Positions 1 through 64,000 of a stretch of 64,000 nucleotides of DNA are shown in pieces (within the stretch, counting starts at the first letter, position 1; each line of letters begins with the position of its first letter). The position numbers were made by a program, and so were the translations under genes. The stretch lies in IMG/VR virus record IMGVR_UViG_3300032257_000002, positions 1 to 64,000 of that record; one strand, given 5' to 3'. The notes under the pieces were generated by a model that had not been told where the DNA came from, ran no database searches, and worked only from the letters and a program-made list of their open reading frames with translations. The stretch comes from a virus (taxonomy: Duplodnaviria; Heunggongvirae; Uroviricota; Caudoviricetes).

Positions 1-582
1 CAACGATTGTAGTAGCACGACCGTCGATATATGGAAGTTTGTGGGAGTGAAGTTCTTTGTTCAGTACAAGTTGTAGTGTAGCTTGACGTACATCGAGTGT
101 AGAACGATTGAGTTCATCCAGGAATAGTACCGAGTGACGAGACTTCGTACAGCTAACTGTTGAGTCTTTTGACAAGATGTGAAAATAGTCATTTACTTTA
201 TCGTAGTAGTTACAGTAAAGTTCATTGAATGTTTCACGATTTACAGTAGTTGATAACTGTTCTTTGGCAAACTTTTCGAAGTCAGCGTCTGCGAATACGA
301 TGTCTTCTAAGTTGACTGATGTAGGCCATGCACGATTGATAATACGTGAATACCAGTCTGGTGCACTCCATACAGTAGATTGCATACCTGCGATGTTTGC
401 AGTACGAGGAATACCGATAAGGTCACCAGTATCCATCATAGACAAGAAGAGCTCTTCTAGATGATAGTTGTTTTCTTTAGCGAACTGTTGAACAATGGCG
501 GATTTTCCGATACCGTGCTTTCCTTCGAAAAGGGCTGTGTCATCTGCAAGATGAGATGCTGTAAGTAATTGTAGGGCTTGAG
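1..582 (-). CDS. AAA+ ATPase, MoxR/AAA_5-like (N-terminal portion; 3' end of gene runs past window start)
   Basis: Minus-strand ORF starting at ATG (CAT 580-582) with AAGGAAAC RBS. It translates MNIPQALQLLTASHLADDTALFEGKHGIGKSAIVQQFAKENNYHLEELFLSMMDTGDLIGIP, with Walker A GKHGIGKS. It is absent from the ORF track because it is open-ended. Confidence 0.65.
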
Positions 583-635
583 GGATATTCATTGGTGTTT
601 CCTTTTTAATAAATTTGGGTTAGCGAAATGCGGGA

Positions 636-989
636 CTAAGAGTTTGAGTAATAATGTTTTTCAGCAATGTTTAAGATGAACTGAGAAACAATAAGTGTTG
701 CCGAATAGGCTATAGCTAGAATAAGATGTCCAGTATATAACAATACTGCTAATAGAGATAAATATATAACTAGATCGATGTACTTCTTGTATGGGTAATA
801 ATATATAGGAGTATCTTCAAGTATAGGCGTAATTACTTTTAAGAATGGTAAAAGAATAATTCCTATAACAGCAGTAATCCAAAACAAGCTGACAAGTAGA
901 AATGAGATTATAGTCCATTGGTATATATGTGAAGCCAGTAGCAGTCCTATAAGAAGGCTGTTGATAAGTAAATGTGTTTTAAAATCCAT
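636..989 (-). CDS. hypothetical membrane protein (multi-TM, 117 aa)
   Basis: ORF track; the whole product is highly hydrophobic. Confidence 0.5.
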   Translation of the reverse strand: MDFKTHLLINSLLIGLLLASHIYQWTIISFLLVSLFWITAVIGIILLPFLKVITPILEDTPIYYYPYKKYIDLVIYLSLLAVLLYTGHLILAIAYSATLIVSQFILNIAEKHYYSNS

Positions 990-997
990 TGAATTCC

Positions 998-1270
998 TTA
1001 AATATAAATTTCTGGAAATAGTGTTGGTGGTAGTACTAATTTCTGTACATCAGTAGCTGGTATTGATTTATCTGGTGTAGCTATTTTAAGTGCAAAGTCA
1101 TGTAATGGGGACCAAAAGCTATGACCTTCTTTAGTGGATATCCATTCGAATATATCGATAATAGCCATTACATTCCATGTTTTTTCTGTACGTAAAATAA
1201 CATTTTGTTGAAATTGTGGATACCAGTCTTGAGTCTTAGCCCAATCTAGTTGCTTCTGTAGTTCTTCCAT
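998..1270 (-). CDS. small protein of the C-terminal 'PE-tail' family (ends ...FPEIYI)
   Basis: ORF track; start overlaps the upstream stop (TAATG); shared C-terminal motif. Confidence 0.55.
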   Translation of the reverse strand: MEELQKQLDWAKTQDWYPQFQQNVILRTEKTWNVMAIIDIFEWISTKEGHSFWSPLHDFALKIATPDKSIPATDVQKLVLPPTLFPEIYI

Positions 1271-1515
1271 TAGATCTCCAATTCTGGGTAGTGTGCTTTA
1301 ACGTAACTGATTAAAATATTTTGACGATCTTCTCCGTTTTTACAGGAGAATTCACAAATTTGGCACGGGATGTCATTACACATAGCAGAGTAGGTAGTAT
1401 TGTCTTCGGTACTTGTGACTAAGACATGATAACTGAATGTAAGGTCTTCATCTACAAGCTGTTCAGCTTTTGTGAATACGTGAAATGGGTAGTCTAGTTT
1501 GTTTGGTGGTTTCAT
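1270..1515 (-). CDS. small Cys-rich protein, PE-tail family (ends ...HYPELEI; C-x4-C-x2-C-x3-C)
   Basis: ORF track; ATGA/TAATG coupling with its neighbours. Confidence 0.55.
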   Translation of the reverse strand: MKPPNKLDYPFHVFTKAEQLVDEDLTFSYHVLVTSTEDNTTYSAMCNDIPCQICEFSCKNGEDRQNILISYVKAHYPELEI

Positions 1516-1730
1516 ATTAGTGTCTCTGGATAGTGTTTTAAGATGTCGGATAATGGAGCTACTGGAAATAGGTTGTTAATGTTATAGTAACCTTCACCTT
1601 CATAATCTTCATAATCATCAGAGTGAAAATCATATGCTTCAGTCTTGTTCTGTATTGAGTAAATGACTGTAAAACGATCAGGGTTAGAACGTACTTGGCA
1701 GAAGTAAGGTAGGTTTTTGGTCCAATTCAT
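1512..1730 (-). CDS. small acidic protein, PE-tail family (ends ...HYPETLI)
   Basis: ORF track; 4-nt overlap with the downstream gene. Confidence 0.55.
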   Translation of the reverse strand: MNWTKNLPYFCQVRSNPDRFTVIYSIQNKTEAYDFHSDDYEDYEGEGYYNINNLFPVAPLSDILKHYPETLI

Positions 1731-1738
1731 GATAATCC

Positions 1739-2020
1739 TTAAATGAAATATTCTGGGTGAGTGATTTTTAAAGCTTGGAATTCAGGTTGATTTTCAAGAG
1801 CTTCAAATAACAAAGTTCTACAGTTATCATCAGATGTGTATAATGGGCATTCACTGCAGTCTAAATTTCCGCACGTAAAACTTTTTAATACAGTTGGAGG
1901 TTTATGAGGTATTAATGATGTTTTATAAATAAATGCACCACCACTAGCCTTGAATGGTGTATCGTAGATGTCTACTGATCTTCCATTAAACGTAGTGGTT
2001 AGGAGTAGATTACTTTTCAT
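1739..2020 (-). CDS. small Cys-rich protein, PE-tail family (ends ...THPEYFI; C-x4-C-x2-C)
   Basis: ORF track; stop followed by GGATTATC-ATG RBS of the next gene. Confidence 0.55.
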   Translation of the reverse strand: MKSNLLLTTTFNGRSVDIYDTPFKASGGAFIYKTSLIPHKPPTVLKSFTCGNLDCSECPLYTSDDNCRTLLFEALENQPEFQALKITHPEYFI

Positions 2021-3242
2021 TCTTCAGTTTGATAGCGGACATACGGCCTGCGTTCATTGAATCCATAATCTGACCTTCACTAGTAATAAGCCAAATGATA
2101 GGCTTATTAGTAGCTTTGTATGCAGCAACGTCAGACTCATCAATGTAACCATCGGTGATAACCACGATAACTGTAGCGTTGATCTTCGCTTCTTTAAGTT
2201 TAGCGATTGCAGGTGATAGAGTAGTTCCTCCGCAAGCCGAACGTTTGAAGGTTCGCTGTGAGCGCTTAAGAATATGTGGTTTATGAGCTTGTGTGTCTAC
2301 TGGAACATACCATACTTCAGTACCTAGTGATTTACAGATATGTATACATTCACCGATAGCGGATACTAGTTCAGTGTTGGATACAGAACCTGATTCATCT
2401 CCGACAATAACAGGATCAGCTATGTGATCTTTTGTTTTACCTTTGATGTGCTCGAAGTTTGGATTACGTCGATCTCTACGAAGGATGGTTTTTCGGAAAT
2501 TGGCTTTCTTATTAGACACGTAACGTTTAAATTTTTTCTTCCAGTCAACTTCTGACTTGCGAGAGAACATGTTAAGGTAGTCAGAAATTTGGCCAGGTAC
2601 ATCACCACGTGATTTTTGAGTTTCATTAACTGCCTTTTCGATCATGTTTCGAGTAATATCTTTTTGGAGATCTGCGTCACCCTCTGATTCTTGCCATTTA
2701 GAGTGATCATCTAATGGTCCAGGTTTTCCAGTTCCAGGTCCAGTTTGTTCATCGTCTTCAGGTAACTGATCTTTGTCGATGTATTCGTAGTATTGTTCGC
2801 CGGATAATTTATCAGGAACCTTAGTCTTACTAGGTAAGGTAGCAGGTATGATACAGCCTTGTGGTAAATGTTTTTGATCAATGAGCTGATTGATAGCACA
2901 GTCTGTAGCGTAGTTCCAAGCCTTGTGGTTTCGGTCTTCTTTTCGACCTACATGACCATTAAGTATGTGTAGCATTTCGTGCTTCAGTACGGCTAGTCTT
3001 TCTTCAAGTGTGAACTCATCGAAGAGCTCTGGATTGATGTGTAGTTTGTAGTGATCTAAGTGAAAAGATACAGCAGCTGGTGCTTTCATACGTTCAAGTA
3101 CTATAGAGCATTGTCCGATCATATGGCCGTAAAATACATAAGTGGTTTGATAACTGTCGCCAGAAAACATGTTAGCTAGTGCTTCGTTTAATTTTTCTCT
3201 ACTTAAAGGTTTTTGGGTGGTATTTTTTTGTTCATTTTCCAT
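2010..3242 (-). CDS. VWA-domain protein with N-terminal HExxH zincin-like domain (DUF2201-like), partner of the MoxR-type ATPase
   Basis: HEMLH zincin motif at aa ~88-92. C-terminal vWA MIDAS-like DESGSVS...TDG. Immediately upstream of the AAA+ gene. Confidence 0.7.
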   Translation of the reverse strand: MENEQKNTTQKPLSREKLNEALANMFSGDSYQTTYVFYGHMIGQCSIVLERMKAPAAVSFHLDHYKLHINPELFDEFTLEERLAVLKHEMLHILNGHVGRKEDRNHKAWNYATDCAINQLIDQKHLPQGCIIPATLPSKTKVPDKLSGEQYYEYIDKDQLPEDDEQTGPGTGKPGPLDDHSKWQESEGDADLQKDITRNMIEKAVNETQKSRGDVPGQISDYLNMFSRKSEVDWKKKFKRYVSNKKANFRKTILRRDRRNPNFEHIKGKTKDHIADPVIVGDESGSVSNTELVSAIGECIHICKSLGTEVWYVPVDTQAHKPHILKRSQRTFKRSACGGTTLSPAIAKLKEAKINATVIVVITDGYIDESDVAAYKATNKPIIWLITSEGQIMDSMNAGRMSAIKLKNEK

Positions 3243-3943
3243 AATGCCTCCTGTGCATAGTTAATAGGATTTTTAATCAGTATTTCTGAATTACTGGTAT
3301 GTTTAAATATTTTACTGCCTTTATACTTATATTGGTGTAAGTTTTTTAATAGCAGCTTTTCAAGGGTCCAAGCATCTTCTCCATTAAAAAAATGTTGTTC
3401 AAAAATTATTTTATAGCTAGTTCCTTCTTGCTTATACCTTTCGTTTATTTGACGAGAAGTAATCCCTATTTTATATTTACCAGATTTTGGTAAGTACAAT
3501 ATATAAAAAATAGTTTTTTTATTTTTATAGTACGACTTTCTGTAAGCATTAAAATTTTTATTACAAAGAGGGTAACCTCTACCGCGTATATGGTGAGTGG
3601 CTGCTTGCCAAAAACTTCCATGAGTATTGCAGATAATTTCAACTTTTGTATTACGGTTTACGTATTTTACTTTTGAATAATCATAAATGTTATTATGCTT
3701 TTTAGTAGCTAGTTTTAAGAAATCATTTTTAGTGTTTTTCTTATTTACTTTTATTCGTCCGCATGTTGGGCATCCTTGTTTTTTACCTATATGTGCGTAT
3801 CCTACTTGGTTAAATTTGCCGTGTATGGGGCAAATAATATCATACTTATCACTAATAGTAGTAAAATTTGCTATATTGTAAGTATACTTGTTGTTATGAG
3901 CAATATTAGCTTTTTCAATAAAAGTATCTTTAGTGTATCTCAT
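3203..3943 (-). CDS. putative homing endonuclease (T5orf172/GIY-YIG-like C-terminal domain with duplicated N-terminal CxxC Zn-finger modules)
   Basis: FYILYLPKSGKYKIGITSRQINERY resembles the T5orf172/GIY-YIG core. Two C..H..C-x2-C modules. Very AT-rich and Lys-rich. Confidence 0.5.
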   Translation of the reverse strand: MRYTKDTFIEKANIAHNNKYTYNIANFTTISDKYDIICPIHGKFNQVGYAHIGKKQGCPTCGRIKVNKKNTKNDFLKLATKKHNNIYDYSKVKYVNRNTKVEIICNTHGSFWQAATHHIRGRGYPLCNKNFNAYRKSYYKNKKTIFYILYLPKSGKYKIGITSRQINERYKQEGTSYKIIFEQHFFNGEDAWTLEKLLLKNLHQYKYKGSKIFKHTSNSEILIKNPINYAQEALWKMNKKIPPKNL

Positions 3944-4083
3944 AATAATTCCTTTTTATAAGTATACTAAAAGTAACCTTTAATTTACCTTGTGTTAGCT
4001 AGTGCAGTATCTAGTCCAAGACGAGATAATGGAGCCTGCTTTTCAGCGGATTTTGTTTCGGTAGTTTCGGACATAAAGTCTCC

Positions 4084-4341
4084 TTATATTAGTAGTTCAG
4101 GATGCTGTTTTTCAAATGCTTCCTGATCGAAGGTTTTTAGAAATTCGGCGTATGGCGGGTATCGTGGTTCAAAAAGGCATACGAATTCGTTGTGACCTTT
4201 AAGTTTTGCTTTACAGTCTTTGCATCTATAGTTTATAGGTTCGAGTAATCTACAACTGCTAGTCGTAACATCTTTATCAGAATCTAGTGTATGGTAGACT
4301 TCTTTAAAAAGTTCCATAAAGTTGTCAGGTAATTGTTCCAT
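4084..4341 (-). CDS. small Cys-rich protein, PE-tail family (ends ...KQHPELLI)
   Basis: ORF track; C-terminal motif. Confidence 0.55.
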   Translation of the reverse strand: MEQLPDNFMELFKEVYHTLDSDKDVTTSSCRLLEPINYRCKDCKAKLKGHNEFVCLFEPRYPPYAEFLKTFDQEAFEKQHPELLI

Positions 4342-4349
4342 AGTAAATC

Positions 4350-4592
4350 CTAAATAGTGAGTTCTGGGTAGTCTTCGTAGATTTGTGGAAAAAATGTATA
4401 TAAAGTTAGTTCATGGCTACATTCTTTCTGAATTGGGCATAAGCTACATAAACATCCATTACATTGAGAATAACAACCATTACTTACTACAACATGAAGC
4501 TCATTTCTTTTAAATTCTAAGTCGTCTAAGTCATTAACAGTAGAGTACACGTATAACGGGTAGTTAAGATCGTCTCGTGAATATAAAAGCAT
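4350..4592 (-). CDS. small Cys-rich protein, PE-tail family (ends ...EDYPELTI)
   Basis: ORF track; 8 Cys in 80 aa. Confidence 0.55.
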   Translation of the reverse strand: MLLYSRDDLNYPLYVYSTVNDLDDLEFKRNELHVVVSNGCYSQCNGCLCSLCPIQKECSHELTLYTFFPQIYEDYPELTI

Positions 4593-4599
4593 GTGAATC

Positions 4600-4821
4600 C
4601 TATATAAATAATTCTGGATGAGTGATTTTCAATGATGGGATGTAACGATTAGCGATGATACCTGCGTTTGTAGATATTAGACATTTAGCAGTAATGGTTT
4701 CTAGAAATGGGCAAGTTTCGCAAGGTTGATCATAACAAAAAACTTGAGTAATTTGAGATGGATCGTATACTAAAATACCATCAATGAAGCCTTGTAAGAC
4801 TTCATCTCGAGTAAGTTGCAT
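4600..4821 (-). CDS. small Cys-containing protein, PE-tail family (ends ...KITHPELFI; C-x4-C-x2-C)
   Basis: ORF track; start abuts the upstream stop. Confidence 0.55.
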   Translation of the reverse strand: MQLTRDEVLQGFIDGILVYDPSQITQVFCYDQPCETCPFLETITAKCLISTNAGIIANRYIPSLKITHPELFI

Positions 4822-5258
4822 CAGTAAGCTGGGAAGAAGTTAGTGTCTGCTTTACCAGAGATAGAGTTTTCGATCTTTGCAGATACACGAGTTATCTTTG
4901 CACCACCAGTAGATTTCAGACCAGCTTTCAGTGTTTTGTTATAACGTTTGATATTAGCGATCTTACGTTTATTAACTTTTAGTTTAGCTTCCGGTTGTTC
5001 GATGATCTTGAAAGCGGTATAGTAGTTACGACTTTTCATAGCCATACCGCTGTGAGCTAGTAGGCGATTGATGTTTGAATAAGCATTGACTGTTTTCAAG
5101 CGATCTTGAAGACTGCGCTGATCCATGTCTTTGAGGTATGGAAAGTAACGGGAAAAGCGTTTAACGAATTCGGAAATAGGCATTTCATAACCAGGTTTCA
5201 GTGTTTCACGGTTGCGATATAGAGTAGCGTTAAGACGGCGAACTGTTTGAGAAGTCAT
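4821..5258 (-). CDS. hypothetical basic protein (145 aa)
   Basis: ORF track; Lys/Arg-rich C-terminal half. Confidence 0.5.
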   Translation of the reverse strand: MTSQTVRRLNATLYRNRETLKPGYEMPISEFVKRFSRYFPYLKDMDQRSLQDRLKTVNAYSNINRLLAHSGMAMKSRNYYTAFKIIEQPEAKLKVNKRKIANIKRYNKTLKAGLKSTGGAKITRVSAKIENSISGKADTNFFPAY

Positions 5259-5266
5259 AGGTATCC

Positions 5267-5704
5267 TTAGTTAATGATTTTGGAGATAAGAGATGAAAGA
5301 TCGACACGTTTTGGTTTTATCTCTTGATAAGGTTTGAACATTTTAAACTTTGTACGAGGTTCGCCTTCTAATTTTTCAGCGATCCATTCTAAAGCAATTT
5401 CTTCAGAAATGAAGTCTTTGATTTGGTTATTACTAGTTGTTACAAGAATAACGGTTTTTTCGTAGTCATTGGTCATATTAGGTTCCTTTTTAATTGGTAA
5501 TGATTGAGCTGATTGATTACAATAAGTAAAATCAGTATATGTATAAGCTGTGCTATTACAGCGAACTTTGGATGATAAAGACCCTCTATCATAATAGAAT
5601 AAAGTGCCTTTGTGATTTCCAATGGCTAAATGACCTCTAGATGGCGGACTTCCCCAATTAGGTCTAGTACAAAATTCTCCGTCTTTAAGATCGGTGACTT
5701 TCAT
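5267..5704 (-). CDS. hypothetical protein (145 aa)
   Basis: ORF track; tight spacing in the operon. Confidence 0.5.
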   Translation of the reverse strand: MKVTDLKDGEFCTRPNWGSPPSRGHLAIGNHKGTLFYYDRGSLSSKVRCNSTAYTYTDFTYCNQSAQSLPIKKEPNMTNDYEKTVILVTTSNNQIKDFISEEIALEWIAEKLEGEPRTKFKMFKPYQEIKPKRVDLSSLISKIIN

Positions 5705-6313
5705 CTACTTTACTTCAACTACCGGGATAGACGTTGTAAAGGCTTTGATTTCTTTGTGGATTACACAAGTACAGCCAAGACCTTTTGGAGTCTGTAAGAA
5801 TTTGTTAATTGCTTCAGTAGCTGCTTCTTTTTCTGTAAAATAAGCTGTAGAATTATAAGCTCCAGAAGCGTCGTAAACGACTACTGTGAACTTCGTACGT
5901 TTTTCAAGGTCAGATGGGGAGTCAATAGCTCCGGATAGCAGTGTAGCAAGTAAGATTTCGATTTGTGTTGGCATAGGTGTTTCCTTTATTTGTTGAATTT
6001 GGGCAGGTTGTTCGAAGATATCTTCGTAAGCGACTTTAGTACATTGATCAAGACGTCTATAGTCCTGATCAGCCCATGGATAATAGCGAGTGGAATCAGT
6101 TGTACCGTCGTGGTAAAGATAAGGTTGATGGTTGTTTGGGCGTGCATAAGTTTCATCCTGTGTGTATAAAGCAATAGTATCACATTCTTCTTGAGTCCAA
6201 AGTTTACCGGATCTCTTATAGAAGGCGAATGGATGATGGTGTGGATCTAGTTCTAGCTCTGCTTCATGTACTGGATATTCATCTGGACTATCATGACTAG
6301 TAACAAAATACAT
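5705..6313 (-). CDS. hypothetical protein (202 aa)
   Basis: ORF track. Confidence 0.5.
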   Translation of the reverse strand: MYFVTSHDSPDEYPVHEAELELDPHHHPFAFYKRSGKLWTQEECDTIALYTQDETYARPNNHQPYLYHDGTTDSTRYYPWADQDYRRLDQCTKVAYEDIFEQPAQIQQIKETPMPTQIEILLATLLSGAIDSPSDLEKRTKFTVVVYDASGAYNSTAYFTEKEAATEAINKFLQTPKGLGCTCVIHKEIKAFTTSIPVVEVK

Positions 6314-6431
6314 ATAGTTGTCAGGATCAGCTGAAGCTATCTGTAGATTTGAGAGTGTCTAATCAAAAAATTCTGCACTAATAGAATTTTTGTCTTTAAA
6401 GCGAACTATATCACCGGGTTTGAATGTCATA

Positions 6432-6752
6432 TTATTTCCTTTTTAAATATTTTTTAAAGCGCGCACAACAGATTTTATATTGTGTTTCTCCGTTTCGAAT
6501 AGCATCAGGATCATTAATATAATCTTTATGAGAGTAAGGAATCTTAAAGAACTTTGCTTTAATATGGTATTTGTACGATACCGGAAACTCGATTTTAATA
6601 TGAGTACCACTAATTAAATGTATTAAGAAATGGTATGTAATTTTTTTTCCGTCTATAGAGAGATAAGGCTCTTCGATATAGACAACTGCATCCATACTAA
6701 TAGTTTTACCGTTTTCAAATTCTAGTGCATAAGAATAAGGTAATTTTTTCAT
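6432..6752 (-). CDS. hypothetical protein (106 aa)
   Basis: ORF track. Confidence 0.45.
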   Translation of the reverse strand: MKKLPYSYALEFENGKTISMDAVVYIEEPYLSIDGKKITYHFLIHLISGTHIKIEFPVSYKYHIKAKFFKIPYSHKDYINDPDAIRNGETQYKICCARFKKYLKRK

Positions 6753-6778
6753 GTTGTTCCTTGTATATTAAAACTCAT

Positions 6779-6914
6779 CGTTTTTGTATTTCTGTTTACG
6801 AGAGTAAGTTTTTTTAGATTTAATAGTCTTTGTCTGAAGATTGACTTCACGTTTGTAGTTTTTACAGATAGTGTGGTCACGTTTATTGTAAGATTTGTTA
6901 CTCATAAGATTCCT
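6779..6914 (-). CDS. small very basic protein (45 aa, MSNKSYNKRDHTICKNYKREVNLQTKTIKSKK...)
   Basis: Manual translation. The ATG is preceded by the conserved TAAGGAATCTT RBS. Below the ORF-track size cut-off. Confidence 0.35.
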
Positions 6915-7147
6915 TATATAAAATATTCTGGATATATAGTAGGTAAGTCTTCAATGGAAGAAAAAGAACAAAGTATTTCTGCTTTATGTCTAGTACAGAA
7001 ATTATCTAAGGATTTCCAGTTTTTACAATTACCTATATAAGTAGATGCTGCAATGCAGTCAGGTACAGTAACATTGAATCCTGTAGTGTCATGAACAGTA
7101 TCACAATAAATGTTGTAGCCGTTTTTGTAGGTAACTAGGTGGTACAT
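6914..7147 (-). CDS. 77-aa Cys-containing protein, PE-tail family (ends ...TIYPEYFI); paralog of the next gene
   Basis: ORF track; begins MYHLVTYKNGYNIYCD like its neighbour. Confidence 0.55.
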   Translation of the reverse strand: MYHLVTYKNGYNIYCDTVHDTTGFNVTVPDCIAASTYIGNCKNWKSLDNFCTRHKAEILCSFSSIEDLPTIYPEYFI

Positions 7148-7155
7148 TGTAGTCC

Positions 7156-7389
7156 TTATATAAAATACTCAGGATGTTCTTGTTTTAAAGAACTTACGGA
7201 GTCAAAAGTAGTCAGTATTTTAGGAGTATACGTTTTTTCAAACTGTTCAAATGATTCCCAATCTGGAGTAGAGGATATAGATTGAATGCTGTTAATACAT
7301 TTGTTAAGGGTATAATAAGCACCTGTAGTGTTGTCAGTTACATCACAGTAGACGTTATACGCGTTTAAATAAGTTACTAAATAATACAA
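7156..7389 (-). CDS. 77-aa protein, PE-tail family (ends ...QEHPEYFI); paralog of 6914..7147
   Basis: ORF track; MYYLVTYLNAYNVYCD... aligns along its length with the neighbour. Confidence 0.55.
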   Translation of the reverse strand: MYYLVTYLNAYNVYCDVTDNTTGAYYTLNKCINSIQSISSTPDWESFEQFEKTYTPKILTTFDSVSSLKQEHPEYFI

Positions 7390-7390
7390 T

Positions 7391-9559
7391 TTAAATTCTT
7401 AAGTAAGCTTGTTGTACGTCTATAATTGACATAGTTTTTAAGTCTTCAATACTGTATGTAAGCATAAAGTTGTAGACTTTAAAGTCATCAGATGAGTGCA
7501 AGTGCTTACGAATGTTAGCGTGGTCAGAACCAGTCTTTACAAGGCGGTCTTTAAATCCGCGCATACGTTTCCAGAATTTGTAGAATGGTGTCTTATACTT
7601 CCATTGAAATCCGTTAGTGTCTTCAAATACGAAACCTTCTGATGTTTCAAGTTCGATTGATGCTTGATCTGCAGTACGTCGCCATTGTTGTAAGGATACA
7701 AAGTCTGGATGGAGAGTAGTTAGTTGTTTAACTTTGAAACCGGTAAGATTTCCAAAGGAAGTTAGCTGTCGGTAATTGTATTTTTTGAATACCGGCTCGT
7801 TGTAGATTACGTCTAAAAGTATGACTTGGTCTTCTGTATATTTACAGATGTGTGGATCTTTGTGGTGAATTACTTCAAAAACTAGGGAAATGTTTTTAGA
7901 AGTAACAATGTTTTTTAAAATGTCTGTAAGATGCGGAGTCACTAGTTCACGAAACATATCAGCAAAGTCACCTTTGTCTGTAGATTTAGAAGCTATGAAC
8001 CATTCGTCTTTGTGAACGGACATAATACCTAGGAAACCGTTTTCTTTATTGTAAGCTGCGATCGGACCTTGTATAGTTTTGGACATAGTACGAGATTCAG
8101 TTTCAGGACGTTCATCCCAGTTAAAGAACTTGTCGTATGACCTAGCTACAATGGCTCCTGAGGCGTCTAAGAATAGGCCGCGAGCTTTGGTATTGATCTC
8201 ATCCCAAGTACGCTTGTGGAAGACTTTACGAGAGAAGTTAACAGCGTATACACCAGTTTGTAGGTCTTTAACAATGACATCTTTTTTATGTTGAAAATAA
8301 GATAGTAAATTGTTGGCTTGTTCTAGTTTCACTGCTGGAAGGAAAGAATCCTCTGAATCAAGACTTGTATCAAATGTGTTGTTTTGGATTTCTGTACATG
8401 CAACACCTAATCGGTTAATAGTCATCATTCTAAAAGTACCACCAAATTCTTGATTACCATTAAGATTAAAGGTGCGATCGGTATTTTGTATAGGTGCTTT
8501 GTGAATATTTCGATGACCATGAATTTGATAATGAAAATCAAGTGTGTTGTTAACAAATGCCTGATCTACTTCTTCTGATTCACTGTAAGTTCCTACACCT
8601 TTGATGAAGTCAAAGGTAGGTGTAGTAATACCAGGTAAGCAAGGTAGACCGCCATGAGTAACTGTATAGACTTTATTATGGTATTTAAAGTAAGCTAGCT
8701 GACCTAAACGATTGTAAAAATCTTTAAGATCGGAATTAGCAATACCGGCTGCTTCAAATGCATCGAAAGTGGCTCTACTAGCAAGAGGCATTTTGATGTT
8801 TTGATACGAAAATTTATTGCGGATATAATTTCGTAAATGTACTTCGTGATTACCTGTTAAGAAGAGTGTATTCTTCTCTTTACTTAAAGGATGTAAAAGT
8901 TTGAAAGTTTCAACATGTTGAAGACCGCGATCGAAATAGTCACCTACGAAAATATAAAAGTAATCTTTGTTGAAAGGCTGAGTAACGAAATATTCGTTTA
9001 TCGGATCAGTACAAGAATGAACATCTCCGAATACTACGATTTGCTCATAGTCAGATAAGTCATGTTGTATGTTTGAATATTCTGGCCATTCATTAGGTTT
9101 AATAGTGGTTACCCAGTTCGGTATATGTTCTGTTTGAAGACGGTAGAAGGTACGTTCAATAGCTTCATCAGGTACATGTTTGTAGGAGTCGCGTTGACGA
9201 TTCTGTGTAAGAGCTGTCTGTAAAGGTACATCTGAAAAATCTACAAGAACTACTCGATAACGGTGGGCTTGGGCAAGTTGTCGGTATTTGTTAAGTTGTG
9301 AAGTACGGCTATGTGTAGCGTCAACTACAACTAGTTCTCCACGTTCCATACGAGTTTCAAGCATCTGGAATAATAGATTCCAAACATATTTGTCATTTGT
9401 TGGAGATATGACTTGTTGTCCGGTTTTAATAAGCTGAGGAGACTGTACCATTAAACGGATAAAATCAGGTTCTAATGTGTACATAAATAGATTATTGCTT
9501 TTAATCCATGTTGATTTACCGGAGCCCGGAGTTCCACGAGTTAACACGAGAGTTCGCAT
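7391..9559 (-). CDS. trifunctional polynucleotide kinase / metallophosphatase / RNA ligase (bacterial Pnkp-like RNA repair enzyme)
   Basis: P-loop GTPGSGKST at the N-terminus. Calcineurin-like motifs GDVHSC, GDYFDRG, GNHE in the middle. Nucleotidyltransferase motif I AYNKENGFLG plus EGFVFED and KYK (motifs IV/V) in the C-terminal third. Confidence 0.75.
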   Translation of the reverse strand: MRTLVLTRGTPGSGKSTWIKSNNLFMYTLEPDFIRLMVQSPQLIKTGQQVISPTNDKYVWNLLFQMLETRMERGELVVVDATHSRTSQLNKYRQLAQAHRYRVVLVDFSDVPLQTALTQNRQRDSYKHVPDEAIERTFYRLQTEHIPNWVTTIKPNEWPEYSNIQHDLSDYEQIVVFGDVHSCTDPINEYFVTQPFNKDYFYIFVGDYFDRGLQHVETFKLLHPLSKEKNTLFLTGNHEVHLRNYIRNKFSYQNIKMPLASRATFDAFEAAGIANSDLKDFYNRLGQLAYFKYHNKVYTVTHGGLPCLPGITTPTFDFIKGVGTYSESEEVDQAFVNNTLDFHYQIHGHRNIHKAPIQNTDRTFNLNGNQEFGGTFRMMTINRLGVACTEIQNNTFDTSLDSEDSFLPAVKLEQANNLLSYFQHKKDVIVKDLQTGVYAVNFSRKVFHKRTWDEINTKARGLFLDASGAIVARSYDKFFNWDERPETESRTMSKTIQGPIAAYNKENGFLGIMSVHKDEWFIASKSTDKGDFADMFRELVTPHLTDILKNIVTSKNISLVFEVIHHKDPHICKYTEDQVILLDVIYNEPVFKKYNYRQLTSFGNLTGFKVKQLTTLHPDFVSLQQWRRTADQASIELETSEGFVFEDTNGFQWKYKTPFYKFWKRMRGFKDRLVKTGSDHANIRKHLHSSDDFKVYNFMLTYSIEDLKTMSIIDVQQAYLRI

Positions 9560-9568
9560 GATGTTCCT

Positions 9569-9805
9569 TTAAATAAATAGTTCAGGATGTAAAGTTTGTA
9601 GTTCTTCGAAAGATTCTATAGGTGTTTTGTTGATGAGTAATCCCGGTTGTTTATAGTTGTTTTTCCAATCCCAAGATAGTTTTGAGTGTATCATCATTTC
9701 TTCTAGATCTGATAATTGTAAGCATAAACCAGTATTTGAATTTAATTCATGCAATAAATACTGTTCCATTTCTTCGTGATAGAGATTATATTTTCTTGAT
9801 GTCAT
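9569..9805 (-). CDS. small protein, PE-tail family (ends ...LQTLHPELFI)
   Basis: ORF track; stop followed by AGGAACATC-ATG of the Pnkp-like gene. Confidence 0.55.
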   Translation of the reverse strand: MTSRKYNLYHEEMEQYLLHELNSNTGLCLQLSDLEEMMIHSKLSWDWKNNYKQPGLLINKTPIESFEELQTLHPELFI

Positions 9806-9838
9806 TGTATTTCCTAAATTACAATTGTAGATCGGCGT

Positions 9839-10153
9839 TTAATACTCGATCCAACCTGATCCGCCGCCATTATTGTGTCGTTTAGCCCATACTGCTTTTA
9901 CCGAATCTACAAGAGTGTATGGGTCAGTGATAGTTTCATCATAGTTTACTTCGTAGTTATCAAGTATACTATGTATATCTTTTATAGAATGTGCAGTTTC
10001 TATAATAGTACCATCACGTAATAGTTCATAGCCACCAATATACATAAAGTTAATAGTATACTTTGGTGTCATTGAATCAATTAAATCAATCAGTTCAAGT
10101 GTTGCCCATTGTGGTTGCGTGTTGATTTTCTGTTTGAGTTTTTCGATATTCAT
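9839..10153 (-). CDS. hypothetical protein (104 aa)
   Basis: ORF track; 1-nt gap to ThyX. Confidence 0.5.
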   Translation of the reverse strand: MNIEKLKQKINTQPQWATLELIDLIDSMTPKYTINFMYIGGYELLRDGTIIETAHSIKDIHSILDNYEVNYDETITDPYTLVDSVKAVWAKRHNNGGGSGWIEY

Positions 10154-10154
10154 A

Positions 10155-11021
10155 TTAAGCCTTTATAATAAGATCAAGATATTTAGTCGGTGTAACTTTT
10201 TTCATAGTTTTAGCAAGCCATTGGATTTGGAAGTACGCAGCACCTGAGTCACGAAGTTGGAAGTAGTTTTTTAAAGATCGTAGGTTAAATGTTACAACCA
10301 TATCTACTTTCCAGTTGTCGGTTACGATATGTTTGAAAGCATCACCTACGTTACGTTTTTTCGGACCGGCTTCTAGTGCAATGAATAAATCATCAGAACT
10401 TAGTCCTGAAATTAATAAAGGTAATGAAGATTTAGCTATTGCTAATCCGTCGAATACTATAGGCCCTAAGGCTGTTCGTTGATCGTACAGGCGATTGAAT
10501 ATGAATTCCACATCTGTATTTGGGCGAGTTACTACAAATAGATCCATTTCATTGACTGCTGCGTGAAACCATAAATTGGCTTCCTTGATACTAGGTTGAA
10601 ATAGGCTAGCTACAAAAGCATTGATTATACTGCTCATTGTATAGCGCGTTGACCTTACACTAATACCTTGAATCCTGTGACGAGCATGTTCTTGTAGTAC
10701 ACCACGGGACGTTCCTTTGATAAGGTATGTCAGGTTAGCGTGTTCAAGGATACTGTAGTGGAAGTGAGTCCAGGCAAGTTTGTCTAGGAGGTCTGAGTGT
10801 TCGATACTATTTAACTCATCTAATTCAGATTGTTCATAAACTTGCCGGCAGTTACCTTCTGGATTAAATGAGGAACCAAGTACTTTAACACATTCATTCT
10901 CACTAGTTTCAAATGAGTCATAGCAAGTACGAGCAGCATACTCAGAAGTACCAATACCAGTTTCTTGTAGCAGAACTACGGTTGGATGGGAGTATTCAAT
11001 CCCGTGCACTATTTCAGTCAT
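10155..11021 (-). CDS. thyX: flavin-dependent thymidylate synthase ThyX
   Basis: ThyX signature RHRx7S present as HARHRIQGISVRSTRY; size 288 aa. Confidence 0.75.
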   Translation of the reverse strand: MTEIVHGIEYSHPTVVLLQETGIGTSEYAARTCYDSFETSENECVKVLGSSFNPEGNCRQVYEQSELDELNSIEHSDLLDKLAWTHFHYSILEHANLTYLIKGTSRGVLQEHARHRIQGISVRSTRYTMSSIINAFVASLFQPSIKEANLWFHAAVNEMDLFVVTRPNTDVEFIFNRLYDQRTALGPIVFDGLAIAKSSLPLLISGLSSDDLFIALEAGPKKRNVGDAFKHIVTDNWKVDMVVTFNLRSLKNYFQLRDSGAAYFQIQWLAKTMKKVTPTKYLDLIIKA

Positions 11022-11030
11022 TAGTAATCC

Positions 11031-11288
11031 TTACTGAGGGTTTTTGAATATATATTCTTGTATTTGTATAATAGCTTCTCCATGAATTTTAGATGAATTA
11101 AGATCACTGATAGCGTATTCTTGTAAAGTATCTATTGATTTATATATAAAATCAAATTGGTAATTACATAGCACATTTATAATAGTAATAGACATTACTA
11201 TGTAAACAAATAACCAGCTAAGTTCTAAACGAAGTGCGAGTATATCTTTCATAAGTCTACCAGTCGTATACCCAAGATGAATGACCAT
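11031..11288 (-). CDS. hypothetical small membrane protein
   Basis: ORF track; hydrophobic core. Confidence 0.4.
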   Translation of the reverse strand: MVIHLGYTTGRLMKDILALRLELSWLFVYIVMSITIINVLCNYQFDFIYKSIDTLQEYAISDLNSSKIHGEAIIQIQEYIFKNPQ

Positions 11289-11604
11289 CTTGAAGTATAT
11301 CTTCTTGAATAACTGCTAATTGTTCAGGAGTAAAATCATGGTCGTCTAAGAAGGCATAAATGTTGTATGTTTTATGACGATTGTGTCCAGAGTAACCAAC
11401 ATCCTCAAATTTTGTTAAATGACCAGGGATATAGTAATAAATATCTGGATTTACTAGATAATTTTTATCTATAGCTAGTTCGTACAAAGCCCAACGATCT
11501 ATTAAAGGTAAAGATTTATTTTGAATAAGTTTAAGTACTTCGTTATTTTTAGCATCTTGAGATACACCGTTAGTAATTTTATCTATTAGTTCTTTGATAG
11601 TCAT
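11257..11604 (-). CDS. hypothetical protein (115 aa)
   Basis: ORF track. Confidence 0.5.
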   Translation of the reverse strand: MTIKELIDKITNGVSQDAKNNEVLKLIQNKSLPLIDRWALYELAIDKNYLVNPDIYYYIPGHLTKFEDVGYSGHNRHKTYNIYAFLDDHDFTPEQLAVIQEDILQDGHSSWVYDW

Positions 11605-11744
11605 AATAGTCCTTTAAAATAAGTTGACATCTAAATGGTGATAGTTATAAATTGCTCCACCGATGAATGAGGTAAATAAGAATATAATTCCTATAACCTC
11701 GAAGTGTTTCATGACATAGTTGTGAAGATTAAGTAAGTGTTTCA

Positions 11745-11951
11745 TTAGTTTTCGTCCTCGTCGTAAGAATACGTATCTTTTTCTTTTTGCATGTTTTTGA
11801 TCTTTTCATCGTAAACTTTCTTTGCTAGAGGAAAGTCTGTTTTGAGAGTTTTTAAATATTCGATAGCATGTTGCAGACTAGTTATCTGTCGTTCGGATAA
11901 TGTTTTTCGTTTTTCTTTTAATGTAGTTTTTAGTGATTCAATGATATTCAT
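11745..11951 (-). CDS. hypothetical charged helical protein (68 aa)
   Basis: ORF track; Lys/Glu-rich. Confidence 0.45.
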   Translation of the reverse strand: MNIIESLKTTLKEKRKTLSERQITSLQHAIEYLKTLKTDFPLAKKVYDEKIKNMQKEKDTYSYDEDEN

Positions 11952-12180
11952 AGTTCTCCTTTTAATTATGTAGTATACATACTAGAACACCAGCCACTTC
12001 CTTTAACTCAAGCCTAGTGACTGATGCTCCATATGCGTACATACTTCTGCAGATTTATACGTTGGCTCTGCAAGGCCTCGATTGGTACTTTAGCGTCTTA
12101 CTCAGGACGTGTCTTAACAGTTATACTCCGATGAAGACAAATAGAGTAAGCCCGTTTTAAAGCCCTGGCTAGGCCGAATG

Positions 12181-12253
12181 TGCTTCGTACCGGAGTCGAA
12201 CCAGCGACACCATCCCTGGTTGGGGACTGCTCTTCCACCTGAGCTAACGAAGC
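12181..12253 (-). tRNA. tRNA gene (73 nt; isotype undetermined, anticodon loop appears non-canonical)
   Basis: The reverse complement gives GCTTCGT/ACGAAGC acceptor stem and D arm GCTC-AGGTGGAA-GAGC. The T arm is GCTGG-TTCGACT-CCGGT. The anticodon stem GTCCC/GGGAT encloses only a 6-nt loop CAACCA. Confidence 0.6.
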
Positions 12254-13020
12254 GTATGTGATGTGCCCTCCCAGCCTTGCACTGGGTACGTTCTCGACGC
12301 ATCAGTGGTAGTATATACCACCGAAGACTTACGCGCTATTCAGGCCGTATATCTCCCAGTTATCATCCTGGGCTAAGTTTCCTTCGTTTTACTGTACGAA
12401 TGTCATCACTCATAAATCCCCGACAGTCTTGTGACACCAAGAGAAGCGCATAACTTGCTACAAGCAAGAGTGAGAATTGTCCCTACATTGAGAGGTAGGT
12501 ATCACACAGGCGTTACACCTGATAGATGGAGGTGATAAGGCTCCTTAAAATATACTATTATATACTCTGAGGAACTCCCTACTTACCAGGTAGGGATCAG
12601 TACCTAGTTGATTACGCTCAACTATCTAGACTGACTGTTTCAAGCGAAGTATTTATTACAGGTGTACTCAACCTACCACTGTTGCCATTTATACAACTAT
12701 AGTTAATGGTGTAACTGCAATTACTTAAGGTAGCTGCTGACTACCATTATGGAGTGGTAAGCTCCAGTGAACATACCAGGGATGGAGGAAGCTTCTCTCA
12801 TAAATCTGTCCGCTTTGTATGCTCGCTGGAACTTAAGGTGGAAGAATTATATTTACAGACGGTCTTACCTTGCACGTCTATGCCATGACCAGACTCGAAT
12901 TTATCAATACTTATCCACTTGGTGGTTGACTGGTATTCATTGGTTGTACTCTAAAATAGCATGGTGCCTTAATTTTTTAAGGACTAGCCCGATACAAAGC
13001 CTCGGAATTCAGGGCTGTTA

Positions 13021-13095
13021 GGGCCTCATACTGGATTTGAACCAGTGACCTCCTGTTTAATCGACAGGTGCTCTAACCTATGAGCTAATGAGGCC
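13021..13095 (-). tRNA. tRNA gene (75 nt incl. extra 5' G pairing with discriminator C, His-like feature; anticodon loop CGATTAA non-canonical)
   Basis: The reverse complement gives G-1 + GCCTCAT/ATGAGGC acceptor. D arm GCTC-ATAGGTTA-GAGC. Anticodon stem CCTGT/ACAGG is perfect, with loop CGATTAA. T arm ACTGG-TTCAAAT-CCAGT. Confidence 0.6.
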
Positions 13096-13425
13096 TATAT
13101 TAGTAGCCAAGGGACTGCAACCCTTGGACAGGATTATTCGGACACGTTTCAGAAAACTTGCTTAGTGTAAATCCTTTACCCTTTTTGTTTAATGTCTCAT
13201 GCAGCCTATCCGCCATATTATTCTGGTGATCAATCCAGGGCCGGTAGTACTACTGCTTCCATCACTACTAATGTAACTAATACGTACGTAAAGCCCGCTA
13301 GTTTTAACCATATCAGAGATACCGGCCCCATATAGGCCGCTGTAGAGCTCTGTTTATGAAGCACGGGTAAGTTGCTCGTCTATTTAATCAACGGCCTTGT
13401 ACCGTAACCCGGCTGGTGTTGATAG

Positions 13426-14718
13426 TTACTTCATCGATCCGAGTTTTTCGATGATTTGAATGTTAGCTAGGTCATCGATAGATGATGAACCTTTTGCACC
13501 GGAATTCACCATGACATTGTTAGGCATTTGAATTTTAACGTTTGGTAGAGCTTTATATTTAGCAAGTTGAATGTCGCGTTCAACTTCAGCGGCGAAGATA
13601 TCAGGTTTGATAGCTGCGTATTTTGCACGAGTAACTGCCGCTTCTGCGAGACCTTTAGCCTCAATAGCTTGAGCTTCGAAGATGGTAGATTCAGATTTTG
13701 CTTTCTGGATTTTCTTTTCCATAAGAGCGATGTCTAGGTCTTTCTGTTTTCCAACAACTTGCTTTTCAGCTTCTTTTTGTTCGAGCTCGACTTTCTGTTG
13801 AGCTAGAATAACAGCAACTTCTTTCTCTTTGAGTTGTGATTGCTTAGCTTCTGTTCGTTCTTGAGCACCTTTGGCTTCAGCTAGGATTGCACCTTGACGA
13901 GCATTCTCTTGTTTTTCGATGATATCTTGACGAGCAGCGATCTGATTTTGTTTACGATCGATAAATTCACGTAGTTTCTTGTCGGGTTTGAAATCGTCAA
14001 TTGTAACTTGAGCAAGTCTGATATCGAAATCGTTGATAGCTAATGGAACACGTAGAGCAGTACCATTTTCGTCGTATTGAATGTTAGTGACATATACATT
14101 TTCTTCGATCTCGTCACGTGTTGTGGGGTTTTCGTTACCGAGACCAACTGTTGATATGCTTTTTGCTACAGTATCGCGTTCACGTTTTGTGACAAGTAAA
14201 CCGTTGTTAGCCTGATCTTCTACACGATTCTGGTATTCGTTCTGTCCACCTTGCATAAAGCTTTCACCAGAGAACTGATTTGCTGTATAGGCTAGGAGTT
14301 GTTTAGAACTAGGTTTTAGGCCGGTTTCGATAAGGTTATATTGACTGTGATATGTAGTGTGCATTTTAATTAGACGAGTAGGATCAAGTCTGTATAAAAG
14401 TGTACCGCCGATCATACCGCCGTAAGTATCTGTGAAGGTAATACGTTTCATAGTTCCATGAGTTAATGGATCTGCATCGTTGTCGTCTACATATGTAGTC
14501 TTCAGTACGATATCGTATCTAGTGATGTCTGTAAGGAAAGGTATTTTGAAGTGAACTCCCCCATCGATGATTGGTGTAAGAGAACCGTTAGGTGCTTTTT
14601 TAACTGCGTATTCCGTACCGCTGGTAATATAGAACGAATTCCATACTATTAAAAATGCTCCAAAGTATAGGAAGCCTTTGATACCGGCTGATTTAAGCTG
14701 TGTAAAAATGTTTTTCAT
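13426..14718 (-). CDS. SPFH/band-7 (stomatin/prohibitin/HflKC-like) membrane protein with long coiled-coil C-terminus
   Basis: N-terminal TM segment, SPFH-like core, then EQKEAEKQ... coiled-coil repeats; 430 aa. Confidence 0.65.
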   Translation of the reverse strand: MKNIFTQLKSAGIKGFLYFGAFLIVWNSFYITSGTEYAVKKAPNGSLTPIIDGGVHFKIPFLTDITRYDIVLKTTYVDDNDADPLTHGTMKRITFTDTYGGMIGGTLLYRLDPTRLIKMHTTYHSQYNLIETGLKPSSKQLLAYTANQFSGESFMQGGQNEYQNRVEDQANNGLLVTKRERDTVAKSISTVGLGNENPTTRDEIEENVYVTNIQYDENGTALRVPLAINDFDIRLAQVTIDDFKPDKKLREFIDRKQNQIAARQDIIEKQENARQGAILAEAKGAQERTEAKQSQLKEKEVAVILAQQKVELEQKEAEKQVVGKQKDLDIALMEKKIQKAKSESTIFEAQAIEAKGLAEAAVTRAKYAAIKPDIFAAEVERDIQLAKYKALPNVKIQMPNNVMVNSGAKGSSSIDDLANIQIIEKLGSMK

Positions 14719-14886
14719 TTAATTCCTTAGTGTAAGTTTCTAGTTTTGGGCAGATCTATTAACTGCTGAGATTTATAGATTTGATTACTAAATCAATTAG
14801 GTGAATGTCTATAATAATAGTACCAATGAATAGCAATTCATATCCGGTTTTGTACTTGCTGTTAATCCAGGCAAGTAGAAGAGTAA

Positions 14887-15411
14887 TCATCTTAATTCCT
14901 TTATCAGTTTGTTTACTAGTTTAGAGTGTTTTTGAACATTTGCGTAGTATGGTAGATTAGTGATTCCGCCATTCCAGCCTGACACTAGTTTACAATAAGT
15001 GTTACGGCGAGGATCTGCTGCTAAGCGACGTAGATTGAAGCAAGCTAACATAGTGCTAAACTTTACATCACGGATAAGACGTTGAGCGAGTTGCCAGTCA
15101 TTATAGTTTGCTAGCCAGCCTAATTGTTTTGGGAATAATTTCTGGTTGTGACGTACTGTAGCTATCTGGAACTGGAAGACACCTAGTGAGGCTTTTGTTA
15201 TGTCGGTACCAGGTTTGAAATCTCCAATAACGTTGAGGCCTAAACTAGATTCTTGCATAGCAATTTTGAGAAGGGTATGTTCACGATGTTCGAGCTTTGC
15301 GATTTTGTAGATTTGTTTTGCAGTAGATCGTTGTTCAGAGGATAGTGCGAATAGACTAGTGGTGAGTAGAACGAGTAATAGTATTTTCATTTGTTCCCTA
15401 GTTTTACGCAA
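14887..15411 (-). CDS. secreted lytic transglycosylase (SLT-domain)
   Basis: Signal peptide MKILLLVLLTTSLFALS. SLT-like catalytic region AMQESSLGLN...ASLGVFQFQ. Confidence 0.65.
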   Translation of the reverse strand: MRKTREQMKILLLVLLTTSLFALSSEQRSTAKQIYKIAKLEHREHTLLKIAMQESSLGLNVIGDFKPGTDITKASLGVFQFQIATVRHNQKLFPKQLGWLANYNDWQLAQRLIRDVKFSTMLACFNLRRLAADPRRNTYCKLVSGWNGGITNLPYYANVQKHSKLVNKLIKELR

Positions 15412-15614
15412 TAGCCTTGTGAATGATTAGGAGAAGTATTATTAACAGAAGACCATCTCCAGGCCATACATTTATCACCTATACAGTTCTGGGCATCAAA
15501 TGTAGCATTGTTTAGTTTAATGTCATGGTTGTACCCGTTATCATTCCAAGTAACAACATGGTTAACTTGGCTCATGAAGGGACATACTTTGGTTGCTGCT
15601 TCTTTAGTTGTCAT
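15387..15614 (-). CDS. hypothetical Cys-rich small protein (75 aa)
   Basis: ORF track. Confidence 0.45.
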   Translation of the reverse strand: MTTKEAATKVCPFMSQVNHVVTWNDNGYNHDIKLNNATFDAQNCIGDKCMAWRWSSVNNTSPNHSQGYCVKLGNK

Positions 15615-16264
15615 TATGTTTCCAATCCTAGTTGTTCAGGTGTTTGCCCAATATAAGGAACTACATTATCATATCCTTCCCTAGCATCGGTACAGGTCAT
15701 TATTGTAGGAGAACTGATATTACTGCCTAGTGATAAATTATCCCATGCTAATACCCACTCATTGTCATCTGCTTCTTCAAGCGTCCAAGGCTTAAGATTA
15801 GATATAGTAGTGCCACACGAATTGCCTACGTGAATTTGCCCATGTTTACCACTTATAAACATCTCAGTATGATTACAAACTCTTGTTACTTGGTAAAGTG
15901 ATTTAGGGGATTTTAAATCGTATACATACATTCCTACTTTAAATTCAGGCTCATCAGGTTTGATGCGATATCGTAGAGTTGATTGAAAAGGTTCTGTACT
16001 TTTTTTATTTTTCCATATAGGGGTTTCTCCGAGTAAAGATGCTACTTGTACAGTCTTACCTTCAGCTTGTGCTTTCCTGTAAGAAACGTATTCATCGTTG
16101 ATGACAATAGCTTTAATGGTTTTAGAATTGCCCCAATCAAATACTACTGAGGTATTATTAGACTTGTGTAAACACCACTGATTTTCAATTAGTACAAGAA
16201 GTTCACCACCATTAACTCAGTGTTCAAACTCTTTCCAGTACTTCTTGATTACTTCTTTGTTCAT
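15614..16264 (-). pseudogene. 217-codon ORF interrupted by an in-frame TGA at codon 16 (16217-16219); the track shows only the distal part (15614..15931)
   Basis: The ATG at 16264 has an AAGGAAAACCT RBS coupled to the upstream stop. The frame is MNKEVIKKYWKEFEH*VNGGELLVLIENQWCLHKS... and continues without ATG into MYVYDLKS... Confidence 0.4.
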
Positions 16265-16279
16265 AGGTTTTCCTTACAG

Positions 16280-17635
16280 TTATTCTAAAAGTTTAATATG
16301 TTTACGAGCGTGTTCGATCGTATTACCTTTAGCGATATCTGCAATGAAGGCTGCATCACGGTTGATTTTAGCTGCAAGTTTCTTGGATTTGTCGGTGATC
16401 ATTGTAGCGTAGTCTTCACCACGTTTTACACTTTTTGCGAGGTAATCAGTAGTATGCGTATCTTTGATCTGCATATCTAAAAGATTTGAGATAACGTGAT
16501 GTGTCTGATCGGCTGTAGATGTAGCTACATCGGAAACTAGTGTTGCTACTTCTGCGAACATTTTTTGGTAGTCGTCAACACTGCTGAGTAATGAGCTGAT
16601 AGCCATTTCGTCAGTAAGATCGGTTTTCATTGCTGGAAGTTCTTTACCAAGAGAGATAATAGTAGTTTGAACACCCATAAGTGCACCATCGATTTTTAAA
16701 AGACGGTTTTTGTACTTTTCGATAGAAGCTTTGATCTGTGTGTTAAGAGCGATGTCACGTATTGGGCGATCGACTTCTTCGTATTTTGAAAGTTCTTCGT
16801 CTGAAGTAATAGCAAGTTTTTGTAAACTGTCGATTTGAGCAACCATTAGATTTTTGCTAGCTTGTAAAGATTCACCTACAGATAGTAGTGTTTCATATTT
16901 TTCGTGAATAGTACCGAATAGGTAATTAATGTTGTCTTGAATAGAAGAGTACTCAGCAGCTGTGTCTTTAATCTTAGACCAGAATGAAGTATTTTCTAGG
17001 TATTTGTTAAGAAAACCTTTAGTCTTACTGACTGCAGGTGATGCAAGTTTTGCGATTTCACTTTTGGCGGATAAGAAAGCATCAGCAATTTCTTTGTTGT
17101 TAGCTAAAGCCGTCTGTTCATTGATCGTAGAAGTTAACTGACTAATTTCTCCAACAATAGATGTATATTGTTCTTGAATAGTACTGCCTTGAGGATTCAG
17201 TTCGATCTCTTCGTCGTTTAAGATGTGAGTTGTTGGTGACATATTTTTGCCTTGTTGTACGGTTTTTTGATAGATATTATAACCATTTTTTTCTTTCCAG
17301 TAATCTAGAATAGCGGTTGTGATTTCCGGTATTGGGTTATATACTGATGTACTAGGAATGTTAACTTCGGCTAAATCACCATAAAATCCCTTACGTGTAA
17401 GTGTATCAGTAAGTTCACCACAAGTAAAAATCATTGTTTTTAGAGGATTTTGTTTAGGGGATATATCTTTAGATCTGCCTGTATGAATATCTACACATCT
17501 TATTTCTTGTAAACTTGCCCAGTAATGTTTGACAATGAATAATGATTTTTTATCAGTTAAAATTGTTTGGTTATCTGTTAAGGCGTCGTAGTTTTTTGGG
17601 TTTTCGTAGGATATAGTAACTTCTGGAAGTTGCAT
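16280..17635 (-). CDS. large alpha-helical protein (451 aa), possibly TelA/KlaB-like; function unknown
   Basis: ORF track; long helical, coiled-coil-prone sequence. The TelA assignment is only an impression. Confidence 0.55.
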   Translation of the reverse strand: MQLPEVTISYENPKNYDALTDNQTILTDKKSLFIVKHYWASLQEIRCVDIHTGRSKDISPKQNPLKTMIFTCGELTDTLTRKGFYGDLAEVNIPSTSVYNPIPEITTAILDYWKEKNGYNIYQKTVQQGKNMSPTTHILNDEEIELNPQGSTIQEQYTSIVGEISQLTSTINEQTALANNKEIADAFLSAKSEIAKLASPAVSKTKGFLNKYLENTSFWSKIKDTAAEYSSIQDNINYLFGTIHEKYETLLSVGESLQASKNLMVAQIDSLQKLAITSDEELSKYEEVDRPIRDIALNTQIKASIEKYKNRLLKIDGALMGVQTTIISLGKELPAMKTDLTDEMAISSLLSSVDDYQKMFAEVATLVSDVATSTADQTHHVISNLLDMQIKDTHTTDYLAKSVKRGEDYATMITDKSKKLAAKINRDAAFIADIAKGNTIEHARKHIKLLE

Positions 17636-17651
17636 AGTGAGCCTTTTTAGG

Positions 17652-17894
17652 TCAGGTAGTGAGACTAAGGTAAGTACCTAGTTCATGATATGGTTTTTGT
17701 GTTAATGATTCAGCTAATAGAGCTGCATAGCGATTTTCCCAAGCGGTTTTGTCTTTACGTAATTGCTGTACAGTAGTTGTAAGCAGTTGAACTTCGTTAA
17801 TTAGTGTAACTAAGTCTTCTATTTCAACGTAAGTTTTTTTGTCACCAGATAAATCTGCTTTTCGAACGGCTGTGATGATCTCTTGTAAGTTCAT
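17652..17894 (-). CDS. hypothetical coiled-coil protein (80 aa)
   Basis: ORF track. Confidence 0.45.
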   Translation of the reverse strand: MNLQEIITAVRKADLSGDKKTYVEIEDLVTLINEVQLLTTTVQQLRKDKTAWENRYAALLAESLTQKPYHELGTYLSLTT

Positions 17895-17896
17895 AG

Positions 17897-18139
17897 TTAG
17901 CTTTTGAAGTGATGTTTTTTGATATTCTGAAAGATAATCTTTACATTAGATGGTATACTTTTTAGCGTAGATAATCCAGAGAAGAGTAAAATAGATGGCC
18001 ATGAAAAAAACATTATAAATAGTTTTGTAAAGCCATCTAATAGTTTATGTACATGGGTTTTTTCGCTAATGAGATAAGCGATATCTAATAATGAAAATAG
18101 AAAACTTAGCATTATATAAAGTACTATTAAAGTCTCCAT
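17897..18139 (-). CDS. hypothetical membrane protein (80 aa)
   Basis: ORF track; two hydrophobic segments. Confidence 0.45.
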   Translation of the reverse strand: METLIVLYIMLSFLFSLLDIAYLISEKTHVHKLLDGFTKLFIMFFSWPSILLFSGLSTLKSIPSNVKIIFQNIKKHHFKS

Positions 18140-18226
18140 TTTTATCCTTTTAGGTTGTATATGTATGTATAGGGTAATGTAGTAAATAAGTTAACTTTTT
18201 AAATATCGATATGTACGTTATTGAAG

Positions 18227-18448
18227 TTAACTTTTTCTACGATGAAGTTTTGCAGTTACACTTGGCGTTTTCGGTATATCTGGGAATCTCTGTTCGAGTT
18301 GAGAGAGAATCTGTTTGTAGTAATAGCTATACTCTTCGGCAGTATTGCTGTATTTGAAAGCTAAGTCAATAGCTAAGTTTTCCATATCGGAATAGAAATT
18401 GATGGTATTGAGATCAATCTCTTCTTCCATGTAGTTTTCTGGGTCCAT
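18227..18448 (-). CDS. hypothetical protein (73 aa)
   Basis: ORF track. Confidence 0.4.
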   Translation of the reverse strand: MDPENYMEEEIDLNTINFYSDMENLAIDLAFKYSNTAEEYSYYYKQILSQLEQRFPDIPKTPSVTAKLHRRKS

Positions 18449-18450
18449 GA

Positions 18451-18789
18451 TTACTTCTCCTTTACACGAAAGCCTATACAGCCTTTGACTGTGCCTTTAT
18501 GTGGACCGTCTTTCCAACGGACTACTTGTTTCGGTGAGATGATATCTGATCGACTACTACAGATAGCGTTTAGAGCTAACTGTGATACGATGTAGTAGGT
18601 ATGTTCTATGGGTTTCGGTAGTGGTGATACTAGATAAACTTCTACCTTTTCATGTGGTATACCATCTACAACAGCAACAACTTTAGATGAAGTCTTAACA
18701 CGCAGTGGTGGTAAGTCTGCAGGGATAACTAGGTCTGATCTAAGTTCGTGAATTTCGTGACCTGTGAGGTTGATGTAAGTGGCTTCCAT
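18451..18789 (-). CDS. hypothetical protein (112 aa)
   Basis: ORF track. Confidence 0.5.
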   Translation of the reverse strand: MEATYINLTGHEIHELRSDLVIPADLPPLRVKTSSKVVAVVDGIPHEKVEVYLVSPLPKPIEHTYYIVSQLALNAICSSRSDIISPKQVVRWKDGPHKGTVKGCIGFRVKEK

Positions 18790-18801
18790 AAGCTCTCCTT
18801 G

Positions 18802-19026
18802 CTATTGTAAGAATTTTGGTGGTGAAAAGAATAAAAATATACTGAATATTGCAGAAGCTACAGTTCCGGCGTACATTGCGCCTTGACCTCCCATGGAGGA
18901 TACGTACATAATGGCTATAAATGCGCCGAGATCAATGAAAGCTTCTGTAGTTCTTTCATTATTAAATTTAACGTATATTATTGCAAAGTTAAAGAACATT
19001 GCAATTCCTACTATTAGTACTTCCAT
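18802..19026 (-). CDS. hypothetical membrane protein (74 aa)
   Basis: ORF track; hydrophobic. Confidence 0.45.
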   Translation of the reverse strand: MEVLIVGIAMFFNFAIIYVKFNNERTTEAFIDLGAFIAIMYVSSMGGQGAMYAGTVASAIFSIFLFFSPPKFLQ

Positions 19027-19028
19027 GA

Positions 19029-19502
19029 TTAGTCCTTTGACATAGGTAATAAGCCTTTATGAATATCCTGATGACAGCTGTGACATACAGTTTCTAATTG
19101 ATCTAGGGTAAATGACATAGTGTGTATACCGTTGTAATGAGTATGGTGAGCCTGTTTGAGGTCACCTAGGTATCCACATCGAACACAACGAAAGCCATCT
19201 CGCTTAAAAGTAGAATAACGTAGTGTAGACCACGTATCTGACTTTAAGTATTCACGGTACTGTAAGTAAAACTCTTCAGGTATAGTGAAAAGTGTTGAGG
19301 TGTGAGTAGATGGTGTTGGTTGAACGGTAGGTGTATATGGTTCATGGTAGACGGGTTTTTGTTTAACGGTGTTTGTACTAGCTATAAAAGCTAGGGATAT
19401 GATAAAGCCGAATGGACCGGCAATTACACTGCATAGTATGATGAATAGCAGTGCTGTTAGGTAATGGAGAAACGTACGAAGTTTAGTCTTCTTTTGTTTC
19501 AT
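19029..19502 (-). CDS. HNH endonuclease-domain protein with N-terminal transmembrane anchor
   Basis: C-terminal CVRCGYLGDLKQAHHTHYNGIHT...CHSCHQDIH (HNH-like C-x2-C..HH..N..C-x2-C..H). N-terminal LLFIILCSVIAGPFGFIISLAFIA. Confidence 0.55.
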   Translation of the reverse strand: MKQKKTKLRTFLHYLTALLFIILCSVIAGPFGFIISLAFIASTNTVKQKPVYHEPYTPTVQPTPSTHTSTLFTIPEEFYLQYREYLKSDTWSTLRYSTFKRDGFRCVRCGYLGDLKQAHHTHYNGIHTMSFTLDQLETVCHSCHQDIHKGLLPMSKD

Positions 19503-19698
19503 CTGGCGTATCAGTAGAGTCTTTTTCTACAACTGTTTCTTCCGCAGAGTCTTTAGAAAATAGTCCAGTATCCCAGCCTTTTTCAATAGAATCTGGAATA
19601 CTTGTGATTTCTTCGTATGCGTAGTTAGCAGTTTCTTCTACTGCATTAACTAGTTCTTTAGCAGTAGCTGCTGTTTTTTCAATTAACCAATTTAACAT
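19483..19698 (-). CDS. hypothetical acidic protein (71 aa)
   Basis: ORF track. Confidence 0.4.
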   Translation of the reverse strand: MLNWLIEKTAATAKELVNAVEETANYAYEEITSIPDSIEKGWDTGLFSKDSAEETVVEKDSTDTPDETKED

Positions 19699-20034
19699 GA
19701 TATCTCCTTATGGTGTGTTTGGTGTTTAGCACCTAAGAACCTTACAGAGTAAGGCTCAAAGCTGTTAACTTTATTTTTTAAATATCGTATATATAGCAGT
19801 ACCTGCTCCATAACCTGCAGGATAAGCAGATAGTAACATAGCAATGCTATGATCTATAAAGATTGTAAGCATAGCACAAACCCAAAATCCTATTACTAAA
19901 TATTCGTTAAATTTGCGCATATTAAGCCTTTTTGGTTAACCACTGGTGAATGGCGGTCGGTATAACTAGTGCTACTAGTAAACTAAGTGCGATGTAAATT
20001 TGAGTTTCAGTCATATTTTTGTTCTTATTGATTT

Positions 20035-20469
20035 TTACAGGTTGATTTTTTGTTGGATGTAGGGTTCTACTTTAGCATAGTCTTGTAGTGTAAAAGATGA
20101 TTTCTTACCTTTTTGGTTAACTAAATAAGTATCATCATACATTTTAGCAATTACATAGAAGTATGGTCGGTAGTTTTCTTTAGGTGTAAGTAGTACTATA
20201 TCACCTGCTTCAGGTTTCCAAGGACGGATGATATCTTTTACTTCTGCTGAGTATGTTAATCCCTGTGTGTACTGATTGTGTGGTATAGACCAAGCTGTGT
20301 CGGATACCATTTGAGCTAAAAAGACAGTCTTACCTCTGTAATCTAGTGCGTTGACATATACCCAATCACCTTCTTCGTAGGTTGGTTTAGGTGGTATTTG
20401 CGCCTGTATTTCTGCAAGCTGGGACTCTGTTAGGGTTATTTTGATACCATCTTCTGTTGTTATTTGCAT
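20035..20469 (-). CDS. hypothetical protein (144 aa)
   Basis: ORF track; preceded by the conserved 23-mer + RBS. Confidence 0.55.
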   Translation of the reverse strand: MQITTEDGIKITLTESQLAEIQAQIPPKPTYEEGDWVYVNALDYRGKTVFLAQMVSDTAWSIPHNQYTQGLTYSAEVKDIIRPWKPEAGDIVLLTPKENYRPYFYVIAKMYDDTYLVNQKGKKSSFTLQDYAKVEPYIQQKINL

Positions 20470-20473
20470 TGAG

Positions 20474-20496
20474 GTTCCTTTATGTCGTTTTATTAA
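20474..20496 (-). promoter_or_regulatory. conserved 23-mer TTAATAAAACGACATAAAGGAAC (T7-class-promoter-like), copy 1
   Basis: Precedes the ATG of 20035..20469 by 4 nt after AAGGAAC. Confidence 0.4.
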
Positions 20497-20519
20497 TATT
20501 TGTAATGTAGTAATATAAA

Positions 20520-21107
20520 TTATAGGTTAAAATTTAGGCCTATTGATAGGCCGACAGTATGTGAGGATTTATTGTTAATCTCTATAGGAGTATTATCTAT
20601 ATTATACTGACGTGTACGTAGTATAAGCTGAGTTATAAAACTTGTGTTAGATGATAGGCGCTTTTCAATTCCTAGCTTGGCCCCAAATTCATCAAATCTA
20701 TCTGAACCGTTGATACCTGTACCGAGCATTAAATGTGTGGTACATGAGTATGTACTAGTAATAGGAATACTAAGTCCCAATTGTGTTCCTACAACATAGC
20801 TATCATTATCATTATATTCTGTATAAATAGCTATTTCAGTGGCATTTCCTTTGATGGAGTCAATGCGGTACCCTACGTGACCTGTTAGACCAGTTAAATG
20901 GGTTGAAGATACTTGGTTATCTACTGTGTATGTTACGTACTCTGGAATTATTTTCCCATCTATAACTACTTCTGGGTGAGTAACAGGGTTATACTTACGT
21001 GTTGTTTCTACTTTATTTATATAGCTTGTACCAGCTATACCTGTTACAATTCCATCTGCACTTACTAGTGCTACTAATGCCATTAGGCTTACGATTACTT
21101 TTTTCAT
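20520..21107 (-). CDS. putative outer-membrane beta-barrel protein (OmpX/Ail/Lom-like), start at internal ATG 21107
   Basis: AAGGAGA RBS before MKKVIVSLMALVALVSA signal peptide. Alternating-hydrophobic beta-strand pattern. ~195 aa mature protein. Confidence 0.45.
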   Translation of the reverse strand: MKKVIVSLMALVALVSADGIVTGIAGTSYINKVETTRKYNPVTHPEVVIDGKIIPEYVTYTVDNQVSSTHLTGLTGHVGYRIDSIKGNATEIAIYTEYNDNDSYVVGTQLGLSIPITSTYSCTTHLMLGTGINGSDRFDEFGAKLGIEKRLSSNTSFITQLILRTRQYNIDNTPIEINNKSSHTVGLSIGLNFNL

Positions 21108-21171
21108 GTTATTCTCCTTGTTAAACTTTTCAGTTGGTACGCTTTTCAGCACTAGTGGTAGTTTTTACTGC

Positions 21172-21195
21172 GGTTTCTTTATGTCGTCTTATTAA
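21172..21195 (-). promoter_or_regulatory. conserved 23-mer TTAATAAGACGACATAAAGAAACC, copy 2
   Basis: Overlaps the C-terminus of 21179..21481, upstream of the OMP-like gene. Confidence 0.4.
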
Positions 21196-21481
21196 CCCAG
21201 CTATCTCGATGTTTTGTAAGGTAGCTGTGTAGATATTCTGGTAGCTCTAACTGCTCAAGTAGCTTATTAGCTAATGGTACAGCACGGCTCTTTATATCTA
21301 AGAAGCCACTGAAACCTGATTTAGTAAGGCAGTCATACATGTGCTTTTCTCTACGGTGTGTCGAGATACCTTCACTTGTAATGAAGTAGTAATGGTCGAT
21401 GACTTTAGCGTGTCTTTCGAATTGTACGTGTATGGCATGATTCATACCTCCGTACATGGAGATTGCTTCGATGAATTTCAT
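21179..21481 (-). CDS. hypothetical protein (100 aa)
   Basis: ORF track; conserved 23-mer upstream. Confidence 0.5.
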   Translation of the reverse strand: MKFIEAISMYGGMNHAIHVQFERHAKVIDHYYFITSEGISTHRREKHMYDCLTKSGFSGFLDIKSRAVPLANKLLEQLELPEYLHSYLTKHRDSWVNKTT

Positions 21482-21485
21482 TGTA

Positions 21486-21509
21486 GGTCCTTTATGTCGT
21501 TTTAGTTAA
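21486..21509 (-). promoter_or_regulatory. conserved 23-mer TTAACTAAAACGACATAAAGGACC, copy 3
   Basis: Immediately upstream of 21179..21481. Confidence 0.4.
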
Positions 21510-21723
21510 ATGATAGGCAATATGTTCTATCATTGATACGTTCCATAGCAAGCTTATTTGGCTTTTCTACGTATATTGAGTTCAGTAAGAGTACATCATA
21601 CTTTGTTAGTTTGAGGTAAGCTTTTGCTAGCCATAGCTCCGGACTGAGGTCTGTAGCTAGGTTGATTGTAGTTTCCTTATAAGTCTCAAGGCAGGTGTAT
21701 TTAACTGTTAGGATGTAGTGCAT
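21502..21723 (-). CDS. hypothetical protein (73 aa)
   Basis: ORF track; conserved 23-mer upstream. Confidence 0.45.
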   Translation of the reverse strand: MHYILTVKYTCLETYKETTINLATDLSPELWLAKAYLKLTKYDVLLLNSIYVEKPNKLAMERINDRTYCLSFN

Positions 21724-21726
21724 AGG

Positions 21727-21749
21727 TAGCCTTTATGCCGTTTTAGTAG
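21727..21749 (-). promoter_or_regulatory. conserved 23-mer CTACTAAAACGGCATAAAGGCTA, copy 4
   Basis: Immediately upstream of 21502..21723. Confidence 0.35.
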
Positions 21750-21991
21750 TCAAACTCGTAAGTGACTTCATAGGGTAGTTTAAGCAAGTCAATAACGTAT
21801 TGCCCGTAAGGCTCTCCATTAATTGCTAATTCCATGGTTGCTATGTTAAAGTAGATGGAGTCTACGTATATCTTTGTATCTTTGAAATAGAACTTTAGTC
21901 TTACATTGGCCGTAAAGGCAGCTTCTTTAGTGGTGTTGAGTGCTAGTAGGTCGTAGACGAACTGAGCCTTGGAGTCGGTTTGTAATGACAT
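21743..21991 (-). CDS. hypothetical protein (82 aa)
   Basis: ORF track. Confidence 0.45.
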   Translation of the reverse strand: MSLQTDSKAQFVYDLLALNTTKEAAFTANVRLKFYFKDTKIYVDSIYFNIATMELAINGEPYGQYVIDLLKLPYEVTYEFDY

Positions 21992-22057
21992 TGTAATTCC
22001 TTATGTTATATACAGAAAACCATATACTGTAGATTACAGTACATGATTTACGGTATG

Positions 22058-22222
22058 CTAGAGATGCAGTTTAAGTTTGATGGTTATGCCGTATTGTTCT
22101 TTAAGGATTTGTTTGGTAAGTACATAGTTCTGTGTTTTCTGGTAGATGTAGTTGACTAAGTCTCGTACATCACCGTATGTATTACCAGGAGAAAAACTAG
22201 TGATTACTATTGAGGTTTTCAT
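22058..22222 (-). CDS. hypothetical small protein (54 aa; start moved to internal ATG with AAGGAGATGCT RBS)
   Basis: Restarting at 22222 removes the overlap with the upstream gene and gives a strong RBS. Confidence 0.4.
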   Translation of the reverse strand: MKTSIVITSFSPGNTYGDVRDLVNYIYQKTQNYVLTKQILKEQYGITIKLKLHL

Positions 22223-22241
22223 AGCATCTCCTTGTTGATGG

Positions 22242-22439
22242 TTAATGGCTGTGAATAACTTTGGCAGCAATTCGATGAACTCTGACTTCAGTGCCATTCG
22301 CTATAGGAAAGATCGATGATCTGTTACCTAATGTATTGCGAACTTGTTCTTTCATTTCTGCTGCTTGTGAAGACACTTGTGTGTCACCTGCTGTAGTCCA
22401 GTCACCGTTAACTTTTGTTTGAATGAGATACATAATCAC
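22242..22439 (-). CDS. hypothetical protein (65 aa)
   Basis: ORF track. Confidence 0.4.
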   Translation of the reverse strand: MIMYLIQTKVNGDWTTAGDTQVSSQAAEMKEQVRNTLGNRSSIFPIANGTEVRVHRIAAKVIHSH

Positions 22440-22440
22440 T

Positions 22441-22600
22441 CCTTAATGCAAGATGAAATGTCTTGTAAGATTAAATAACTAGCGCAGATACCCCATGCTG
22501 AATACATGAGTCCTGTGCTGATAAACGCCAACGGAATTGATAACCATGCGATGATATAGACGGCAATTTTTAGCTTGCTGTTAGTGATCAGGTTTTTCAT
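22441..22600 (-). CDS. small membrane protein (52 aa)
   Basis: Manual translation MKNLITNSKLKIAVYIIAWLSIPLAFISTGLMYSAWGICASYLILQDISSCI; below the track cut-off. Confidence 0.3.
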
Positions 22601-22639
22601 GTTGGTTCCTTACAGGCCGAAGCCTGATGTACGTTAGTG

Positions 22640-22978
22640 TCAGTTGACTCCAGACGAAAGTGCAGAAAGTGCGAGTAGCATCTCTGATTCATTTGCGCTA
22701 TCCGGGAACGCTAAACTGTATTCATGTGTGAGTCTGTCTTCATCGCTCATACCTGCGAAACGTACGAGTTCTTCGACATACCAACGCTGTCCTGCAACAA
22801 ACTTTTTCCAGTCTTTGCCTTCGGCTTCAGCTTTTCTTTCAGCGAGTAGTTTGATCATTTCATCTTGTTCGTCGGTAGTCATAGTCGACGTGATTCCGAG
22901 TTCCTTGATTTTTTGTATCTTACCAACTGCGCGTCTGTAACCTGATGCCAACGCTTGTGGTTGTTTCTCTAGCATTGT
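22640..22978 (-). CDS. hypothetical protein (112 aa; start at internal ATG with AAGGAATACACA RBS)
   Basis: Track ORF 22640..23101 shortened to the Met that has an SD; the upstream part is a structured leader. Confidence 0.5.
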   Translation of the reverse strand, partial: TMLEKQPQALASGYRRAVGKIQKIKELGITSTMTTDEQDEMIKLLAERKAEAEGKDWKKFVAGQRWYVEELVRFAGMSDEDRLTHEYSLAFPDSANESEMLLALSALSSGVN

Positions 22979-23176
22979 GTATTCCTTATGTGTAGATAAC
23001 CATGACTGGTCTCGGAGAAAGACAGCCGACGAAGGAGTGCTGTCAAGCAAAAAACGGTAAAACCTACGGTTCGATGGGATGTACGTACTCCTATAGTACA
23101 TCGTAAAATAGAATTGGGTAACAAAACAATAGCTCTACCTGTGGTAGATTGCTATATGCGTAATGTCACACCCCAA

Positions 23177-23195
23177 GTCCCTCCGAAGAGGAACC
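23177..23195 (-). promoter_or_regulatory. conserved hairpin (RNA: GUUCCUC-UUCG-GAGGGAC), copy 3
   Basis: Seen in sequence; about 10 nt after the RNAP stop. Confidence 0.5.
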
Positions 23196-23205
23196 AAGGT
23201 ATGCA

Positions 23206-25200
23206 CTATGCACTAAGGAAATAGTGTGATTCTTCAATCATATCTTTAGTTGCAGTACCGTAGAATAGAGTAGGCTTTGGAGGCTTGTTGCCTTCATAGT
23301 TCTCTATAATGTGGTCGATAGCCTGCTCATAGAGACATGCATCAAATTCCACTAATAGTGAATCTTTGTAAGCTTTTCTTACAATGTGCATATCATTTGC
23401 ATGTACCAGGAAGTTATCATGCTTGAACATGCCTCCTGTGTTGTTGTTAACTAGAGCTCTGCCAACCATTCTCAATGATGTACCATCAATAGAGTGTGTA
23501 ATGTTAGCATATAGACCTCGTAGTTTGTTGGTCTTGCCTTGAGCCTTGTCGTCTCCCACTCTGCCGTATGTTGGATTACCTTTGGCATCCTTAAACATTG
23601 GCATTTCTTTGTGGATCTTAGTCTGAGTGTATGACTTCAGTGTACTGTTAGATAGAGCATACAGATCTAGAGGCACTGACTCTGTGTAAGCAATAGACTG
23701 AGCTCTGAAGCCATCTGTCGTATTCCATAGTAGAGATGTATTCTCGTTAGAAGCTACTGCTACTCCCCAATCTGCGATAGCTGAGATGTTCAGTACTTCA
23801 TTACCATATGCCTCTACCATCATAGCCTTAGCTGCTGATGTGCTGATATCAAGGACACTAGCTACTGTACGAATACTAGATCCGTGTAGTAGTGGCTGAT
23901 GGATATCTTTTGCCATCTGACGAGTCTCTAGACCTAGAGATTCCTGTAGCTTGCCGTGTGAATCCAGCTGATCTGGGTGTCCTCCGACATTAGCTCCAAT
24001 CATCATCTTAGGAGATCTGAAACCGATACCACCATGCTGTAGTCCACCATTAGTTGCATCCTCTGATAGAAGGAAGCGTGATGGTTCTTCATTATAGTAG
24101 TCGTCGATAGCTTGTGCTAGTCTACTGTTGTATAGGTCTTTGCCCATATCTCCAGTAGGTTTACGTAACTCTGCTAGGTAGTGCTCTACATTAGCGTCGA
24201 AACGTTCTTCGGCATCACTATGGTGTGTTCTACCATCAATGATAACTACCGCTGAGTATTTCAGTGCATCTGCTCCGCGATCATCTATAATTCTAGCTTC
24301 CGCTAGTTCATACAGACTAGTTTCAAAGGTCTTACCATGAGGATTGAACCCCATTTCTGTAAGATCGTAGTATGATCTAGTTCTATAGTCTAACCACATA
24401 GATAGGTAGAAGCAGTCTTCTTGTTGTAGAAGGCTAAACTTCTCTACCTGCTTACTGACGATATCGTTTAACACTAGTTTATCTATACGCACTTCACCAG
24501 TGCCTTCGATAGCGTTACGATACCATTCAGTCTGCTCTAGGTATACTCGTACTTGATCAGGATCGATATTGATCAGCTTTAGACCGATCTGTGAAGCAGA
24601 ACGAAGGTAGTCTTTCTCAGACTTGTTAAGCTTGAGAGCCTTACCTCCATTACGTACTTTCAAACGTTTCTGCATTACAGTACCTGGTCTTAGGTGAACT
24701 CCCGGAATATATAGAGATGCTTTCTCTTTGTATACTCCGAAAGAGATGAACGTAGTAGTCTTCCAGACAATACGTCCTGTCTCTTCGTTGCGTTCTTGTG
24801 TAGTCTTAGCTGTATGCTGGATGTGACCTAAGTCCATCAATGTTTGGATTATCTGGAATGCTACCATAGACCTCACTATTTCATAGTGGAAGTTGATTAC
24901 TGGTAGTGTCCCTATTTCCAAACGTATTGCAAGCTTACCTACGATTACCTGTAGGTATTCTTCATCTGCATATAGTTCGTTAAGTATCTGTACTACTTTG
25001 CCTGAGTCCATTCTGTGAATGATCCAACCAATTGCGTATGCTAGGTTATCTGTGTAACCACCTCGTAGTAGTTGACGACGTCCCTCGAATTCACGTACAT
25101 GAGATCGTACCTTTTCTACCATGTCGATGGTTGCCCATGACTGGATTAGGTCTGACTTAGCTGGCTTTGTGAATACTGGGTTTGTGTTGTTACTTAACAT
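23206..25200 (-). CDS. single-subunit T7-like DNA-dependent RNA polymerase (664 aa; single-chain equivalent of the N4 RNAPII two-subunit enzyme)
   Basis: LDYRTRSYY (T7 DWRGRVY-like), NPHG, and motif A-like SEDATNGGLQHGG. Motif B-like R..K....YG in RTVASVLDISTSAAKAMMVEAYG. Motif C FKHDNFLVHAND (T7 IHDSFGT). Confidence 0.75.
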   Translation of the reverse strand: MLSNNTNPVFTKPAKSDLIQSWATIDMVEKVRSHVREFEGRRQLLRGGYTDNLAYAIGWIIHRMDSGKVVQILNELYADEEYLQVIVGKLAIRLEIGTLPVINFHYEIVRSMVAFQIIQTLMDLGHIQHTAKTTQERNEETGRIVWKTTTFISFGVYKEKASLYIPGVHLRPGTVMQKRLKVRNGGKALKLNKSEKDYLRSASQIGLKLINIDPDQVRVYLEQTEWYRNAIEGTGEVRIDKLVLNDIVSKQVEKFSLLQQEDCFYLSMWLDYRTRSYYDLTEMGFNPHGKTFETSLYELAEARIIDDRGADALKYSAVVIIDGRTHHSDAEERFDANVEHYLAELRKPTGDMGKDLYNSRLAQAIDDYYNEEPSRFLLSEDATNGGLQHGGIGFRSPKMMIGANVGGHPDQLDSHGKLQESLGLETRQMAKDIHQPLLHGSSIRTVASVLDISTSAAKAMMVEAYGNEVLNISAIADWGVAVASNENTSLLWNTTDGFRAQSIAYTESVPLDLYALSNSTLKSYTQTKIHKEMPMFKDAKGNPTYGRVGDDKAQGKTNKLRGLYANITHSIDGTSLRMVGRALVNNNTGGMFKHDNFLVHANDMHIVRKAYKDSLLVEFDACLYEQAIDHIIENYEGNKPPKPTLFYGTATKDMIEESHYFLSA

Positions 25201-25420
25201 GATTTACTCCTGTGGATTATTAATCATCTTGCCTGTTATACAGCTGGTCTGTGTTAGTGACTGACTCCTTGCTCGTAGTTTATAGACGTTACGGTCTACC
25301 CTTTCAGGCTTACTCGACTATGTAGTATGCGTAATGCTTGTCGTAGCACTACGTTTAGTATAAGCATTCATAGATGCTCCTTTGTAGGAATTTGGTACCT
25401 AAGTGAATAGGACACCATCA

Positions 25421-25438
25421 TCCCACCCGAAGGTGAGA
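25421..25438 (-). promoter_or_regulatory. conserved hairpin (RNA: UCUCACC-UUCG-GGUGGGA), copy 2
   Basis: Seen in sequence; 10 nt after the stop of 25448..25798. Confidence 0.5.
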
Positions 25439-25447
25439 CTGTGGTAT

Positions 25448-25798
25448 CTATTTACCAGCTTTTGCTTTCGCTGCTTCTAATCTAGCCTGTATGTCGGCTA
25501 GACGTTGAGCTTGGTTGGCACGGAATTCTTTACCTAGACCTAACTCTTCAAAGTTATCTGCAACAATACGATGAGCATTACGATCGGCAAACTTCTGGAG
25601 TCTGTCTGTTTCGATGTCAGCGATGTCGTTGTGTGTCTTGGCTATCTGTGCTTCTGTCTTGACCATGGTTGCAGTCTCTTTAACTGTACCTCCTATAATA
25701 CTGATAGCTGTTTTAGTAGCTGTGACTGTATTACGACGATCAGTGTAGAAGAACCAAGCGAATATAGCGATTGCAATAATGATGATAATGGTAAACAT
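25448..25798 (-). CDS. membrane-anchored coiled-coil protein (116 aa from internal ATG 25798)
   Basis: AAGGAAAC RBS before MFTIIIIIAIAIFAWFFY TM helix. The upstream ATG 25843 lacks an RBS. Confidence 0.5.
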   Translation of the reverse strand: MFTIIIIIAIAIFAWFFYTDRRNTVTATKTAISIIGGTVKETATMVKTEAQIAKTHNDIADIETDRLQKFADRNAHRIVADNFEELGLGKEFRANQAQRLADIQARLEAAKAKAGK

Positions 25799-25915
25799 GA
25801 TGTTTCCTTTTGAAGTACAATGACTTCGATACGGCTTACCCATCTAGTGGTGCGTGTGCTATCTGTCTTAACGTCCTATGTTCAAGCATTCGTGGACGAG
25901 AGCTAGGCTCTATAA

Positions 25916-25933
25916 CTCCCACCGAAGTGAGAG
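25916..25933 (-). promoter_or_regulatory. conserved hairpin (RNA: CUCUCAC-UUCG-GUGGGAG), copy 1
   Basis: Seen in sequence; 8 nt after the stop of 25942..26088. Confidence 0.5.
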
Positions 25934-25941
25934 CTAAGAAA

Positions 25942-26088
25942 CTATTTCTGCTTCATGATTTGGCGAGCGTTCTCTCGTAGTATGTTGAGGACTAGCTTGT
26001 CTGTATCTGTCTGCTTGTCGTTAGACTTTAACATCTTGATACGGATAGATATCTCAGCTAGTTCTTTTTTCTGTGTGTGTAGTAACAT
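25942..26088 (-). CDS. hypothetical small basic protein (48 aa from ATG with AAGGAG RBS)
   Basis: First gene of the leftward block; the hairpin lies 8 nt after its stop. Confidence 0.4.
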   Translation of the reverse strand: MLLHTQKKELAEISIRIKMLKSNDKQTDTDKLVLNILRENARQIMKQK

Positions 26089-26170
26089 GGTATACTCCTT
26101 GAGCCTTTTAGTGTGGATGCTGAGCACATAGTGGTGGTAGTCCCTGGCAGCTGAATAAAAAGATAGTTAG

Positions 26171-26240
26171 AATCAACTCCCGGGGGGGTAGTCGACCAAC
26201 AAGCCCACGACCCCACACCCCTACCCCAATACAAAATCTG
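26171..26240. other. GC/C-rich tract (CTCCCGGGGGGGTAGTCGACCAACAAGCCCACGACCCCACACCCCTACCCCAA) in an otherwise AT-rich genome; candidate genome-terminus / packaging region
   Basis: Seen in sequence; contains CCCGGG and GTCGAC; sits between the divergent blocks. Confidence 0.3.
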
Positions 26241-26259
26241 ATAAAATCCTACATGGGAG

Positions 26260-26500
26260 TTAAGTACCTTGTACGGTACCTATCTACATAGAAAGGTACT
26301 TTCAGTAGGAACCTTACGAAAATCCCTACAGTACTTAAGCACCTATATATTATTAATAAGAGAAAAAGAAGTAAACCCCTACTTTCTGGGGTATACCGCG
26401 AATCAATAAGTACCGACTGTAGGTACCTTTCTGTATAGAGATAAGTACCCACTGTAGGTACCTAACTACCTTAGATAAGTACCGTGTAAGGTACCTTTCA
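26260..26500. repeat. array of five GTACC dyad units (ATAAGTACC-N6/7-GGTACCT), about 34-bp period for units 3-5
   Basis: Units at 26262-26281, 26294-26316 (degenerate), 26408-26428, 26443-26463, 26477-26496. Inverted partial copy GTACTTAAG at 26330. Confidence 0.6.
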
Positions 26501-26688
26501 GGTAAATGGCGGTATACTTGTATAAATAGTTGAAAGGAGAAAGGTACTTGTTTACTAACCAGATAACTATCCCTGCTCCTGCCGAAAATGAAGAAGTGAC
26601 GATTACAAAGAAAAAGAAACCTAGGGAACATCTTCCTGGGTATACGCTTTGGGGTAATGGGAACACAACAAAACTTGGAGGTACTAGT

Positions 26689-27018
26689 ATGAGTGTAATC
26701 GATATGTTTATGAAACTAGGTAAGGCAGAGATGGAATTAATGAAGTTTCTTGAGAACGAGATGCGCATCAATAGGAATAATGGCGAAAAGTTAACTACTG
26801 TAGTGGAACCTTCTAAGTCAGATGAGTATACTAATTATATAAAGACTGCTATTAAGAAACATTACTCACATATGGAGTGTCTAGGTATCCTACAAAGGGT
26901 AAAACGCGGTAAGTATATGCTGAACCCTAGGTTATTCATCCCTACTAAGAATGTAGAAGAGCATATGAGAGCTTGGGATGAGCTGGAGTCAGTTGATTGT
27001 CAAGAAGAGGAGGTATAA
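26689..27018 (+). CDS. hypothetical protein (109 aa), first gene of the rightward block
   Basis: GGAGG 7 nt upstream of ATG 26689. The track's longer ORF uses a TTG inside the repeat hub. Confidence 0.5.
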   Translation: MSVIDMFMKLGKAEMELMKFLENEMRINRNNGEKLTTVVEPSKSDEYTNYIKTAIKKHYSHMECLGILQRVKRGKYMLNPRLFIPTKNVEEHMRAWDELESVDCQEEEV

Positions 27019-27212
27019 GTATGATACAGGATATAGGAGCTGCCGAAGTACGGGATATATCTACGTTCCTGGACATATTCTCTGATCTCACAGTAGAAGA
27101 ACAGTTAAAACTTGCTATGATATATACTGATGTAACGAGAGAAGTATTAATTAATTGGGTAATTAAACAGCACCCTGATGTAAAAGAAAAGTATCCGGAG
27201 TACTTCATATGA
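26997..27212 (+). CDS. small protein, PE-tail family (ends ...EKYPEYFI)
   Basis: ORF track; ATGA overlap with the next gene. Confidence 0.55.
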   Translation: MSRRGGISMIQDIGAAEVRDISTFLDIFSDLTVEEQLKLAMIYTDVTREVLINWVIKQHPDVKEKYPEYFI

Positions 27213-27607
27213 GAAGAGAAAAAGGTGGAGCCCTAGTTTATGTGTGGGGTAGTGGTGAGTGGGAATCGTTTAACAAGGGTGATAGTATACGAGGCTTGCG
27301 TAAAGGTGTTAAACGGCCGACTAAGCTGTTCGTAAGTGATAATGTAAAGGAAGACTTAAATCTACTAGTTTTTACTAGCGCCTTAGATTGGCAAACCTCT
27401 GCCGAAAATAGGATCAGTGATCTGTACAAGCCTTCTGGTAAGTATATACTACGGTATGATGTTCCGATCCAACTAGAAGAGCATCTGCTGTCTAATGAGC
27501 TGTACTATGAGCTAGGTAACGATATGATACTGTTTAGTGAGCACCTAGATGGTCCGGCAATAGATGAAGAGCTGATCATGACAAAATATCCGGAGTACTT
27601 TATATGA
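27209..27607 (+). CDS. small protein, PE-tail family (ends ...TKYPEYFI)
   Basis: ORF track; ATGA overlap on both sides. Confidence 0.55.
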   Translation: MRREKGGALVYVWGSGEWESFNKGDSIRGLRKGVKRPTKLFVSDNVKEDLNLLVFTSALDWQTSAENRISDLYKPSGKYILRYDVPIQLEEHLLSNELYYELGNDMILFSEHLDGPAIDEELIMTKYPEYFI

Positions 27608-27924
27608 TAACACTAGGTAAAGCTAAAGAACTTTGTAAACAACAGGTTAAAGTATTCGCTCTAGATAAGATAGAGAGACGAGGGATAGTAGTGTTAGAAA
27701 CTTCAGTCCTATCCGTTACATATACATATAAACCGGCAGATGAATTCTTCAAAGAGACTGATCATGTACGACTAGAGCTAGTGGAGACTAGTGATTACCT
27801 AGATGTGTTTGAAACAGAGGAAGAAGCGGTGGCATGGCTATTACATAATAAAGGTAGGATAGGCGTAGCTGGACAACAGCAGTTGAAGCTATATAGGTAT
27901 AAGTATCCGGAGATATTTGTATGA
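27604..27924 (+). CDS. small protein, PE-tail family (ends ...YKYPEIFV)
   Basis: ORF track; ATGA overlaps. Confidence 0.55.
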   Translation: MITLGKAKELCKQQVKVFALDKIERRGIVVLETSVLSVTYTYKPADEFFKETDHVRLELVETSDYLDVFETEEEAVAWLLHNKGRIGVAGQQQLKLYRYKYPEIFV

Positions 27925-28145
27925 CAGTACTCCATTTTCTACATCCGGAAGAAGGATTGAAGATAGTCTATGATGTACAGAGGTTGCAGGTACCTGCTAA
28001 CTTCAAGTCACTAGAGTATAAAGGAATGTGTGAAGTGTTATATAAACATCCCGCAGGAGGTGGAATAGATCACTGTAGAATAAACGACCCTATTATACTA
28101 CCCGAAGACGAGATGCGTAGTAAGTACCCAGAACTATATATATAA
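27921..28145 (+). CDS. small protein, PE-tail family (ends ...SKYPELYI)
   Basis: ORF track; stop followed by AAGGAAG RBS. Confidence 0.55.
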   Translation: MTVLHFLHPEEGLKIVYDVQRLQVPANFKSLEYKGMCEVLYKHPAGGGIDHCRINDPIILPEDEMRSKYPELYI

Positions 28146-28153
28146 GGAAGACT

Positions 28154-28360
28154 ATGGTAAGTAGAGAACTAGTTAGAGAATTAGACGATATGTTGGAAAT
28201 ACTTAAGAGTAATGTACTGGATGGCAGCTATCACCAAGGGTTGTATAATGGTGTGGAACTAGCTAGATCGATAATAACGGATGAAGAGGCTGTGTTTATT
28301 GAAAAAGATGGGTCTTTAGATACTAACGGCGTAACACGAAATCCGGAAAGATTTATCTAA
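28154..28360 (+). CDS. small acidic protein, PE-tail family (ends ...RNPERFI)
   Basis: ORF track; TAATG overlap with the next gene. Confidence 0.5.
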   Translation: MVSRELVRELDDMLEILKSNVLDGSYHQGLYNGVELARSIITDEEAVFIEKDGSLDTNGVTRNPERFI

Positions 28361-29373
28361 TGTTTAAAGTCAGCCATGAAAAAGTTGTAAAAGACAGACT
28401 ATACCTTATTGAGTTTAAAGATTCCACAGGCTACTACGTAAAATGTGGGAAAAGCAGCGGTGTAAGTTCTAATAAACGATTTCTATCAATAATGGAAAGT
28501 TATGTAATAGCGCATAAGGGCAACTGCGCCTATGCAAAAATCTTACGAGATGTAGAAGTTACCGAGGTATTTAAACGAGAGACCGAATTCCATCATAGAT
28601 TTGCTGGCCAGCGGCATTACCCATTCCATAGCTTTTCAGGATCGACTGAGCTGTTCACACTAACACAGGAAGAAGCGCTATTAGCTTTTGATGAAATAGT
28701 AGGTAAGCAGTACGACCGTAGTCTGTTAAAAACATGTTATAGGTGTAAGGAAACAAAGTCTACTATCATGTTCCATACCAATAAAGCAAAATCAGATGGA
28801 CTGAATCACGAATGTAAAACCTGCGTAGCTGATAAAATGAGAAGCTTTAAAGCACTACCTTATAGAATATACTGTAATCAAGTAGAACATTCAAAGATGC
28901 GTGGACATCCTACACCTCAATACACTTTTGAGGACTTTAAGAAGTGGATCATCGAACAAGACTCGTATAAAATAATGTATGAGCAATATAAAAGTAGTGG
29001 CTATGATAAAAATCTGGTGCCATCGGTCGATAGGTTGAATTCTGATAAACCTTACAGTTTCGATAATATCGAACTAGTTACTTTTGCTGAGAACATGAGG
29101 CGTCATGGTCTAGATAGGCAGAAGAGCACCGGAAACCCGGTTTACTGTATTGATAAGAATACTGGTCAAGTAATAAGTGAATTTATAAGCCAGAATGCTG
29201 CTGCTACTGCACTAGGTATAAACAGTAAAGGTATGTGTAAAAAGGTTGATACAGTTGTAACATACGGTTGGTTAGCTACTTGCGGTAACTACCAATTTGT
29301 GAGTGTTAAAAAAGCAAATAAGTTTATACGAAACGGCTGGCTTATAGACAAATTTAAGTACGCACCAAAGTAG
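28360..29373 (+). CDS. putative homing endonuclease (GIY-YIG/T5orf172-like N-terminus, HNH_3/AP2-like C-terminal module)
   Basis: RLYLIEFKDSTGYYVKCGKSS at the N-terminus. VDRLNSDKPYSFDNIELVTFAENMRRHG resembles the HNH_3 core. Also NUMOD-like NPVYCIDKNTGQVISEF. Confidence 0.5.
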   Translation: MFKVSHEKVVKDRLYLIEFKDSTGYYVKCGKSSGVSSNKRFLSIMESYVIAHKGNCAYAKILRDVEVTEVFKRETEFHHRFAGQRHYPFHSFSGSTELFTLTQEEALLAFDEIVGKQYDRSLLKTCYRCKETKSTIMFHTNKAKSDGLNHECKTCVADKMRSFKALPYRIYCNQVEHSKMRGHPTPQYTFEDFKKWIIEQDSYKIMYEQYKSSGYDKNLVPSVDRLNSDKPYSFDNIELVTFAENMRRHGLDRQKSTGNPVYCIDKNTGQVISEFISQNAAATALGINSKGMCKKVDTVVTYGWLATCGNYQFVSVKKANKFIRNGWLIDKFKYAPK

Positions 29374-29382
29374 GAGAAGCGT

Positions 29383-29595
29383 ATGAACCTGCAGGTACAG
29401 ACACAGATAACACTAGTTGATCCAGAAGATCAGATGATAGATACGGAATTGCGGATAGCTGAGCTGGAATACTACTACTGTCTGCCGAGATGGGCGTATC
29501 TTGCTGAGGAGTGGTCCTACTATATGTCAAGACTAGTTATGTATAGGAAGAGATTAAGGAAATTACAAGATGAGCTAGGTTATAATACAGAATGA
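29383..29595 (+). CDS. hypothetical protein (70 aa)
   Basis: ORF track; followed by a compound hairpin. Confidence 0.45.
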   Translation: MNLQVQTQITLVDPEDQMIDTELRIAELEYYYCLPRWAYLAEEWSYYMSRLVMYRKRLRKLQDELGYNTE

Positions 29596-29650
29596 CGTAG
29601 CTGATTAGACCGTTAAGTTGTCACCAAGAACGGCTACGTCACTTCTTTAA
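29593..29650 (+). terminator. compound stem-loop (TGACGTAGC...GCTACGTCA with inner CCGTT/AACGG) followed by CTTCTTT; candidate terminator separating the small-gene block from structural genes
   Basis: Seen in sequence; starts at the stop codon of 29383..29595. Confidence 0.4.
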
Positions 29651-29735
29651 GAATCCCCTAAGATATAATTTGTTATACTACAGAAAACTTAAAAGCCGAT
29701 TAAGTATCAGCTTACCTTAAAGTACAGAGGCATGT

Positions 29736-30449
29736 ATGAAAATAACAAAAGAAGAACTACAGAAACGTCTACCGTCCCGTAAGAGTACGATAACAGACGA
29801 AATCGTAGAAATATTCAATAGAGCGCAAGATGAGCCAGAGTTTCAAGGTGAGACATTACTGCAAACAGCTACAACATATGAAAAAGTAATGCAGCAGAAT
29901 AGAGTAGGGATAAAAGACTACCTCAATGCTTTGCGATTCTGTGCTTATCTAATATCACTGAATGATAACGTAACAGAAGCATATAAGAAGGTATTTGCGG
30001 ATAGAGACTTCGTAAAGAATAGACTAGACGTGTCTACATCAAGTACTGAGTATACCGAACTAACTAGTGCGGCTTCTAGGTATAGGAGAAGTAAGATAGT
30101 GGTGGATATATTGACTGTTAGTCAGGTACCGCTGCATCTGATGTTTACTGGATGGCAATATGAAGCTGTCGGTGTGTTGCATGAGACAATGCATACCGCT
30201 AGATTGGACAGGGATAAGATTGCGGCTGCGAAAGAACTACTGGCTGCAGTAAAAGGTCCAGAGAACATGAAGATAGAACTAGATGTAGGTGTAAGAGAAA
30301 GTAGTGCGGTCCAACAGCTTAATGAACAGCTAGCACAGTTTGCTAAATCTAGTCTGACGCATCTAGAAGCAGGTAGTACTGACCTAGGTAAGCTGGGTAG
30401 TATGAAGACTAACGATGAGGCTATTGACGTGGAGGTGGATGATGTGTGA
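29736..30449 (+). CDS. hypothetical protein, candidate terminase small subunit (by position only)
   Basis: First gene after the terminator-like hairpin and immediately upstream of TerL; no recognisable motif. Confidence 0.35.
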   Translation: MKITKEELQKRLPSRKSTITDEIVEIFNRAQDEPEFQGETLLQTATTYEKVMQQNRVGIKDYLNALRFCAYLISLNDNVTEAYKKVFADRDFVKNRLDVSTSSTEYTELTSAASRYRRSKIVVDILTVSQVPLHLMFTGWQYEAVGVLHETMHTARLDRDKIAAAKELLAAVKGPENMKIELDVGVRESSAVQQLNEQLAQFAKSSLTHLEAGSTDLGKLGSMKTNDEAIDVEVDDV

Positions 30450-30541
30450 TACATGTGAGGTATGTGGACAACCTAGCGCGATATTAGTGGAGATTGAAGG
30501 TGAGGTAGTAATGATCTGCGAAGATGGATGTGAGGTGAGAT

Positions 30542-32101
30542 GTGGGTAAGTACATACCTAGTGAAGACGCGTTGAAATTTATCGCGTTTATTCGTGCTGC
30601 TGGGATCGAAGATAATGCTAACGCTGAAATTCACTACAAATTGGCGGATAAGTACTTCAGTACAGATAAACAGATTCTGATTGAAGCGTTTCGTGGTTCT
30701 GCAAAGAGTACTATGATGGAGTGGCTAGTTATCTACATAGCTGCTATGGGCCAACTACCAAATTTTGGTAAAGTGGAATTTATAGCTTTTATCGGTGATA
30801 GTATGGAAAACGGTACCAAAAACTTCTTCAGAAATATAGTTGGTAAAATAGATAGAAGTGAATTCCTAGGTCAACTGATCAAGATCAAACGAAAGACCGA
30901 TTCAGAGATGGAACTAGAGAATATCGATGGTATAGAGCTTAATATTAAAGGATATGGGGCAAGTACTAATATACGTGGGGTAAGGTATAAAGGTGTTCGT
31001 CCTGACATGGTAATCCTAGATGATATTACTACGAATGATGCTATGAGCTCTGAGGCTATTCAAAATACTATTAATAATAACTTCTATAAGTCGGTAATTC
31101 CTGCTCTGCATCCTACTAAGTACAAGATCTTTTTTATTGGTACTCCAATATCAGAGAAAGATTTACTTCACCAACTAAGTAGTAACCCGGAATGGGTTGT
31201 GCACAAGTTTCCGATCTGTGATAGATTTCCTTGTAGTGAGAATGATTTCGAAGGTAACTGGTCTGATAGATTTCCATATGAGGCTGTTGCTAGCAAGTAT
31301 AAGATGTTTGAAGCTGCTGGACAAGCTCAGTCTTTTTTTCAAGAGTATATGCTGGAAATTACCGACTTAACAACACTCCTAGTTATGGAAGATGATATAA
31401 AGTGGTTTGATCCAAGTGTAACTCGTAAGAATAAGTCTAACTATAATTTCTATATAGCGACTGACTTCGCAACTAGTGAGAAGAAAAGTGCTGACTTTAG
31501 TGTTATAGGTGTAATAGCTGTGAATAATAATAACGACTGGATGCTGGTAGACGGGCAGTGTAAACGACAGACAATGCAGGATAATATAGATGATATATTT
31601 AAGTATGTAAGGAAATGGAATCCGCTGAGTGTCGGTATAGAGAGTAGTGGACAGCAGGGTGGTTTCCTGAGTATTATAAATGAAGAAATGATGCGTAGGA
31701 ATACGTACTTTACACTAGCTAAGAAAGAAGGTAGTAGAGAGCCCGGGATTCGTCCAGTGAAGGATAAGGTCCATAGGTTTGTAACTGGTGTACAGCCGAA
31801 GTTTAACCAGAGAAAGATATGGCTACCTAAGCCAGGCATATGTGCGGCTACAAATCCGAAGCTGTTAGAACTAGTGGAAGAAACTATACATGAGCTGAGC
31901 CTGTTTACGTTGGCTGGTGGTGTAAAAGCCTTGAAGCATGATGATGCGATCGACATATGGAATCAATTCAGTGAGATGGAGAAGTATGTACCGACTGCAG
32001 AAGATCCTGGTAATTTCTTTGAAGAACATAACCCTAGCAGGGTGTGGGGAGATCTAGATGAAGATGACGGGTATTCAGGAAATGGAAGCACTGTTTTTTA
32101 A
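30542..32101 (+). CDS. terL: terminase large subunit (GTG start)
   Basis: Walker A EAFRGSAKST, Walker B-like MVILDD. C-terminal RNaseH-like nuclease region with IGIESSG and HDDAIDIW; 519 aa. Confidence 0.8.
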   Translation: MGKYIPSEDALKFIAFIRAAGIEDNANAEIHYKLADKYFSTDKQILIEAFRGSAKSTMMEWLVIYIAAMGQLPNFGKVEFIAFIGDSMENGTKNFFRNIVGKIDRSEFLGQLIKIKRKTDSEMELENIDGIELNIKGYGASTNIRGVRYKGVRPDMVILDDITTNDAMSSEAIQNTINNNFYKSVIPALHPTKYKIFFIGTPISEKDLLHQLSSNPEWVVHKFPICDRFPCSENDFEGNWSDRFPYEAVASKYKMFEAAGQAQSFFQEYMLEITDLTTLLVMEDDIKWFDPSVTRKNKSNYNFYIATDFATSEKKSADFSVIGVIAVNNNNDWMLVDGQCKRQTMQDNIDDIFKYVRKWNPLSVGIESSGQQGGFLSIINEEMMRRNTYFTLAKKEGSREPGIRPVKDKVHRFVTGVQPKFNQRKIWLPKPGICAATNPKLLELVEETIHELSLFTLAGGVKALKHDDAIDIWNQFSEMEKYVPTAEDPGNFFEEHNPSRVWGDLDEDDGYSGNGSTVF

Positions 32102-32105
32102 GTAC

Positions 32106-32133
32106 TGGTTAAGGTGAGATTTGGTATAATAGA
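32106..32133 (+). promoter_or_regulatory. late-promoter-like element GTTAAGG-N10-TGGTATAATAGA (extended -10)
   Basis: TGGTATAAT at 32122-32130, upstream of 32157. Confidence 0.4.
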
Positions 32134-32156
32134 CTAAAATTTCGCAGAGGACAACT

Positions 32157-32813
32157 ATGACTGCAAACGAAGTATTAACATTAGCTAAAGCTGGTGAACT
32201 ATTGCAGCTTAGTCCTGCAATAAAAGACAGTAACGATGTGCTGATAGGGTATTTAAACCTAGGTATGATCGAACTGTATAAGCGATTCATGCTTAGAACA
32301 GATGAAGCGATCATCACACTAGTAGACGGTAAGACCATCTATAAACTAGATGGAACTGATGCGGATGTCGCTATGGATGGCAGTATGTTGTATTTGATCG
32401 CTGCGTATGGTGATGGTACAGATATGAGTGACTATAGTACTGATGATGTGCGGTTGCCGATCAATGAAGAAGATAACTTGCTGAGTATTAATACAGTGAG
32501 CTACAATGAAGTACAAGTACCTCTAATTACACCAGGAGCTTTCATCAGTTTGATCTACGTAGTAAAGCCAGATAAAGTCACTGCGTTAACACTAGATGCA
32601 GAACTAGATATGCCGGATCAGTTCGTAGAACCTCTGCTGCATTACTTAGGATATAGAGCACACGGTTCTATGGACGGTAATATTCAGACTGAAAGTAATA
32701 CACACTACATGAGATTCGAAGCTAGTTGTAATAGGTTGAAAGAACTAGGGGTCGGGATAACTCCTGATGATATCAGTATGAGAAATAGACTATTTGATAA
32801 AGGCTTCGTATGA
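32157..32813 (+). CDS. virion structural protein (218 aa), unknown function
   Basis: ORF track; position between TerL and the fibre gene. Confidence 0.5.
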   Translation: MTANEVLTLAKAGELLQLSPAIKDSNDVLIGYLNLGMIELYKRFMLRTDEAIITLVDGKTIYKLDGTDADVAMDGSMLYLIAAYGDGTDMSDYSTDDVRLPINEEDNLLSINTVSYNEVQVPLITPGAFISLIYVVKPDKVTALTLDAELDMPDQFVEPLLHYLGYRAHGSMDGNIQTESNTHYMRFEASCNRLKELGVGITPDDISMRNRLFDKGFV

Positions 32814-35596
32814 AAAGATCTAGTTCACTCCATTCTATAGATCAGATGGTCGAAAGAAAGATTAGTAACACTAAATACCAGGATGTAGTCACAGTTAGCG
32901 AAAATATAGCAGATGTGACTAGTGTAGCTACTAGTATAGACGCAATTATAATTACGAATGCAAATGCCGCAGCTATTGTAACAGTAGCTACTAATATCGC
33001 AGATATTTTAACAGTAGCTGGGATAGAAGTAGAGATACAGTCGCTAGTAGCCGATAAAATAACACTAGATAGTCTATATGCAGATAAGGCTACCCTTGAC
33101 AGTATATTTGCGGATAAGGCAACATTGGATAGCCTGTTTGCAGATAAGATCATACTAGATAGTCTATATGCTGACAAAGCGGCACTAGATGCTGTGTATG
33201 CCGATATAGTTAAAGGTATCGGTACTAATCAACCAACAGACTCTGCTATCCTTAACGCACTTACTAATGCTAATATAGCGATTGACAACGCAGCCTTAAC
33301 TGCAGCAGATGTGGTAGTTACGAATGCTGATAGAGCGGCTGTTGAAAGTATATATGACCAATTTGATGATAGGTACCTTGGAAACAAGGCAGTAGCACCT
33401 ATCGTAGACAATGATGGTGATCCGTTGATTAGTGGTGCTTTGTATTGGGATACTGCGTTATTGCAATTGAGAGTGTATGACGGAGCTGCGTGGAGTAACT
33501 CTTTAACACTTACCGAGTCTTCTGTGTCTACGCTGACTAATAAGACTATCAATGATATATCAAATGAAGTAGCCGCTAACATTGTCCATCTAGAAGTACA
33601 AGCTGATGCTCAGACTATTAATCCTGGTGATATACTAGAAGCAACTAATATTGTTGGCGATGATATTATCAAAGTACAACGACATTCATCCTTAGGTAAT
33701 CCAGTAGTAGGTATAGCCATAGATACTATGAGCCCAGGTACTAACGGTAGAGCGATGCTTACAGGTGTGTATAATAACTATGATTCTATAGGATTAACTT
33801 TACGTACTATCCTATATGGCGATGGGACTGGTGGACTAACAACGACTCCTACTATTGTAGATGGTAATTATAATCAACCTATAGCCTATGTACAAAAGAT
33901 AAATGGTGCTAATGCTGACCTAATTGTGAATATTCACTCAGCACATGAGAGCGCTAGTCTAATTAGTAGTAATCCTGCAGGAAATACTTATGCTGTAGGT
34001 AATGATCTGCAGACCGTAATCGGTCAGGTAGACACTCAACTAGTGGATCTAGAAGCGACTAAGGCCGAGTTAGGCGGAAGTGTTACACAAGAATTCTTGG
34101 TGAGCACGACACCAGTATCTACAAATGCTGCTACGTCAAAAGCATATGTAGATGCGCAATTCGTAGCTGGTGATTCTAATGTTAGTCTTACTGGGACTTT
34201 CGAATTCCTTATCGGAGCTGCTCAAGTATTTCCATTAGACTGCGGTGCACCTAGCTCATACATACCGTCAAGCACTACGTGTATTGTAAATGGTATAGCC
34301 TTAGGTGAAGCGGACTACACTGCTTCTGATGGACAGTTCATATCGTTTACAGGAACTAATCCTATAGAGGGCGATCTTGTTAAACTTGTCGCATATGGTG
34401 GGGCGGATGTGTATACTAAGACTCAATCAGATGCTAGGTATGCAGATATTGCCGTAGAAGCTGAAGCTGCTGCCAATACTACTAAGTTACTAGGGATAGA
34501 GGCTGGAGCAACAGCTGATCAAATAGCGAGTGAAGTTCCATTTACTCCTGTGGGTGATATTGCGGCTACTGATGTACAGAGCGCATTGGCTGAAATAGAT
34601 ACTGAAAAAGCTCCACTAGCTTCTCCAGCTTTAACAGGTACACCTACAATCAATGGTGTAAACGTATCGGGGTACACTAGTTTTAAAAACAAGCTTATTA
34701 ATGGTGGGTTTGATGTATGGCAGAGGGGTAATAGTTTCACAGGTACATCAGTATATACTACTGATAGATGGTTCTTGAATCAAGGTGGTGAAACATCTGC
34801 TGTTACTAAAACTCCTGGGGCAACTAATTCGCTATGGGAAGGTGCTACATTAACTACATTCAATGCTACTGCTGGCTCTTTAGCTAATACAGGGAGGTCA
34901 ATTCAACAACGAATTGAGAATGTCAACCTTTTTAAGAATAAAGATGTTACATTATCTTTAACTGATAATGGTCCTGTAGGTCAAGATATTTATTGTGTAG
35001 TAAGGCAGATAGATGACCTTGGTGTTACATTGTGGGTTGATACAGTTAAGAAGGTTTCTACTGGGGACGGGACAATAAAAAGAAGTTCTCTAACAATCAC
35101 ATTGCCAGATATTGCAGCTAAATATGATGAAGTAAGCTCCAGATTTGATGTCATCATATACCCACAATATACAGATGGGAATTCTATATCAATATCCAAT
35201 ATACAACTAGAAGAAGGCTCAGTAGCTACAGCATTCGAGCAAAGACCTATTGGGTTAGAGTTGAGTTTGTGTCAGAGGTACTATCAGTCTACCGTATACG
35301 GTGGTAATTTTAATCAGATTGGAGGAAGTCAAGAATTCTTTAATGTTACTAGTCGGTCTCACACTTCAACTCTAGGAATTACATTTAGTTTTCATCAACC
35401 AATGAGAAATAATCCTACTATCACGCCTTATTCTACTGTTGGAACAGCAGGGGCTATGACTTCTAATGGTGCAGATTTTGTAATATTTGGCCCTAGTTCC
35501 TCAATATATTCGTTTACCCCTACTAACCAATCAGGAGCCAGTCTTCCAGTAGACTCCCAAAACAGGGTTCATTGGGTAGCAGATGCTGAACTATAA
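32810..35596 (+). CDS. tail fibre / appendage protein (928 aa) with an N-terminal tandem 9-aa repeat region
   Basis: Six tandem ADKxTLDS[LI][FY] repeats. Long Thr/Gly/Asn-rich beta-rich body typical of fibres. Confidence 0.6.
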   Translation: MKRSSSLHSIDQMVERKISNTKYQDVVTVSENIADVTSVATSIDAIIITNANAAAIVTVATNIADILTVAGIEVEIQSLVADKITLDSLYADKATLDSIFADKATLDSLFADKIILDSLYADKAALDAVYADIVKGIGTNQPTDSAILNALTNANIAIDNAALTAADVVVTNADRAAVESIYDQFDDRYLGNKAVAPIVDNDGDPLISGALYWDTALLQLRVYDGAAWSNSLTLTESSVSTLTNKTINDISNEVAANIVHLEVQADAQTINPGDILEATNIVGDDIIKVQRHSSLGNPVVGIAIDTMSPGTNGRAMLTGVYNNYDSIGLTLRTILYGDGTGGLTTTPTIVDGNYNQPIAYVQKINGANADLIVNIHSAHESASLISSNPAGNTYAVGNDLQTVIGQVDTQLVDLEATKAELGGSVTQEFLVSTTPVSTNAATSKAYVDAQFVAGDSNVSLTGTFEFLIGAAQVFPLDCGAPSSYIPSSTTCIVNGIALGEADYTASDGQFISFTGTNPIEGDLVKLVAYGGADVYTKTQSDARYADIAVEAEAAANTTKLLGIEAGATADQIASEVPFTPVGDIAATDVQSALAEIDTEKAPLASPALTGTPTINGVNVSGYTSFKNKLINGGFDVWQRGNSFTGTSVYTTDRWFLNQGGETSAVTKTPGATNSLWEGATLTTFNATAGSLANTGRSIQQRIENVNLFKNKDVTLSLTDNGPVGQDIYCVVRQIDDLGVTLWVDTVKKVSTGDGTIKRSSLTITLPDIAAKYDEVSSRFDVIIYPQYTDGNSISISNIQLEEGSVATAFEQRPIGLELSLCQRYYQSTVYGGNFNQIGGSQEFFNVTSRSHTSTLGITFSFHQPMRNNPTITPYSTVGTAGAMTSNGADFVIFGPSSSIYSFTPTNQSGASLPVDSQNRVHWVADAEL
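33046..33207 (+). repeat. six tandem 27-bp repeats encoding ADKxTLDS[LI][FY] in the fibre gene
   Basis: Seen in sequence and in the translation. Confidence 0.6.
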
Positions 35597-35607
35597 AAGG
35601 ATAAACA

Positions 35608-36093
35608 ATGATTGAAACAGTAAAGATACAAGGTGATGGATACTTAGTAAATGGAACAATGTCAGTTCCTAATACAGAAGGTAATAGACACTATCAAGAA
35701 GTCTTAGCGTGGCTATCCGAAGGTAACATACCTGAGCCTGAGTTTACAGATGCAGAGCTATTAACAAATGCTAAGAGACAGAAAAAAGAAGAGCTAGACA
35801 CAGCTTTCCAAGTAGCTTCAAAACTACCAGTTACAGTAGGAACTAAAACCTATAATGGTGGTAAAGATTCAGCACAGGCACTCAGAGACTACATACAGTT
35901 GGTTCAAGAGTCAGGTGGTACTGAGTATCAGATATGGGATACAACCAATGTAATAAGTCTTTATACTCTTACAGAGGCTAATGCTATTAAGCTTGCAGTA
36001 GGTGCAGCAGTTGCACAGGAAGAGTTTATACTTAGAAATAAGAAGAACTTAGTTGATAGTGCCTTAACAGTTGCAGAAGTAGAGGCAATCTAA
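35608..36093 (+). CDS. hypothetical protein (161 aa), possibly fibre-associated
   Basis: ORF track. Confidence 0.5.
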   Translation: MIETVKIQGDGYLVNGTMSVPNTEGNRHYQEVLAWLSEGNIPEPEFTDAELLTNAKRQKKEELDTAFQVASKLPVTVGTKTYNGGKDSAQALRDYIQLVQESGGTEYQIWDTTNVISLYTLTEANAIKLAVGAAVAQEEFILRNKKNLVDSALTVAEVEAI

Positions 36094-36332
36094 TGGAAAA
36101 GAAAGATCGGTGTACATGGTTCTTTGAAAGGTTCCCTACTTGGGATACTTGGCATAAATTTAAAGTAGTGGATATATCACCATGCTGCAAGACCCATGAT
36201 GATACATGCAGCTTTCATAAGTTCGTTAAGTGTCTATGGAATAAGCGAGTGGTAGGTACTATTATAATCGCTATAGGTGGAGGAATTGGGTGTATGTTTA
36301 AGTACCCTAGTGATTGGTTTAGGAGGCTATGA
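36093..36332 (+). CDS. small Cys/Trp-rich protein with C-terminal hydrophobic segment
   Basis: ORF track; TAATG overlap. Confidence 0.45.
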   Translation: MEKKDRCTWFFERFPTWDTWHKFKVVDISPCCKTHDDTCSFHKFVKCLWNKRVVGTIIIAIGGGIGCMFKYPSDWFRRL

Positions 36333-37009
36333 TGCGTAAGTATATAAAGTATGTAGGAATATTGCTATGGACATTGTTCCGCAAGTATTTTGGGCTGATA
36401 TGGTTTTGGGTAGCGCTACCGTTTAGAAAGTACGCAAGAAGTGTAGTATATAACTATGTGCTGCAAAATAGTGTCTATCTAAAAAGACTACTGGAAAGAC
36501 CTATAATACCTATAATGGGTGGTGGATGGGTTATACGTCCGTATCACGGCTCAGAAGGTGGCTATGTAGAGTATCGTAAAGTTAGCTGGCTAGAGTATAA
36601 ACTAGTGTACTGGGTGATATGGGGCTGGCTAGATGATGATAGTAATCAGGATACATATGCCAAAGGGTACAACAAGACGTTGTTCAGTGGCGAAAGAATG
36701 AAGTGGTTACCTAGTTTTATTACAAAGCGACTAGAAGCGGAGTATGATAAAGATGTAGTATTCGGCAATAGTTTTGACCTAGGTGATCGTAGGGGTGAGA
36801 ATGCTGCGTTTGAATTCTGGTCTAGCTATTTGTGGACTATAAGAAATACTGCGTATAACTTCAAATACATGCAGTGGGAAACAGATAATGTAGACGATGT
36901 GTTCCTAATCGAGAAATTCGGCGTGAAATTCGGATGGGAGAAAGATACAGGACATACCGGCGTTATCAACGGTAGGCAGAACTACAGATTAGTCTTTACT
37001 AAGGCTTAA
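36329..37009 (+). CDS. hypothetical Trp/Tyr-rich protein (226 aa) with N-terminal hydrophobic segment
   Basis: ORF track. Confidence 0.5.
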   Translation: MMRKYIKYVGILLWTLFRKYFGLIWFWVALPFRKYARSVVYNYVLQNSVYLKRLLERPIIPIMGGGWVIRPYHGSEGGYVEYRKVSWLEYKLVYWVIWGWLDDDSNQDTYAKGYNKTLFSGERMKWLPSFITKRLEAEYDKDVVFGNSFDLGDRRGENAAFEFWSSYLWTIRNTAYNFKYMQWETDNVDDVFLIEKFGVKFGWEKDTGHTGVINGRQNYRLVFTKA

Positions 37010-37065
37010 ACTAATATAAAGTTTAAGTCTAGTATAATGTGTGGATAATAACTAGTAGGTGAATA

Positions 37066-37617
37066 ATGGAATACATAGATAATGCACTGCATGTACATAA
37101 ACAAGCGATCCGCGCAGATATTGAAGGGCTAGTTGTAGCTCTAGAAGATGTAACACATAGGGTAAATGAACTAGAGGCGGCTCATGGAGAGATCCAGTCA
37201 AAATTAGAAAGTGCAGAGTATCAAAGAAAACAATCAGCAGAGAATGTATCTAAAGCTTTGCAAGAAGTCAACTTTAAAATTGATGGTATTCAGCTGTGGG
37301 CATCCACACATGATGAAAAAGAAATGGAAAAGTATAATACAATATCTCTTGCAATAAATGAGCTAAAAAAAGCTATTGAGAAAAGTACTAAGTCCATAGA
37401 TGTGCTAGAACAAGCAAGGATTATCGAAGGCAGAGTGCAAGAAGAACTAGATAAGATACAGGCGCCTAGCCGTAAGACAAAAGAGACTATCAAACTGGCA
37501 ATAATCTCTGTACTTACAGTAACGTTTCTAGGATGGGCTATCAGTGGAACGGTGCTTATATATGATCTATCAAAAATCATAGGGGAGAATAAGAAGTATG
37601 AAAAACTGGAAAAGTAA
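37066..37617 (+). CDS. coiled-coil protein with C-terminal TM anchor (183 aa)
   Basis: ORF track; LAIISVLTVTFLGWAISGTVLIY at the C-terminus. Confidence 0.45.
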   Translation: MEYIDNALHVHKQAIRADIEGLVVALEDVTHRVNELEAAHGEIQSKLESAEYQRKQSAENVSKALQEVNFKIDGIQLWASTHDEKEMEKYNTISLAINELKKAIEKSTKSIDVLEQARIIEGRVQEELDKIQAPSRKTKETIKLAIISVLTVTFLGWAISGTVLIYDLSKIIGENKKYEKLEK

Positions 37618-37798
37618 TCTAGGGTTCCTAGTTTTTATAGTAGCGTATGGATGGGCTGTGTATACTATAGCACCTGTCGGTGTAGTAAGTGTAACTGGAT
37701 ATATAGCACTATTCGGTATGTTGGCAATGATGTTAAGATCTCATATCACAACAGAATTGCTAGGTAAATTGATAGATAAACTGGACTTCAGGAAATAA
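37598..37798 (+). CDS. putative holin (66 aa, two TM segments)
   Basis: LGFLVFIVAYGWAVYTIAPVGVVSVTGYIALFGMLAMML; position in the lysis cluster. Confidence 0.45.
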   Translation: MKNWKSNLGFLVFIVAYGWAVYTIAPVGVVSVTGYIALFGMLAMMLRSHITTELLGKLIDKLDFRK

Positions 37799-37799
37799 C

Positions 37800-38177
37800 A
37801 TGTTTCGATATACCTCAGGTGCATTAGCACTACTACTAGTAGTCACTACAATCTACTATGAATTTAAGACTAGTGGCTACGAAGTAGATATAAAGACATT
37901 AGAAGGCGACATCTCTGTAATCAGTATGAAATCTAGTGAGAATAGAAACAACTACACGAAGTGTAAAAGAGAACTGAAACTATCCAATGCGAGAGTAGAC
38001 TCGCTAGAAGGAGATGTAGTGAAGGTGACTGACGAGCTTGAAGTCTGGCGTAATAAACCAGCTGTGATCAAGTACAAGTACAGACTACCAGAAGACATAA
38101 ATATGACAAGAGGAGACTGTAATGAAACAAAACGTTTACTTGATGCTATCCGCACTATTGATCTCAATACTATTTGA
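37800..38177 (+). CDS. putative i-spanin-like protein (N-terminal TM + coiled coil)
   Basis: ALALLLVVTTIYY TM segment, then a helical charged region. The next gene overlaps it in another frame. Confidence 0.4.
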   Translation: MFRYTSGALALLLVVTTIYYEFKTSGYEVDIKTLEGDISVISMKSSENRNNYTKCKRELKLSNARVDSLEGDVVKVTDELEVWRNKPAVIKYKYRLPEDINMTRGDCNETKRLLDAIRTIDLNTI

Positions 38178-38412
38178 CGGGTGTGGCCCAAAGATAGAAG
38201 AATTTGAAGCGTACTGTGTGAAGCATCCTGTGTATGAATTCCAAACACAAGAAGTAAAAGTACCAGTAATGTGTAAAATATCAAATGTGCAATGTCGTCA
38301 ATCAGGGGCTGGATTAGATCCGATCAGTGCTATGCTGGAGTGTATCAGTGAGCATAACGAGAATCTCCGCATTCATAATAAGTACGCAAAGGACTGTAAT
38401 GGTATTCGATAA
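38122..38412 (+). CDS. putative o-spanin-like secreted/lipoprotein overlapping the previous gene out of frame
   Basis: MKQNVYLMLSALLISILFDGC signal-peptide/lipobox-like N-terminus (non-canonical). Overlap architecture reminiscent of Rz/Rz1. Confidence 0.3.
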   Translation: MKQNVYLMLSALLISILFDGCGPKIEEFEAYCVKHPVYEFQTQEVKVPVMCKISNVQCRQSGAGLDPISAMLECISEHNENLRIHNKYAKDCNGIR

Positions 38413-38914
38413 AGTATTCGAGTTTGTAATGGAGCTAGAAGGCGGATACAAATTACACACTAATCCTACTGAAGAAACAGATACATATGCCGGAATATAT
38501 CGTGCAGCACATCCAAGTTGGACAGGTTGGACGTTTATTGATGAAGGTGAAATACCTGATACGAGTCTAGTGAAAGACTTCTACAGAGAAATGTTCTGGG
38601 ATAAGATACCACTAGAAGATGGGCTGGAAAAAGCTATGGTCTTTGAGTACGGAGTGAACGCTGGACTATCTACAGGTGTAAAAACACTACAATCTGCTGC
38701 TGGTGTAACTCCGGACGGTGATATAGGACCTATATCAAAAGAAGCTGTCGCTAACAAGCCGCTGGCTTGTCTGCTATCTGAGTTCAGTCTATTGAGAGTC
38801 GCAAAGTATGTGAGCTTAGCTAACAAGAACCCGAATAAGTACGGTGTCTACCTAAGAGGCTGGATGAATAGAGTACTGACGGCTAGTGAGTGGTTCAAAA
38901 ATGAGTTTGTATAA
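38399..38914 (+). CDS. endolysin, GH108 N-acetylmuramidase with PG-binding-like C-terminus (start at internal ATG 38399)
   Basis: MELEGGYKLHTNPTEETDTYAGI matches the GH108 EGGY...DxGGxT.xGI signature. TPDGDIGPISKEA resembles the PG_binding_3 motif. Confidence 0.7.
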   Translation: MVFDKVFEFVMELEGGYKLHTNPTEETDTYAGIYRAAHPSWTGWTFIDEGEIPDTSLVKDFYREMFWDKIPLEDGLEKAMVFEYGVNAGLSTGVKTLQSAAGVTPDGDIGPISKEAVANKPLACLLSEFSLLRVAKYVSLANKNPNKYGVYLRGWMNRVLTASEWFKNEFV

Positions 38915-38979
38915 GATTAGATTAAGTGGTTATTGGGTAAAATAAGGCAATGAAGTACACGATAAAGTTGGGACTATAA

Positions 38980-40944
38980 ATGAAAATTAACAAAAATGAA
39001 TTGCTATCGTCACTAAAGCAGGACTTCCGTGCTTCGGAAACCTCGCAAAAAGAGTGGCTACAGAAACGCGAGAACTGGGTAGCAGAGACCTACGGTAAGC
39101 CGTATGGTAACGAGGTCAAAGGTCGTTCTGCAATCGTGTCAAAAGATATCAAAAAGCAGCTAGAGTGGCAACTCCCTAGTTTGGCTGACCCATTCCTAAG
39201 TTCACCGGATGTCATCAAGTGTAGTCCTGTGACATTCGAAGACGTGGAAGCTGCTAGACAAAATGAGCTACTACTAAATACGCAGTTCGTAAGAAAGTTC
39301 CCTAGATATAATTTCATCATGAAAGCTCTACGAGTACTGGCGACAGAAGGTTCATGTATCATCCAAACAGGATGGGACTATGAAGATGAAGAAGTAGAGT
39401 CTGAAGTAGAAGTAATCAAAGTTGATAAGAACGGTGTAGAGTATGTCGATGTAGAGATGGCTACCGTAACTAAGGTCATCAAGAATCAACCTACTGCAAT
39501 AGTCTGTAGAAATGAAGATATTTTCATCGATCCTACATGTATGGACGATCTAGATAAGTGTCAGTTCGTCATTCATAGATATGAAACAGATATGAGTACG
39601 CTGAAGGCGGATGGCAGATATAAGAATCTAGATAAAGTCAAGAATGCCGGAAATAACGGGCGTGATGCTGACTATATTCCAGAAGACCTAACTAACTTCA
39701 GGTTTAAAGATGATGCACGTAAGAAACTGATGGTACATGAGTACTGGGGTAACTACGATGTAGATGGTGATGGTATAGTCGAGTCGATTGTATGTACATG
39801 GGTAAATGACACTATAATCAGACTAGAGACTAACCCATATCCAGATGGTAAACCTCCATTCGTAGTAGTGCCGTTCAATGCTGTACCGTTTCAACTATTC
39901 GGTGAAGCACTAGCTGAGAACATCGGAGATAATCAGAAGGTTAAAACTGCTATTACTCGTGGCTTGATAGACAATATGGCTAGAAGTAATAATGGTCAAG
40001 TCGGTATGCGTAAAGGCTCGATCGATGCTACTAATAAGAAGCGTTTCCTAAATGGTGATAACTTCGAGTACAACGGTACGCCGAATGACTTCTGGCAAGG
40101 TAGCTATAACCAGATCCCTAGTAGTGCATTCGATATGCTACAACTGATGAATAACGAGATCGAAAGCCAGACAGGTGTAAAGAGTTTCAGCGGTGGAATC
40201 ACAGGTGGATCACTAGGTTCAACAGCTACAGGAGCGAGAGGTGCACTAGATGCTACAGCTACAAGACGACTGAATCTAGTTCGTAATGTGGCTGAGAATA
40301 TGATAAAGCCTATCATGCGAAAATGGATGGCATATAACGCTGAGTTCTTAGAAGAAGAAGAGATTGTCAGAATCACTAACGAAGAGTATGTGCCGATCAG
40401 AAAAGATGATCTGCAAGGTAAAGTAGATATTGACATCAGTATCAGTACAGCTGAAGATAACGCTGCGAAAGCACAAGAGCTAAGTTTCTTGATGCAGACA
40501 CTAGGTAATACAATGCCGTTCGAAATGACTCAGATGGTAATGGCTGAATTCGCTAAACTAAGTAGAATGCCGGATCTAGAGAAGCGTATCAAAGAACACC
40601 AACCTCAACCAGATCCTGCTGCGGAACAAGCTAAGCAGCTAGAACTGATGAAGCTACAGAAAGAGATAGAAGAGATGGATGCGAATATCGCTGATAAGTA
40701 TGCAAGAGCCGGTGAGAATGAAATAGATGCTGAACTCAAGCGTAACAAAGCACAAGTAGAAGCTGCGAAGGCTAGAAAGCTTCATAGTGATGCGGATAAA
40801 GTAGACCTGGACTTCCTGAAATCTGATGAAGACTATGAACGTCAGATGGATAGAGAAGAGAAAGATATGGAACGAAGACATCAGTTAGAGTTGATGCTAC
40901 TTCAGGCGAAAGCAGGCGATAAAAATATTGGAACAGGAGTGTAA
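38980..40944 (+). CDS. portal protein (654 aa)
   Basis: Size, position between lysis genes and scaffold/MCP as in N4 order, and a charged coiled-coil C-terminus. No motif-level proof. Confidence 0.6.
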   Translation: MKINKNELLSSLKQDFRASETSQKEWLQKRENWVAETYGKPYGNEVKGRSAIVSKDIKKQLEWQLPSLADPFLSSPDVIKCSPVTFEDVEAARQNELLLNTQFVRKFPRYNFIMKALRVLATEGSCIIQTGWDYEDEEVESEVEVIKVDKNGVEYVDVEMATVTKVIKNQPTAIVCRNEDIFIDPTCMDDLDKCQFVIHRYETDMSTLKADGRYKNLDKVKNAGNNGRDADYIPEDLTNFRFKDDARKKLMVHEYWGNYDVDGDGIVESIVCTWVNDTIIRLETNPYPDGKPPFVVVPFNAVPFQLFGEALAENIGDNQKVKTAITRGLIDNMARSNNGQVGMRKGSIDATNKKRFLNGDNFEYNGTPNDFWQGSYNQIPSSAFDMLQLMNNEIESQTGVKSFSGGITGGSLGSTATGARGALDATATRRLNLVRNVAENMIKPIMRKWMAYNAEFLEEEEIVRITNEEYVPIRKDDLQGKVDIDISISTAEDNAAKAQELSFLMQTLGNTMPFEMTQMVMAEFAKLSRMPDLEKRIKEHQPQPDPAAEQAKQLELMKLQKEIEEMDANIADKYARAGENEIDAELKRNKAQVEAAKARKLHSDADKVDLDFLKSDEDYERQMDREEKDMERRHQLELMLLQAKAGDKNIGTGV

Positions 40945-41308
40945 CATGGGATTTCTAGAGGACAAACAACGACAGACAGTGCAGAGTGAGAAAGCTGCTG
41001 CATATGATCAGCTAGTCGCTGAACAGGCTAAAAAACAGCTGGCAGAGAGTGCGTATACTGAAGGAGCTAAAGAAGGTCTGGCAGCAGGGGCGTATCAAGT
41101 ACTAGCTAGTGCACAACCTACTCCTAATATAGGTAATCCCGCAAATGCTAATGTGTCTAATGACGAAGTCAATACATGGTATCAACGCACAGGACAAATG
41201 CCTACTATGAAAGACATTGAGTTTATGAGACAGATGGATACACTGCCGAGTAAAAACGCAGATCAAAATATTACCGCTGGACTAGCTGGACAGGTAGGTG
41301 TAGCGTAA
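40928..41308 (+). CDS. hypothetical Ala/Gln-rich protein (126 aa)
   Basis: ORF track. Confidence 0.5.
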   Translation: MEQECNMGFLEDKQRQTVQSEKAAAYDQLVAEQAKKQLAESAYTEGAKEGLAAGAYQVLASAQPTPNIGNPANANVSNDEVNTWYQRTGQMPTMKDIEFMRQMDTLPSKNADQNITAGLAGQVGVA

Positions 41309-41541
41309 TGGAACCAGATGCAATGGCAGGACTGGCTCAAGGTGCAAACCAAGGAGCTCCAAGTAACAACCTAGATCAGATCGTAGCGATGCTAGTTCAA
41401 GGGGCAACTCCTGAGGAACTAATACAAATGGGTGTACCACAAGAGCTAGTGATGGCTGCTATAGATGCACTGACGCAACAAACACAGACTATGGCTCCTC
41501 AACAAGAAGGTCTAGCCGGTATGCAACTACCGAGAGGGTAA
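41308..41541 (+). CDS. hypothetical Ala/Gln-rich protein (77 aa)
   Basis: ORF track; TAATG overlap. Confidence 0.45.
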   Translation: MEPDAMAGLAQGANQGAPSNNLDQIVAMLVQGATPEELIQMGVPQELVMAAIDALTQQTQTMAPQQEGLAGMQLPRG

Positions 41542-41880
41542 ATGATGGATGGACTAGCAGTACAGAACTTCGATACAAAGACAACTAAGCCACAAGATCA
41601 GCAAGCTATGATGCATAACTGGTTAATGGAAAACAAGCCAGAGTACCGTAACAAAGTGCAGATGGATAAAAGATTGCTAGAAGAAGATAAACCACTAGTT
41701 GATACGTCTTTAGCAGCCATCCCACTAGGACTAGCAGCAACTACACTAGGTAAATCAGGACTGTTGTCGTCACTAGGCAATGCCAGCAAAATTGCATATC
41801 ATGCTGACACAGAAGCACCTACCATACCTAGAGGTGAACAATCGATGACTAAATACATCAAGCAATGGATTGGTAAATGA
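41542..41880 (+). CDS. hypothetical protein (112 aa)
   Basis: ORF track. Confidence 0.5.
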   Translation: MMDGLAVQNFDTKTTKPQDQQAMMHNWLMENKPEYRNKVQMDKRLLEEDKPLVDTSLAAIPLGLAATTLGKSGLLSSLGNASKIAYHADTEAPTIPRGEQSMTKYIKQWIGK

Positions 41881-42053
41881 AAGCCGAACTAAACCTCACT
41901 AATGTGCTAACTGCAGTAGTAACTGCGCTGTGTATATGGATAGGTTCAACCTTGTACAATCTAGATAAGAAAGTAGCGTTGATGGAGTATCAGATGATTC
42001 AAAGTAATGCTGTACTGCAAGCTCTGAGTGAAGAGAAGAAGGATAAGTAATGG
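41880..42053 (+). CDS. small membrane protein (57 aa)
   Basis: Manual translation MKAELNLTNVLTAVVTALCIWIGSTLYNLDKK...; ATGA overlap. Confidence 0.3.
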
Positions 42054-42183
42054 AAACGTACACAGGTGGACTAGCAGAACAGAGTGTGACTCACTACTAC
42101 GCTGGAGCCAATAAAATTTCCAGTAAAGCAAAACCTAAGAAAAAATCCAGTACAATGTGTAAAGCAAAACAAAAGGGTAAGTA

Positions 42184-42543
42184 ATGGAAGATAAAATCGG
42201 GAAGTTGATAGGTGTCTTGTTCATGTCAAGAACCTACGCACACATGGCACACTTGAAGACAGGAAGCTACGCAAAACATGTAGCACTAGGTGAATTCTAT
42301 GACGGTATTGTAGGGTTAGCGGATACACTGGCTGAAGCTAGTCAAGGTAAGTGGGGTAAACTAGATATCCCTTACGTGGAACTGAAAGGTGATATTGATG
42401 ACCCTATTAATGCACTTGATACCCATCTAACAATGATTGATAATATGCAGAAACGTTGCGACGTTCCGTTTATCGATAACATTATTCAAGAAGTACAGTC
42501 GCTGTACAGTTCGACACTCTATAAACTCCGCGAACTTAACTAG
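42184..42543 (+). CDS. hypothetical protein (119 aa)
   Basis: ORF track. Confidence 0.5.
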   Translation: MEDKIGKLIGVLFMSRTYAHMAHLKTGSYAKHVALGEFYDGIVGLADTLAEASQGKWGKLDIPYVELKGDIDDPINALDTHLTMIDNMQKRCDVPFIDNIIQEVQSLYSSTLYKLRELN

Positions 42544-42580
42544 CGGTTTTATACAAGAAAATACTAGACTAAGGATAACA

Positions 42581-42838
42581 ATGGTAACTACAAGTATTAA
42601 ACCTGGTGCTACATGGACACAGGTTACTGACGGTACACAGGACTACGCAATATCAGTTCTTGATACTGCAGGAGACAACGGAGTACGCGTAACACTTACT
42701 GACACAGTAACTGCTCCTGCTGAGGATGCACCTTTTTTCGTGTTAAAGAACGGAGAAGGTATTTCTCAACTAACACATGCTGGTTTTGTGTGGGTTAAAC
42801 TATTCGCAGGAAGCCCTGTCTTAATTGTTAATAAGTAA
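42581..42838 (+). CDS. hypothetical protein (85 aa; start at ATG with AAGGAT RBS)
   Basis: Track ORF shortened to the Met with an SD. Confidence 0.45.
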   Translation: MVTTSIKPGATWTQVTDGTQDYAISVLDTAGDNGVRVTLTDTVTAPAEDAPFFVLKNGEGISQLTHAGFVWVKLFAGSPVLIVNK

Positions 42839-42995
42839 CTCTAGGAGTATGTATGCAACTATTTAGCCCACATAATTTATTTAATCCAAAGTTGTTTAAA
42901 GCTGCTTCTGGAAAAGTAATTCAGGTGACTTCATACCCAACTTCAGTAACCTTATTCCAGGGTCAAACAGCAACAATAAATAAAGACGTTATATT

Positions 42996-45938
42996 ATGAG
43001 TACTTTTTCTCTAGTTAATGATTACGGATGGTTAAGTATTAATGTTAATACGGGCGAAGTAACAGCTACTTCTACTGACCTTATATCAGGAAGATTTCCG
43101 GTTACAATTGTTGAGGATGATGCAGGTGTTATTACAAATCATAATACTGAAATTGCAGTTTATGGTCCATCTGGTTCAATAACGCTTCAAAACAACCAAA
43201 CTCCACTTATTAGAAATGATGATGGGGTACAACTAGCAAGTTCTAGCACATTTTTTGCAAATCAAATAACTAAATCATCGACATCTACTGAGTGGAAAGT
43301 GATTTATTTTTATAGGGAAAAGTACGGTTCTGTACCTATGGACGTTATTGTAATAGATGATGAACTTGGTACAGTATCCCAACAAGTGCAAAGTAATACT
43401 TCTTATAACTATAGTTATAACGGGGCAGTAGGTGTACGATCAGATCAATGGAAGATGTATTTTATAGGTGTGCATACGACCTTACACAATACACTTTCTA
43501 CTTATGACCCTGCGACTGATACGTTTGTTTGGGATGCAGTTCCGGGTATGACCATGATGCAGGGACAAAGTGCAATTGAAATTGCGCCAATAAGCAGAGA
43601 TATTATCTTCTATGCAACCAGTGGTGGGTATGGACAATTATGTTCAATCAATACAACTACAAATGCTTTCACATTCTTAACTGCTGTTGGTAATGTAGCT
43701 AGAGATGTTCCAAGAGCTACATCATTAGGTTTAGGCCAAGATTATATTTACACAAGTTTAGGTAGAACTCCTAATGTGGAATTATATCAAACAACGTATG
43801 ATGGCTTAACTTCAACACTTATTGCGTCTACTACAGACAATCTAGGTGATATAAAGCTAACACAGCTTACTGGTGGAGCTGTCGCAGAGTTCACAGGTGT
43901 TGTAGGTTATGCTGATGGTGATTATTGGTTACATCAAAATACTATAGTAGCTGTTACAAACATTGATGTTCCACCTTGGACGAACCCCACTCCGTACAAT
44001 ATTTATGGCTCAGAGTTACCAGAGGCAGCTGGTACACCGTATTCATTTAACTACGCACAAAGGGTAGCGCCTGATGGGACAGGGCAAATAACAGTCAATA
44101 CAGATGGCATTGCCACTAACTACCCAATTACAGTAACTACTTACCCGTTTGAGATAAATAATATTATTCAATCAGCACCAGATAAGGTTTTGGCTGGTGG
44201 GGTGTACTATTCCGGGCTTACTGAATATAACGTAGATACAAATACACAATTTGGGTTCTTTGATGCCACAACATCAAGAACAGAGATGGTGAGTATGCCT
44301 AATGGTGACGTTGTGTTTGGTGGTTATCCGTCACAGTATACGCATATAAAACCGTTTGGGGTAGCATCTTCTACTGTTCTTGGGTATTTAGGTGGTGATA
44401 CAGGACCAACAAGAGGTCACTACCATCAAGGATTATGTATCGGTATAGATGGCCTTGTGTACAGTTCCGGTGTTCAATACCGTGTAGGTGACAGTGGTAC
44501 TATAGGGTGGTTTAATCCTTATGACTTTGAGAATACGAAGGATGGTTTCAGTGGTGAAACAGATATTAGACTTCTTGAGTATGGCTTAAATAATTGTGTA
44601 GCAGTTGGTGATAAAATCATTGTTTCCTCTTACATTGTAAGTGGGTCACTAGAAACCGCTGCTTTAGTATTTGTTTTTGATACAGTTACTAAGACCTTCA
44701 CAGCTACGCACTCATTAGGTACAGACCTAAAATCTACTGGTTGGATAGTAAAAGTAAGCGACACTGATATATTCGGAGTTACAGCATTACAGGATGTGGA
44801 GAAAACCTGTGTTGTATATAGAATGAATATTGTTACTGGTGCTATCTTGTATAAAATTCAATACGGAGGTGTAAGATACCAACAATCAGAGGATACCTTC
44901 CAAGCCCATGCAAAACCTGTAAAACTAGGTGCTGATGGGAAAGTATATTTTACTTCATATGGTATTGCTCCAAACTTCTCTTTGGTTAGAGTAGACCCAT
45001 CTATCGGTGGTGTTGAATTGCTAGGAAACATTACAGGTCAGGACATAATTGAACTAATGGACAATGGAGATATTTATTTTGGTGCTACGTCAGGTAATAT
45101 GTATAACATGAGTATCGCTAATCTACCAGATGTTATGCCGCCTATTCGTGTTGCCCCGTCTACAGTACATGAATTTCCATATACAGACTTCTTAGCAGGC
45201 TCAGGTGTTGGAGTTTTTGTTGGTGGGTGGTCTTGGGACAGCGTAGGCGGTAGAGTTATTAGAACGGCACAAGCAGGAACAGCGATTGCAGATTTTTCAT
45301 TCATGCCTAATATTATTATGGGCCAAAAATATAGAGTTACTATGACAATAGACTCAATCACTGGAGGGGATGGACTACTAAGCCCAACCATATTAGGTAA
45401 CGATAGATATAATATAGGGGCTGGTGTATATACGCAGGATATTATAGCATCAACAAATTATATTCGTGTAACTGCTGGGGACAATGAAGGGGTAGCAATA
45501 AGTGCCCTGACCGTAAACGCATTACTGAATGATATTAATGTCCAATATGGATATTTCCCTAACCAAGAATTTATTGATGTATCAGAATGGAACTTAGAGG
45601 GCGATGGGTCTTATACAGTAGCTAATAATGTTGCAACCGTAACTGCTGGTTCTAACTACTATGGAATAACAAACGTATCTAGGGCGGAAGTAGGAGCTAC
45701 TTACCGCATAACTGCAAACATACGCGTGGGCACGTCTACTGATGGTCTTATCAGAGTATATAATAACTATAATGCAGACGCTGGAACAGTCAATAGTAAC
45801 TCAGTAACAGATAAGGTTTCTTTTCAACCAGTTACAGTAGACATAGTTGCGACTACCGACTTTATATCTATATATCTAAGATGTTCAGGCCCAGGATTGA
45901 CAAACGAGTTTAAAGACTTAGTTGTTACCAAGTTGTAA
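42996..45938 (+). CDS. large virion structural protein (980 aa), likely tail/receptor-binding component
   Basis: Gly/Thr/Asn-rich beta-type composition; size. Confidence 0.5.
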   Translation: MSTFSLVNDYGWLSINVNTGEVTATSTDLISGRFPVTIVEDDAGVITNHNTEIAVYGPSGSITLQNNQTPLIRNDDGVQLASSSTFFANQITKSSTSTEWKVIYFYREKYGSVPMDVIVIDDELGTVSQQVQSNTSYNYSYNGAVGVRSDQWKMYFIGVHTTLHNTLSTYDPATDTFVWDAVPGMTMMQGQSAIEIAPISRDIIFYATSGGYGQLCSINTTTNAFTFLTAVGNVARDVPRATSLGLGQDYIYTSLGRTPNVELYQTTYDGLTSTLIASTTDNLGDIKLTQLTGGAVAEFTGVVGYADGDYWLHQNTIVAVTNIDVPPWTNPTPYNIYGSELPEAAGTPYSFNYAQRVAPDGTGQITVNTDGIATNYPITVTTYPFEINNIIQSAPDKVLAGGVYYSGLTEYNVDTNTQFGFFDATTSRTEMVSMPNGDVVFGGYPSQYTHIKPFGVASSTVLGYLGGDTGPTRGHYHQGLCIGIDGLVYSSGVQYRVGDSGTIGWFNPYDFENTKDGFSGETDIRLLEYGLNNCVAVGDKIIVSSYIVSGSLETAALVFVFDTVTKTFTATHSLGTDLKSTGWIVKVSDTDIFGVTALQDVEKTCVVYRMNIVTGAILYKIQYGGVRYQQSEDTFQAHAKPVKLGADGKVYFTSYGIAPNFSLVRVDPSIGGVELLGNITGQDIIELMDNGDIYFGATSGNMYNMSIANLPDVMPPIRVAPSTVHEFPYTDFLAGSGVGVFVGGWSWDSVGGRVIRTAQAGTAIADFSFMPNIIMGQKYRVTMTIDSITGGDGLLSPTILGNDRYNIGAGVYTQDIIASTNYIRVTAGDNEGVAISALTVNALLNDINVQYGYFPNQEFIDVSEWNLEGDGSYTVANNVATVTAGSNYYGITNVSRAEVGATYRITANIRVGTSTDGLIRVYNNYNADAGTVNSNSVTDKVSFQPVTVDIVATTDFISIYLRCSGPGLTNEFKDLVVTKL

Positions 45939-46134
45939 AATTATCACTAAAGGAATAAAATGGCCCCTAGCACTGCTGGGTGTCTACAGTTTAAAAACAC
46001 AGCACTAATACTAGATTGTGTAACACTTATATAACATACTTTAAGTTGTCTTTAAACTTAAGTTAGTTAAAATATGACTAAGTTATCATTGTTAATGTAA
46101 CTACTAAAATCAAAAATCGAAAGGAATCATATAT

Positions 46135-46464
46135 ATGATTAACCAAATTCCGAATGACCTAGTAGCAGGAAAATCCGAAGAAGAGCTCTTAAGAGTTGAG
46201 AACCAATATTGGGCAGACCTAGCCACAGATTTGCTGGCGCTAGAAGACAACCCACACTTTAAGAGGCTTATCCTAGAAGGATATTTTAAAGACAAAGCGA
46301 TTAATGGTGTCAGCATGCTGGCTACAGATCACGTAAAACGAGGAGGACTTCGTGGTGATATTATGGAACAGCTTGTAGCTATTTCGCATCTAGAGGACTA
46401 CTTCATTATGGTGAAGAGTATAGGACTTGCTCCAGAGGAAGAGTTTGACGACTCAGAGGAGTAA
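46135..46464 (+). CDS. hypothetical protein (109 aa)
   Basis: ORF track. Confidence 0.5.
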   Translation: MINQIPNDLVAGKSEEELLRVENQYWADLATDLLALEDNPHFKRLILEGYFKDKAINGVSMLATDHVKRGGLRGDIMEQLVAISHLEDYFIMVKSIGLAPEEEFDDSEE

Positions 46465-46467
46465 CAG

Positions 46468-47676
46468 ATGGCAATGACAGAAGAAGAGCTGTACGACATG
46501 AGTGATGATGAGCTAGAGGCTGCTTTTAAAGCAGCTAAAGCCCAAGAAGCTCCAGAAGAAACAGATGAACGTAACGAGTATGACGAAGATCTCGGTTACG
46601 ATGAAGACAAAGAAGTGGCATTACTAGATGAGCCTGAAGAGCTTGATGGTGATGATGATGAAGAAGAGGAACTACTTGACTTGGAACAACCCGACGAGGA
46701 ATCCGATGATAATAGTTTAGAAGATGACGAGGAAGATGAATCGGAAGAGGACTCGGAAGATGAAGATGGTGAACTCGACGGAGAGCCGGAAGCAGATGAT
46801 GATAATCCTGATGAAGATGAAGATGAATCGAAAGATGATAAACAGCCAGTACAGGTTGAAAAGCGTAAGTATAAAGCTAATGGTAAAGACTTTGAGTTTT
46901 CTGACCAAGAGATCTTCGACAAGTTTGGGCAAGTGTTCGGACAAGCGATGAACTACACGCAGAAGATGCAACAGATTAAGCCGTGGCGACAGACCATTGA
47001 CGCTATCGAAGAGGCTAAGTTGTCGCATGACGATGTCAATCTAGCTATAGATGTACTGAAGGGTGATAAAGAAGCTATTGCAGCGCTTCTAAAGAGAACA
47101 GGCGTAGACGCCCTCGAATTAGACACTGACAATGCGGTTTATACGCCGAAAAATTATGGTCGGAATGATGCTGAGCTGGCCATAGAAGATATTGTTTCCG
47201 AAATCTCTAAAGATAAGGAATACGCGGTTACATATGATGTGTTGGAAAAGCAATGGGATTCAAAAAGTCGTGAGGCTTTTGTAGAAAGTCCAGAGATGAT
47301 CCGTCAATTGCACATCGATGTTAAAAGTGGTATGTTTGATACAATATCCCCAAGAGCTAGTAAGCTAAAAGTATATGATGGGGGATCTAAAAGTGATCTA
47401 GACTACTACATGGAAGCTGCAGGGCAGTACTTCTCTGAGCAAGCTCAGAACGAAGAACGACAGGCTGTAACTGAACAGCGTGATGTTGCACGAGAGAAGG
47501 TCGAGAAAGTTAAGACTGAGACACGTAAACGTCAAGCTACTAAGTCAGCTTCGCAAAAACGGAAGGCAGCTGCACCGACAAAGAAAAGTGCAGGGCCTAA
47601 AAAGACTGTAGACTACTTGGACACTTCCGATGAAGATTTCGAAGAGTGGTATACTAAAATCGGGGACTCAGTTTAA
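46468..47676 (+). CDS. putative scaffolding-type protein with poly-acidic low-complexity N-terminal region
   Basis: About 110 residues of D/E-rich sequence, then a helical region; directly upstream of the major capsid gene. Confidence 0.45.
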   Translation: MAMTEEELYDMSDDELEAAFKAAKAQEAPEETDERNEYDEDLGYDEDKEVALLDEPEELDGDDDEEEELLDLEQPDEESDDNSLEDDEEDESEEDSEDEDGELDGEPEADDDNPDEDEDESKDDKQPVQVEKRKYKANGKDFEFSDQEIFDKFGQVFGQAMNYTQKMQQIKPWRQTIDAIEEAKLSHDDVNLAIDVLKGDKEAIAALLKRTGVDALELDTDNAVYTPKNYGRNDAELAIEDIVSEISKDKEYAVTYDVLEKQWDSKSREAFVESPEMIRQLHIDVKSGMFDTISPRASKLKVYDGGSKSDLDYYMEAAGQYFSEQAQNEERQAVTEQRDVAREKVEKVKTETRKRQATKSASQKRKAAAPTKKSAGPKKTVDYLDTSDEDFEEWYTKIGDSV

Positions 47677-47707
47677 GAGTCCTTCTAGCTAACAAAAAGG
47701 TAAATAA

Positions 47708-48913
47708 ATGGCAACAAATGTATATGGTAACGGTACAACAACATCCACAGCGGGTGCTAATACTATCGTTCATTACTATGATCGTGCTGGTGTAAATGCA
47801 GCAAACCGTGTTAACGTATATCAACAATTCTCGGATCGTAAATCGATGCCACAGAGATATGGTAAAACGTTCAAAATTTCTCGTTTCGAACACATGTATG
47901 ATCGTGCATTCGACGATGCAGACTTCGCGGCTAAAGGTTATATGACTGCACGTGATATCGCTGATATGAACACTGCTTTGTCAGCTGCTACACTCGCTGA
48001 AGGTGCTGCGGATGTTAATAAGCGTTCACTACAGAAAGTTACTTACTCAACAGAGTTTGCTCGTTACGGTGAGATGATTGATTATACTGATGAAGTTGAT
48101 ATCTGGTCTGAAGACTATATCCAGGTTCGTTATCGTGAAGAACTAGGTGAACTAGCTAACTCTCGTATGGAAGATCTTATTCAGCGCGATATGCTTGGTA
48201 CAACTACTGTAATGTATTCTGGTGCTGCTGGTGCAATCACTGAAATCGGTACAGGTGCTGCTGCTGATGGTTCAACAGATGCTGACCACGTCGTTTCTTA
48301 TGACTTGATTCGTAAAGCTGTTCGTAAGCTGACTCGTAACCGTGCTAAGAAGAATACTCAGATCGTTACAGGTTCTACAAAGATTGGTACAACTCCGGTT
48401 GCTAAAGCATTCTATGCTGTTATCGGTGCAGATGTAAAGTCAGATCTTGAAACTCTTACTCGTGGTTCTACTTACGAAACAGAATTCGTATACACACCTG
48501 TTCACAAATATGCTGCTGCTTCGACAATGGCTGAAGGTGAAGTTGGTCAAATGCACGAAGTTCGTTTCATTGAAGCTGAGTCTGCAGTAGTTTATCGTGA
48601 AGCAGGTGCTAATCCACCAGCATCTTACCTAGGTGACCTACAGGTTTCTGGTGTTATTGATGCAGCTTCTGTTACTCCTGCTGATCGTGGACAGTTTGAC
48701 GTATTTCCAATCCTTTTCCCAACTGAAGGTGCTTTTGCAACTGTCGGTCTTAAAGGTCTTGAGAAAATCAAGTTTAACTCTAAGTCTCCAGCTCAGGTTG
48801 AGTTGATTAACCCGTACGGAACTACAGGTTTCTTCTCTTACAACTTTTTCTACGCAGGTATCATCCTGAAAGAGGAAGCACTTTTAAAAGTATTAGTGGC
48901 AGCAAGAAATTAA
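47708..48913 (+). CDS. major capsid protein (401 aa)
   Basis: Position after the scaffold-like gene, size, and codon usage typical of highly expressed genes (cgt/ggt/gct bias). Confidence 0.65.
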   Translation: MATNVYGNGTTTSTAGANTIVHYYDRAGVNAANRVNVYQQFSDRKSMPQRYGKTFKISRFEHMYDRAFDDADFAAKGYMTARDIADMNTALSAATLAEGAADVNKRSLQKVTYSTEFARYGEMIDYTDEVDIWSEDYIQVRYREELGELANSRMEDLIQRDMLGTTTVMYSGAAGAITEIGTGAAADGSTDADHVVSYDLIRKAVRKLTRNRAKKNTQIVTGSTKIGTTPVAKAFYAVIGADVKSDLETLTRGSTYETEFVYTPVHKYAAASTMAEGEVGQMHEVRFIEAESAVVYREAGANPPASYLGDLQVSGVIDAASVTPADRGQFDVFPILFPTEGAFATVGLKGLEKIKFNSKSPAQVELINPYGTTGFFSYNFFYAGIILKEEALLKVLVAARN

Positions 48914-48953
48914 ACCCTGCGTATAATTTTCTTCTAAGCTAATCCATGCTATA

Positions 48954-48970
48954 CTCCTCTAAAAGAGGAG
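48954..48970 (+). promoter_or_regulatory. hairpin CTCCTCT-AAA-AGAGGAG sequestering the Shine-Dalgarno of the HNH homing endonuclease gene
   Basis: The GAGGAG of the RBS forms the 3' arm; ATG at 48976. Confidence 0.4.
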
Positions 48971-48975
48971 GTAGT

Positions 48976-50139
48976 ATGAACCTACAACTACAAAAAATAT
49001 GCTCAAAGTATAACGGTGTAGTCCACAAAGACTTTCCAAACTACATAATTTCCCGACATGGTGAAATATACTCACTTAAACGACAAAGGTTCCTTGACAA
49101 AACTTTACGAAAACGTGATCCACAAGATCTCAATAGTAAATATGATGAGATGGTCCATATAGTAGTAAATAATACTCCCCGAACTATTGCAGTTCATAGG
49201 CTATTAGCGACTGTTTTCATCCCTAATCCAGGTAATAAAGACACTGTAAACCATATTGATGGAAATTCTTCTAATAACTCGCTTAGTAATCTCGAATGGA
49301 TGACGCAGAGCGAGAATTCATCACATGCCCATGCACTAAACTTGATATCCGGCAAGTACACTAAATGCGTTGTAAGTACTATAAAGTATAAAGAAGAGTA
49401 TGTTGCCACTTATAGTAGTTTAACCGAGGCAGCAAAAACTGTTGATAATGTAAATCCTCAACGCTGTATTGGATTAATAGCTGCAGCAGCAGTTAATAAT
49501 CAGTCAGATAAGGTAAGTGTAAATGGTGCACCTTACACCTCCCAAGGGTATGTATGGAGGTACGCAAGCAAACAGAAGAAACAATATATACAGGAAAGTG
49601 TTGAATACGCTGATTGGTCGATATTAGATGTAGACTACAAGGTTTTTTCTGAGAACACAGACTACTTAATAACAGTAGATGGTAGAGTATATGACAACGT
49701 AAAAGAAAGATGGCTCACACTGTCGGTAATTACTGCGAAAGGTAATAGATTGCCTTATACAACCGTCTCATTACGGAATGGCAGTACTTATAAACAGTAT
49801 AGGGTAGCCAAACTGGTAGCAGGTGCTTACGGAAAGAGCTACACTAAAGTAGACTTTATAGATGGAAACATTTGTAACTGCCATCTGGATAACCTATGTG
49901 AGAAAGAAGCTGGTACGAATTCAAGGCCAGTGATTGCCTACAAGTTAGTATGGAAAGACGTAAATATAGAGTACAAGAATTCTACGAGAGAAGTAGGACA
50001 ACTTACTGGAATAACTGTAAAAGCGATACCTGAAATAATAATACAAAACAAAGATATACCTCTGCAACTAGAGTACACGGATACTACATGTCCCTACACA
50101 AGAAATGGTTATGTCCTACGAGGCTTAAGTAAAAGTTAA
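48976..50139 (+). CDS. HNH homing endonuclease (HNH_3 family) inserted downstream of the capsid gene
   Basis: NPGNKDTVNHIDGNSSNNSLSNLEWMTQSENSSHAHA is a classic HNH_3 core. NUMOD-like NYIISRHGEIYS. The RBS lies inside a hairpin. Confidence 0.7.
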   Translation: MNLQLQKICSKYNGVVHKDFPNYIISRHGEIYSLKRQRFLDKTLRKRDPQDLNSKYDEMVHIVVNNTPRTIAVHRLLATVFIPNPGNKDTVNHIDGNSSNNSLSNLEWMTQSENSSHAHALNLISGKYTKCVVSTIKYKEEYVATYSSLTEAAKTVDNVNPQRCIGLIAAAAVNNQSDKVSVNGAPYTSQGYVWRYASKQKKQYIQESVEYADWSILDVDYKVFSENTDYLITVDGRVYDNVKERWLTLSVITAKGNRLPYTTVSLRNGSTYKQYRVAKLVAGAYGKSYTKVDFIDGNICNCHLDNLCEKEAGTNSRPVIAYKLVWKDVNIEYKNSTREVGQLTGITVKAIPEIIIQNKDIPLQLEYTDTTCPYTRNGYVLRGLSKS

Positions 50140-50159
50140 GATGTATCTAGTTATAATAG
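50128..50159 (+). promoter_or_regulatory. late-promoter-like element AAAGTTAAGA-N10-TATAATAGC
   Basis: TATAAT at 50152-50157, about 100 nt upstream of 50259. Confidence 0.35.
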
Positions 50160-50258
50160 CGAAGTAACAAACGTTAATCCTCTGCTTTAAGGTACTACAC
50201 CGTAAAGAATATGATTGACTTTTAAAAACTAAACACCCCAGATAAAAGGATTTAGAAA

Positions 50259-50774
50259 ATGGCAAACGAAGAACTAGAACTATTGAGAGAAGAGGCTAAA
50301 GACCTAGGTATTTCATTCAGTCCAAATATCGGTGAAGTAAAGCTTCAAGAAAAAATCGATGAGTATTACAAATCACAAGAGTCTTCAGATGAAGAAATCC
50401 CAGCTGCTGAAGAAACACTGGCAGAGGAAAAATCTGAAGAGAAGCTTGTTGTGGCTAGTAACAAACCAAAACCAATGGCACAGATCGCTAAAGAGTTGTA
50501 CGATAAAGCTAGTCAAACTAGGGTTGTGACAATCATCGATAACGATCAGCGTGTTAACAACCAGACTACTACCTGTAAAGCTACGTGGTCAAACGCGTAT
50601 TATGATCTAGGTACTAAGATCTTTCCTCTTAATACTCCGATCGAGATTAAGCAAGGTTTCATCAATGTACTAAAAGAAGTGGAAATTCCACATCACATTA
50701 AAGATCCGAAATCAGGACTTTCTAAGACGTATATGCGTAAGCGTTTTACGATTAGTTACGAAGATAAGAACTAG
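50259..50774 (+). CDS. hypothetical virion-associated protein (171 aa)
   Basis: ORF track; followed by hairpin + T-tract. Confidence 0.5.
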   Translation: MANEELELLREEAKDLGISFSPNIGEVKLQEKIDEYYKSQESSDEEIPAAEETLAEEKSEEKLVVASNKPKPMAQIAKELYDKASQTRVVTIIDNDQRVNNQTTTCKATWSNAYYDLGTKIFPLNTPIEIKQGFINVLKEVEIPHHIKDPKSGLSKTYMRKRFTISYEDKN

Positions 50775-50791
50775 GGCAACCTAGGTTTTAC
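50771..50791 (+). terminator. intrinsic terminator-like hairpin CTAGG-GCAA-CCTAG + GTTTTA
   Basis: Seen in sequence; overlaps the stop of 50259..50774. A second UUCG-loop hairpin GAAGGTAC-TTCG-GTATCTTC follows at 50795-50814. Confidence 0.45.
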
Positions 50792-50843
50792 TAGAAGGTA
50801 CTTCGGTATCTTCGTGTAAGATTATAAATAGTAAGGATGCTAG

Positions 50844-51383
50844 ATGACAATTCCAAAAGGTGCTGAGTTCGGGTTAACGATTACCGTAGTAGAGAAAGAC
50901 TCGTTCCTGCCTCAGGATCTAGTTGCTATGGATGTGGCTGCTTCTACATTTAAGCTGACTAAACTGGCTGACCTATGCGATGTCACAGTAGGTACAGTTA
51001 CACTAACAAGACCTGCTGACGTCACCTATACTTTCGAAGATGTGACGACGACTACAGCCGACTACGTAGTAGACAGTGTAATCTTGGATACAAGTTCTGG
51101 GCTAGTATATACATGTATACTAGGTAGTACTACTGGTGCACTACTGACTAATGCTACATACTTTACAGAGACTACTACATACCTTGATGGCAAGGTAGAT
51201 GTTCTACTGGATAGCACACTAACTGCTTCCCTAGACTACTTACGTGGAGACGCAGTAGATAACTATTATTTGAAGCCGACATACCAAGGTGTGATTAACA
51301 TTAAGTTTACTGACGGTACTCCGGAACGTACTGCTATTATTGAAAAGGTATATGTAGCTCCAACAGGAGTTGTATGTGTCTGA
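50844..51383 (+). CDS. hypothetical Thr-rich structural protein (179 aa)
   Basis: ORF track. Confidence 0.5.
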   Translation: MTIPKGAEFGLTITVVEKDSFLPQDLVAMDVAASTFKLTKLADLCDVTVGTVTLTRPADVTYTFEDVTTTTADYVVDSVILDTSSGLVYTCILGSTTGALLTNATYFTETTTYLDGKVDVLLDSTLTASLDYLRGDAVDNYYLKPTYQGVINIKFTDGTPERTAIIEKVYVAPTGVVCV

Positions 51384-53025
51384 TATTGAAGTAAGTGCAG
51401 GGAATACTGTTACAGTAGAGACTGAAAATAACGTCACTGTCGAAACTCCAAATAACACAGCTACTGTCAGCACGGATAGTAGTGGTGTAGTAGATGTAAA
51501 TCCTTACGAGTATAGTTTAACTAGTTCTGGGATATACACAGGTAATCTAACCGGTGGAATACCTATATGGTTGCAAACTGCAATTGAACAGGAGCTAACT
51601 GAAGGTGAAGGTAACCTGACATCTGTTGTAGCTGATCTAGCTTCATTAGTAACTGTACTGGAAGCTGGAGTTAACCAGAACATTACGAACATCAATACAA
51701 CTAACACTAACTTGGCTGCGCTAGAAACTACGGTTGTGTCTAGATTAGATGGTAATGACGCCGCAATAGTTAATCTTGACGTAACTAAGGTAACGGCGAC
51801 TGAAGCTACAGCAATATCTGCAGATGTGGTGAGTACTAGTTTTGGTGGTAATGTTGATGCGTATATCGGTACAATAGCTGCTACGTATGTGGATGCTAAT
51901 AGTGCTATTGCGCAGGAAGTTGATACGCTAGTGACTAGTGTAAATGGTGTAACAGCTAGTGTAAGTGAAGTGTCTGTGGCTAGTGTAGATGAAGGCGAAG
52001 CAAGAGCTAAACACTCACTGGTTGTGAATGCGGATGGTAATATTGCTGGGTATGTAGCAGAGGCTGGTACTACAAGTAACTTTACGATTGTCGCTGATAC
52101 GTTTAAAGTGCAGGGGACTACTACAGGATATACTCCAATAGCTGTAGATACAGTTACTGGTAAGTTAAAGTTCACTGGTGACGTACGGTTTGAAGGACTA
52201 GGCATTGATGGTGGAAGCACTACTATTGACGGTGGTAAGATTACTACGAACACACTAGATGCTAATAGACTTACAACCAACTTTGCGTGGATCAACGGCA
52301 GTGTCCAGTCAAGTGATTTTACTACTGTAGGTGGAGCAGGTTTTAGACTTAAAGCTAATGCTGCTGGAACATCCGCAGACCCTTCAATCTATGGCGCGTA
52401 TATCCGAGGTGGGACAATCTCCGCAGTCGAATTAGAAAGCTCTACACTTAATGTTAGAGATATTACTGTTACCACAGATTCTGGCCTGCCTACACGTACT
52501 GTGATAGCGTCTGTGACCACACCTACAGTTACCTCAACATCAGCAACCTGGACATTCGATATAGGTCACTGGAGCGCCACTACAACAACTAACAGGCTTG
52601 CTGGGCCTGCATCTATCCTTACACCGGCTGGAACACCATTAATAAACTATACATCTTTCTACTCAGGCAGCACACCAGACACTCGCCCAGCATCTATGTC
52701 GTATAATGGCTGGCCTATCCTCTACTTTGATCCCGATGTTGCTACAAGTACTGCGTTCAGCATAACAGTGAATGGCGTAGCTTGGAATGCCCCTACAGGC
52801 ATTACAACCACTACACCGACTATTAACGGCATCACGTTCGCATACATACACAGCGGTGTTGGGGATGACGACCAAATCGCGGTGTTTATAAAGCCTATTT
52901 GCTCCTCCCCAACAACGTGGAGTGGAGATAAACTGGTAATTACATTTTCTAGTGCCAGCACGTGGCTTCAGTGGGATGCTGGTCTTAGGTCCCATCAAAT
53001 CACACTATTAGCCCACAACGTATAA
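51370..53025 (+). CDS. tail structural protein (551 aa, Thr/Ser/Gly-rich)
   Basis: ORF track; composition. Confidence 0.55.
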   Translation: MYVSDIEVSAGNTVTVETENNVTVETPNNTATVSTDSSGVVDVNPYEYSLTSSGIYTGNLTGGIPIWLQTAIEQELTEGEGNLTSVVADLASLVTVLEAGVNQNITNINTTNTNLAALETTVVSRLDGNDAAIVNLDVTKVTATEATAISADVVSTSFGGNVDAYIGTIAATYVDANSAIAQEVDTLVTSVNGVTASVSEVSVASVDEGEARAKHSLVVNADGNIAGYVAEAGTTSNFTIVADTFKVQGTTTGYTPIAVDTVTGKLKFTGDVRFEGLGIDGGSTTIDGGKITTNTLDANRLTTNFAWINGSVQSSDFTTVGGAGFRLKANAAGTSADPSIYGAYIRGGTISAVELESSTLNVRDITVTTDSGLPTRTVIASVTTPTVTSTSATWTFDIGHWSATTTTNRLAGPASILTPAGTPLINYTSFYSGSTPDTRPASMSYNGWPILYFDPDVATSTAFSITVNGVAWNAPTGITTTTPTINGITFAYIHSGVGDDDQIAVFIKPICSSPTTWSGDKLVITFSSASTWLQWDAGLRSHQITLLAHNV

Positions 53026-53036
53026 AGGAAAAATAA

Positions 53037-54164
53037 ATGGCAATAACATATAACCCAGTCACGCTGACTGACATAGATAATCAGGTAGTAGAGCTGTACC
53101 AAAAGCTGATGTCAGCATCGACCAGTAAAGATAGTGTGTATCTTAAAGCAAAAGAAACTGTAACACAGATTCTAAATGATGCAGGACTAGATGCTAGAGA
53201 ACGTGCACAGATACTTTCGCAGACTATCGGAAGTATGGTGAATGGTATTACGGCACAGTCTCTACAGGCAGCTATAGACCTAGCTAAGGATGATAGGGAT
53301 AGTGAGTATCTACTTACTAAACTGCGTGAAGATACTAAACTAGTGACGGCGCAAATAGCTAAGGTAGAGAAGGATATTGAAGATGCAGAAGCAGCGAAGA
53401 ATCTAAAGATCGGTCAAGGCTGGTTATTGCAAGGACAGATGTATAGAGATTATGGTGCAGTACCGGATAACCTAGTGTATGCAAATAACGAGTTGGCTGA
53501 CATAGATTACGATGCGAGTTATGGTACAAAGTATGAGAGTATTCGTCAAGCTCAAGCCGGAACATATAATACGTATGCCGGTTCGTATAGAGCTAACGGA
53601 TATGTGTCGCTACCGCTGAATGCTGATGGTACATTGGCTAGCGGTGTAGCTGGAGACTCTGAAGGTCTGGTTCACGCGCAGACTAATGTTGCTATCAGAC
53701 AAGAGCGCGGCTTCGACGATAATATGAGACAACACGTTGCAAATAGTTCATCTAGTATGATCAGTTTGCTGTTGAGTACAGAAGCTAGTGGTATTGACTA
53801 TACGCCGTACCTAGCTCAATGGACTGACTCAATCGAGTACCTAAATACTACAGCAAATGTAACAGCTGGTACTATAACTACCACAGTCATTCCGGCATCT
53901 ATATCTATTGCCGTAGGCGGTACTATATCAGGAACTACACTGAATATTATAGCTGGTACTTCTGTAGAACTGGTTATTACTGATGGTGTAAGTCTGTCAG
54001 CTACTGTAGTCGCACTAGTACAACTTGATGGCTCGTGGTCAGCGACATTTGCACCAGCAGACTTGACAGGACTGATAGCTGCAGCAGGTAACGTAACTTC
54101 GACCGTAACAGATAGTACAGGTAAACAACGAACAGATATCGATGCAGTAACGCTAGTAGCGTAA
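53037..54164 (+). CDS. tail structural protein (375 aa)
   Basis: ORF track. Confidence 0.5.
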   Translation: MAITYNPVTLTDIDNQVVELYQKLMSASTSKDSVYLKAKETVTQILNDAGLDARERAQILSQTIGSMVNGITAQSLQAAIDLAKDDRDSEYLLTKLREDTKLVTAQIAKVEKDIEDAEAAKNLKIGQGWLLQGQMYRDYGAVPDNLVYANNELADIDYDASYGTKYESIRQAQAGTYNTYAGSYRANGYVSLPLNADGTLASGVAGDSEGLVHAQTNVAIRQERGFDDNMRQHVANSSSSMISLLLSTEASGIDYTPYLAQWTDSIEYLNTTANVTAGTITTTVIPASISIAVGGTISGTTLNIIAGTSVELVITDGVSLSATVVALVQLDGSWSATFAPADLTGLIAAAGNVTSTVTDSTGKQRTDIDAVTLVA

Positions 54165-54176
54165 GGAAGGTGAGAG

Positions 54177-55949
54177 ATGGGCTATATAACTAGAGATGCT
54201 GTAGGCCCGGCTGTCACTGCGTACGTAGCTGCGTCATTCTTCAAGAATAGGATGCTTATGGCAGACCTAGGTTGGCCGACAACGACAATCGACGGTAGGT
54301 TGGTATTCGGTAGACTGTACTACTACCAGAATGGTGTAGGAGTGTATAAGACACCTAGACATCTGGCTATCTATAAACTGCTGAATATGGATGTAGGTGA
54401 TCTAGAGGCTCAAAGCTACGAGGGTGTAGAAAATGCGTATCTGTATGTAAGAGGCGTGAATATAGAGTATGCAGTAACACGTACAGAAGCTGAGGGTTAC
54501 ATTGAAGAATTCAGTCCACTAATCTATCCAGATAATCCTGATCCGTTTAATCCTGATCCTAATCCCGATCCAATAACTGATCTAAATCCAGATCCATTTA
54601 AAGGTACAGAAGATGCTCAGTGGGATTCGGAGGGGTGGATCACTTCATATATTACGTACACACCACCAACATCAACACAGGTGAACGAGTTCATAACAGA
54701 CGCTGAAGTAATAGCACTGATCAATGCTAACGATAAAAACACACTGTGGTATGACAGCGAAGATTCGTCTAGGTTGACCGCGCTAGCACTACTCGACTCC
54801 TCTAATGTAATGTTTGAGAAGAACATACAAATACGTGTCAAGGAACTAGAGCAGAAAACAACCTACGTGAGAAATAGGCATAAATCCTATCAAGGGTCTA
54901 ATAGTGCTAGATACATAAAAAGTGTGATTGTCGAATATAAGTTTCGTAGGATACTGGACCCTGCGGATGTAGCGGCTGACGGGTATATGGCAGCAGTAGC
55001 CGCTGAAGTAGCTGCGCTGGACGATATCCATCAACTAGGTGGCTTCGTAGGTAGGCGAGTAAAGACAGTAGATTTCATAGCTAACTCTACAAAATCTAGC
55101 TTTGCGGAACAGTTGATAGACATGTATGACTATGTCGTACCTATTACAGAGACAGCTCTGAACTATGGTGGGTATTTAAAAGTCGATGGGATGAGTGCTC
55201 TGAAAGTAAGAGACTTCATGGAGATATTCGTAAAGCAGATAGCTTCAGGACATCAACAAAAGAAGACTAAGTGGTATAAGAAGTTACTAGTTGTAATAGT
55301 AGACATTATAGTGGTAGTGGTAGCGGTAGTAGTATTCATAGTTACTGGCGGTAATCTGGCTGCAGTGTCCTTCGTGTTTGCGTTAGGTGCAATGGTACAG
55401 ACAGCTCTGGCTGCGTATTGGGTGAAGAACGGTGACTACGCTGCAGCGCAGTATGCGAGTAAACATGCGATGTATCTAGGTACAGCTGCACAGATAGCCG
55501 CTATAGCAAATATCTTCTACGGTGATCCGGGACTAATGGAAAAGATAGCTGCTGCGACTATGGCTGTAGCCAAGGCTACAAAAAACGAAGACCTTGAGCT
55601 GGCTGCATCTATCGCTGCACTAATATCCTCCGGGTATGCGATGACACAGTCTACTAGTAATCTGATGCTAACTGGTGTATCAGCACTCAATCAGTCATTC
55701 ACTGTGTACTCTAGGTATATCAGTCCTCCGGATAAGGGTATAGAAGAACTGCAGGGTAAACTAGTAGAGTCAGAGCGCGAGCTAGAAGACTTGTCGGGTC
55801 CTGAAAAGATAGATACAGTAGAAAGAGAGTTCAGCGATCCGTACACTAACTATATAGACGTAAATGAAAAGATGCAAGGTATGCCGTACTTGCTGACACA
55901 CGGTAGAAATGCGGCACTGATGGAAAAGTACTACGACTCAAACTACTAA
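54177..55949 (+). CDS. virion protein with NPDP repeats and C-terminal multi-TM region (possible ejection/membrane-penetration protein)
   Basis: DNPDPFNPDPNPDPITDLNPDPF. Hydrophobic stretch LLVVIVDIIVVVVAVVVFIVTGG... Confidence 0.5.
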   Translation: MGYITRDAVGPAVTAYVAASFFKNRMLMADLGWPTTTIDGRLVFGRLYYYQNGVGVYKTPRHLAIYKLLNMDVGDLEAQSYEGVENAYLYVRGVNIEYAVTRTEAEGYIEEFSPLIYPDNPDPFNPDPNPDPITDLNPDPFKGTEDAQWDSEGWITSYITYTPPTSTQVNEFITDAEVIALINANDKNTLWYDSEDSSRLTALALLDSSNVMFEKNIQIRVKELEQKTTYVRNRHKSYQGSNSARYIKSVIVEYKFRRILDPADVAADGYMAAVAAEVAALDDIHQLGGFVGRRVKTVDFIANSTKSSFAEQLIDMYDYVVPITETALNYGGYLKVDGMSALKVRDFMEIFVKQIASGHQQKKTKWYKKLLVVIVDIIVVVVAVVVFIVTGGNLAAVSFVFALGAMVQTALAAYWVKNGDYAAAQYASKHAMYLGTAAQIAAIANIFYGDPGLMEKIAAATMAVAKATKNEDLELAASIAALISSGYAMTQSTSNLMLTGVSALNQSFTVYSRYISPPDKGIEELQGKLVESERELEDLSGPEKIDTVEREFSDPYTNYIDVNEKMQGMPYLLTHGRNAALMEKYYDSNY

Positions 55950-55952
55950 GCA

Positions 55953-55980
55953 AAAGTTAAGAGTTGGTGTGGTATAATAG
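55953..55980 (+). promoter_or_regulatory. late-promoter-like element AAAGTTAAGA-N10-(TGG)TATAATAGA
   Basis: TGGTATAAT at 55969-55977, upstream of 56014. Confidence 0.4.
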
Positions 55981-56013
55981 AAAAAATAAGGGTATAGACT
56001 CAAAGGGTAGAAG

Positions 56014-56427
56014 ATGGCAGTCAATGATTTCACAATAGATCCGGTAAGACAGTTCGAAAGTTTGATGGAAACTGGACAAAATGATGCAGCAATGAGCGTA
56101 GTATCAGCAAATCCGGATAAATTTGCAAACTACAACTTTGAAGGTATCGGTGCTGGTAATCTAGGTACACTTCCTAAAGATGAAGGTTTCCTTGGTACTG
56201 GATTGTCCGGACTAGACGCTACTAAGGCAGGACTAGGGATAGGTCAGCTAGGACTAGGTATTGCAGGATATATAGATAACAAAAAAACAGCTGGTAAGCA
56301 ACGAGAACTGATGGGTCAACAAATTGCCAGTAATAGATTTCTGCTGAACCAAGCGCAAGGTAGACAAAAAGACATCGGTAAAGCATTCGGTGGTGGTGGA
56401 CTAGCTGCATCTACACGAACTGTATAA
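56014..56427 (+). CDS. hypothetical Gly-rich protein (137 aa)
   Basis: ORF track. Confidence 0.5.
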   Translation: MAVNDFTIDPVRQFESLMETGQNDAAMSVVSANPDKFANYNFEGIGAGNLGTLPKDEGFLGTGLSGLDATKAGLGIGQLGLGIAGYIDNKKTAGKQRELMGQQIASNRFLLNQAQGRQKDIGKAFGGGGLAASTRTV

Positions 56428-56436
56428 GGATAAAAT

Positions 56437-57771
56437 ATGCCATTAAGACAAGATTTCGGTTCATTCAGACAACCAGTAAGTCCTACTAGAGAATTGTCCA
56501 GTATACTCGGCGATCTGCAAGGACAAGTAGTACAAGAGCAGAAAATGCAAATGGCTGAACAGGTCCAGAAAGATGCACTAGCTCAGCAAGCTGTAGAGAA
56601 TGCGCGAGCTAAAGAAATTCTAGGTATGCGACGCGGTGAATACGATCGTACTATGGCAGAAAAAAATGCTGCAGATATTGCAAACTCGTTGTATATGGAT
56701 GTAACTCCGAACAAGATACAGACAGCACCAGAAAAGACTACAGTCATACCGGGTACACCTGGAACAGAAGGTCTGATAACTAATGCAGAGCTGAGTAAAA
56801 GTGCACAGATCGGCAGAGCTGCTGATGAAGCAATGCGTCTAGATAAGTTGTTGAAAGGTGGTAATACTACTGACAGTAAACCAATAAGTATAGACACCAG
56901 CTTTCTAAATCTACCACAAGCTGAAGAATCTAAAACTACTGCACGCTATACCGATCCAACCTATAAGTATGCTGCAAATAGTCGTATGTTGAATGACTAT
57001 ATGAAAAGAGGTAGCCAACGATCTCCGTCAATACCTGCTAAACCTATGGGGTATGAGGAAGGGCCGGTAGATACGCAATCTACAATTCCGAGTATGCCTA
57101 TTGAATTACCTAGTAAACTCGACCTAGAAGCTGAACGACAGAAGCAGCTAAGTAAGATAGATGAACTGACAAAAGAGGTAGTATCTGGGTATAAAGCAGG
57201 GGCACAGGCTCCTACTAAAGAAACTAAAACAGTAACACCGGCTGAGTATAAATTCAAAGCACCGTCTAGAGAAGAATTCAATAAGACGCTACTAGCACAG
57301 GCTAGAAAAGACAAAGGCGGAGAACTATCTAAAGTAGAAAAAGGTGCTATCGGTAAACGAGCGGAGACACTGTTCAATAGGTCTGAAGATCTAGCACTAA
57401 AAAATATGGAACTACTAGCTAGACAAGCTAGAGGTACTCCAAGAGAAACCGCATACGATCGTGAGTTGGGTAGACTACGTGCTCAAAAATTGATGGGTGT
57501 ACTAGATAAGGGTAATAAAGGTTATGACAAAGTGAGTGAATTTGCTGAGAGCATGTACACAATGTTCCCTGATGATCCTAACCGTGTAGCACAGTACATA
57601 GAGGATAATAAAGCAGAATTAAGCAAGATGTCTAAGCAGAACCTAGCAGCAAGAGTCGCGGAGTTCAAATCGCGCGAAGGACAGGAAAGTAGCCTAGACG
57701 TTACTGACTGGTTCCCTACAGCCTTAGGTGGCGGTACTAAAATAGGTGATGTCCTAGATAGCACTAGATAA
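56437..57771 (+). CDS. hypothetical virion protein (444 aa)
   Basis: ORF track. Confidence 0.5.
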   Translation: MPLRQDFGSFRQPVSPTRELSSILGDLQGQVVQEQKMQMAEQVQKDALAQQAVENARAKEILGMRRGEYDRTMAEKNAADIANSLYMDVTPNKIQTAPEKTTVIPGTPGTEGLITNAELSKSAQIGRAADEAMRLDKLLKGGNTTDSKPISIDTSFLNLPQAEESKTTARYTDPTYKYAANSRMLNDYMKRGSQRSPSIPAKPMGYEEGPVDTQSTIPSMPIELPSKLDLEAERQKQLSKIDELTKEVVSGYKAGAQAPTKETKTVTPAEYKFKAPSREEFNKTLLAQARKDKGGELSKVEKGAIGKRAETLFNRSEDLALKNMELLARQARGTPRETAYDRELGRLRAQKLMGVLDKGNKGYDKVSEFAESMYTMFPDDPNRVAQYIEDNKAELSKMSKQNLAARVAEFKSREGQESSLDVTDWFPTALGGGTKIGDVLDSTR

Positions 57772-57829
57772 GGAATACTAAAGCAAAAAATAGGTATACT
57801 ATACCATAAATACTACATACGGGGATAGA

Positions 57830-60800
57830 ATGACAAACGAAGATATGAATATGTGGCAGGAGAGGCTGCAAAGTAATACTGAGGCCTTCTATCCTGACTC
57901 ACCGATAGAGACTCCTCCAGCACTAAATAAAATCAGTACACTAGCTAAAAATAAAGATCAGAAACTAAACAACCTATCCGGCAATCAACTACAAATGGGG
58001 CTATCTAACCTATTTACAGATGCGCTAGTTTTAAAGGATGATGATGGTCGCTATATTCAAAAAACGCAAGTAGGTGCAGATGGTAACGCAGAATTTCTCA
58101 AAGAGAGAATACCTGATACAACACTAAAAAGCTATTATGATAAAGAGCTCGGGGAAACAGTAACTTACGATAGAGACACTACACGTAACCTGTACTTGTT
58201 CGGTCCTGAAGCAATGAAAGGTGCACCCGCCTATAAAGCTGGATTAGCTGACCGTGATGCTGGCGCTAAAGCACGATATAACCCAAATGACCCTGGAGCA
58301 CTACTAGAGACGCAGAATCGCATAGACTTGTTCGTAAAACATCGTGGACGACAACCTACTGCTCAAGAAGTAGAAAAACTAAAATATGGATGGGAGACTG
58401 GTCCTGAAGGCGTGCAAGCAGGCGCTGAACCATTAATGAATACTGAGTTTGAGTATGACGCCGCTACTAAATACGAAGATATGCTGCATCATAATATTGG
58501 AATGGATGCCGCAGCAAAACTGGATCAGGATATATACTCTCACTACTTAACCAGTGGTAGAAGTCCTGAGTTCTTAAAGACTCACCCTAAATTTGCGGCT
58601 CAATACGCAGCTCTAGGCAGTGGTGCAAGTGAATACTACAATGTGGATAATCCATTGATGTCAGGAGGTGGACCTACAGACTTACCTTCTGAATACCAGA
58701 TAGATACAAAACCATCATCAGGCTACGTAGGTGCTATGAAAGGTACTACTAAAGACAGAGATGAAATGCTAGGTGAATCAGTGGATATTGCACAATCTAG
58801 CCTAGTACAAGCGTGGGGTAAAGCTAATAAGCTGCTAGTAGACTCTACAAAAGCTATCGGTAATAAGCTAGGATTCTCACAGAAGCAGATGGATGAGTTT
58901 GTATCTGATGAGTCTGGTATATTCGGTACGAAGTTCGATAACCTAGCTAAACGCGAAGTGGCTGATAAGATCACTGGTGTAATGGCTAAGACTCGTGAAG
59001 AACAACAAGCTGGAATGGATGACGCGCTAGCAAATATAAAAAAAGGCAACTATGCTGAGGCGTCATTCGACGTATTCAAAGTACTGCCGTATATGCTAGG
59101 TGATAGTGCAGGGGAAATGGCTCAGATAGCAATGGGTGCTCCAGGTATAGCTATGGCTGTCGGAGCACGTGTAAACATGGATGCTGAAGAGTACGAAAAG
59201 AATAATGGAGAAAAGCCTGATACAAACTGGTTCCTAGGCAGTACGCTAACAAATGCAGCAGCTCTATTCGGAGAAAGATTTCTACTAAAAAGTGGTATCT
59301 CAGGTATCATAGAAAAAGGTGTAGCAAAAGCACAGAGAACTGGTGGTGTAGCGTTGTCGACTGTCGGTGAAGCTGCACAAGAATACTTCGATCAAGTACA
59401 ACAAGAATACCAAACACAAAAAGAAGGTGATAAGTCACTGGTAGAGATTGCAACAAGTCCAGAAGCGCAACTATCTGCTGTAGCTGGTGGTGTAATGGGT
59501 GGAGCTCTGCGAGGAGCAGGTGAAACGACTTCAGGAACACTAGAGACACTAAACGAAATAGCAGTACAACAATCGAATAAGCGAAAGAAAGCAGAAGAAC
59601 AGCAAAAAGTTGAAAGTGGAGATGTAACTAGTGTAACCGGCAAAGTAGCTACAGAAGCTACGGAAAACTTCCTAACTAGCGTTGAGAGTAGTGAAGTACT
59701 AGATGATGCTACCAAAAAAGACGCTACAGCTATACGTGACAATACCCTAACAGAGGTAGAATCACTAAGTGAAAGACTAACTAATCTGGACCCTGAATCA
59801 GATGAGTATGCAGATGTGGAAAGTGTACTGGAGACTAAACTAGGTCATCTAGAAAGACTAAATACAATCGTGCCGGCAGATCAGACTACTGATACAGCAG
59901 AGACTACTACAAAAGAAACAGTAACTAAAGAACAACTTCAGAGAGCACAGGATATAGTGGCTAAGTATGATGCTGTTGAAGATCGAGCTCTAACAGCTGA
60001 TGAACTAAATGAAGTAGGTGCGGCTAGAGTACTACTAGAGGAAGCAGCAACACTAAACACTACAAAGTCTGCTGAACAGGTAACCGAAGATCCGGTGGCA
60101 CTACAGACAGAACTAGATACTATAGACCCTACTGAAGGAAAGCGTAGCGCTAAAAGAGCTGTGGAGATCGAAGCTAAACTGGATGCTGCAATACCACAAG
60201 TCGAAGAACGACTAGGTACTATAGGGGAAGAAATCTCTGTACTAAGTCAAGACGAAGAGGCTAACGTAGACCAAATAGCAGCACTGATCGCTGAGCAAGA
60301 TACACTAGGTAAAATAGTAACTGCTAAGGAAACTAAAACAGTAGAAGCACGCCAGAAAACGTATGATGAACTCATAGATGCTACTATAGAAGAAGGTGTA
60401 GCTACTAAAGAAATTCCGGATACTAAAGAAGCAAGAGAACAAGTACGCGAAATGCTGAAAGAGAGAATGCCTAAGTTCTCTGCTGAGCTGTCTCAAGATA
60501 TAGAACGTAGTGATCTACAGCTGACATCTGCTATCAGTGAATCTAAGGATATCCGTGGAGTAGTAGAGAAGGGTGGTAAGAAAGAAACTCTACAAGATGT
60601 AACTACTGTAACAGATTCTACTATAGACTCTATGGTAAAAGGTAAAACTGAACTAGGTGACCTAGCTAAGCTGACTATGGGTAGATTCGTAAGTAAGGTA
60701 CAAGAAAGACTGAAACAGCATCTATCTAAAGGTGCACCAGTACAGAAGACTCTAGAGAAAATCTACACTAAAGTAAAGGAAGCTGTAACTTCTGGTAATA

Positions 60801-63800
60801 AGGCAGTAGAAAAACTAGCTACGTTGACAGAAGGTGAAGTAACATCTGAACGTGTGATGAGAGCAGCTGCTATCGCTGTAGCAAATGTACATAAAAGTAT
60901 CAAGTCGGAAGAAGATATACAAGCAAATAAAGGTATCTATACTCCGGTAGACTATACACGTGTAAGTAATATAGTAGTGCAGATCGGTAAAGAGTACATG
61001 AACTCGTATGGTATGAGACTGTCTGGCAATAACGTGAAGACTAATGAACTGTATGCTAAGATCGGTCAGACTATCCTGGATGCTGCACAAGACCTAGGTA
61101 TGGTACAAGTGCAGAAACAGCGTATACCACTAATCGATATGGTAGATGCTGATGGTATGAGGATCACTAAGAGTAATCCAGATAACCTAGTGGTAACACA
61201 GACTGACGGAGTAACGTATGTCGATGAAGACGTAGTGAGTATAGTAGAACCAGAAGCAGATAAAGGTGAAGCGTCAATAGGTAAAGCTATGGATACACTG
61301 ATCGGTGCACTGCGTCCTACTACATATGAAGTACCGACAGAACAACCAGTGACTGAGGTCCCTACCGATAATAATGAAGCTATATCGAAAGAGCATACTG
61401 AAGTAATTCAGAAGATGAATGCTATGAAATTCAGAATAAAGCCTGAGTTTCTACAGCTGCTGAAAGACCTAAAGAAACGTAAAGAAGACCTAGGTCTTTC
61501 AATGGATCAATTCCTCAGCAGAGATCCGATAGCAAAAGCTATGATCGGTGTGAACACTGCAGGTACGATGCTGACTAAAACATCTGAGCAAGGTAGAAGG
61601 CTGAACCGATCGGATAACCTAGCTAAGCTACTAGATAACCTAGAGATGCTAGATGAGGACTTCCACTTCAACTATGAGAGTGCTGTCAATACTCGTATAC
61701 ACGTAATGCAAACACTGCTGGAGTTCCAGGGTGATAAATATATGGCTAGAAACATCCTAAGTGGAGCTGAGTATGAGATCGATCCGTCTACAGAAGAAGG
61801 TAAACAAGAACTACATGTTCTAAAAGAAGCTATAGCCGATGACCTATTCGGTGATCCTGCTAAACTGGACCTAGTGGATAAATCTAAACAGCCTGAAACT
61901 AATAAAGATATAGCGAAGCTAAAAACACTAGATAAATGGGTAGCTAACTATAATAAGACTGGGAAGTTCCACATAGAAGATGCTGGAAAGATGGCTAAAG
62001 AACTAGGTATGTCTAGTCCGTTCAAAGCTATGTCACTAGTAAAAGCAGTAGCTGAACTGAATGGTGTAGCTGACGGTAAAGTAAAAACTGACTATATGGG
62101 TCAATTCGATATGAGTGCGTCTGGAGTAATCAATACACTACTAGATCTAGTTGGTGAACCTGGTGTAAATGAAATACTAGATAAACTGCGTACTGGTGAG
62201 ATGGACCCGTACATGTATCTAAACAGTATACTAGAAGAGCAGACTAGTGAGACATATGAAACACTGAAAGCTACAATGGCTGAGATAAACGAGAATATCG
62301 ATATCGATAGTCGTGATATGGCTAAGTATACCGTAATGAAGTGGTTCTACGGAGCTGCGAATGAGACAGTGGCTAGAGAGATGTCACATGACCTAGCTGT
62401 AGATATAGTGATGGAAGGTGTTACAGGATTCAATGATGATGCTGTGGCATTCCTGAATAAAGCGATCGGTAGTAATAAGTACGTAGTAGATGTACTAAGT
62501 GAGGACCAAAGTGGTACTCCTGTGTATGATATAACTCCTGATGATATGAAAGCCTTCGAAAGCTGGATCGTCGATAACATCGCAAAACCATATGTAGAAC
62601 TACTACCTAAAGCATTCCCTGCTGTAGTCGCGTATCATAAGACAATGTCAGAAATCTATACTGGACTAGAACGTCTAGGATGGGATGGCAAGATCGGTAC
62701 TGCGATGAGCGCTATGCTAGGTGATGGTAACAAGTTCAAGATGAGCACGAAGAAAGCTAAAGCTATGCTCAATATGCTGACTAATGAAAAAGGTGAAGTA
62801 GAGGTAGGTGGTAAATTCATTCCAGTGAATGAGATGTTCCTAAACCAAACATCACTGAAAGTAAATCCTCAGCACGCTGCTGATGCTGCTCAGCTACTGA
62901 TCACTATGCAACACCTAATGGAAGAGTTCGGCGAAGATGCTATAACAGCAATGACAGTACACGATGCTATATATACGAGCCCGAAACTACTGATCGCTGC
63001 TAAAGCTAGATTCGAAGAACTGCTGAAAGAAGTAGCTATCAAGTATGACTTCAGAGATATGGCACTAAGAGAGCTAGAATCCCTACTAGAGAATCTTCCT
63101 GAGGATCAAAAAGATAGTGAGTCGGCTCTAGAGAAAAGAGTAGCAGAACTACGTAAAGAGATAGATGAAAGTCGTGCTCGTAAGAAGGATATCCTAACTA
63201 ATCCTGAGTACACAACTAACTTCTTCGGAAGTAAGACGATCGAAGTGCAACCGACAGGAAAGATAAGTCTAGATGAGACTGCAAAGCCTACGAAAAAAGC
63301 ACCAAGTGCGGAAGCTATCAAGAAAGAGATGGAAAGACGTAAGGCTGAAAAAGAAGCAGAGAAAGCGAAGCCAAGTAGTATAGATAAACTGTATACAGCT
63401 ATTGAAAGTAAAGATACTGAAGCTATAATCGAAGCTATAGAAAACATAGAAGTCTCAGAAAAGTATATATCTCTGAAAGAGAAAGTACTGAAAAATCTGA
63501 CGTCTGATGAGATCACTATACATGAAGGTGAAGACTTCGCAGGTGGATATGGTCGTATCTGGATGGGTGACAAAGGTGCTATACTAAAAGAGATGACAAC
63601 TGGTGAAAATCAAGGTGATACACTGATGAAAATCATGTCTCACGAGATAGACCACGGGTATACGTATAGTTATATAGAGAAAGCACTACAAGGTAAGAAG
63701 CCTGCTGAGATCATATATCTCCAGAGAGTGCTAAGTAAACTAGAGAAAGCGATGAAGACCTCTAACTTCAGACCAGAGGTACAGGAACGTCTAGCATATA

Positions 63801-64000
63801 TACTAGATAGTAATGTGACTACAGATAACCTAGAAGCTCATAGAATAAGTGAGCTGATCTCAGTAATGAGGAATGAGCCTAAAGTGGCAGAGGCTATAAG
63901 TGGTATACTAAGTGAGCAGAGTAAGAAGACTCTATTCCAACACATAGCGAAAATCATCAAAGATATAGTAGACTATGTCAAGAAGATTGGTGTAGATAAA
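57830..64000 (+). CDS. giant virion-associated RNA polymerase (N4 vRNAP-like), first 2,057 codons; gene continues past window end
   Basis: Uninterrupted frame from ATG 57830 to the window end. T7-like motif A QFDMSASGVINTLLDL (62102-62149) and motif C TVHDAIYT (about 62951-62974). Upstream LTMGR. HEIDH zincin-like motif at 63641-63655. Confidence 0.7.
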   Translation, partial: MTNEDMNMWQERLQSNTEAFYPDSPIETPPALNKISTLAKNKDQKLNNLSGNQLQMGLSNLFTDALVLKDDDGRYIQKTQVGADGNAEFLKERIPDTTLKSYYDKELGETVTYDRDTTRNLYLFGPEAMKGAPAYKAGLADRDAGAKARYNPNDPGALLETQNRIDLFVKHRGRQPTAQEVEKLKYGWETGPEGVQAGAEPLMNTEFEYDAATKYEDMLHHNIGMDAAAKLDQDIYSHYLTSGRSPEFLKTHPKFAAQYAALGSGASEYYNVDNPLMSGGGPTDLPSEYQIDTKPSSGYVGAMKGTTKDRDEMLGESVDIAQSSLVQAWGKANKLLVDSTKAIGNKLGFSQKQMDEFVSDESGIFGTKFDNLAKREVADKITGVMAKTREEQQAGMDDALANIKKGNYAEASFDVFKVLPYMLGDSAGEMAQIAMGAPGIAMAVGARVNMDAEEYEKNNGEKPDTNWFLGSTLTNAAALFGERFLLKSGISGIIEKGVAKAQRTGGVALSTVGEAAQEYFDQVQQEYQTQKEGDKSLVEIATSPEAQLSAVAGGVMGGALRGAGETTSGTLETLNEIAVQQSNKRKKAEEQQKVESGDVTSVTGKVATEATENFLTSVESSEVLDDATKKDATAIRDNTLTEVESLSERLTNLDPESDEYADVESVLETKLGHLERLNTIVPADQTTDTAETTTKETVTKEQLQRAQDIVAKYDAVEDRALTADELNEVGAARVLLEEAATLNTTKSAEQVTEDPVALQTELDTIDPTEGKRSAKRAVEIEAKLDAAIPQVEERLGTIGEEISVLSQDEEANVDQIAALIAEQDTLGKIVTAKETKTVEARQKTYDELIDATIEEGVATKEIPDTKEAREQVREMLKERMPKFSAELSQDIERSDLQLTSAISESKDIRGVVEKGGKKETLQDVTTVTDSTIDSMVKGKTELGDLAKLTMGRFVSKVQERLKQHLSKGAPVQKTLEKIYTKVKEAVTSGNKAVEKLATLTEGEVTSERVMRAAAIAVANVHKSIKSEEDIQANKGIYTPVDYTRVSNIVVQIGKEYMNSYGMRLSGNNVKTNELYAKIGQTILDAAQDLGMVQVQKQRIPLIDMVDADGMRITKSNPDNLVVTQTDGVTYVDEDVVSIVEPEADKGEASIGKAMDTLIGALRPTTYEVPTEQPVTEVPTDNNEAISKEHTEVIQKMNAMKFRIKPEFLQLLKDLKKRKEDLGLSMDQFLSRDPIAKAMIGVNTAGTMLTKTSEQGRRLNRSDNLAKLLDNLEMLDEDFHFNYESAVNTRIHVMQTLLEFQGDKYMARNILSGAEYEIDPSTEEGKQELHVLKEAIADDLFGDPAKLDLVDKSKQPETNKDIAKLKTLDKWVANYNKTGKFHIEDAGKMAKELGMSSPFKAMSLVKAVAELNGVADGKVKTDYMGQFDMSASGVINTLLDLVGEPGVNEILDKLRTGEMDPYMYLNSILEEQTSETYETLKATMAEINENIDIDSRDMAKYTVMKWFYGAANETVAREMSHDLAVDIVMEGVTGFNDDAVAFLNKAIGSNKYVVDVLSEDQSGTPVYDITPDDMKAFESWIVDNIAKPYVELLPKAFPAVVAYHKTMSEIYTGLERLGWDGKIGTAMSAMLGDGNKFKMSTKKAKAMLNMLTNEKGEVEVGGKFIPVNEMFLNQTSLKVNPQHAADAAQLLITMQHLMEEFGEDAITAMTVHDAIYTSPKLLIAAKARFEELLKEVAIKYDFRDMALRELESLLENLPEDQKDSESALEKRVAELRKEIDESRARKKDILTNPEYTTNFFGSKTIEVQPTGKISLDETAKPTKKAPSAEAIKKEMERRKAEKEAEKAKPSSIDKLYTAIESKDTEAIIEAIENIEVSEKYISLKEKVLKNLTSDEITIHEGEDFAGGYGRIWMGDKGAILKEMTTGENQGDTLMKIMSHEIDHGYTYSYIEKALQGKKPAEIIYLQRVLSKLEKAMKTSNFRPEVQERLAYILDSNVTTDNLEAHRISELISVMRNEPKVAEAISGILSEQSKKTLFQHIAKIIKDIVDYVKKIGVDK

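Follow-up and report, generated by a model that had tools for sequence, protein, structure and literature searches.

Why should fifteen small genes of one tailed phage end in the same short peptide, and what might read it? The window analysed here, that is, the whole stretch of 64,000 nucleotides from the Caudoviricetes record IMGVR_UViG_3300032257_000002 in IMG/VR, had been reported in a preliminary description to carry fifteen open reading frames with such ends, and all fifteen are indeed present at the positions claimed for them, with the C-termini claimed for them. One start codon was revised: the first gene of the plus-strand cluster had been read from TTG at 26997, but ATG at 27021, which is preceded by GGAGGT, is the more likely start. 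The tail genes, together with two genes whose products are putative partners of the tail, are as follows.

1..592, minus strand: 5' part of the gene for an N4 gp24-like MoxR-type AAA+ ATPase (428 aa, extending beyond the window), candidate partner
998..1270, minus strand: tail gene, 90 aa, ending LFPEIYI
1270..1515, minus strand: tail gene, 81 aa, ending HYPELEI, Cx4CxxC subfamily
1512..1730, minus strand: tail gene, 72 aa, ending HYPETLI, acidic product
1739..2020, minus strand: tail gene, 93 aa, ending THPEYFI, Cx4CxxCP subfamily, overlapping the end of the zincin-vWA gene
2010..3242, minus strand: gene for an N4 gp25-like protein with zincin (HEMLH) and vWA (MIDAS DxSGS) domains (PF13203/PF09967), candidate receptor or processing partner
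4084..4341, minus strand: tail gene, 85 aa, ending QHPELLI, Cys-rich product
4350..4592, minus strand: tail gene, 80 aa, ending DYPELTI, Cx4CxxCP subfamily
4600..4821, minus strand: tail gene, 73 aa, ending THPELFI, Cx4CxxCP subfamily
6914..7147, minus strand: tail gene, 77 aa, ending IYPEYFI, paralogue of 7156..7389
7156..7389, minus strand: tail gene, 77 aa, ending EHPEYFI, paralogue of 6914..7147, with an MY[YH]L N-terminus
9569..9805, minus strand: tail gene, 78 aa, ending LHPELFI
27021..27212, plus strand: tail gene, 63 aa (71 aa from TTG 26997), ending KYPEYFI
27209..27607, plus strand: tail gene, 132 aa, ending KYPEYFI, with an ATGA overlap with the next gene
27604..27924, plus strand: tail gene, 106 aa, ending KYPEIFV
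27921..28145, plus strand: tail gene, 74 aa, ending KYPELYI
28154..28360, plus strand: tail gene, 68 aa, with the degenerate end RNPERFI
Exemplar 15-mer of the tail: EELKKKYPEYFI

A C-terminus of the form PE..[I/V] is found in 15/15 of these genes, against an expectation of 0.03 per 100 genes. Given the amino acid composition of the window, a PE..[IV] end arises by chance with p = 3e-4, and the probability of encountering at least 15 among ~100 genes is ~1e-35; when stop-to-stop ORFs are taken from all six frames (60 aa or longer), the tail occurs in 15 of 217, compared with 0.06 expected. The figure of fifteen nevertheless underestimated the set, given that the source contig holds 14 further tail genes in the 9.4 kb past the left edge of the window, bringing the total for this phage to at least 29 (73 kb of the phage covered). 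The conserved unit is also longer than the hexapeptide originally proposed: the pooled tail alignment extends it to ~13 residues with the consensus Phi-[DE]-[DE]-Phi-x-x-x-[YH]-P-E-Phi-Phi-[IVL]-COOH, in which hydrophobic positions -13, -10 and -6 are conserved along with the end itself, [YH]PE[LY][FL][IVL]. Its position is strictly terminal, with 119 terminal copies versus 1 internal copy in 73,263 residues.

Variation at the third codon positions of the tail had been taken as a sign of selection on the peptide rather than on a nucleotide signal, and counts over 71 pooled tails uphold both the observation and its interpretation. Proline is encoded by CCA (29), CCT (23), CCG (10) and CCC (9), glutamate by GAA (51) and GAG (20), and isoleucine by ATA, ATT and ATC (21/16/15). 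In this genome, the tail codons approximate genome usage, except for a preference for TTT over TTC (p=0.007) and a mild excess of ATA, and the motif is kept in phage DNA spanning 20–45% GC. Because all synonymous codons are used, at nearly genomic frequencies and across this range of base composition, selection operates at the level of the peptide; the nucleotide-level conservation that would mark an RNA element for translational coupling was not found, synonymous sites varying freely. Homologous pairs show 37% identity over their bodies compared with 70% over the six terminal residues, and no tail-less homologue of any tagged protein was seen in the loci compared, which argues for purifying selection on the tail. 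For instance, the tail is retained in the orthologue of the 27921..28145 product in contig L046 (KYPEYFI) and in the public-data homologues of the 1270..1515 protein. The 132-aa product of 27209..27607 has a 37%-identical homologue in tail-dense contigs; a search of a 5.8-billion-protein database with it recovered essentially the source contig alone, the protein itself being the sole match.

The statement that the tagged proteins are mostly unrelated upstream of the tail also stands. With the tails trimmed off, the 29 tail genes of this genome include no more than 3 paralogue pairs, and 149 tagged proteins separate into 124 BLAST clusters; profile–profile comparison detected no homology between families (top probability 26%). 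The proteins are small and acidic (42 to 379 aa; median pI 5.3). All 15 window proteins lack significant matches to Pfam or PHROG, and among 140 pooled tagged proteins 2 match Pfam and ~18 match PHROG, the latter representing at least 14 PHROG families. Wherever matches with coordinates were examined (6 proteins, 8 families), every one stops short of the tail, as exemplified by an 88-aa protein that corresponds to positions 1–69 of the 71 positions of phrog_5927 followed by a 19-aa extension bearing the tail. No curated family in Pfam-A or PHROGs was found to span the C-terminal 13 residues, and a right-anchored 44-aa alignment of tails alone retrieved nothing from the 5.8-billion-protein database (10 candidates from the word index). 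Two features recur among the tagged proteins, an N-terminal MY[YH]L and a cluster of cysteines. The Cx4CxxC(P) subfamily is a real family: a profile search returned essentially the source contig alone and a full HMMER scan 13 hits, so that the family is rare but real, with the tail retained. A tagged nucleotidyltransferase-like protein is conserved between phage phiKT1024, in which it adjoins MoxR, and N4-like relatives of the window phage (AD45-P1 and contigs L005, L138 and L220); the 73 kb recovered from the window phage itself did not yield it.

The phyletic distribution of the tail is patchy. The motif had been regarded as a general feature of N4-like phages, but N4 itself and two marine N4-like phages, K479 (Vibrio) and PT11-V19 (Alteromonas), have zero tail genes and AD45-P1, the nearest cultured relative, has about 3; several uncultured N4-like contigs are dense in them. 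Neither is it limited to N4-like phages, considering that the cultured T4-like Vibrio myovirus phiKT1024 (191 kb) carries 79 copies, that is, 79 of its 319 genes are tagged. When 8 kb of the window was compared with the phages of GenBank by megablast, no match was obtained. Host genus does not explain the pattern, because the same genera host both kinds of phage (Vibrio, K479 versus phiKT1024; Alteromonas, PT11-V19 versus AD45-P1), and an explanation by a single clade was rejected since the tail-dense lineages are not monophyletic on a neighbour-joining tree of the vWA protein. In cellular genomes, the motif does not rise above chance level: a scan of genome contigs for YPEYFI followed by a stop gave ~110 singletons, the number expected by chance, mostly in short off-frame ORFs, along with a few real bacterial proteins (GntR/FCD regulators and one SpoU methyltransferase), and dense clusters were confined to phage-like scaffolds binned into two MAGs. 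Accordingly, mimicry of a host tail by the phages was rejected.

What the tail-rich phages do have in common directs attention to the MoxR and zincin-vWA genes at the left edge of the window. The zincin-vWA protein has intact HExxH and MIDAS residues (DxSGS..T..D), and these two genes are the only ones that the window phage has in common with phiKT1024 at E<1e-4 (44% identity for zincin-vWA and 42% for MoxR). Among cultured phages, phiKT1024 gave the best vWA match; on that basis it was predicted to be tail-rich and was then seen to be so, although its choice by a vWA search means that the co-occurrence of vWA and tail in this phage is not independent. Relatives of the vWA protein in IMG/VR, none of which surfaced in a single-protein search, were retrieved by an alignment query. 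At least one tail gene is present in 17 of 23 loci with the window-type vWA subfamily, compared with 3 of the 57 vWA loci in the outgroup (Fisher p=8.5e-10), an association confounded by common ancestry and by gene exchange between marine phages; six loci of the subfamily lack a tail gene within 10 kb (L142, L146, L147, L154, L156 and L160). Thus, the co-occurrence expected of clients and an ATPase–adaptor pair of the MoxR/vWA-MIDAS type is observed, confounded as it is by phylogeny, and it points to the phage MoxR/zincin-vWA pair rather than a host factor as the putative partner of the tail. Phylogenetic profiling of the window genes against tail-free phages found the early/middle region too divergent to be informative.

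A common partner for the tagged proteins, as had been suggested, remains the most economical reading of these data, and a putative receptor is more likely to be encoded by the phage than by the host. We consider that there is an even chance that the tail acts as a portable recognition tag at the C-terminus, coupling the repertoire to a common receptor, with MoxR plus zincin-vWA as the lead candidate. The tail is predicted to form, over its ~13 residues, an amphipathic helix with a kink at [Y/H]-Pro, followed by a one-turn hydrophobic hook and a free Ile/Val/Leu carboxylate. Such a tag would have been added in the course of evolution to many unrelated accessory proteins and retained while their bodies diverged, and a single receptor would read the chain end of the whole tagged repertoire. 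MIDAS sites bind a Glu/Asp residue or a terminal carboxylate of their ligands, as in Rea1–Rsa4/Ytm1, CbbO–Rubisco and C3b–factor B; by the same token, the invariant Glu and/or the terminal carboxylate of the tail might ligate the MIDAS metal of zincin-vWA, after which the ATPase and the peptidase would remodel, assemble or process the tagged clients. In a variant of this scheme, the tagged nucleotidyltransferase-like protein would modify the aromatic residue at -6. The most specific form of the proposal, in which [Y/H]PE-Phi-Phi-I-COOH is the client-recognition code of the phage MoxR AAA+/zincin-vWA machine and marks up to a quarter of the proteome, the conserved nucleotidyltransferase-like enzyme among it, is put forward tentatively, as possible rather than probable.

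The window encodes the same type of pair as RavA–ViaA, CbbQ–CbbO, the Rea1 MIDAS with Rsa4/Ytm1 and N4 gp24/gp25, in which MIDAS adaptors read an acidic residue or carboxylate of the client. We know of no client recognition motif for any phage MoxR/vWA. The phage MoxR and peptidase-vWA pair has been put forward as a chaperone and cochaperone (PMC7824862). Against the involvement of this pair, N4 and many other phages encode it without having tails, most such phages (for instance, N4 and AR9) being tail-free, and its link to the tail here is correlative only. In addition, the tail genes are co-transcribed with MoxR/vWA, which speaks against simple timed removal.

The tag might instead be read by a host machine, either as a C-degron that would give its bearers short, timed lifetimes (recognized by Lon, ClpXP/ClpAP or FtsH, or by a host unfoldase acting with a phage ClpP), or as a peptide docking to a host hub, for example, the sliding clamp, RNA polymerase or SSB-binding sites. 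Non-polar C-termini are classical instability determinants in bacteria (ssrA, LpxC/FtsH), as Parsell, Silber and Sauer are said to have described in 1990, and the tail ends in three non-polar residues with a free carboxylate, preceded by acidic residues; moreover, it resides on small acidic accessory proteins, and AD45-P1 and phiKT1024 encode ClpP homologues. ClpP was nevertheless not found in the tail-dense loci, within their partial coverage. Among the N4-like loci examined, it was seen in the AD45-P1 subgroup only. The absence of the tail from K479 and PT11-V19, phages of the same host genera, would be unexpected if the reader were a universal host factor. Like the ssrA tag read by ClpX, the XB peptide of SspB, the SSB tip (DDDIPF) and the beta-clamp motif (QL[SD]LF), the tail is short, portable and located at or near the C-terminus, the hydrophobic end and free carboxylate being read by a partner; unlike these bacterial docking and degradation peptides, it has an invariant Pro-Glu, an aromatic residue at -6 and an upstream helix, and is encoded in the genome itself, at the end of as many as 25% of the genes of a phage, in certain phages and not in their hosts. 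Nor does it fit any of the known signals individually. Its end is neither Ala-rich nor basic, as would be expected of a C-motif for ClpX (LAA-like or, in the MuA type, RRKKAI-like), and it has the invariant Pro-Glu, more specific than a generic non-polar degron, in place of the conserved Gln of QL[SD]LF or QLxLxL. N4-like phages encode no clamp and phiKT1024 does, yet both have the same tail. The acidic run followed by I-P-F of the SSB tip is lacking as well, and the N4-type SSBs of these phages bear a different tail, with those of N4, K479, AD45-P1 and the tail-dense contigs ending in SLFxK/PLFGQK. A PEP-CTERM/exosortase signal, which consists of P-E-P ahead of a transmembrane helix and a basic cluster on proteins with signal peptides, does not match either: Pro-Glu is followed by just three residues, and the tagged proteins are acidic, with no obvious signal peptide in their sequences. 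On balance, we judge reading of the tag by the host unlikely.

Three other explanations were weighed. The tail could be an intramolecular cap, a C-terminal helix-and-hook closing off each small domain of one ancient and explosively diverging paralogue family in which nothing but the cap is still recognizable. AF2 models of two different members present the tail not as a floppy peptide but as a short ordered helix following a longer one (pLDDT 85–93), which is compatible with an intramolecular role too. In the single-sequence model of the 27021..27212 protein (pLDDT 81), a helical bundle, tail residues 59–62 are helical with pLDDT 85–93, and the model of the 1270..1515 protein (pLDDT 87.6) has three strands, a helix at 64–75 and then a turn at 77–79, with no similar fold in the PDB or BFVD. 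The conserved hydrophobic positions -13, -10 and -6 would suit a packed amphipathic helix, the regular tandem arrays of tail genes, with a median spacer of 8 nt, are typical of duplication, and the recurrent MY[YH]L N-terminus and Cys cluster are in line with shared descent. However, the tail is found on proteins of very different lengths, a nucleotidyltransferase-like enzyme included, that match at least 14 PHROG families, some of which are full-length before the tail begins; profiles join none of these families, and a structural cap would not need to occupy the exact last-residue position, as the tail does in 119 of 120 copies. The intramolecular cap is therefore, in our view, decidedly unlikely. 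An RNA- or translation-level unit, namely, an AU-rich element with an embedded Shine–Dalgarno sequence or a nascent-peptide effect on termination, would aid termination–reinitiation along the long polycistronic arrays and leave the peptide as a by-product. Tail genes had been described as always fused to a stop codon and the ribosome-binding site of the next gene, typically as ..ATA TAA GGA N5 ATG or as an ATGA overlap, and this is nearly right for the present genome, in which the next start lies within 15 nt of 96% of tail genes compared with 53% of other genes of the same arm, but does not hold always: taking all phages together, 121 of 143 tail genes are so placed, and 6 are followed by no gene for at least 120 nt. 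Where the next gene overlaps, CCG GAG furnishes a GGAG Shine–Dalgarno sequence, as in 27209..27607, and the mild TTT/ATA excess fits an AU-rich element. Such a unit would, however, leave CC.GA as its only invariant nucleotides, with four Pro and two Glu codons in use at near-genomic frequencies, and sits poorly with the interchange of Leu and Tyr at -3 despite their unrelated codons, with conservation over 20–45% GC, with the ~15% of tail genes that are loosely coupled and with the dozens of equally packed genes at 11–23 kb of the window, a block adjoining the phage RNA polymerase gene that has zero tail genes; we consider it very improbable. Equally little credence is given to a capsid- or virion-targeting peptide that would load many small proteins into the head for co-injection. 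Encapsulin shells of the HK97 fold and T4 proheads select their cargo by a short terminal peptide shared by unrelated proteins, and N4-like phages already package and inject a giant RNA polymerase. The likeness to encapsulin cargo peptides, the T4 capsid-targeting sequence and PTS1 (-SKL), in which one terminal peptide sends many unrelated proteins to one destination, ends with the lack of any link between the tail and structural genes or shells, and the T4 sequence is N-terminal and cleaved, whereas the tail is C-terminal. Tagged genes lie amid replication and early genes, with none in the structural arm of the window phage or phiKT1024, the virion modules of the two tail-rich phage types are unrelated and share no structural gene at E<1e-4, and in AD45-P1, the virion proteins of which have been examined on gels, the annotated virion proteins include no tagged one.

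Searches with peptide strings and related concepts found no earlier description of the tail in the searchable literature, in agreement with the initial impression, and a C-terminal tag shared in this way by phage proteins appears to have gone undescribed so far. An organizational parallel is offered by the poxvirus ankyrin/PRANC F-box proteins, likewise encoded by many tandem, fast-evolving genes with a variable N-terminal part and a conserved C-terminal piece that docks to one cellular machine; PRANC, however, is a folded domain of ~30–50 aa on homologous ankyrin scaffolds in eukaryotic viruses, whereas the tail consists of 13 aa and is borne by non-homologous phage proteins. Small ORFs of unassigned function, which offer no experimental handle, make up most of the genes of phages, and here a single 13-residue tag joins at least 29 such genes, and 79 in phiKT1024, which with Pv27, phiTY18 and Va1 belongs to a cultured, genetically accessible group of Vibrio parahaemolyticus phages. 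One experiment could thus place a large block of small-ORF content in a single pathway. Should the phage MoxR/zincin-vWA pair prove to be the receptor, this would be the first function for a pair conserved from N4 to jumbo phages, and a genuine client code would represent a proteostasis or targeting pathway private to the virus; the tag could, in addition, be put to use in directing proteins during infection. Even as a degron or a structural cap, the proteome-scale reuse of a single C-terminal peptide would be an unusual evolutionary pattern for a virus.

The tail genes had been thought to encode early proteins, which holds in part: 10 of the 15 in the window lie among genes for nucleotide metabolism and replication and are probably of the middle class, and the cluster at 27021–28360 may be early. 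Between the divergent arms, at 26258–26499, there are at least five hairpin repeats (AAGTACC-N5-7-GGTACCT) in both orientations, candidates for the vRNAP hairpin promoters that precede early genes at the end of N4-like genomes, an arrangement that, as judged from sequence, fits early transcription of this cluster.

All 15 ORFs that the preliminary description had listed in the window as ending in a shared C-terminal peptide, [Y/H]-P-E-x-x-I-COOH (hereafter, the tail), are present with the termini described, and the observation extends considerably further. The source contig of the window (ENA ERZ27251083 k141_1285957; 103.5 kb) carries 14 more tail genes in the 9.4 kb past the window's left edge, for a total of at least 29 in 73 kb. 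Given the window's own amino acid composition, 0.03 PE..[I/V] ends are expected among ~100 genes (probability of 15 or more, ~1e-35), and stop-to-stop ORFs of 60 aa or more, taken from all six frames, yielded 15 tails versus 0.06 expected. For the first gene of the five-gene cluster that ends at 28360, the ATG at 27021, behind GGAGGT, is a likelier start than the TTG at 26997; the ORF immediately upstream (26689-27018), which ends ...DCQEEEV, overlaps that TTG, and it is doubtful that this ORF itself extends to a TTG at 26530.

The window is a fragment of a marine N4-like phage genome, whose portal protein shares 63.5% identity with the Alteromonas phage AD45-P1 portal; GenBank phages include no near-identical match. 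It comprises two divergent arms: the minus arm, spanning 25.2 kb down to position 1, encodes a fused T7-type RNA polymerase, tRNAs, ThyX, Pnkp/RNA-ligase, an N4 gp25-like zincin-vWA protein and the first part of a MoxR ATPase, whereas the plus arm proceeds from small genes to the terminase, portal and other structural genes. The tail genes occupy the gaps between the genes for ThyX, Pnkp-ligase, vWA, MoxR, the DNA polymerase exonuclease subunit and the polymerase; none was found in the 11-23 kb block adjoining the RNA polymerase gene or in the structural arm of the window.

The constraint on the tail acts at the peptide level, as had been inferred from variable third codon positions. Among 71 tails pooled from the window and IMG/VR contigs, Pro is encoded by CCA, CCT, CCG and CCC (29, 23, 10 and 9, respectively), Glu by GAA and GAG (51 and 20) and Ile by ATA, ATT and ATC (21, 16 and 15), and the motif is kept in phage DNA of 20% to 45% GC. 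Within the window phage, tail codons match the genome's codon usage with the sole exception that TTT is favoured over TTC (p=0.007), pointing to a slight preference for A/U immediately before the next ribosome-binding site. Some dual coding nevertheless exists, because the Pro-Glu codons split by junction type: they are CCG GAG, providing a GGAG Shine-Dalgarno sequence, where an ATGA overlap joins the next gene, and mostly CCA GAA where TAAGGA stands at or after the stop. RNA- or translation-level coupling as the explanation of the tail would draw on the unusually tight packing of tail genes in the window phage (median spacer of 8 nt; next start within 15 nt in 96%), but is very improbable, since across all phages ~15% of tail genes are not tightly coupled (6 of 143 are followed by no gene within 120 nt) and tail-less genes of equal compactness are present in the window phage genome.

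The conserved stretch covers ~13 residues, Phi(-13)-[DE]-[DE]-Phi(-10)-x-x-x-[Y/H](-6)-P-E-[L/Y]-[F/L]-[I/L/V]-COOH (Phi, hydrophobic; numbered back from the C-terminus), and tails of the Vibrio phage phiKT1024 give the same logo, in which Glu, too, is frequent at -3. Across 73,263 residues of these phages, 119 occurrences of the strict motif coincide exactly with the C-terminus and one is internal. The 149 distinct tagged proteins gathered from about ten contigs in addition to the window phage are 42 to 288 aa long (median 87 aa) and acidic (median pI 5.3); with the tail trimmed, they form 124 BLAST clusters, including 107 singletons, and profile-profile comparison of the multi-member clusters detected no cross-family homology (best probability 26%). 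Among 140 tagged proteins scanned, ~18 match 14 different PHROG families and two match Pfam. In all six proteins with coordinates examined (8 families), the PHROG match stops before the tail: an 88-aa protein corresponds to positions 1-69 of 71 of phrog_5927 plus a 19-residue extension bearing the tail, a 125-aa protein to positions 1-117 of 120 of phrog_29711 plus the tail, and matches to phrog_2251, phrog_6306, phrog_2650 and phrog_10949 likewise end ahead of it. Thus, the tail is an add-on to domains found elsewhere without it. Recognisable homologues of tagged proteins share 37% identity in their bodies versus 70% in the last six residues, and no tail-less homologues were found in the loci examined. 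The Cx4CxxC(P) subfamily seen earlier is real albeit rare (13 matches among 1.84 billion representatives); its members retain the tail, in variants that include FPEMRI, YPEHQI and NPEWFI.

The earlier framing of the tail as a feature of N4-like phages and early proteins requires correction. In 50 kb each, N4, the N4-like Vibrio phage K479 and the Alteromonas phage PT11-V19 carry no tails, and AD45-P1 has about three, one of them on a conserved nucleotidyltransferase-like protein (gp073) adjoining the helicase. The best cultured matches to the window vWA (44% identity) are not N4-like phages but ~191-kb T4-like Vibrio myoviruses (phiKT1024, Pv27, phiTY18, Va1, SRILMA and TDDLMA). In phiKT1024, 79 of 319 predicted genes end PE..[IVLF] in the 179 of 191 kb covered; these genes occur throughout all non-structural regions, and every one is annotated as hypothetical. 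The zincin-vWA (44%) and MoxR ATPase (42%) genes are the only ones common to the window phage (73 kb) and phiKT1024 (tblastn E<1e-4). The phiKT1024 gene adjoining MoxR encodes a 379-aa protein ending AYPEYFL, homologous to tagged nucleotidyltransferase-like proteins of the N4-like clade (E=8e-11 and 2e-6).

Among 80 IMG/VR loci fetched via the vWA protein, at least one tail gene lies within 10 kb in 17 of 23 loci of the window-type subfamily (at least 34% identity) versus 3 of 57 outgroup loci (p=8.5e-10). Tail-dense lineages are scattered among tail-poor ones in the vWA tree, which implies repeated expansion or loss. The DNA pattern [Y/H]PE[L/Y]FI-TAA-GGA recovered eight IMG/VR contigs, most of which carry numerous tail genes in tandem. 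When 596 Gb of bacterial and archaeal genome sequence was scanned for YPEYFI-stop, singletons came up at chance level, and dense clusters were confined to phage-like scaffolds in the bins of two MAGs; therefore, the tail is a phage feature rather than a cellular one.

Loci from the cellular-genome scan
L046, L062, L067, L107, L134: tail-packed scaffolds, MAG JASFSF01 ('Ignavibacteria')
L108: tail-packed scaffold, MAG 'Thermoplasmata' MUGC01000118
L018, L094, L101, L118 (bacterial genomes); L024: cellular proteins ending ...YPEYFI

The MAG-binned scaffolds (up to 15 tail genes in 7.9 kb; GC 27-35%) almost certainly belong to phages and were mis-binned because of their composition. The cellular proteins, which are rare and comprise 224-aa GntR/FCD-type regulators (Treponema, Lachnospiraceae, Eubacterium, Corticicoccus) and a SpoU-type methyltransferase, probably acquired their termini by convergence.

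The common partner proposed in the preliminary description gains support, and our results suggest that this receptor is phage-encoded, because phages with and without the tail share host genera, the presence of the tail follows one particular MoxR/vWA subfamily through phages of unrelated virion type, and the vWA search led straight to a tail-rich phage. Reading by the host, as a degron or a docking peptide for a host hub, would suit the non-polar terminus of the tail, but its distribution is independent of the host and it does not resemble known degron, clamp or SSB motifs; this option is plausible but less likely. Quite unlikely is the reading of the tail as an intramolecular cap that descends from one exploded paralogue family. 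In AlphaFold2 models of two unrelated window members, an 81-aa Cx4CxxC protein (14-sequence alignment; pLDDT 87.6; no structural neighbours in PDB or BFVD) and a 63-aa helical protein (single sequence; pLDDT 81), the tail is a short, confidently modelled helix following a kink at [Y/H]-Pro; the ordered tails and the tandem gene arrays suit this reading, but the add-on architecture seen in the PHROG matches and the strict terminality do not. Targeting to the capsid we regard as highly implausible.

For a phage-encoded receptor, the MoxR/zincin-vWA pair would be the obvious candidate, on correlative grounds. Glu or Asp of a ligand, or a carboxylate at its chain end, is what MIDAS sites bind, and the tail has a Glu that never varies and a C-terminus that is always free. 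The phage MoxR and peptidase-vWA pair has been proposed, without experiment, to be a chaperone/cochaperone with a processing role (Iyer et al.; PMC7824862). The association with the tail is correlative, and both common descent and the exchange of genes among marine phages confound it. Few or no tails are seen in some phages that have the window-type subfamily, and many with more distant MoxR/vWA pairs (such as N4 and AR9) have none. Shared C-terminal recognition peptides are of a kind already known in biology; the motif, on which the publications describing Pv27 and AD45-P1 are silent, its use by phages across the proteome (in as much as a quarter of the genes) and the MoxR/zincin-vWA association appear to be undescribed. 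The tail occurs in cultured phage-host pairs, so that its proposed partner and role can be tested directly.

Other features of the window phage and related contigs
L006:2919-3608, L006:5344-6132, L013:152-967, L013:3476-4147 (fetched contigs), N4 gp45 (L014:30321-31118): N4-type SSBs ending SLFxK/PLFGQK and unrelated proteins ending QLFKE/TLFKD
window 23206-25200: T7-like RNA polymerase, single gene, 664 aa
window 12180-12253 and 13021-13094, minus strand: two tRNA genes (ARAGORN)
window 26258-26499, both orientations: hairpin-forming repeat AAGTACC-N5-7-GGTACCT, at least 5 copies
window 3203-3943, 28360-29373; L017 (source contig):15699-16643, 20032-20354: DUF723/NUMOD-type putative homing-endonuclease genes
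L017:13721-14392 + 16597-18849; L219 (fetched contig):1631-2320 + 2715-4544: split exonuclease + polymerase pairs

The unrelated protein ending QLFKE/TLFKD (262-271 aa) occurs in tail-dense contigs, and its SSB-like 'LF-K' tip suggests a second shared C-terminal peptide in the same phages. The 664-aa RNA polymerase is encoded by one gene versus two RNAPII subunit genes in N4; a comparable fused gene occurs in PT11-V19, and RNAPII is reportedly missing from AD45-P1. One tRNA call has no assigned identity and the other is predicted as tRNA-Asn with an unusual ATT anticodon. The hairpin repeats, two of which (26406-26428 and 26441-26463) are 96% identical, sit in the non-coding gap separating the divergent arms and are candidate N4-type virion-RNA-polymerase early promoters and/or a genome-end region. 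The putative homing-endonuclease genes interrupt tail-gene arrays, one lying between the DNA polymerase exonuclease and polymerase genes. In the window-phage clade, the DNA polymerase is split into separate 3'-5' exonuclease and polymerase genes, always with at least one tail gene between them, the first of which overlaps the end of the exonuclease gene.

Follow-up and report, generated by a model that had tools for sequence, protein, structure and literature searches.

Does the giant open reading frame that runs off the end of a 64,000-nt stretch of viral DNA (hereafter, the window) encode an N4-type virion RNA polymerase (vRNAP), and where does that protein end? The phage is a podophage with a genome of ~103.5 kb, and its relationship to N4 shows in the portal, which has 63.5% identity with its counterpart in Alteromonas phage AD45-P1. 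On translation the frame proves uninterrupted to the window end, as the initial annotation stated, with 2,057 codons and zero stops; the nearest in-frame stop on the 5' side is at 57791. L010, the contig of the window itself, shares 16,624 nt with it at 0 mismatches, and the 2,128-aa protein P0001 is identical to the window ORF at all 2,057 residues. The gene does continue off-window, as had been anticipated, but for merely 71 more codons: in L010 a stop follows codon 2128, and the C-terminus reads ...KQIKECK. With a probability of roughly 0.88, this gene encodes the first and larger piece of a two-gene, split N4-type vRNAP, piece 1 comprising an N-terminal domain (NTD) of ~900 aa, a T7-type RNAP and a zincin-like C1 module (Table 1).

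Table 1. Features of the vRNAP piece 1 locus; nucleotide positions are those of the window.
Feature	Residues	Position (nt)	Strand	Remarks
RNAPII-like candidate gene	664 aa	23206-25200	-	Separate small gene in window
Cys-free gene	137 aa	56014-56427	+	Directly 5' of giant gene; 0 Cys
Cys-free gene	444 aa	56437-57771	+	Directly 5' of giant gene; 0 Cys
Shine-Dalgarno-like GGGGA		57821-57825	+	4 nt before ATG 57830; read from sequence
vRNAP piece 1 gene (NTD, polymerase, C1)		57830-64000	+	Full gene 2,128 codons
Piece 1 gene, last 71 codons and stop		64001-64216 (window-equivalent)	+	Read from contig L010
N-terminal domain	1-~914	57830-60571	+	Cys-free, Ala/Gly-rich, charged
T7-type single-subunit RNA polymerase domain	~915-1800	60572-63229	+	Supported by conservation, fold, profile
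T/DxxGR-equivalent AVNTR, then FQGDK..R	1285-1289	61682-61696	+	N1287, R1289 conserved
Motif A QFDMSASGVINTL	1425-1437	62102-62140	+	Catalytic Asp D1427
Motif B RDMAKYTVMKWFYG	1495-1508	62312-62353	+	R1495, K1499, Y1507 invariant
Pre-motif C HAADAAQLL		62873-62899	+	H1682, D1685 invariant; aligned to T7 residues 775-853
Motif C TVHDAIY	1709-1715	62954-62974	+	Catalytic Asp D1712; H1711, D1712 invariant
C1 zincin-like (MPTase-type) module	~1841-2057, onward to 2128 off-window	63350-64000	+	Model, literature
HExxH (HEIDH)	H1938, E1939, H1942	63641-63655	+	At least 90% of 36 sequences; invariant in alignments A2, A3
Invariant R and E	R1987, E2008	63788-63853 (63788-63790, 63851-63853)	+	Columns R147/R148, E168/E169 (alignments A3, A2)

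Family conservation starts near residue 915; 74 relatives were found, from which an alignment of 36 sequences was drawn. The AlphaFold model of residues ~915-1800 (pLDDT 86.1, pTM 0.82) finds its best Foldseek match in the N4 mini-vRNAP (2po4; E 4.9e-15, probability 1.00), the top matches being N4 mini-vRNAP and N4 gp50, followed by mitochondrial and T7 RNAPs. Searched against the PDB, the family profile matched only T7-type RNAPs (N4 RNAPII, 7e-5; T7 RNAP, 2e-4), with no sequence-level match to N4 mini-vRNAP even at E <= 10; it matches N4 gp50 residues 1355-1697 at an E-value of only 0.003. Searches of Pfam and PHROG return no match for the piece 1 ORF, and it goes unrecognized by the RNA_pol model of Pfam (PF00940). 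The proposed N4-type reading of residues 900-1800 is borne out by the best structural match and the T7-type profile matches, and the model supports a T7-type single-subunit RNA polymerase fold for this region.

Across the 36 aligned sequences, motifs A, B, pre-C and C hardly vary. Motif A, QFDMSASGVINTL, lies where it had been placed, near residues 1425-1440, with D1427, A1430, S1431, G1432 and N1435 near-invariant in the family. Motif C is also present with its HD invariant, although it had been numbered 1707-1713 and occupies 1709-1715; it aligns to VHD of N4 RNAPII and IHD of T7, and pre-motif C, HAADAAQLL, stands in place of HSQDGSHL in T7. Motif B, RDMAKYTVMKWFYG, had been missed in the initial annotation; its R-x3-K-x7-YG spacing is exactly that of T7 and N4, and HMMER aligns it to motif B of T7 and N4 RNAPII. 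The equivalent of T/DxxGR is AVNTR, separated from motif A by 138 aa (135 aa in N4); at least 90% of the 36 sequences keep N1287, R1289, Q1300, D1302, K1303 and R1307, the first two being invariant. LTMGR (residues 948-952), previously offered as TxxGR-like, is ruled out, being unconserved and ~480 aa before motif A. Of 20,000 shuffles that preserve composition, 1.1% contain the pattern of motif B by itself and 0 contain T/A/B/C in order; both figures are only indicative, as the patterns were defined post hoc.

The NTD has no family matches in Pfam/PHROG searches, and its correspondence to the N4 NTD is presumed from position. In a hydropathy scan, two stretches, around residues 426-445 and 476-495, come out as weakly hydrophobic. 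By position, the NTD is presumed to serve injection and membrane association; the NTDs of N4 and DEV are described in the literature as membrane-associating and flexible.

What lies beyond the stop? In L010 an ORF of 940 aa, beginning MACEFEG and preceded by the Shine-Dalgarno TAAGGAT, opens 8 nt after piece 1. Over its whole length it can be aligned to the last ~900 aa of fused homologs (E = 0, 44% identity). The C2 family profile matches N4 gp50 within residues 2714-3452 (E 2.5e-13), and this piece 2, just off the window, is the counterpart of the N4 gp50 C2 domain. The N4 vRNAP architecture first ascribed to the frame holds for its long NTD and the polymerase core that follows, but not for a single ~3,500-aa chain, C2 being a separate gene. 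The two-gene layout is also seen in five relatives (L005-L009).

In N4 (gp50) and many relatives the protein is one chain, of 2,650-3,530 aa, and the stop at 2128 could in principle be an error of sequencing or assembly, or be bypassed by read-through or programmed frameshifting, within one continuous vRNAP of ~3,000-3,500 aa. Such a reading has been proposed for AD45-P1 in GenBank, where the RefSeq record is flagged 'potential frameshift', and in a study that concatenated the AD45 ORFs and invoked read-through (PMC10654107). It is hardly credible here: the stop, Shine-Dalgarno, new ATG and frame change recur in six independent contigs, with gaps of -4 to +26 nt; the C-terminal tail of the short forms is conserved and ends with Cys, and their partners begin M-x(1-3)-C; and the split pair carries ~60 extra residues at the break (~26 + ~33) that are absent from fused forms. 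In the Alteromonas AD45 phages, a split vRNAP was already shown experimentally in 2013, the stop being verified by PCR re-sequencing and the products seen as two gel bands of 270 and 175 kDa (PMC3821669).

Piece 1 owes its C-terminal part to C1. The HExxH motif, part of MSHEIDHGY and initially read as either a metallopeptidase-like module or a coincidence, is invariant in the family and has its counterpart in HELVH of N4 gp50, which favors a module. H1938, E1939, H1942, R1987 and E2008 are invariant among sequences with only 14-38% identity in the module; therefore, HExxH is not a chance motif. The downstream Glu that had been suggested as a check is E2008, a candidate third zinc ligand. In the predicted fold, the C1 model (pLDDT 86.1) has a three-stranded sheet and then the HExxH helix; fold searches return no significant zincin match. 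The C1 family profile does not match N4. Off-window, the module ends in a tail predicted to be a helix. The N4 HExxH region has already been described as a zincin-like MPTase/C1 domain (PMC5512222; PMC13434306), and by motif and position the present module appears to match it; we infer a peptidase activity.

The motif is short, however, the zincin match is non-significant in both fold searches, and an RNAP-only lineage has no such module at all; moreover, in the cryo-EM papers on N4 the CTD has a regulatory, autoinhibitory role, with peptidase activity unreported, and N4 gp50 is called a polyprotein that is left unprocessed. A chance motif, or a structural remnant devoid of a catalytic role, is still unlikely: chance is ruled out by the five invariant residues, the catalytic-base Glu is kept throughout, a small sheet before the HExxH helix is the usual zincin layout, and a published HHpred analysis ties the N4 region to zincins (PMC5512222).

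How might two chains act as one? Cys is absent from all 2,057 aa of the window ORF (P ~1e-5 at a phage Cys background of 0.55%); the sole Cys of piece 1 is C2127 of 2128, in a tail predicted to be helical, and the sole Cys of piece 2 is C3 (...KECK and MAC...). In 27 short forms, which are related sequences and non-independent events, the last Cys always falls within the final 3 residues (27/27) and is the only one in 25, and each partner protein carries just one Cys, at position 3-5, whereas fused forms have none (14/14), nor has N4 gp50. One Cys per split terminus was found at 10/10 junctions examined, and splits at the NTD/RNAP boundary and three-way splits follow the same rule. This junction-Cys pattern is a new observation of the present analysis. 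Cys paired at every break and absent from continuous chains points to two residues acting on each other, and the pattern suggests an inter-chain, end-to-end disulfide that re-joins the pieces. The extra helical tails, which fused homologs lack and at the end of which each Cys sits, would dock at the break and C2127 and C3 would bond, re-creating one continuous thread for packaging and ejection; the reducing cytoplasm could then re-open the bond.

Disulfides normally do not form in the cytoplasm, the site of virion assembly. This reducing environment argues against the bond and in favor of another role for Cys residues that are real and selected: joint metal binding, attachment to another virion component or some other terminal function. 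Consistent with such a role, a putative zinc-binding module adjoins the piece 1 tail, periplasmic oxidases otherwise select against Cys in ejection proteins, and the disulfide is read from a sequence pattern; the AD45 authors took their Cys as evidence against injection (PMC3821669). A non-disulfide role nonetheless seems doubtful, if plausible, given that the Cys are always paired across each break, at three break positions, and lie 0-5 residues from the termini, as an end-to-end link threading a ~30-35 Å channel needs, while other conserved metal ligands adjoining them are not evident.

By analogy with N4, the capsid would hold both pieces, which would enter the host by ejection before or together with the DNA; the polymerase would then transcribe early genes, a likely one being the 664-aa RNAPII-like gene. 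We infer packaging and ejection solely from homology, the position of the gene and its paucity of Cys. The piece 1 gene ends the structural operon, after the two small Cys-free genes, which by position probably correspond to the ejection-protein genes gp52/gp51 of N4; sequence homology to N4 gp51/gp52 was not detected. The order ~130 aa, ~450 aa, giant and C2 is also found in L007 and L008, and Cys suppression is known from the literature for the Schitoviridae ejection operon. A T7-like polymerase fused to other domains and expressed late yet left out of the virion, be it an intracellular phage RNAP or a family A DNA polymerase/primase-like protein, would fit a profile whose sequence lies nearer T7 RNAP and N4 RNAPII than N4 mini-vRNAP, as well as the AD45 authors' argument that Cys-containing pieces are uninjected (PMC3821669). 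It is very improbable: the best structural match is N4 mini-vRNAP/gp50, the gene's place resembles Schitoviridae ejection operons, its 2,057 residues lack Cys, around it lie a region as long as a gp50-type NTD, the C1 HExxH module and a C2 partner with homology to N4 C2, and a small RNAPII-like gene is already present.

The polymerase core shares with T7 RNAP, N4 RNAPII and mitochondrial RNAPs the motif A D, motif B R/K/Y, pre-C H..D and motif C HD, with fold matches at E 1e-12 to 1e-10, but these single-subunit enzymes are not virion-packaged and lack the giant NTD, C1 and C2. The zincin-like MPTase domain found in 'polyvalent proteins' of phages and plasmids (Iyer et al., 2017; PMC5512222), known in the N4 CTD as its C1 subdomain (PMC13434306), likewise has HExxH directly after an N4-type RNAP module plus a downstream invariant Glu, and C1 here corresponds in position to N4 residues 2130-2448 or 2124-2375; it differs in its end, a helical tail that is specific to the split and carries a terminal Cys.

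Escherichia phage N4 gp50 (3,500 aa; PDB 2PO4, 9PNQ/9PNT/9PNR) has the same order of NTD, T7-type polymerase, C1 with HExxH and C2, with T/DxxGR, A, B and C in like order and similar spacing, a C2 homologous at the profile level, and a late-operon gene beside small ejection-protein genes. It differs in being a single, Cys-free polypeptide without pairwise sequence similarity to piece 1, in motif A (ExDGxxxG, EADGVTNG, vs QFDMSASG here) and motif C (FDG vs HD), in the size of its polymerase domain (~1,100 vs ~885 aa) and in the distance from motif C to HExxH (~280 aa, with HELVH at residue 2228, vs 226 aa from D1712 here).

The closest cultured relatives are the AD45 phages (vB_AmaP_AD45-P1 to P4, Efbeekayvirus; genome ~100-104 kb), whose ORF127/ORF126 form a two-polypeptide vRNAP (Garcia-Heredia et al., 2013; PMC3821669). 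The sequences are strongly diverged, with no tblastn match at E 1e-5, HExxH was sought in both AD45 ORFs and not found, and the AD45 paper reports no RNAPII gene, in contrast to the candidate in the present window. The pieces measure 2,495 and 1,409 aa in AD45 vs 2,128 and 940 aa here, and AD45 motif C, at ~2328, lies only ~165 aa before the end of ORF1, so the break position differs. Yet the RNAP profile matches AD45 ORF1 (E 1e-14) and the C2 profile ORF2 (E 0.003), and in both phages the giant polymerase gene ends the structural block, a separate C-terminal-domain gene follows, and a Cys pair marks the junction (...KHCKQ and MTIC... in AD45).

Translation bears out the uninterrupted frame claimed by the initial annotation: the giant ORF holds 2,057 codons with 0 stops up to the window edge, its ATG is preceded by a GGGGA ribosome-binding site, and the closest in-frame stop lies upstream of it (see the table). 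The protein had also been taken to run off the window as a single chain of more than 2,057 aa; it does continue, but a stop follows already after codon 2128 (...KQIKECK-stop). This end is read from the window's own contig (L010, ENA k141_1285957, 103,519 bp), which was reached through the 444-aa gene upstream of the giant ORF and shares 16,624 nt with the window with 0 mismatches. The complete product, piece 1, corresponds to the relative P0001 (2,128 aa), identical to the giant ORF at 2,057/2,057 positions. On the contig, piece 1 is followed by a TAAGGAT Shine-Dalgarno sequence, an 8-nt gap and a gene for a 940-aa protein, piece 2 (MACEFEG...), beyond which there is a strand switch. Over its whole length, piece 2 can be aligned with the last ~900 aa of fused homologs (E = 0, 44% identity), and the profile of this C2 subdomain matches N4 gp50, the virion RNA polymerase (vRNAP) of Escherichia phage N4, within residues 2714-3452 (E 2.5e-13). 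This phage encodes an N4-type vRNAP in two genes: piece 1 carries the polymerase and an HExxH module, and piece 2 is the C2 part. The initial annotation is corrected on three points: the true length, the single-gene picture and the role of the LTMGR string.

The window comprises a minus-strand metabolic/early block (1-26 kb) and a structural block on the plus strand. The portal is N4-like, with its nearest relatives in the ~100-kb Alteromonas AD45 podophages (63.5% identity). Directly upstream of the giant ORF are Cys-free genes for 137-aa and 444-aa proteins, in the same gene order as in relatives; BLAST shows no similarity of these two proteins to N4 gp52 and gp51. No repeated hairpins or 11-mers that could be vRNAP early promoters were found in the window. 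For four large structural-block ORFs, family searches give few hits or none. Two of the products, of 375 and 590 aa, lack Cys and show weak similarity to AD45-P1 gp004 and gp003; they are possible additional ejected proteins or internal components of the virion. The window also holds four or more HNH, endonuclease VII or homing-type endonuclease genes, Cys-rich (1.5-3%) where their neighbours are not, one of which sits straight after the major capsid gene within the structural operon.

Several genes of the minus strand deserve mention. ARAGORN predicts two tRNA genes (local GC up to 0.43), one without an assigned type and the other a tRNA-Asn whose anticodon, ATT, is unusual. Close to them is a 722-aa polynucleotide kinase/phosphatase and RNA ligase fusion (PHROG 8238, E 1e-195), an arrangement suggestive of tRNA repair as by T4 Pnk/Rnl. 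A 430-aa Cys-free protein belongs to the SPFH/Band 7 family (Pfam E 5e-13; PHROG 11908). A 664-aa ORF carries the T7-type RNAP motifs DYRTRSYY (T/DxxGR), EDATNGGLQH (motif A) and THSIDGTSL (pre-C), and matches PHROG 414 'RNA polymerase' (E 3e-12) and, below threshold, Pfam RNA_pol (19.7 vs 22 bits). N4 RNAPII (gp15 + gp16, 673 aa combined) seems to have its counterpart in this ORF, as one chain. An RNAPII-like gene was not found in the AD45 phages (PMC3821669).

Features of the window and of the giant protein; conserved residues are those shared by at least 90% of the sequences in a 36-sequence alignment
Feature	Nucleotides (strand)	Residues	Sequence or conserved residues
Endonuclease genes	2010-3242 (-); 3203-3943 (-); 28360-29373 (+); 48946-50139 (+)		
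Kinase/phosphatase-ligase fusion	7391-9559 (-)		
tRNA genes	12180-12253 (-); 13021-13094 (-)		
SPFH/Band 7 protein	13426-14718 (-)		
664-aa RNAPII-like ORF	23206-25200 (-)		
TerL	30542-32101 (+)		
Portal	38980-40944 (+)		
Family-orphan ORFs (980, 551, 375 and 590 aa)	42996-45938 (+); 51370-55949 (+)		
N4 gp57-like	46468-47676 (+)		
Major capsid protein	47708-48913 (+)		
Closest in-frame stop 5' of giant ORF	57791		
Giant ORF	57830-64000 (+)		
LTMGR string		948-952	
SEQGR string		1252-1256	
Candidate T/DxxGR equivalent		1285-1289 (AVNTR)	AVNTR...FQGDK..R; N1287, R1289
Motif A		1425-1437	QFDMSASGVINTL; D1427, A1430, S1431, G1432, N1435
DPY			D1459, Y1461
Motif B		1495-1508	RDMAKYTVMKWFYG; R1495, K1499, Y1507
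Pre-C			H1682, D1685
Motif C		1709-1715	TVHDAIY; H1711, D1712
HExxH	63641-63655	1938-1942	HEIDH (in MSHEIDHGY)

All strings quoted in the initial annotation are present in the translated ORF, and its proposal of a T7-type, N4-like polymerase core is supported by invariant motifs and by the fold. The 36 aligned sequences have 24-43% identity to the query, and the positions that at least 90% of them share coincide with the catalytic motifs. The catalytic Asp of motif A, D1427 (FDMSASGVIN), is invariant in 36/36 and 17/17 aligned relatives. Motif B, between the proposed motifs A and C, has exactly the R-x3-K-x7-YG spacing of T7 RNAP and N4 vRNAP; HMMER aligns its three conserved residues to motif B of T7 (R627/K631/Y639) and of N4 RNAPII, and the pre-C and motif C region to T7 residues 775-853. 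R1495, K1499 and Y1507 are invariant, as are H1682, D1685, H1711 and D1712; some relatives have Ser in place of the motif B Gly. When the protein is shuffled 20,000 times, the pattern of motif B recurs in 1.1% of cases and the ordered four-motif set in 0, a result that is only indicative since the patterns were written after inspection of the sequence. LTMGR, initially read as a TxxGR-like motif, is not conserved in the 36-sequence alignment and its spacing is also wrong; another candidate, SEQGR, was dropped, its Gly alone being conserved. The probable equivalent of T/DxxGR is AVNTR, with invariant N1287 and R1289 and a fitting distance of 138 aa to motif A (135 in N4, 112 in T7); the Gly and the T/D are absent from it.

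The vRNAP is very diverged and missed by current annotation. Pfam (even at E <= 1) and PHROG searches with the whole giant protein give 0 hits, PF00940 (RNA_pol) included, a 'faint' PF00940 hit being recorded for one relative, P0016. Phmmer against PDB sequences returns nothing relevant, tblastn against 50,697 GenBank phage records finds no match, and neither the polymerase core nor the 444-aa neighbour as query retrieves related loci in viral contigs. Pairwise BLAST against N4 gp50 and the AD45 ORFs gives matches at noise level only; one of these, which seemed to place motif A within AD45 residues 890-966, is spurious. An exhaustive HMMER search with residues 901-2057 identifies 74 relatives, 62 of them with E < 1e-10. 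A profile of 17 sequences (residues 1000-1800) matches T7-type RNAPs only, among 177,635 PDB sequences: N4 RNAPII (6dt7_B, E 7e-5) and T7 RNAP (E 2e-4), with alignments that run through DPY, motif B, pre-C and motif C. The polymerase profile matches AD45 ORF1, the first of the two AD45 vRNAP pieces, at residues 1632-2399 (E 1e-14) and N4 gp50 at residues 1355-1697 (E 0.003); the sequence link to N4 itself is only marginal.

The AlphaFold model of the polymerase domain (pLDDT 86.1, pTM 0.82) is most similar in Foldseek to N4 mini-vRNAP/gp50 (2po4, E 4.9e-15, prob 1.00, TM 0.51-0.54), followed by yeast and human mitochondrial RNAPs and T7 RNAP. The top ten matches are N4 mini-vRNAP or gp50 with the exception of one mitochondrial RNAP, and the best 50 of the 75 PDB hits with E <= 1e-3 are all N4 vRNAP, mitochondrial or T7 RNAPs (TM ~0.45-0.54). 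Conserved motifs and the predicted fold together make the assignment to the T7/N4-type polymerases well supported. The region ahead of the polymerase, where gp50 has an NTD of ~900-1,000 aa, spans ~914 aa, is Cys-free, contains weakly hydrophobic segments and has no detected homology to the N4 NTD. Several homologs (P0009, P0015, P0017, P0024, P0031, P0032) have an inserted segment, either in the fingers of the polymerase or beyond the polymerase, with a D-T-E-T-T-like motif (e.g., YVIFDTETTD, YIVVDTETTG). By eye, this motif is similar to Exo I of DnaQ-type 3'-5' exonucleases, and some N-termini look like nuclease or lytic transglycosylase modules.

The HExxH string beyond motif C was initially flagged as possibly marking an added metallopeptidase-like module. 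An HExxH module does lie there, one that is already known rather than new: H1938, E1939, H1942, R1987 and E2008 are all invariant across the family, and HEIDH is placed in a long helix (model residues 88-114). E2008, 66 residues after H1942, is the downstream Glu that had been proposed as a check and is a candidate third zinc ligand, the position taken by Glu in gluzincins. In N4 gp50, HELVH is found at residue 2228, ~280 aa past motif C, and aa 2130-2448 were described as a conserved HEXXH region of the zincin-like MPTase superfamily, to which N4-like RNAP modules are almost always fused (Iyer et al., 2017, PMC5512222). The 2026 N4 structure defines C1 as residues 2124-2375, with HExxH, and C2 as 2376-3500 (PMC13434306), and the DEV paper reports gp71-C with a putative zinc-binding motif. 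The C1-plus-junction profile retrieves nothing from the PDB, and the C1 profile finds nothing in N4. In the literature on N4 and polyvalent proteins, no demonstration of zinc binding or peptidase activity was found for any vRNAP. A stand-alone polymerase lineage (~1,000-1,450 aa; P0049, P0053, P0055, P0060, P0061, P0066, P0067; locus L012 1940-5698) has separate NTD and C2 genes on either side; the HExxH module was not found in the pieces of this lineage that were checked.

Among the relatives, fused forms measure 2,640-3,530 aa, and short forms, which terminate soon past the HExxH module, ~2,030-2,450 aa; others are NTD-less or are RNAP-only pieces of ~1,000-1,450 aa. The breaks seen are between NTD and Pol, between C1 and C2, and three-way, and in AD45 just past the polymerase; the two-gene layout of this phage is common to five relatives. 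The split itself is prior art, and the object is a highly diverged AD45-type split N4 vRNAP. In the cultured AD45 phages, the stop codon was re-sequenced and two polypeptides, of 270 and 175 kDa, were seen on gels (Garcia-Heredia et al., 2013, PMC3821669). A later survey put the AD45 split down to a gene-calling error or read-through (PMC10654107); it discarded hits of <2,500 aa or without ExDGxxxG, filters that would remove the clade of the giant ORF, which has QFDMSASG. Fusion into one chain by read-through or frameshifting is very unlikely, since the termini are conserved, each gene has its own ribosome-binding site and the gaps between the genes vary. Splitting of gp50 at domain boundaries is natural and widespread, follows a consistent pattern and is not an annotation error. 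In AD45-P1, an 11.7-kb "N4 gp50-like, potential frameshift" region with ORFs of 2,495 and 1,409 aa lies behind the structural genes; the RefSeq record (NC_021532.1 90623-102305; locus L004 624-12348) marks a 'potential frameshift' misc_feature there and no vRNAP CDS. That the region contains two real genes, to be annotated as such, is shown by its junction Cys pair together with the PCR and gels of 2013.

The termini created by splitting are marked by cysteine. The window ORF (2,057 aa) has no Cys at all (P ~1e-5 at a phage background of 0.55% Cys); full-length piece 1 (2,128 aa) has a single one, C2127, at the split terminus, and piece 2 (940 aa) a single one, C3. In all 27 short forms, the last Cys is no more than 3 residues from the end, and in 25 of the 27 it is the sole Cys; the 14 fused forms and N4 gp50 have none, the 8 NTD-less forms have exactly one, at position 3-4, and the 7 RNAP-only pieces have exactly two, one per end. 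Partner proteins start with MSNC, MAKAC, MSC, MKTC, MAC and MAC. The same holds at other breaks: where NTD and RNAP are split, the upstream piece ends in ...GYNIC-stop and the next starts with MSEC..., and a three-way split reads ...EEEIVIC-stop, MKC...NTIC-stop, MAC.... The junction is ...KECK-stop, MAC... in this phage and ...KHCKQ-stop, MTIC... in AD45-P1; Cys is present on both sides in 10/10 junctions examined. Three explanations of terminal Cys were set aside: there are no intein-sized segments as in split inteins, no signal-peptide-like hydrophobic stretch ahead of the Cys as in a lipobox, and no additional conserved ligands as in a shared zinc site.

Cys depletion of the ejection proteins of Schitoviridae is known, and has been explained by passage through the oxidising periplasm (PMC3821669; DEV paper). 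The AD45 authors read the Cys of their own proteins as a sign of non-injection, and do not state whether their gels were reducing or non-reducing (PMC3821669). No mention of cysteine or disulfide was found in the 2026 N4 structure paper (PMC13434306), and a text search on vRNAP with disulfide or cysteine found no report of terminal Cys pairs. As far as we have found, the strict junction-cysteine rule, a Cys to either side of each break and no others, is new, and it is probably the one result that will surprise specialists.

The rule suggests how a split enzyme may be handled as one. By analogy with N4, both pieces would be packaged, with C2 as the encapsidation determinant, and both would be ejected, the polymerase then transcribing the early genes; both AD45 polypeptides were seen on gels (PMC3821669). 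Relative to fused homologs, piece 1 is extended C-terminally by ~26 residues and piece 2 N-terminally by ~33, and the piece-1 tail is predicted to be helical up to its Cys. The two tails could dock, and C2127 and C3, positioned by split-specific helical tails, could form an end-to-end disulfide that restores a single thread, to be packaged via the C2 piece and drawn through the tail channel. The N4 CTD is packed against the Pol domain, which it keeps autoinhibited until the promoter binds (PMC13492108); re-reduction in the cytoplasm would cut the thread and free the polymerase from an autoinhibitory C2. From the distribution of Cys, we give this reading a probability of roughly 0.45. Its main rival is that the Cys pair acts otherwise, e.g., in metal binding or in attachment to another component.

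Most of this analysis is confirmation; two points, the widespread splitting and the Cys rule, go further. The pattern of splitting supports a "beads-on-a-string" view of how the enzyme is built and translocated. The Cys rule bears on the packaging and threading of a ~350-kDa enzyme through a ~30-35 Å tail channel and reverses the earlier reading of AD45, in which Cys meant no injection. If the disulfide reading is true, a redox-cleavable linker would do the job proposed for proteolytic processing in fused polyvalent proteins.

Set against N4, the differences are of sequence and of gene organization. The N4 motif ExDGxxxG is absent: the giant ORF has QFDMSASG in its place, with E-x-D-[AM]-x-A-S-G as the consensus of its family. 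The gp50 type is a single chain of ~3,000-3,800 aa, and the vRNAP of this phage is split into 2,128 and 940 aa; C2, which in N4 is needed for encapsidation and forms part of gp50, is here the product of a separate gene.
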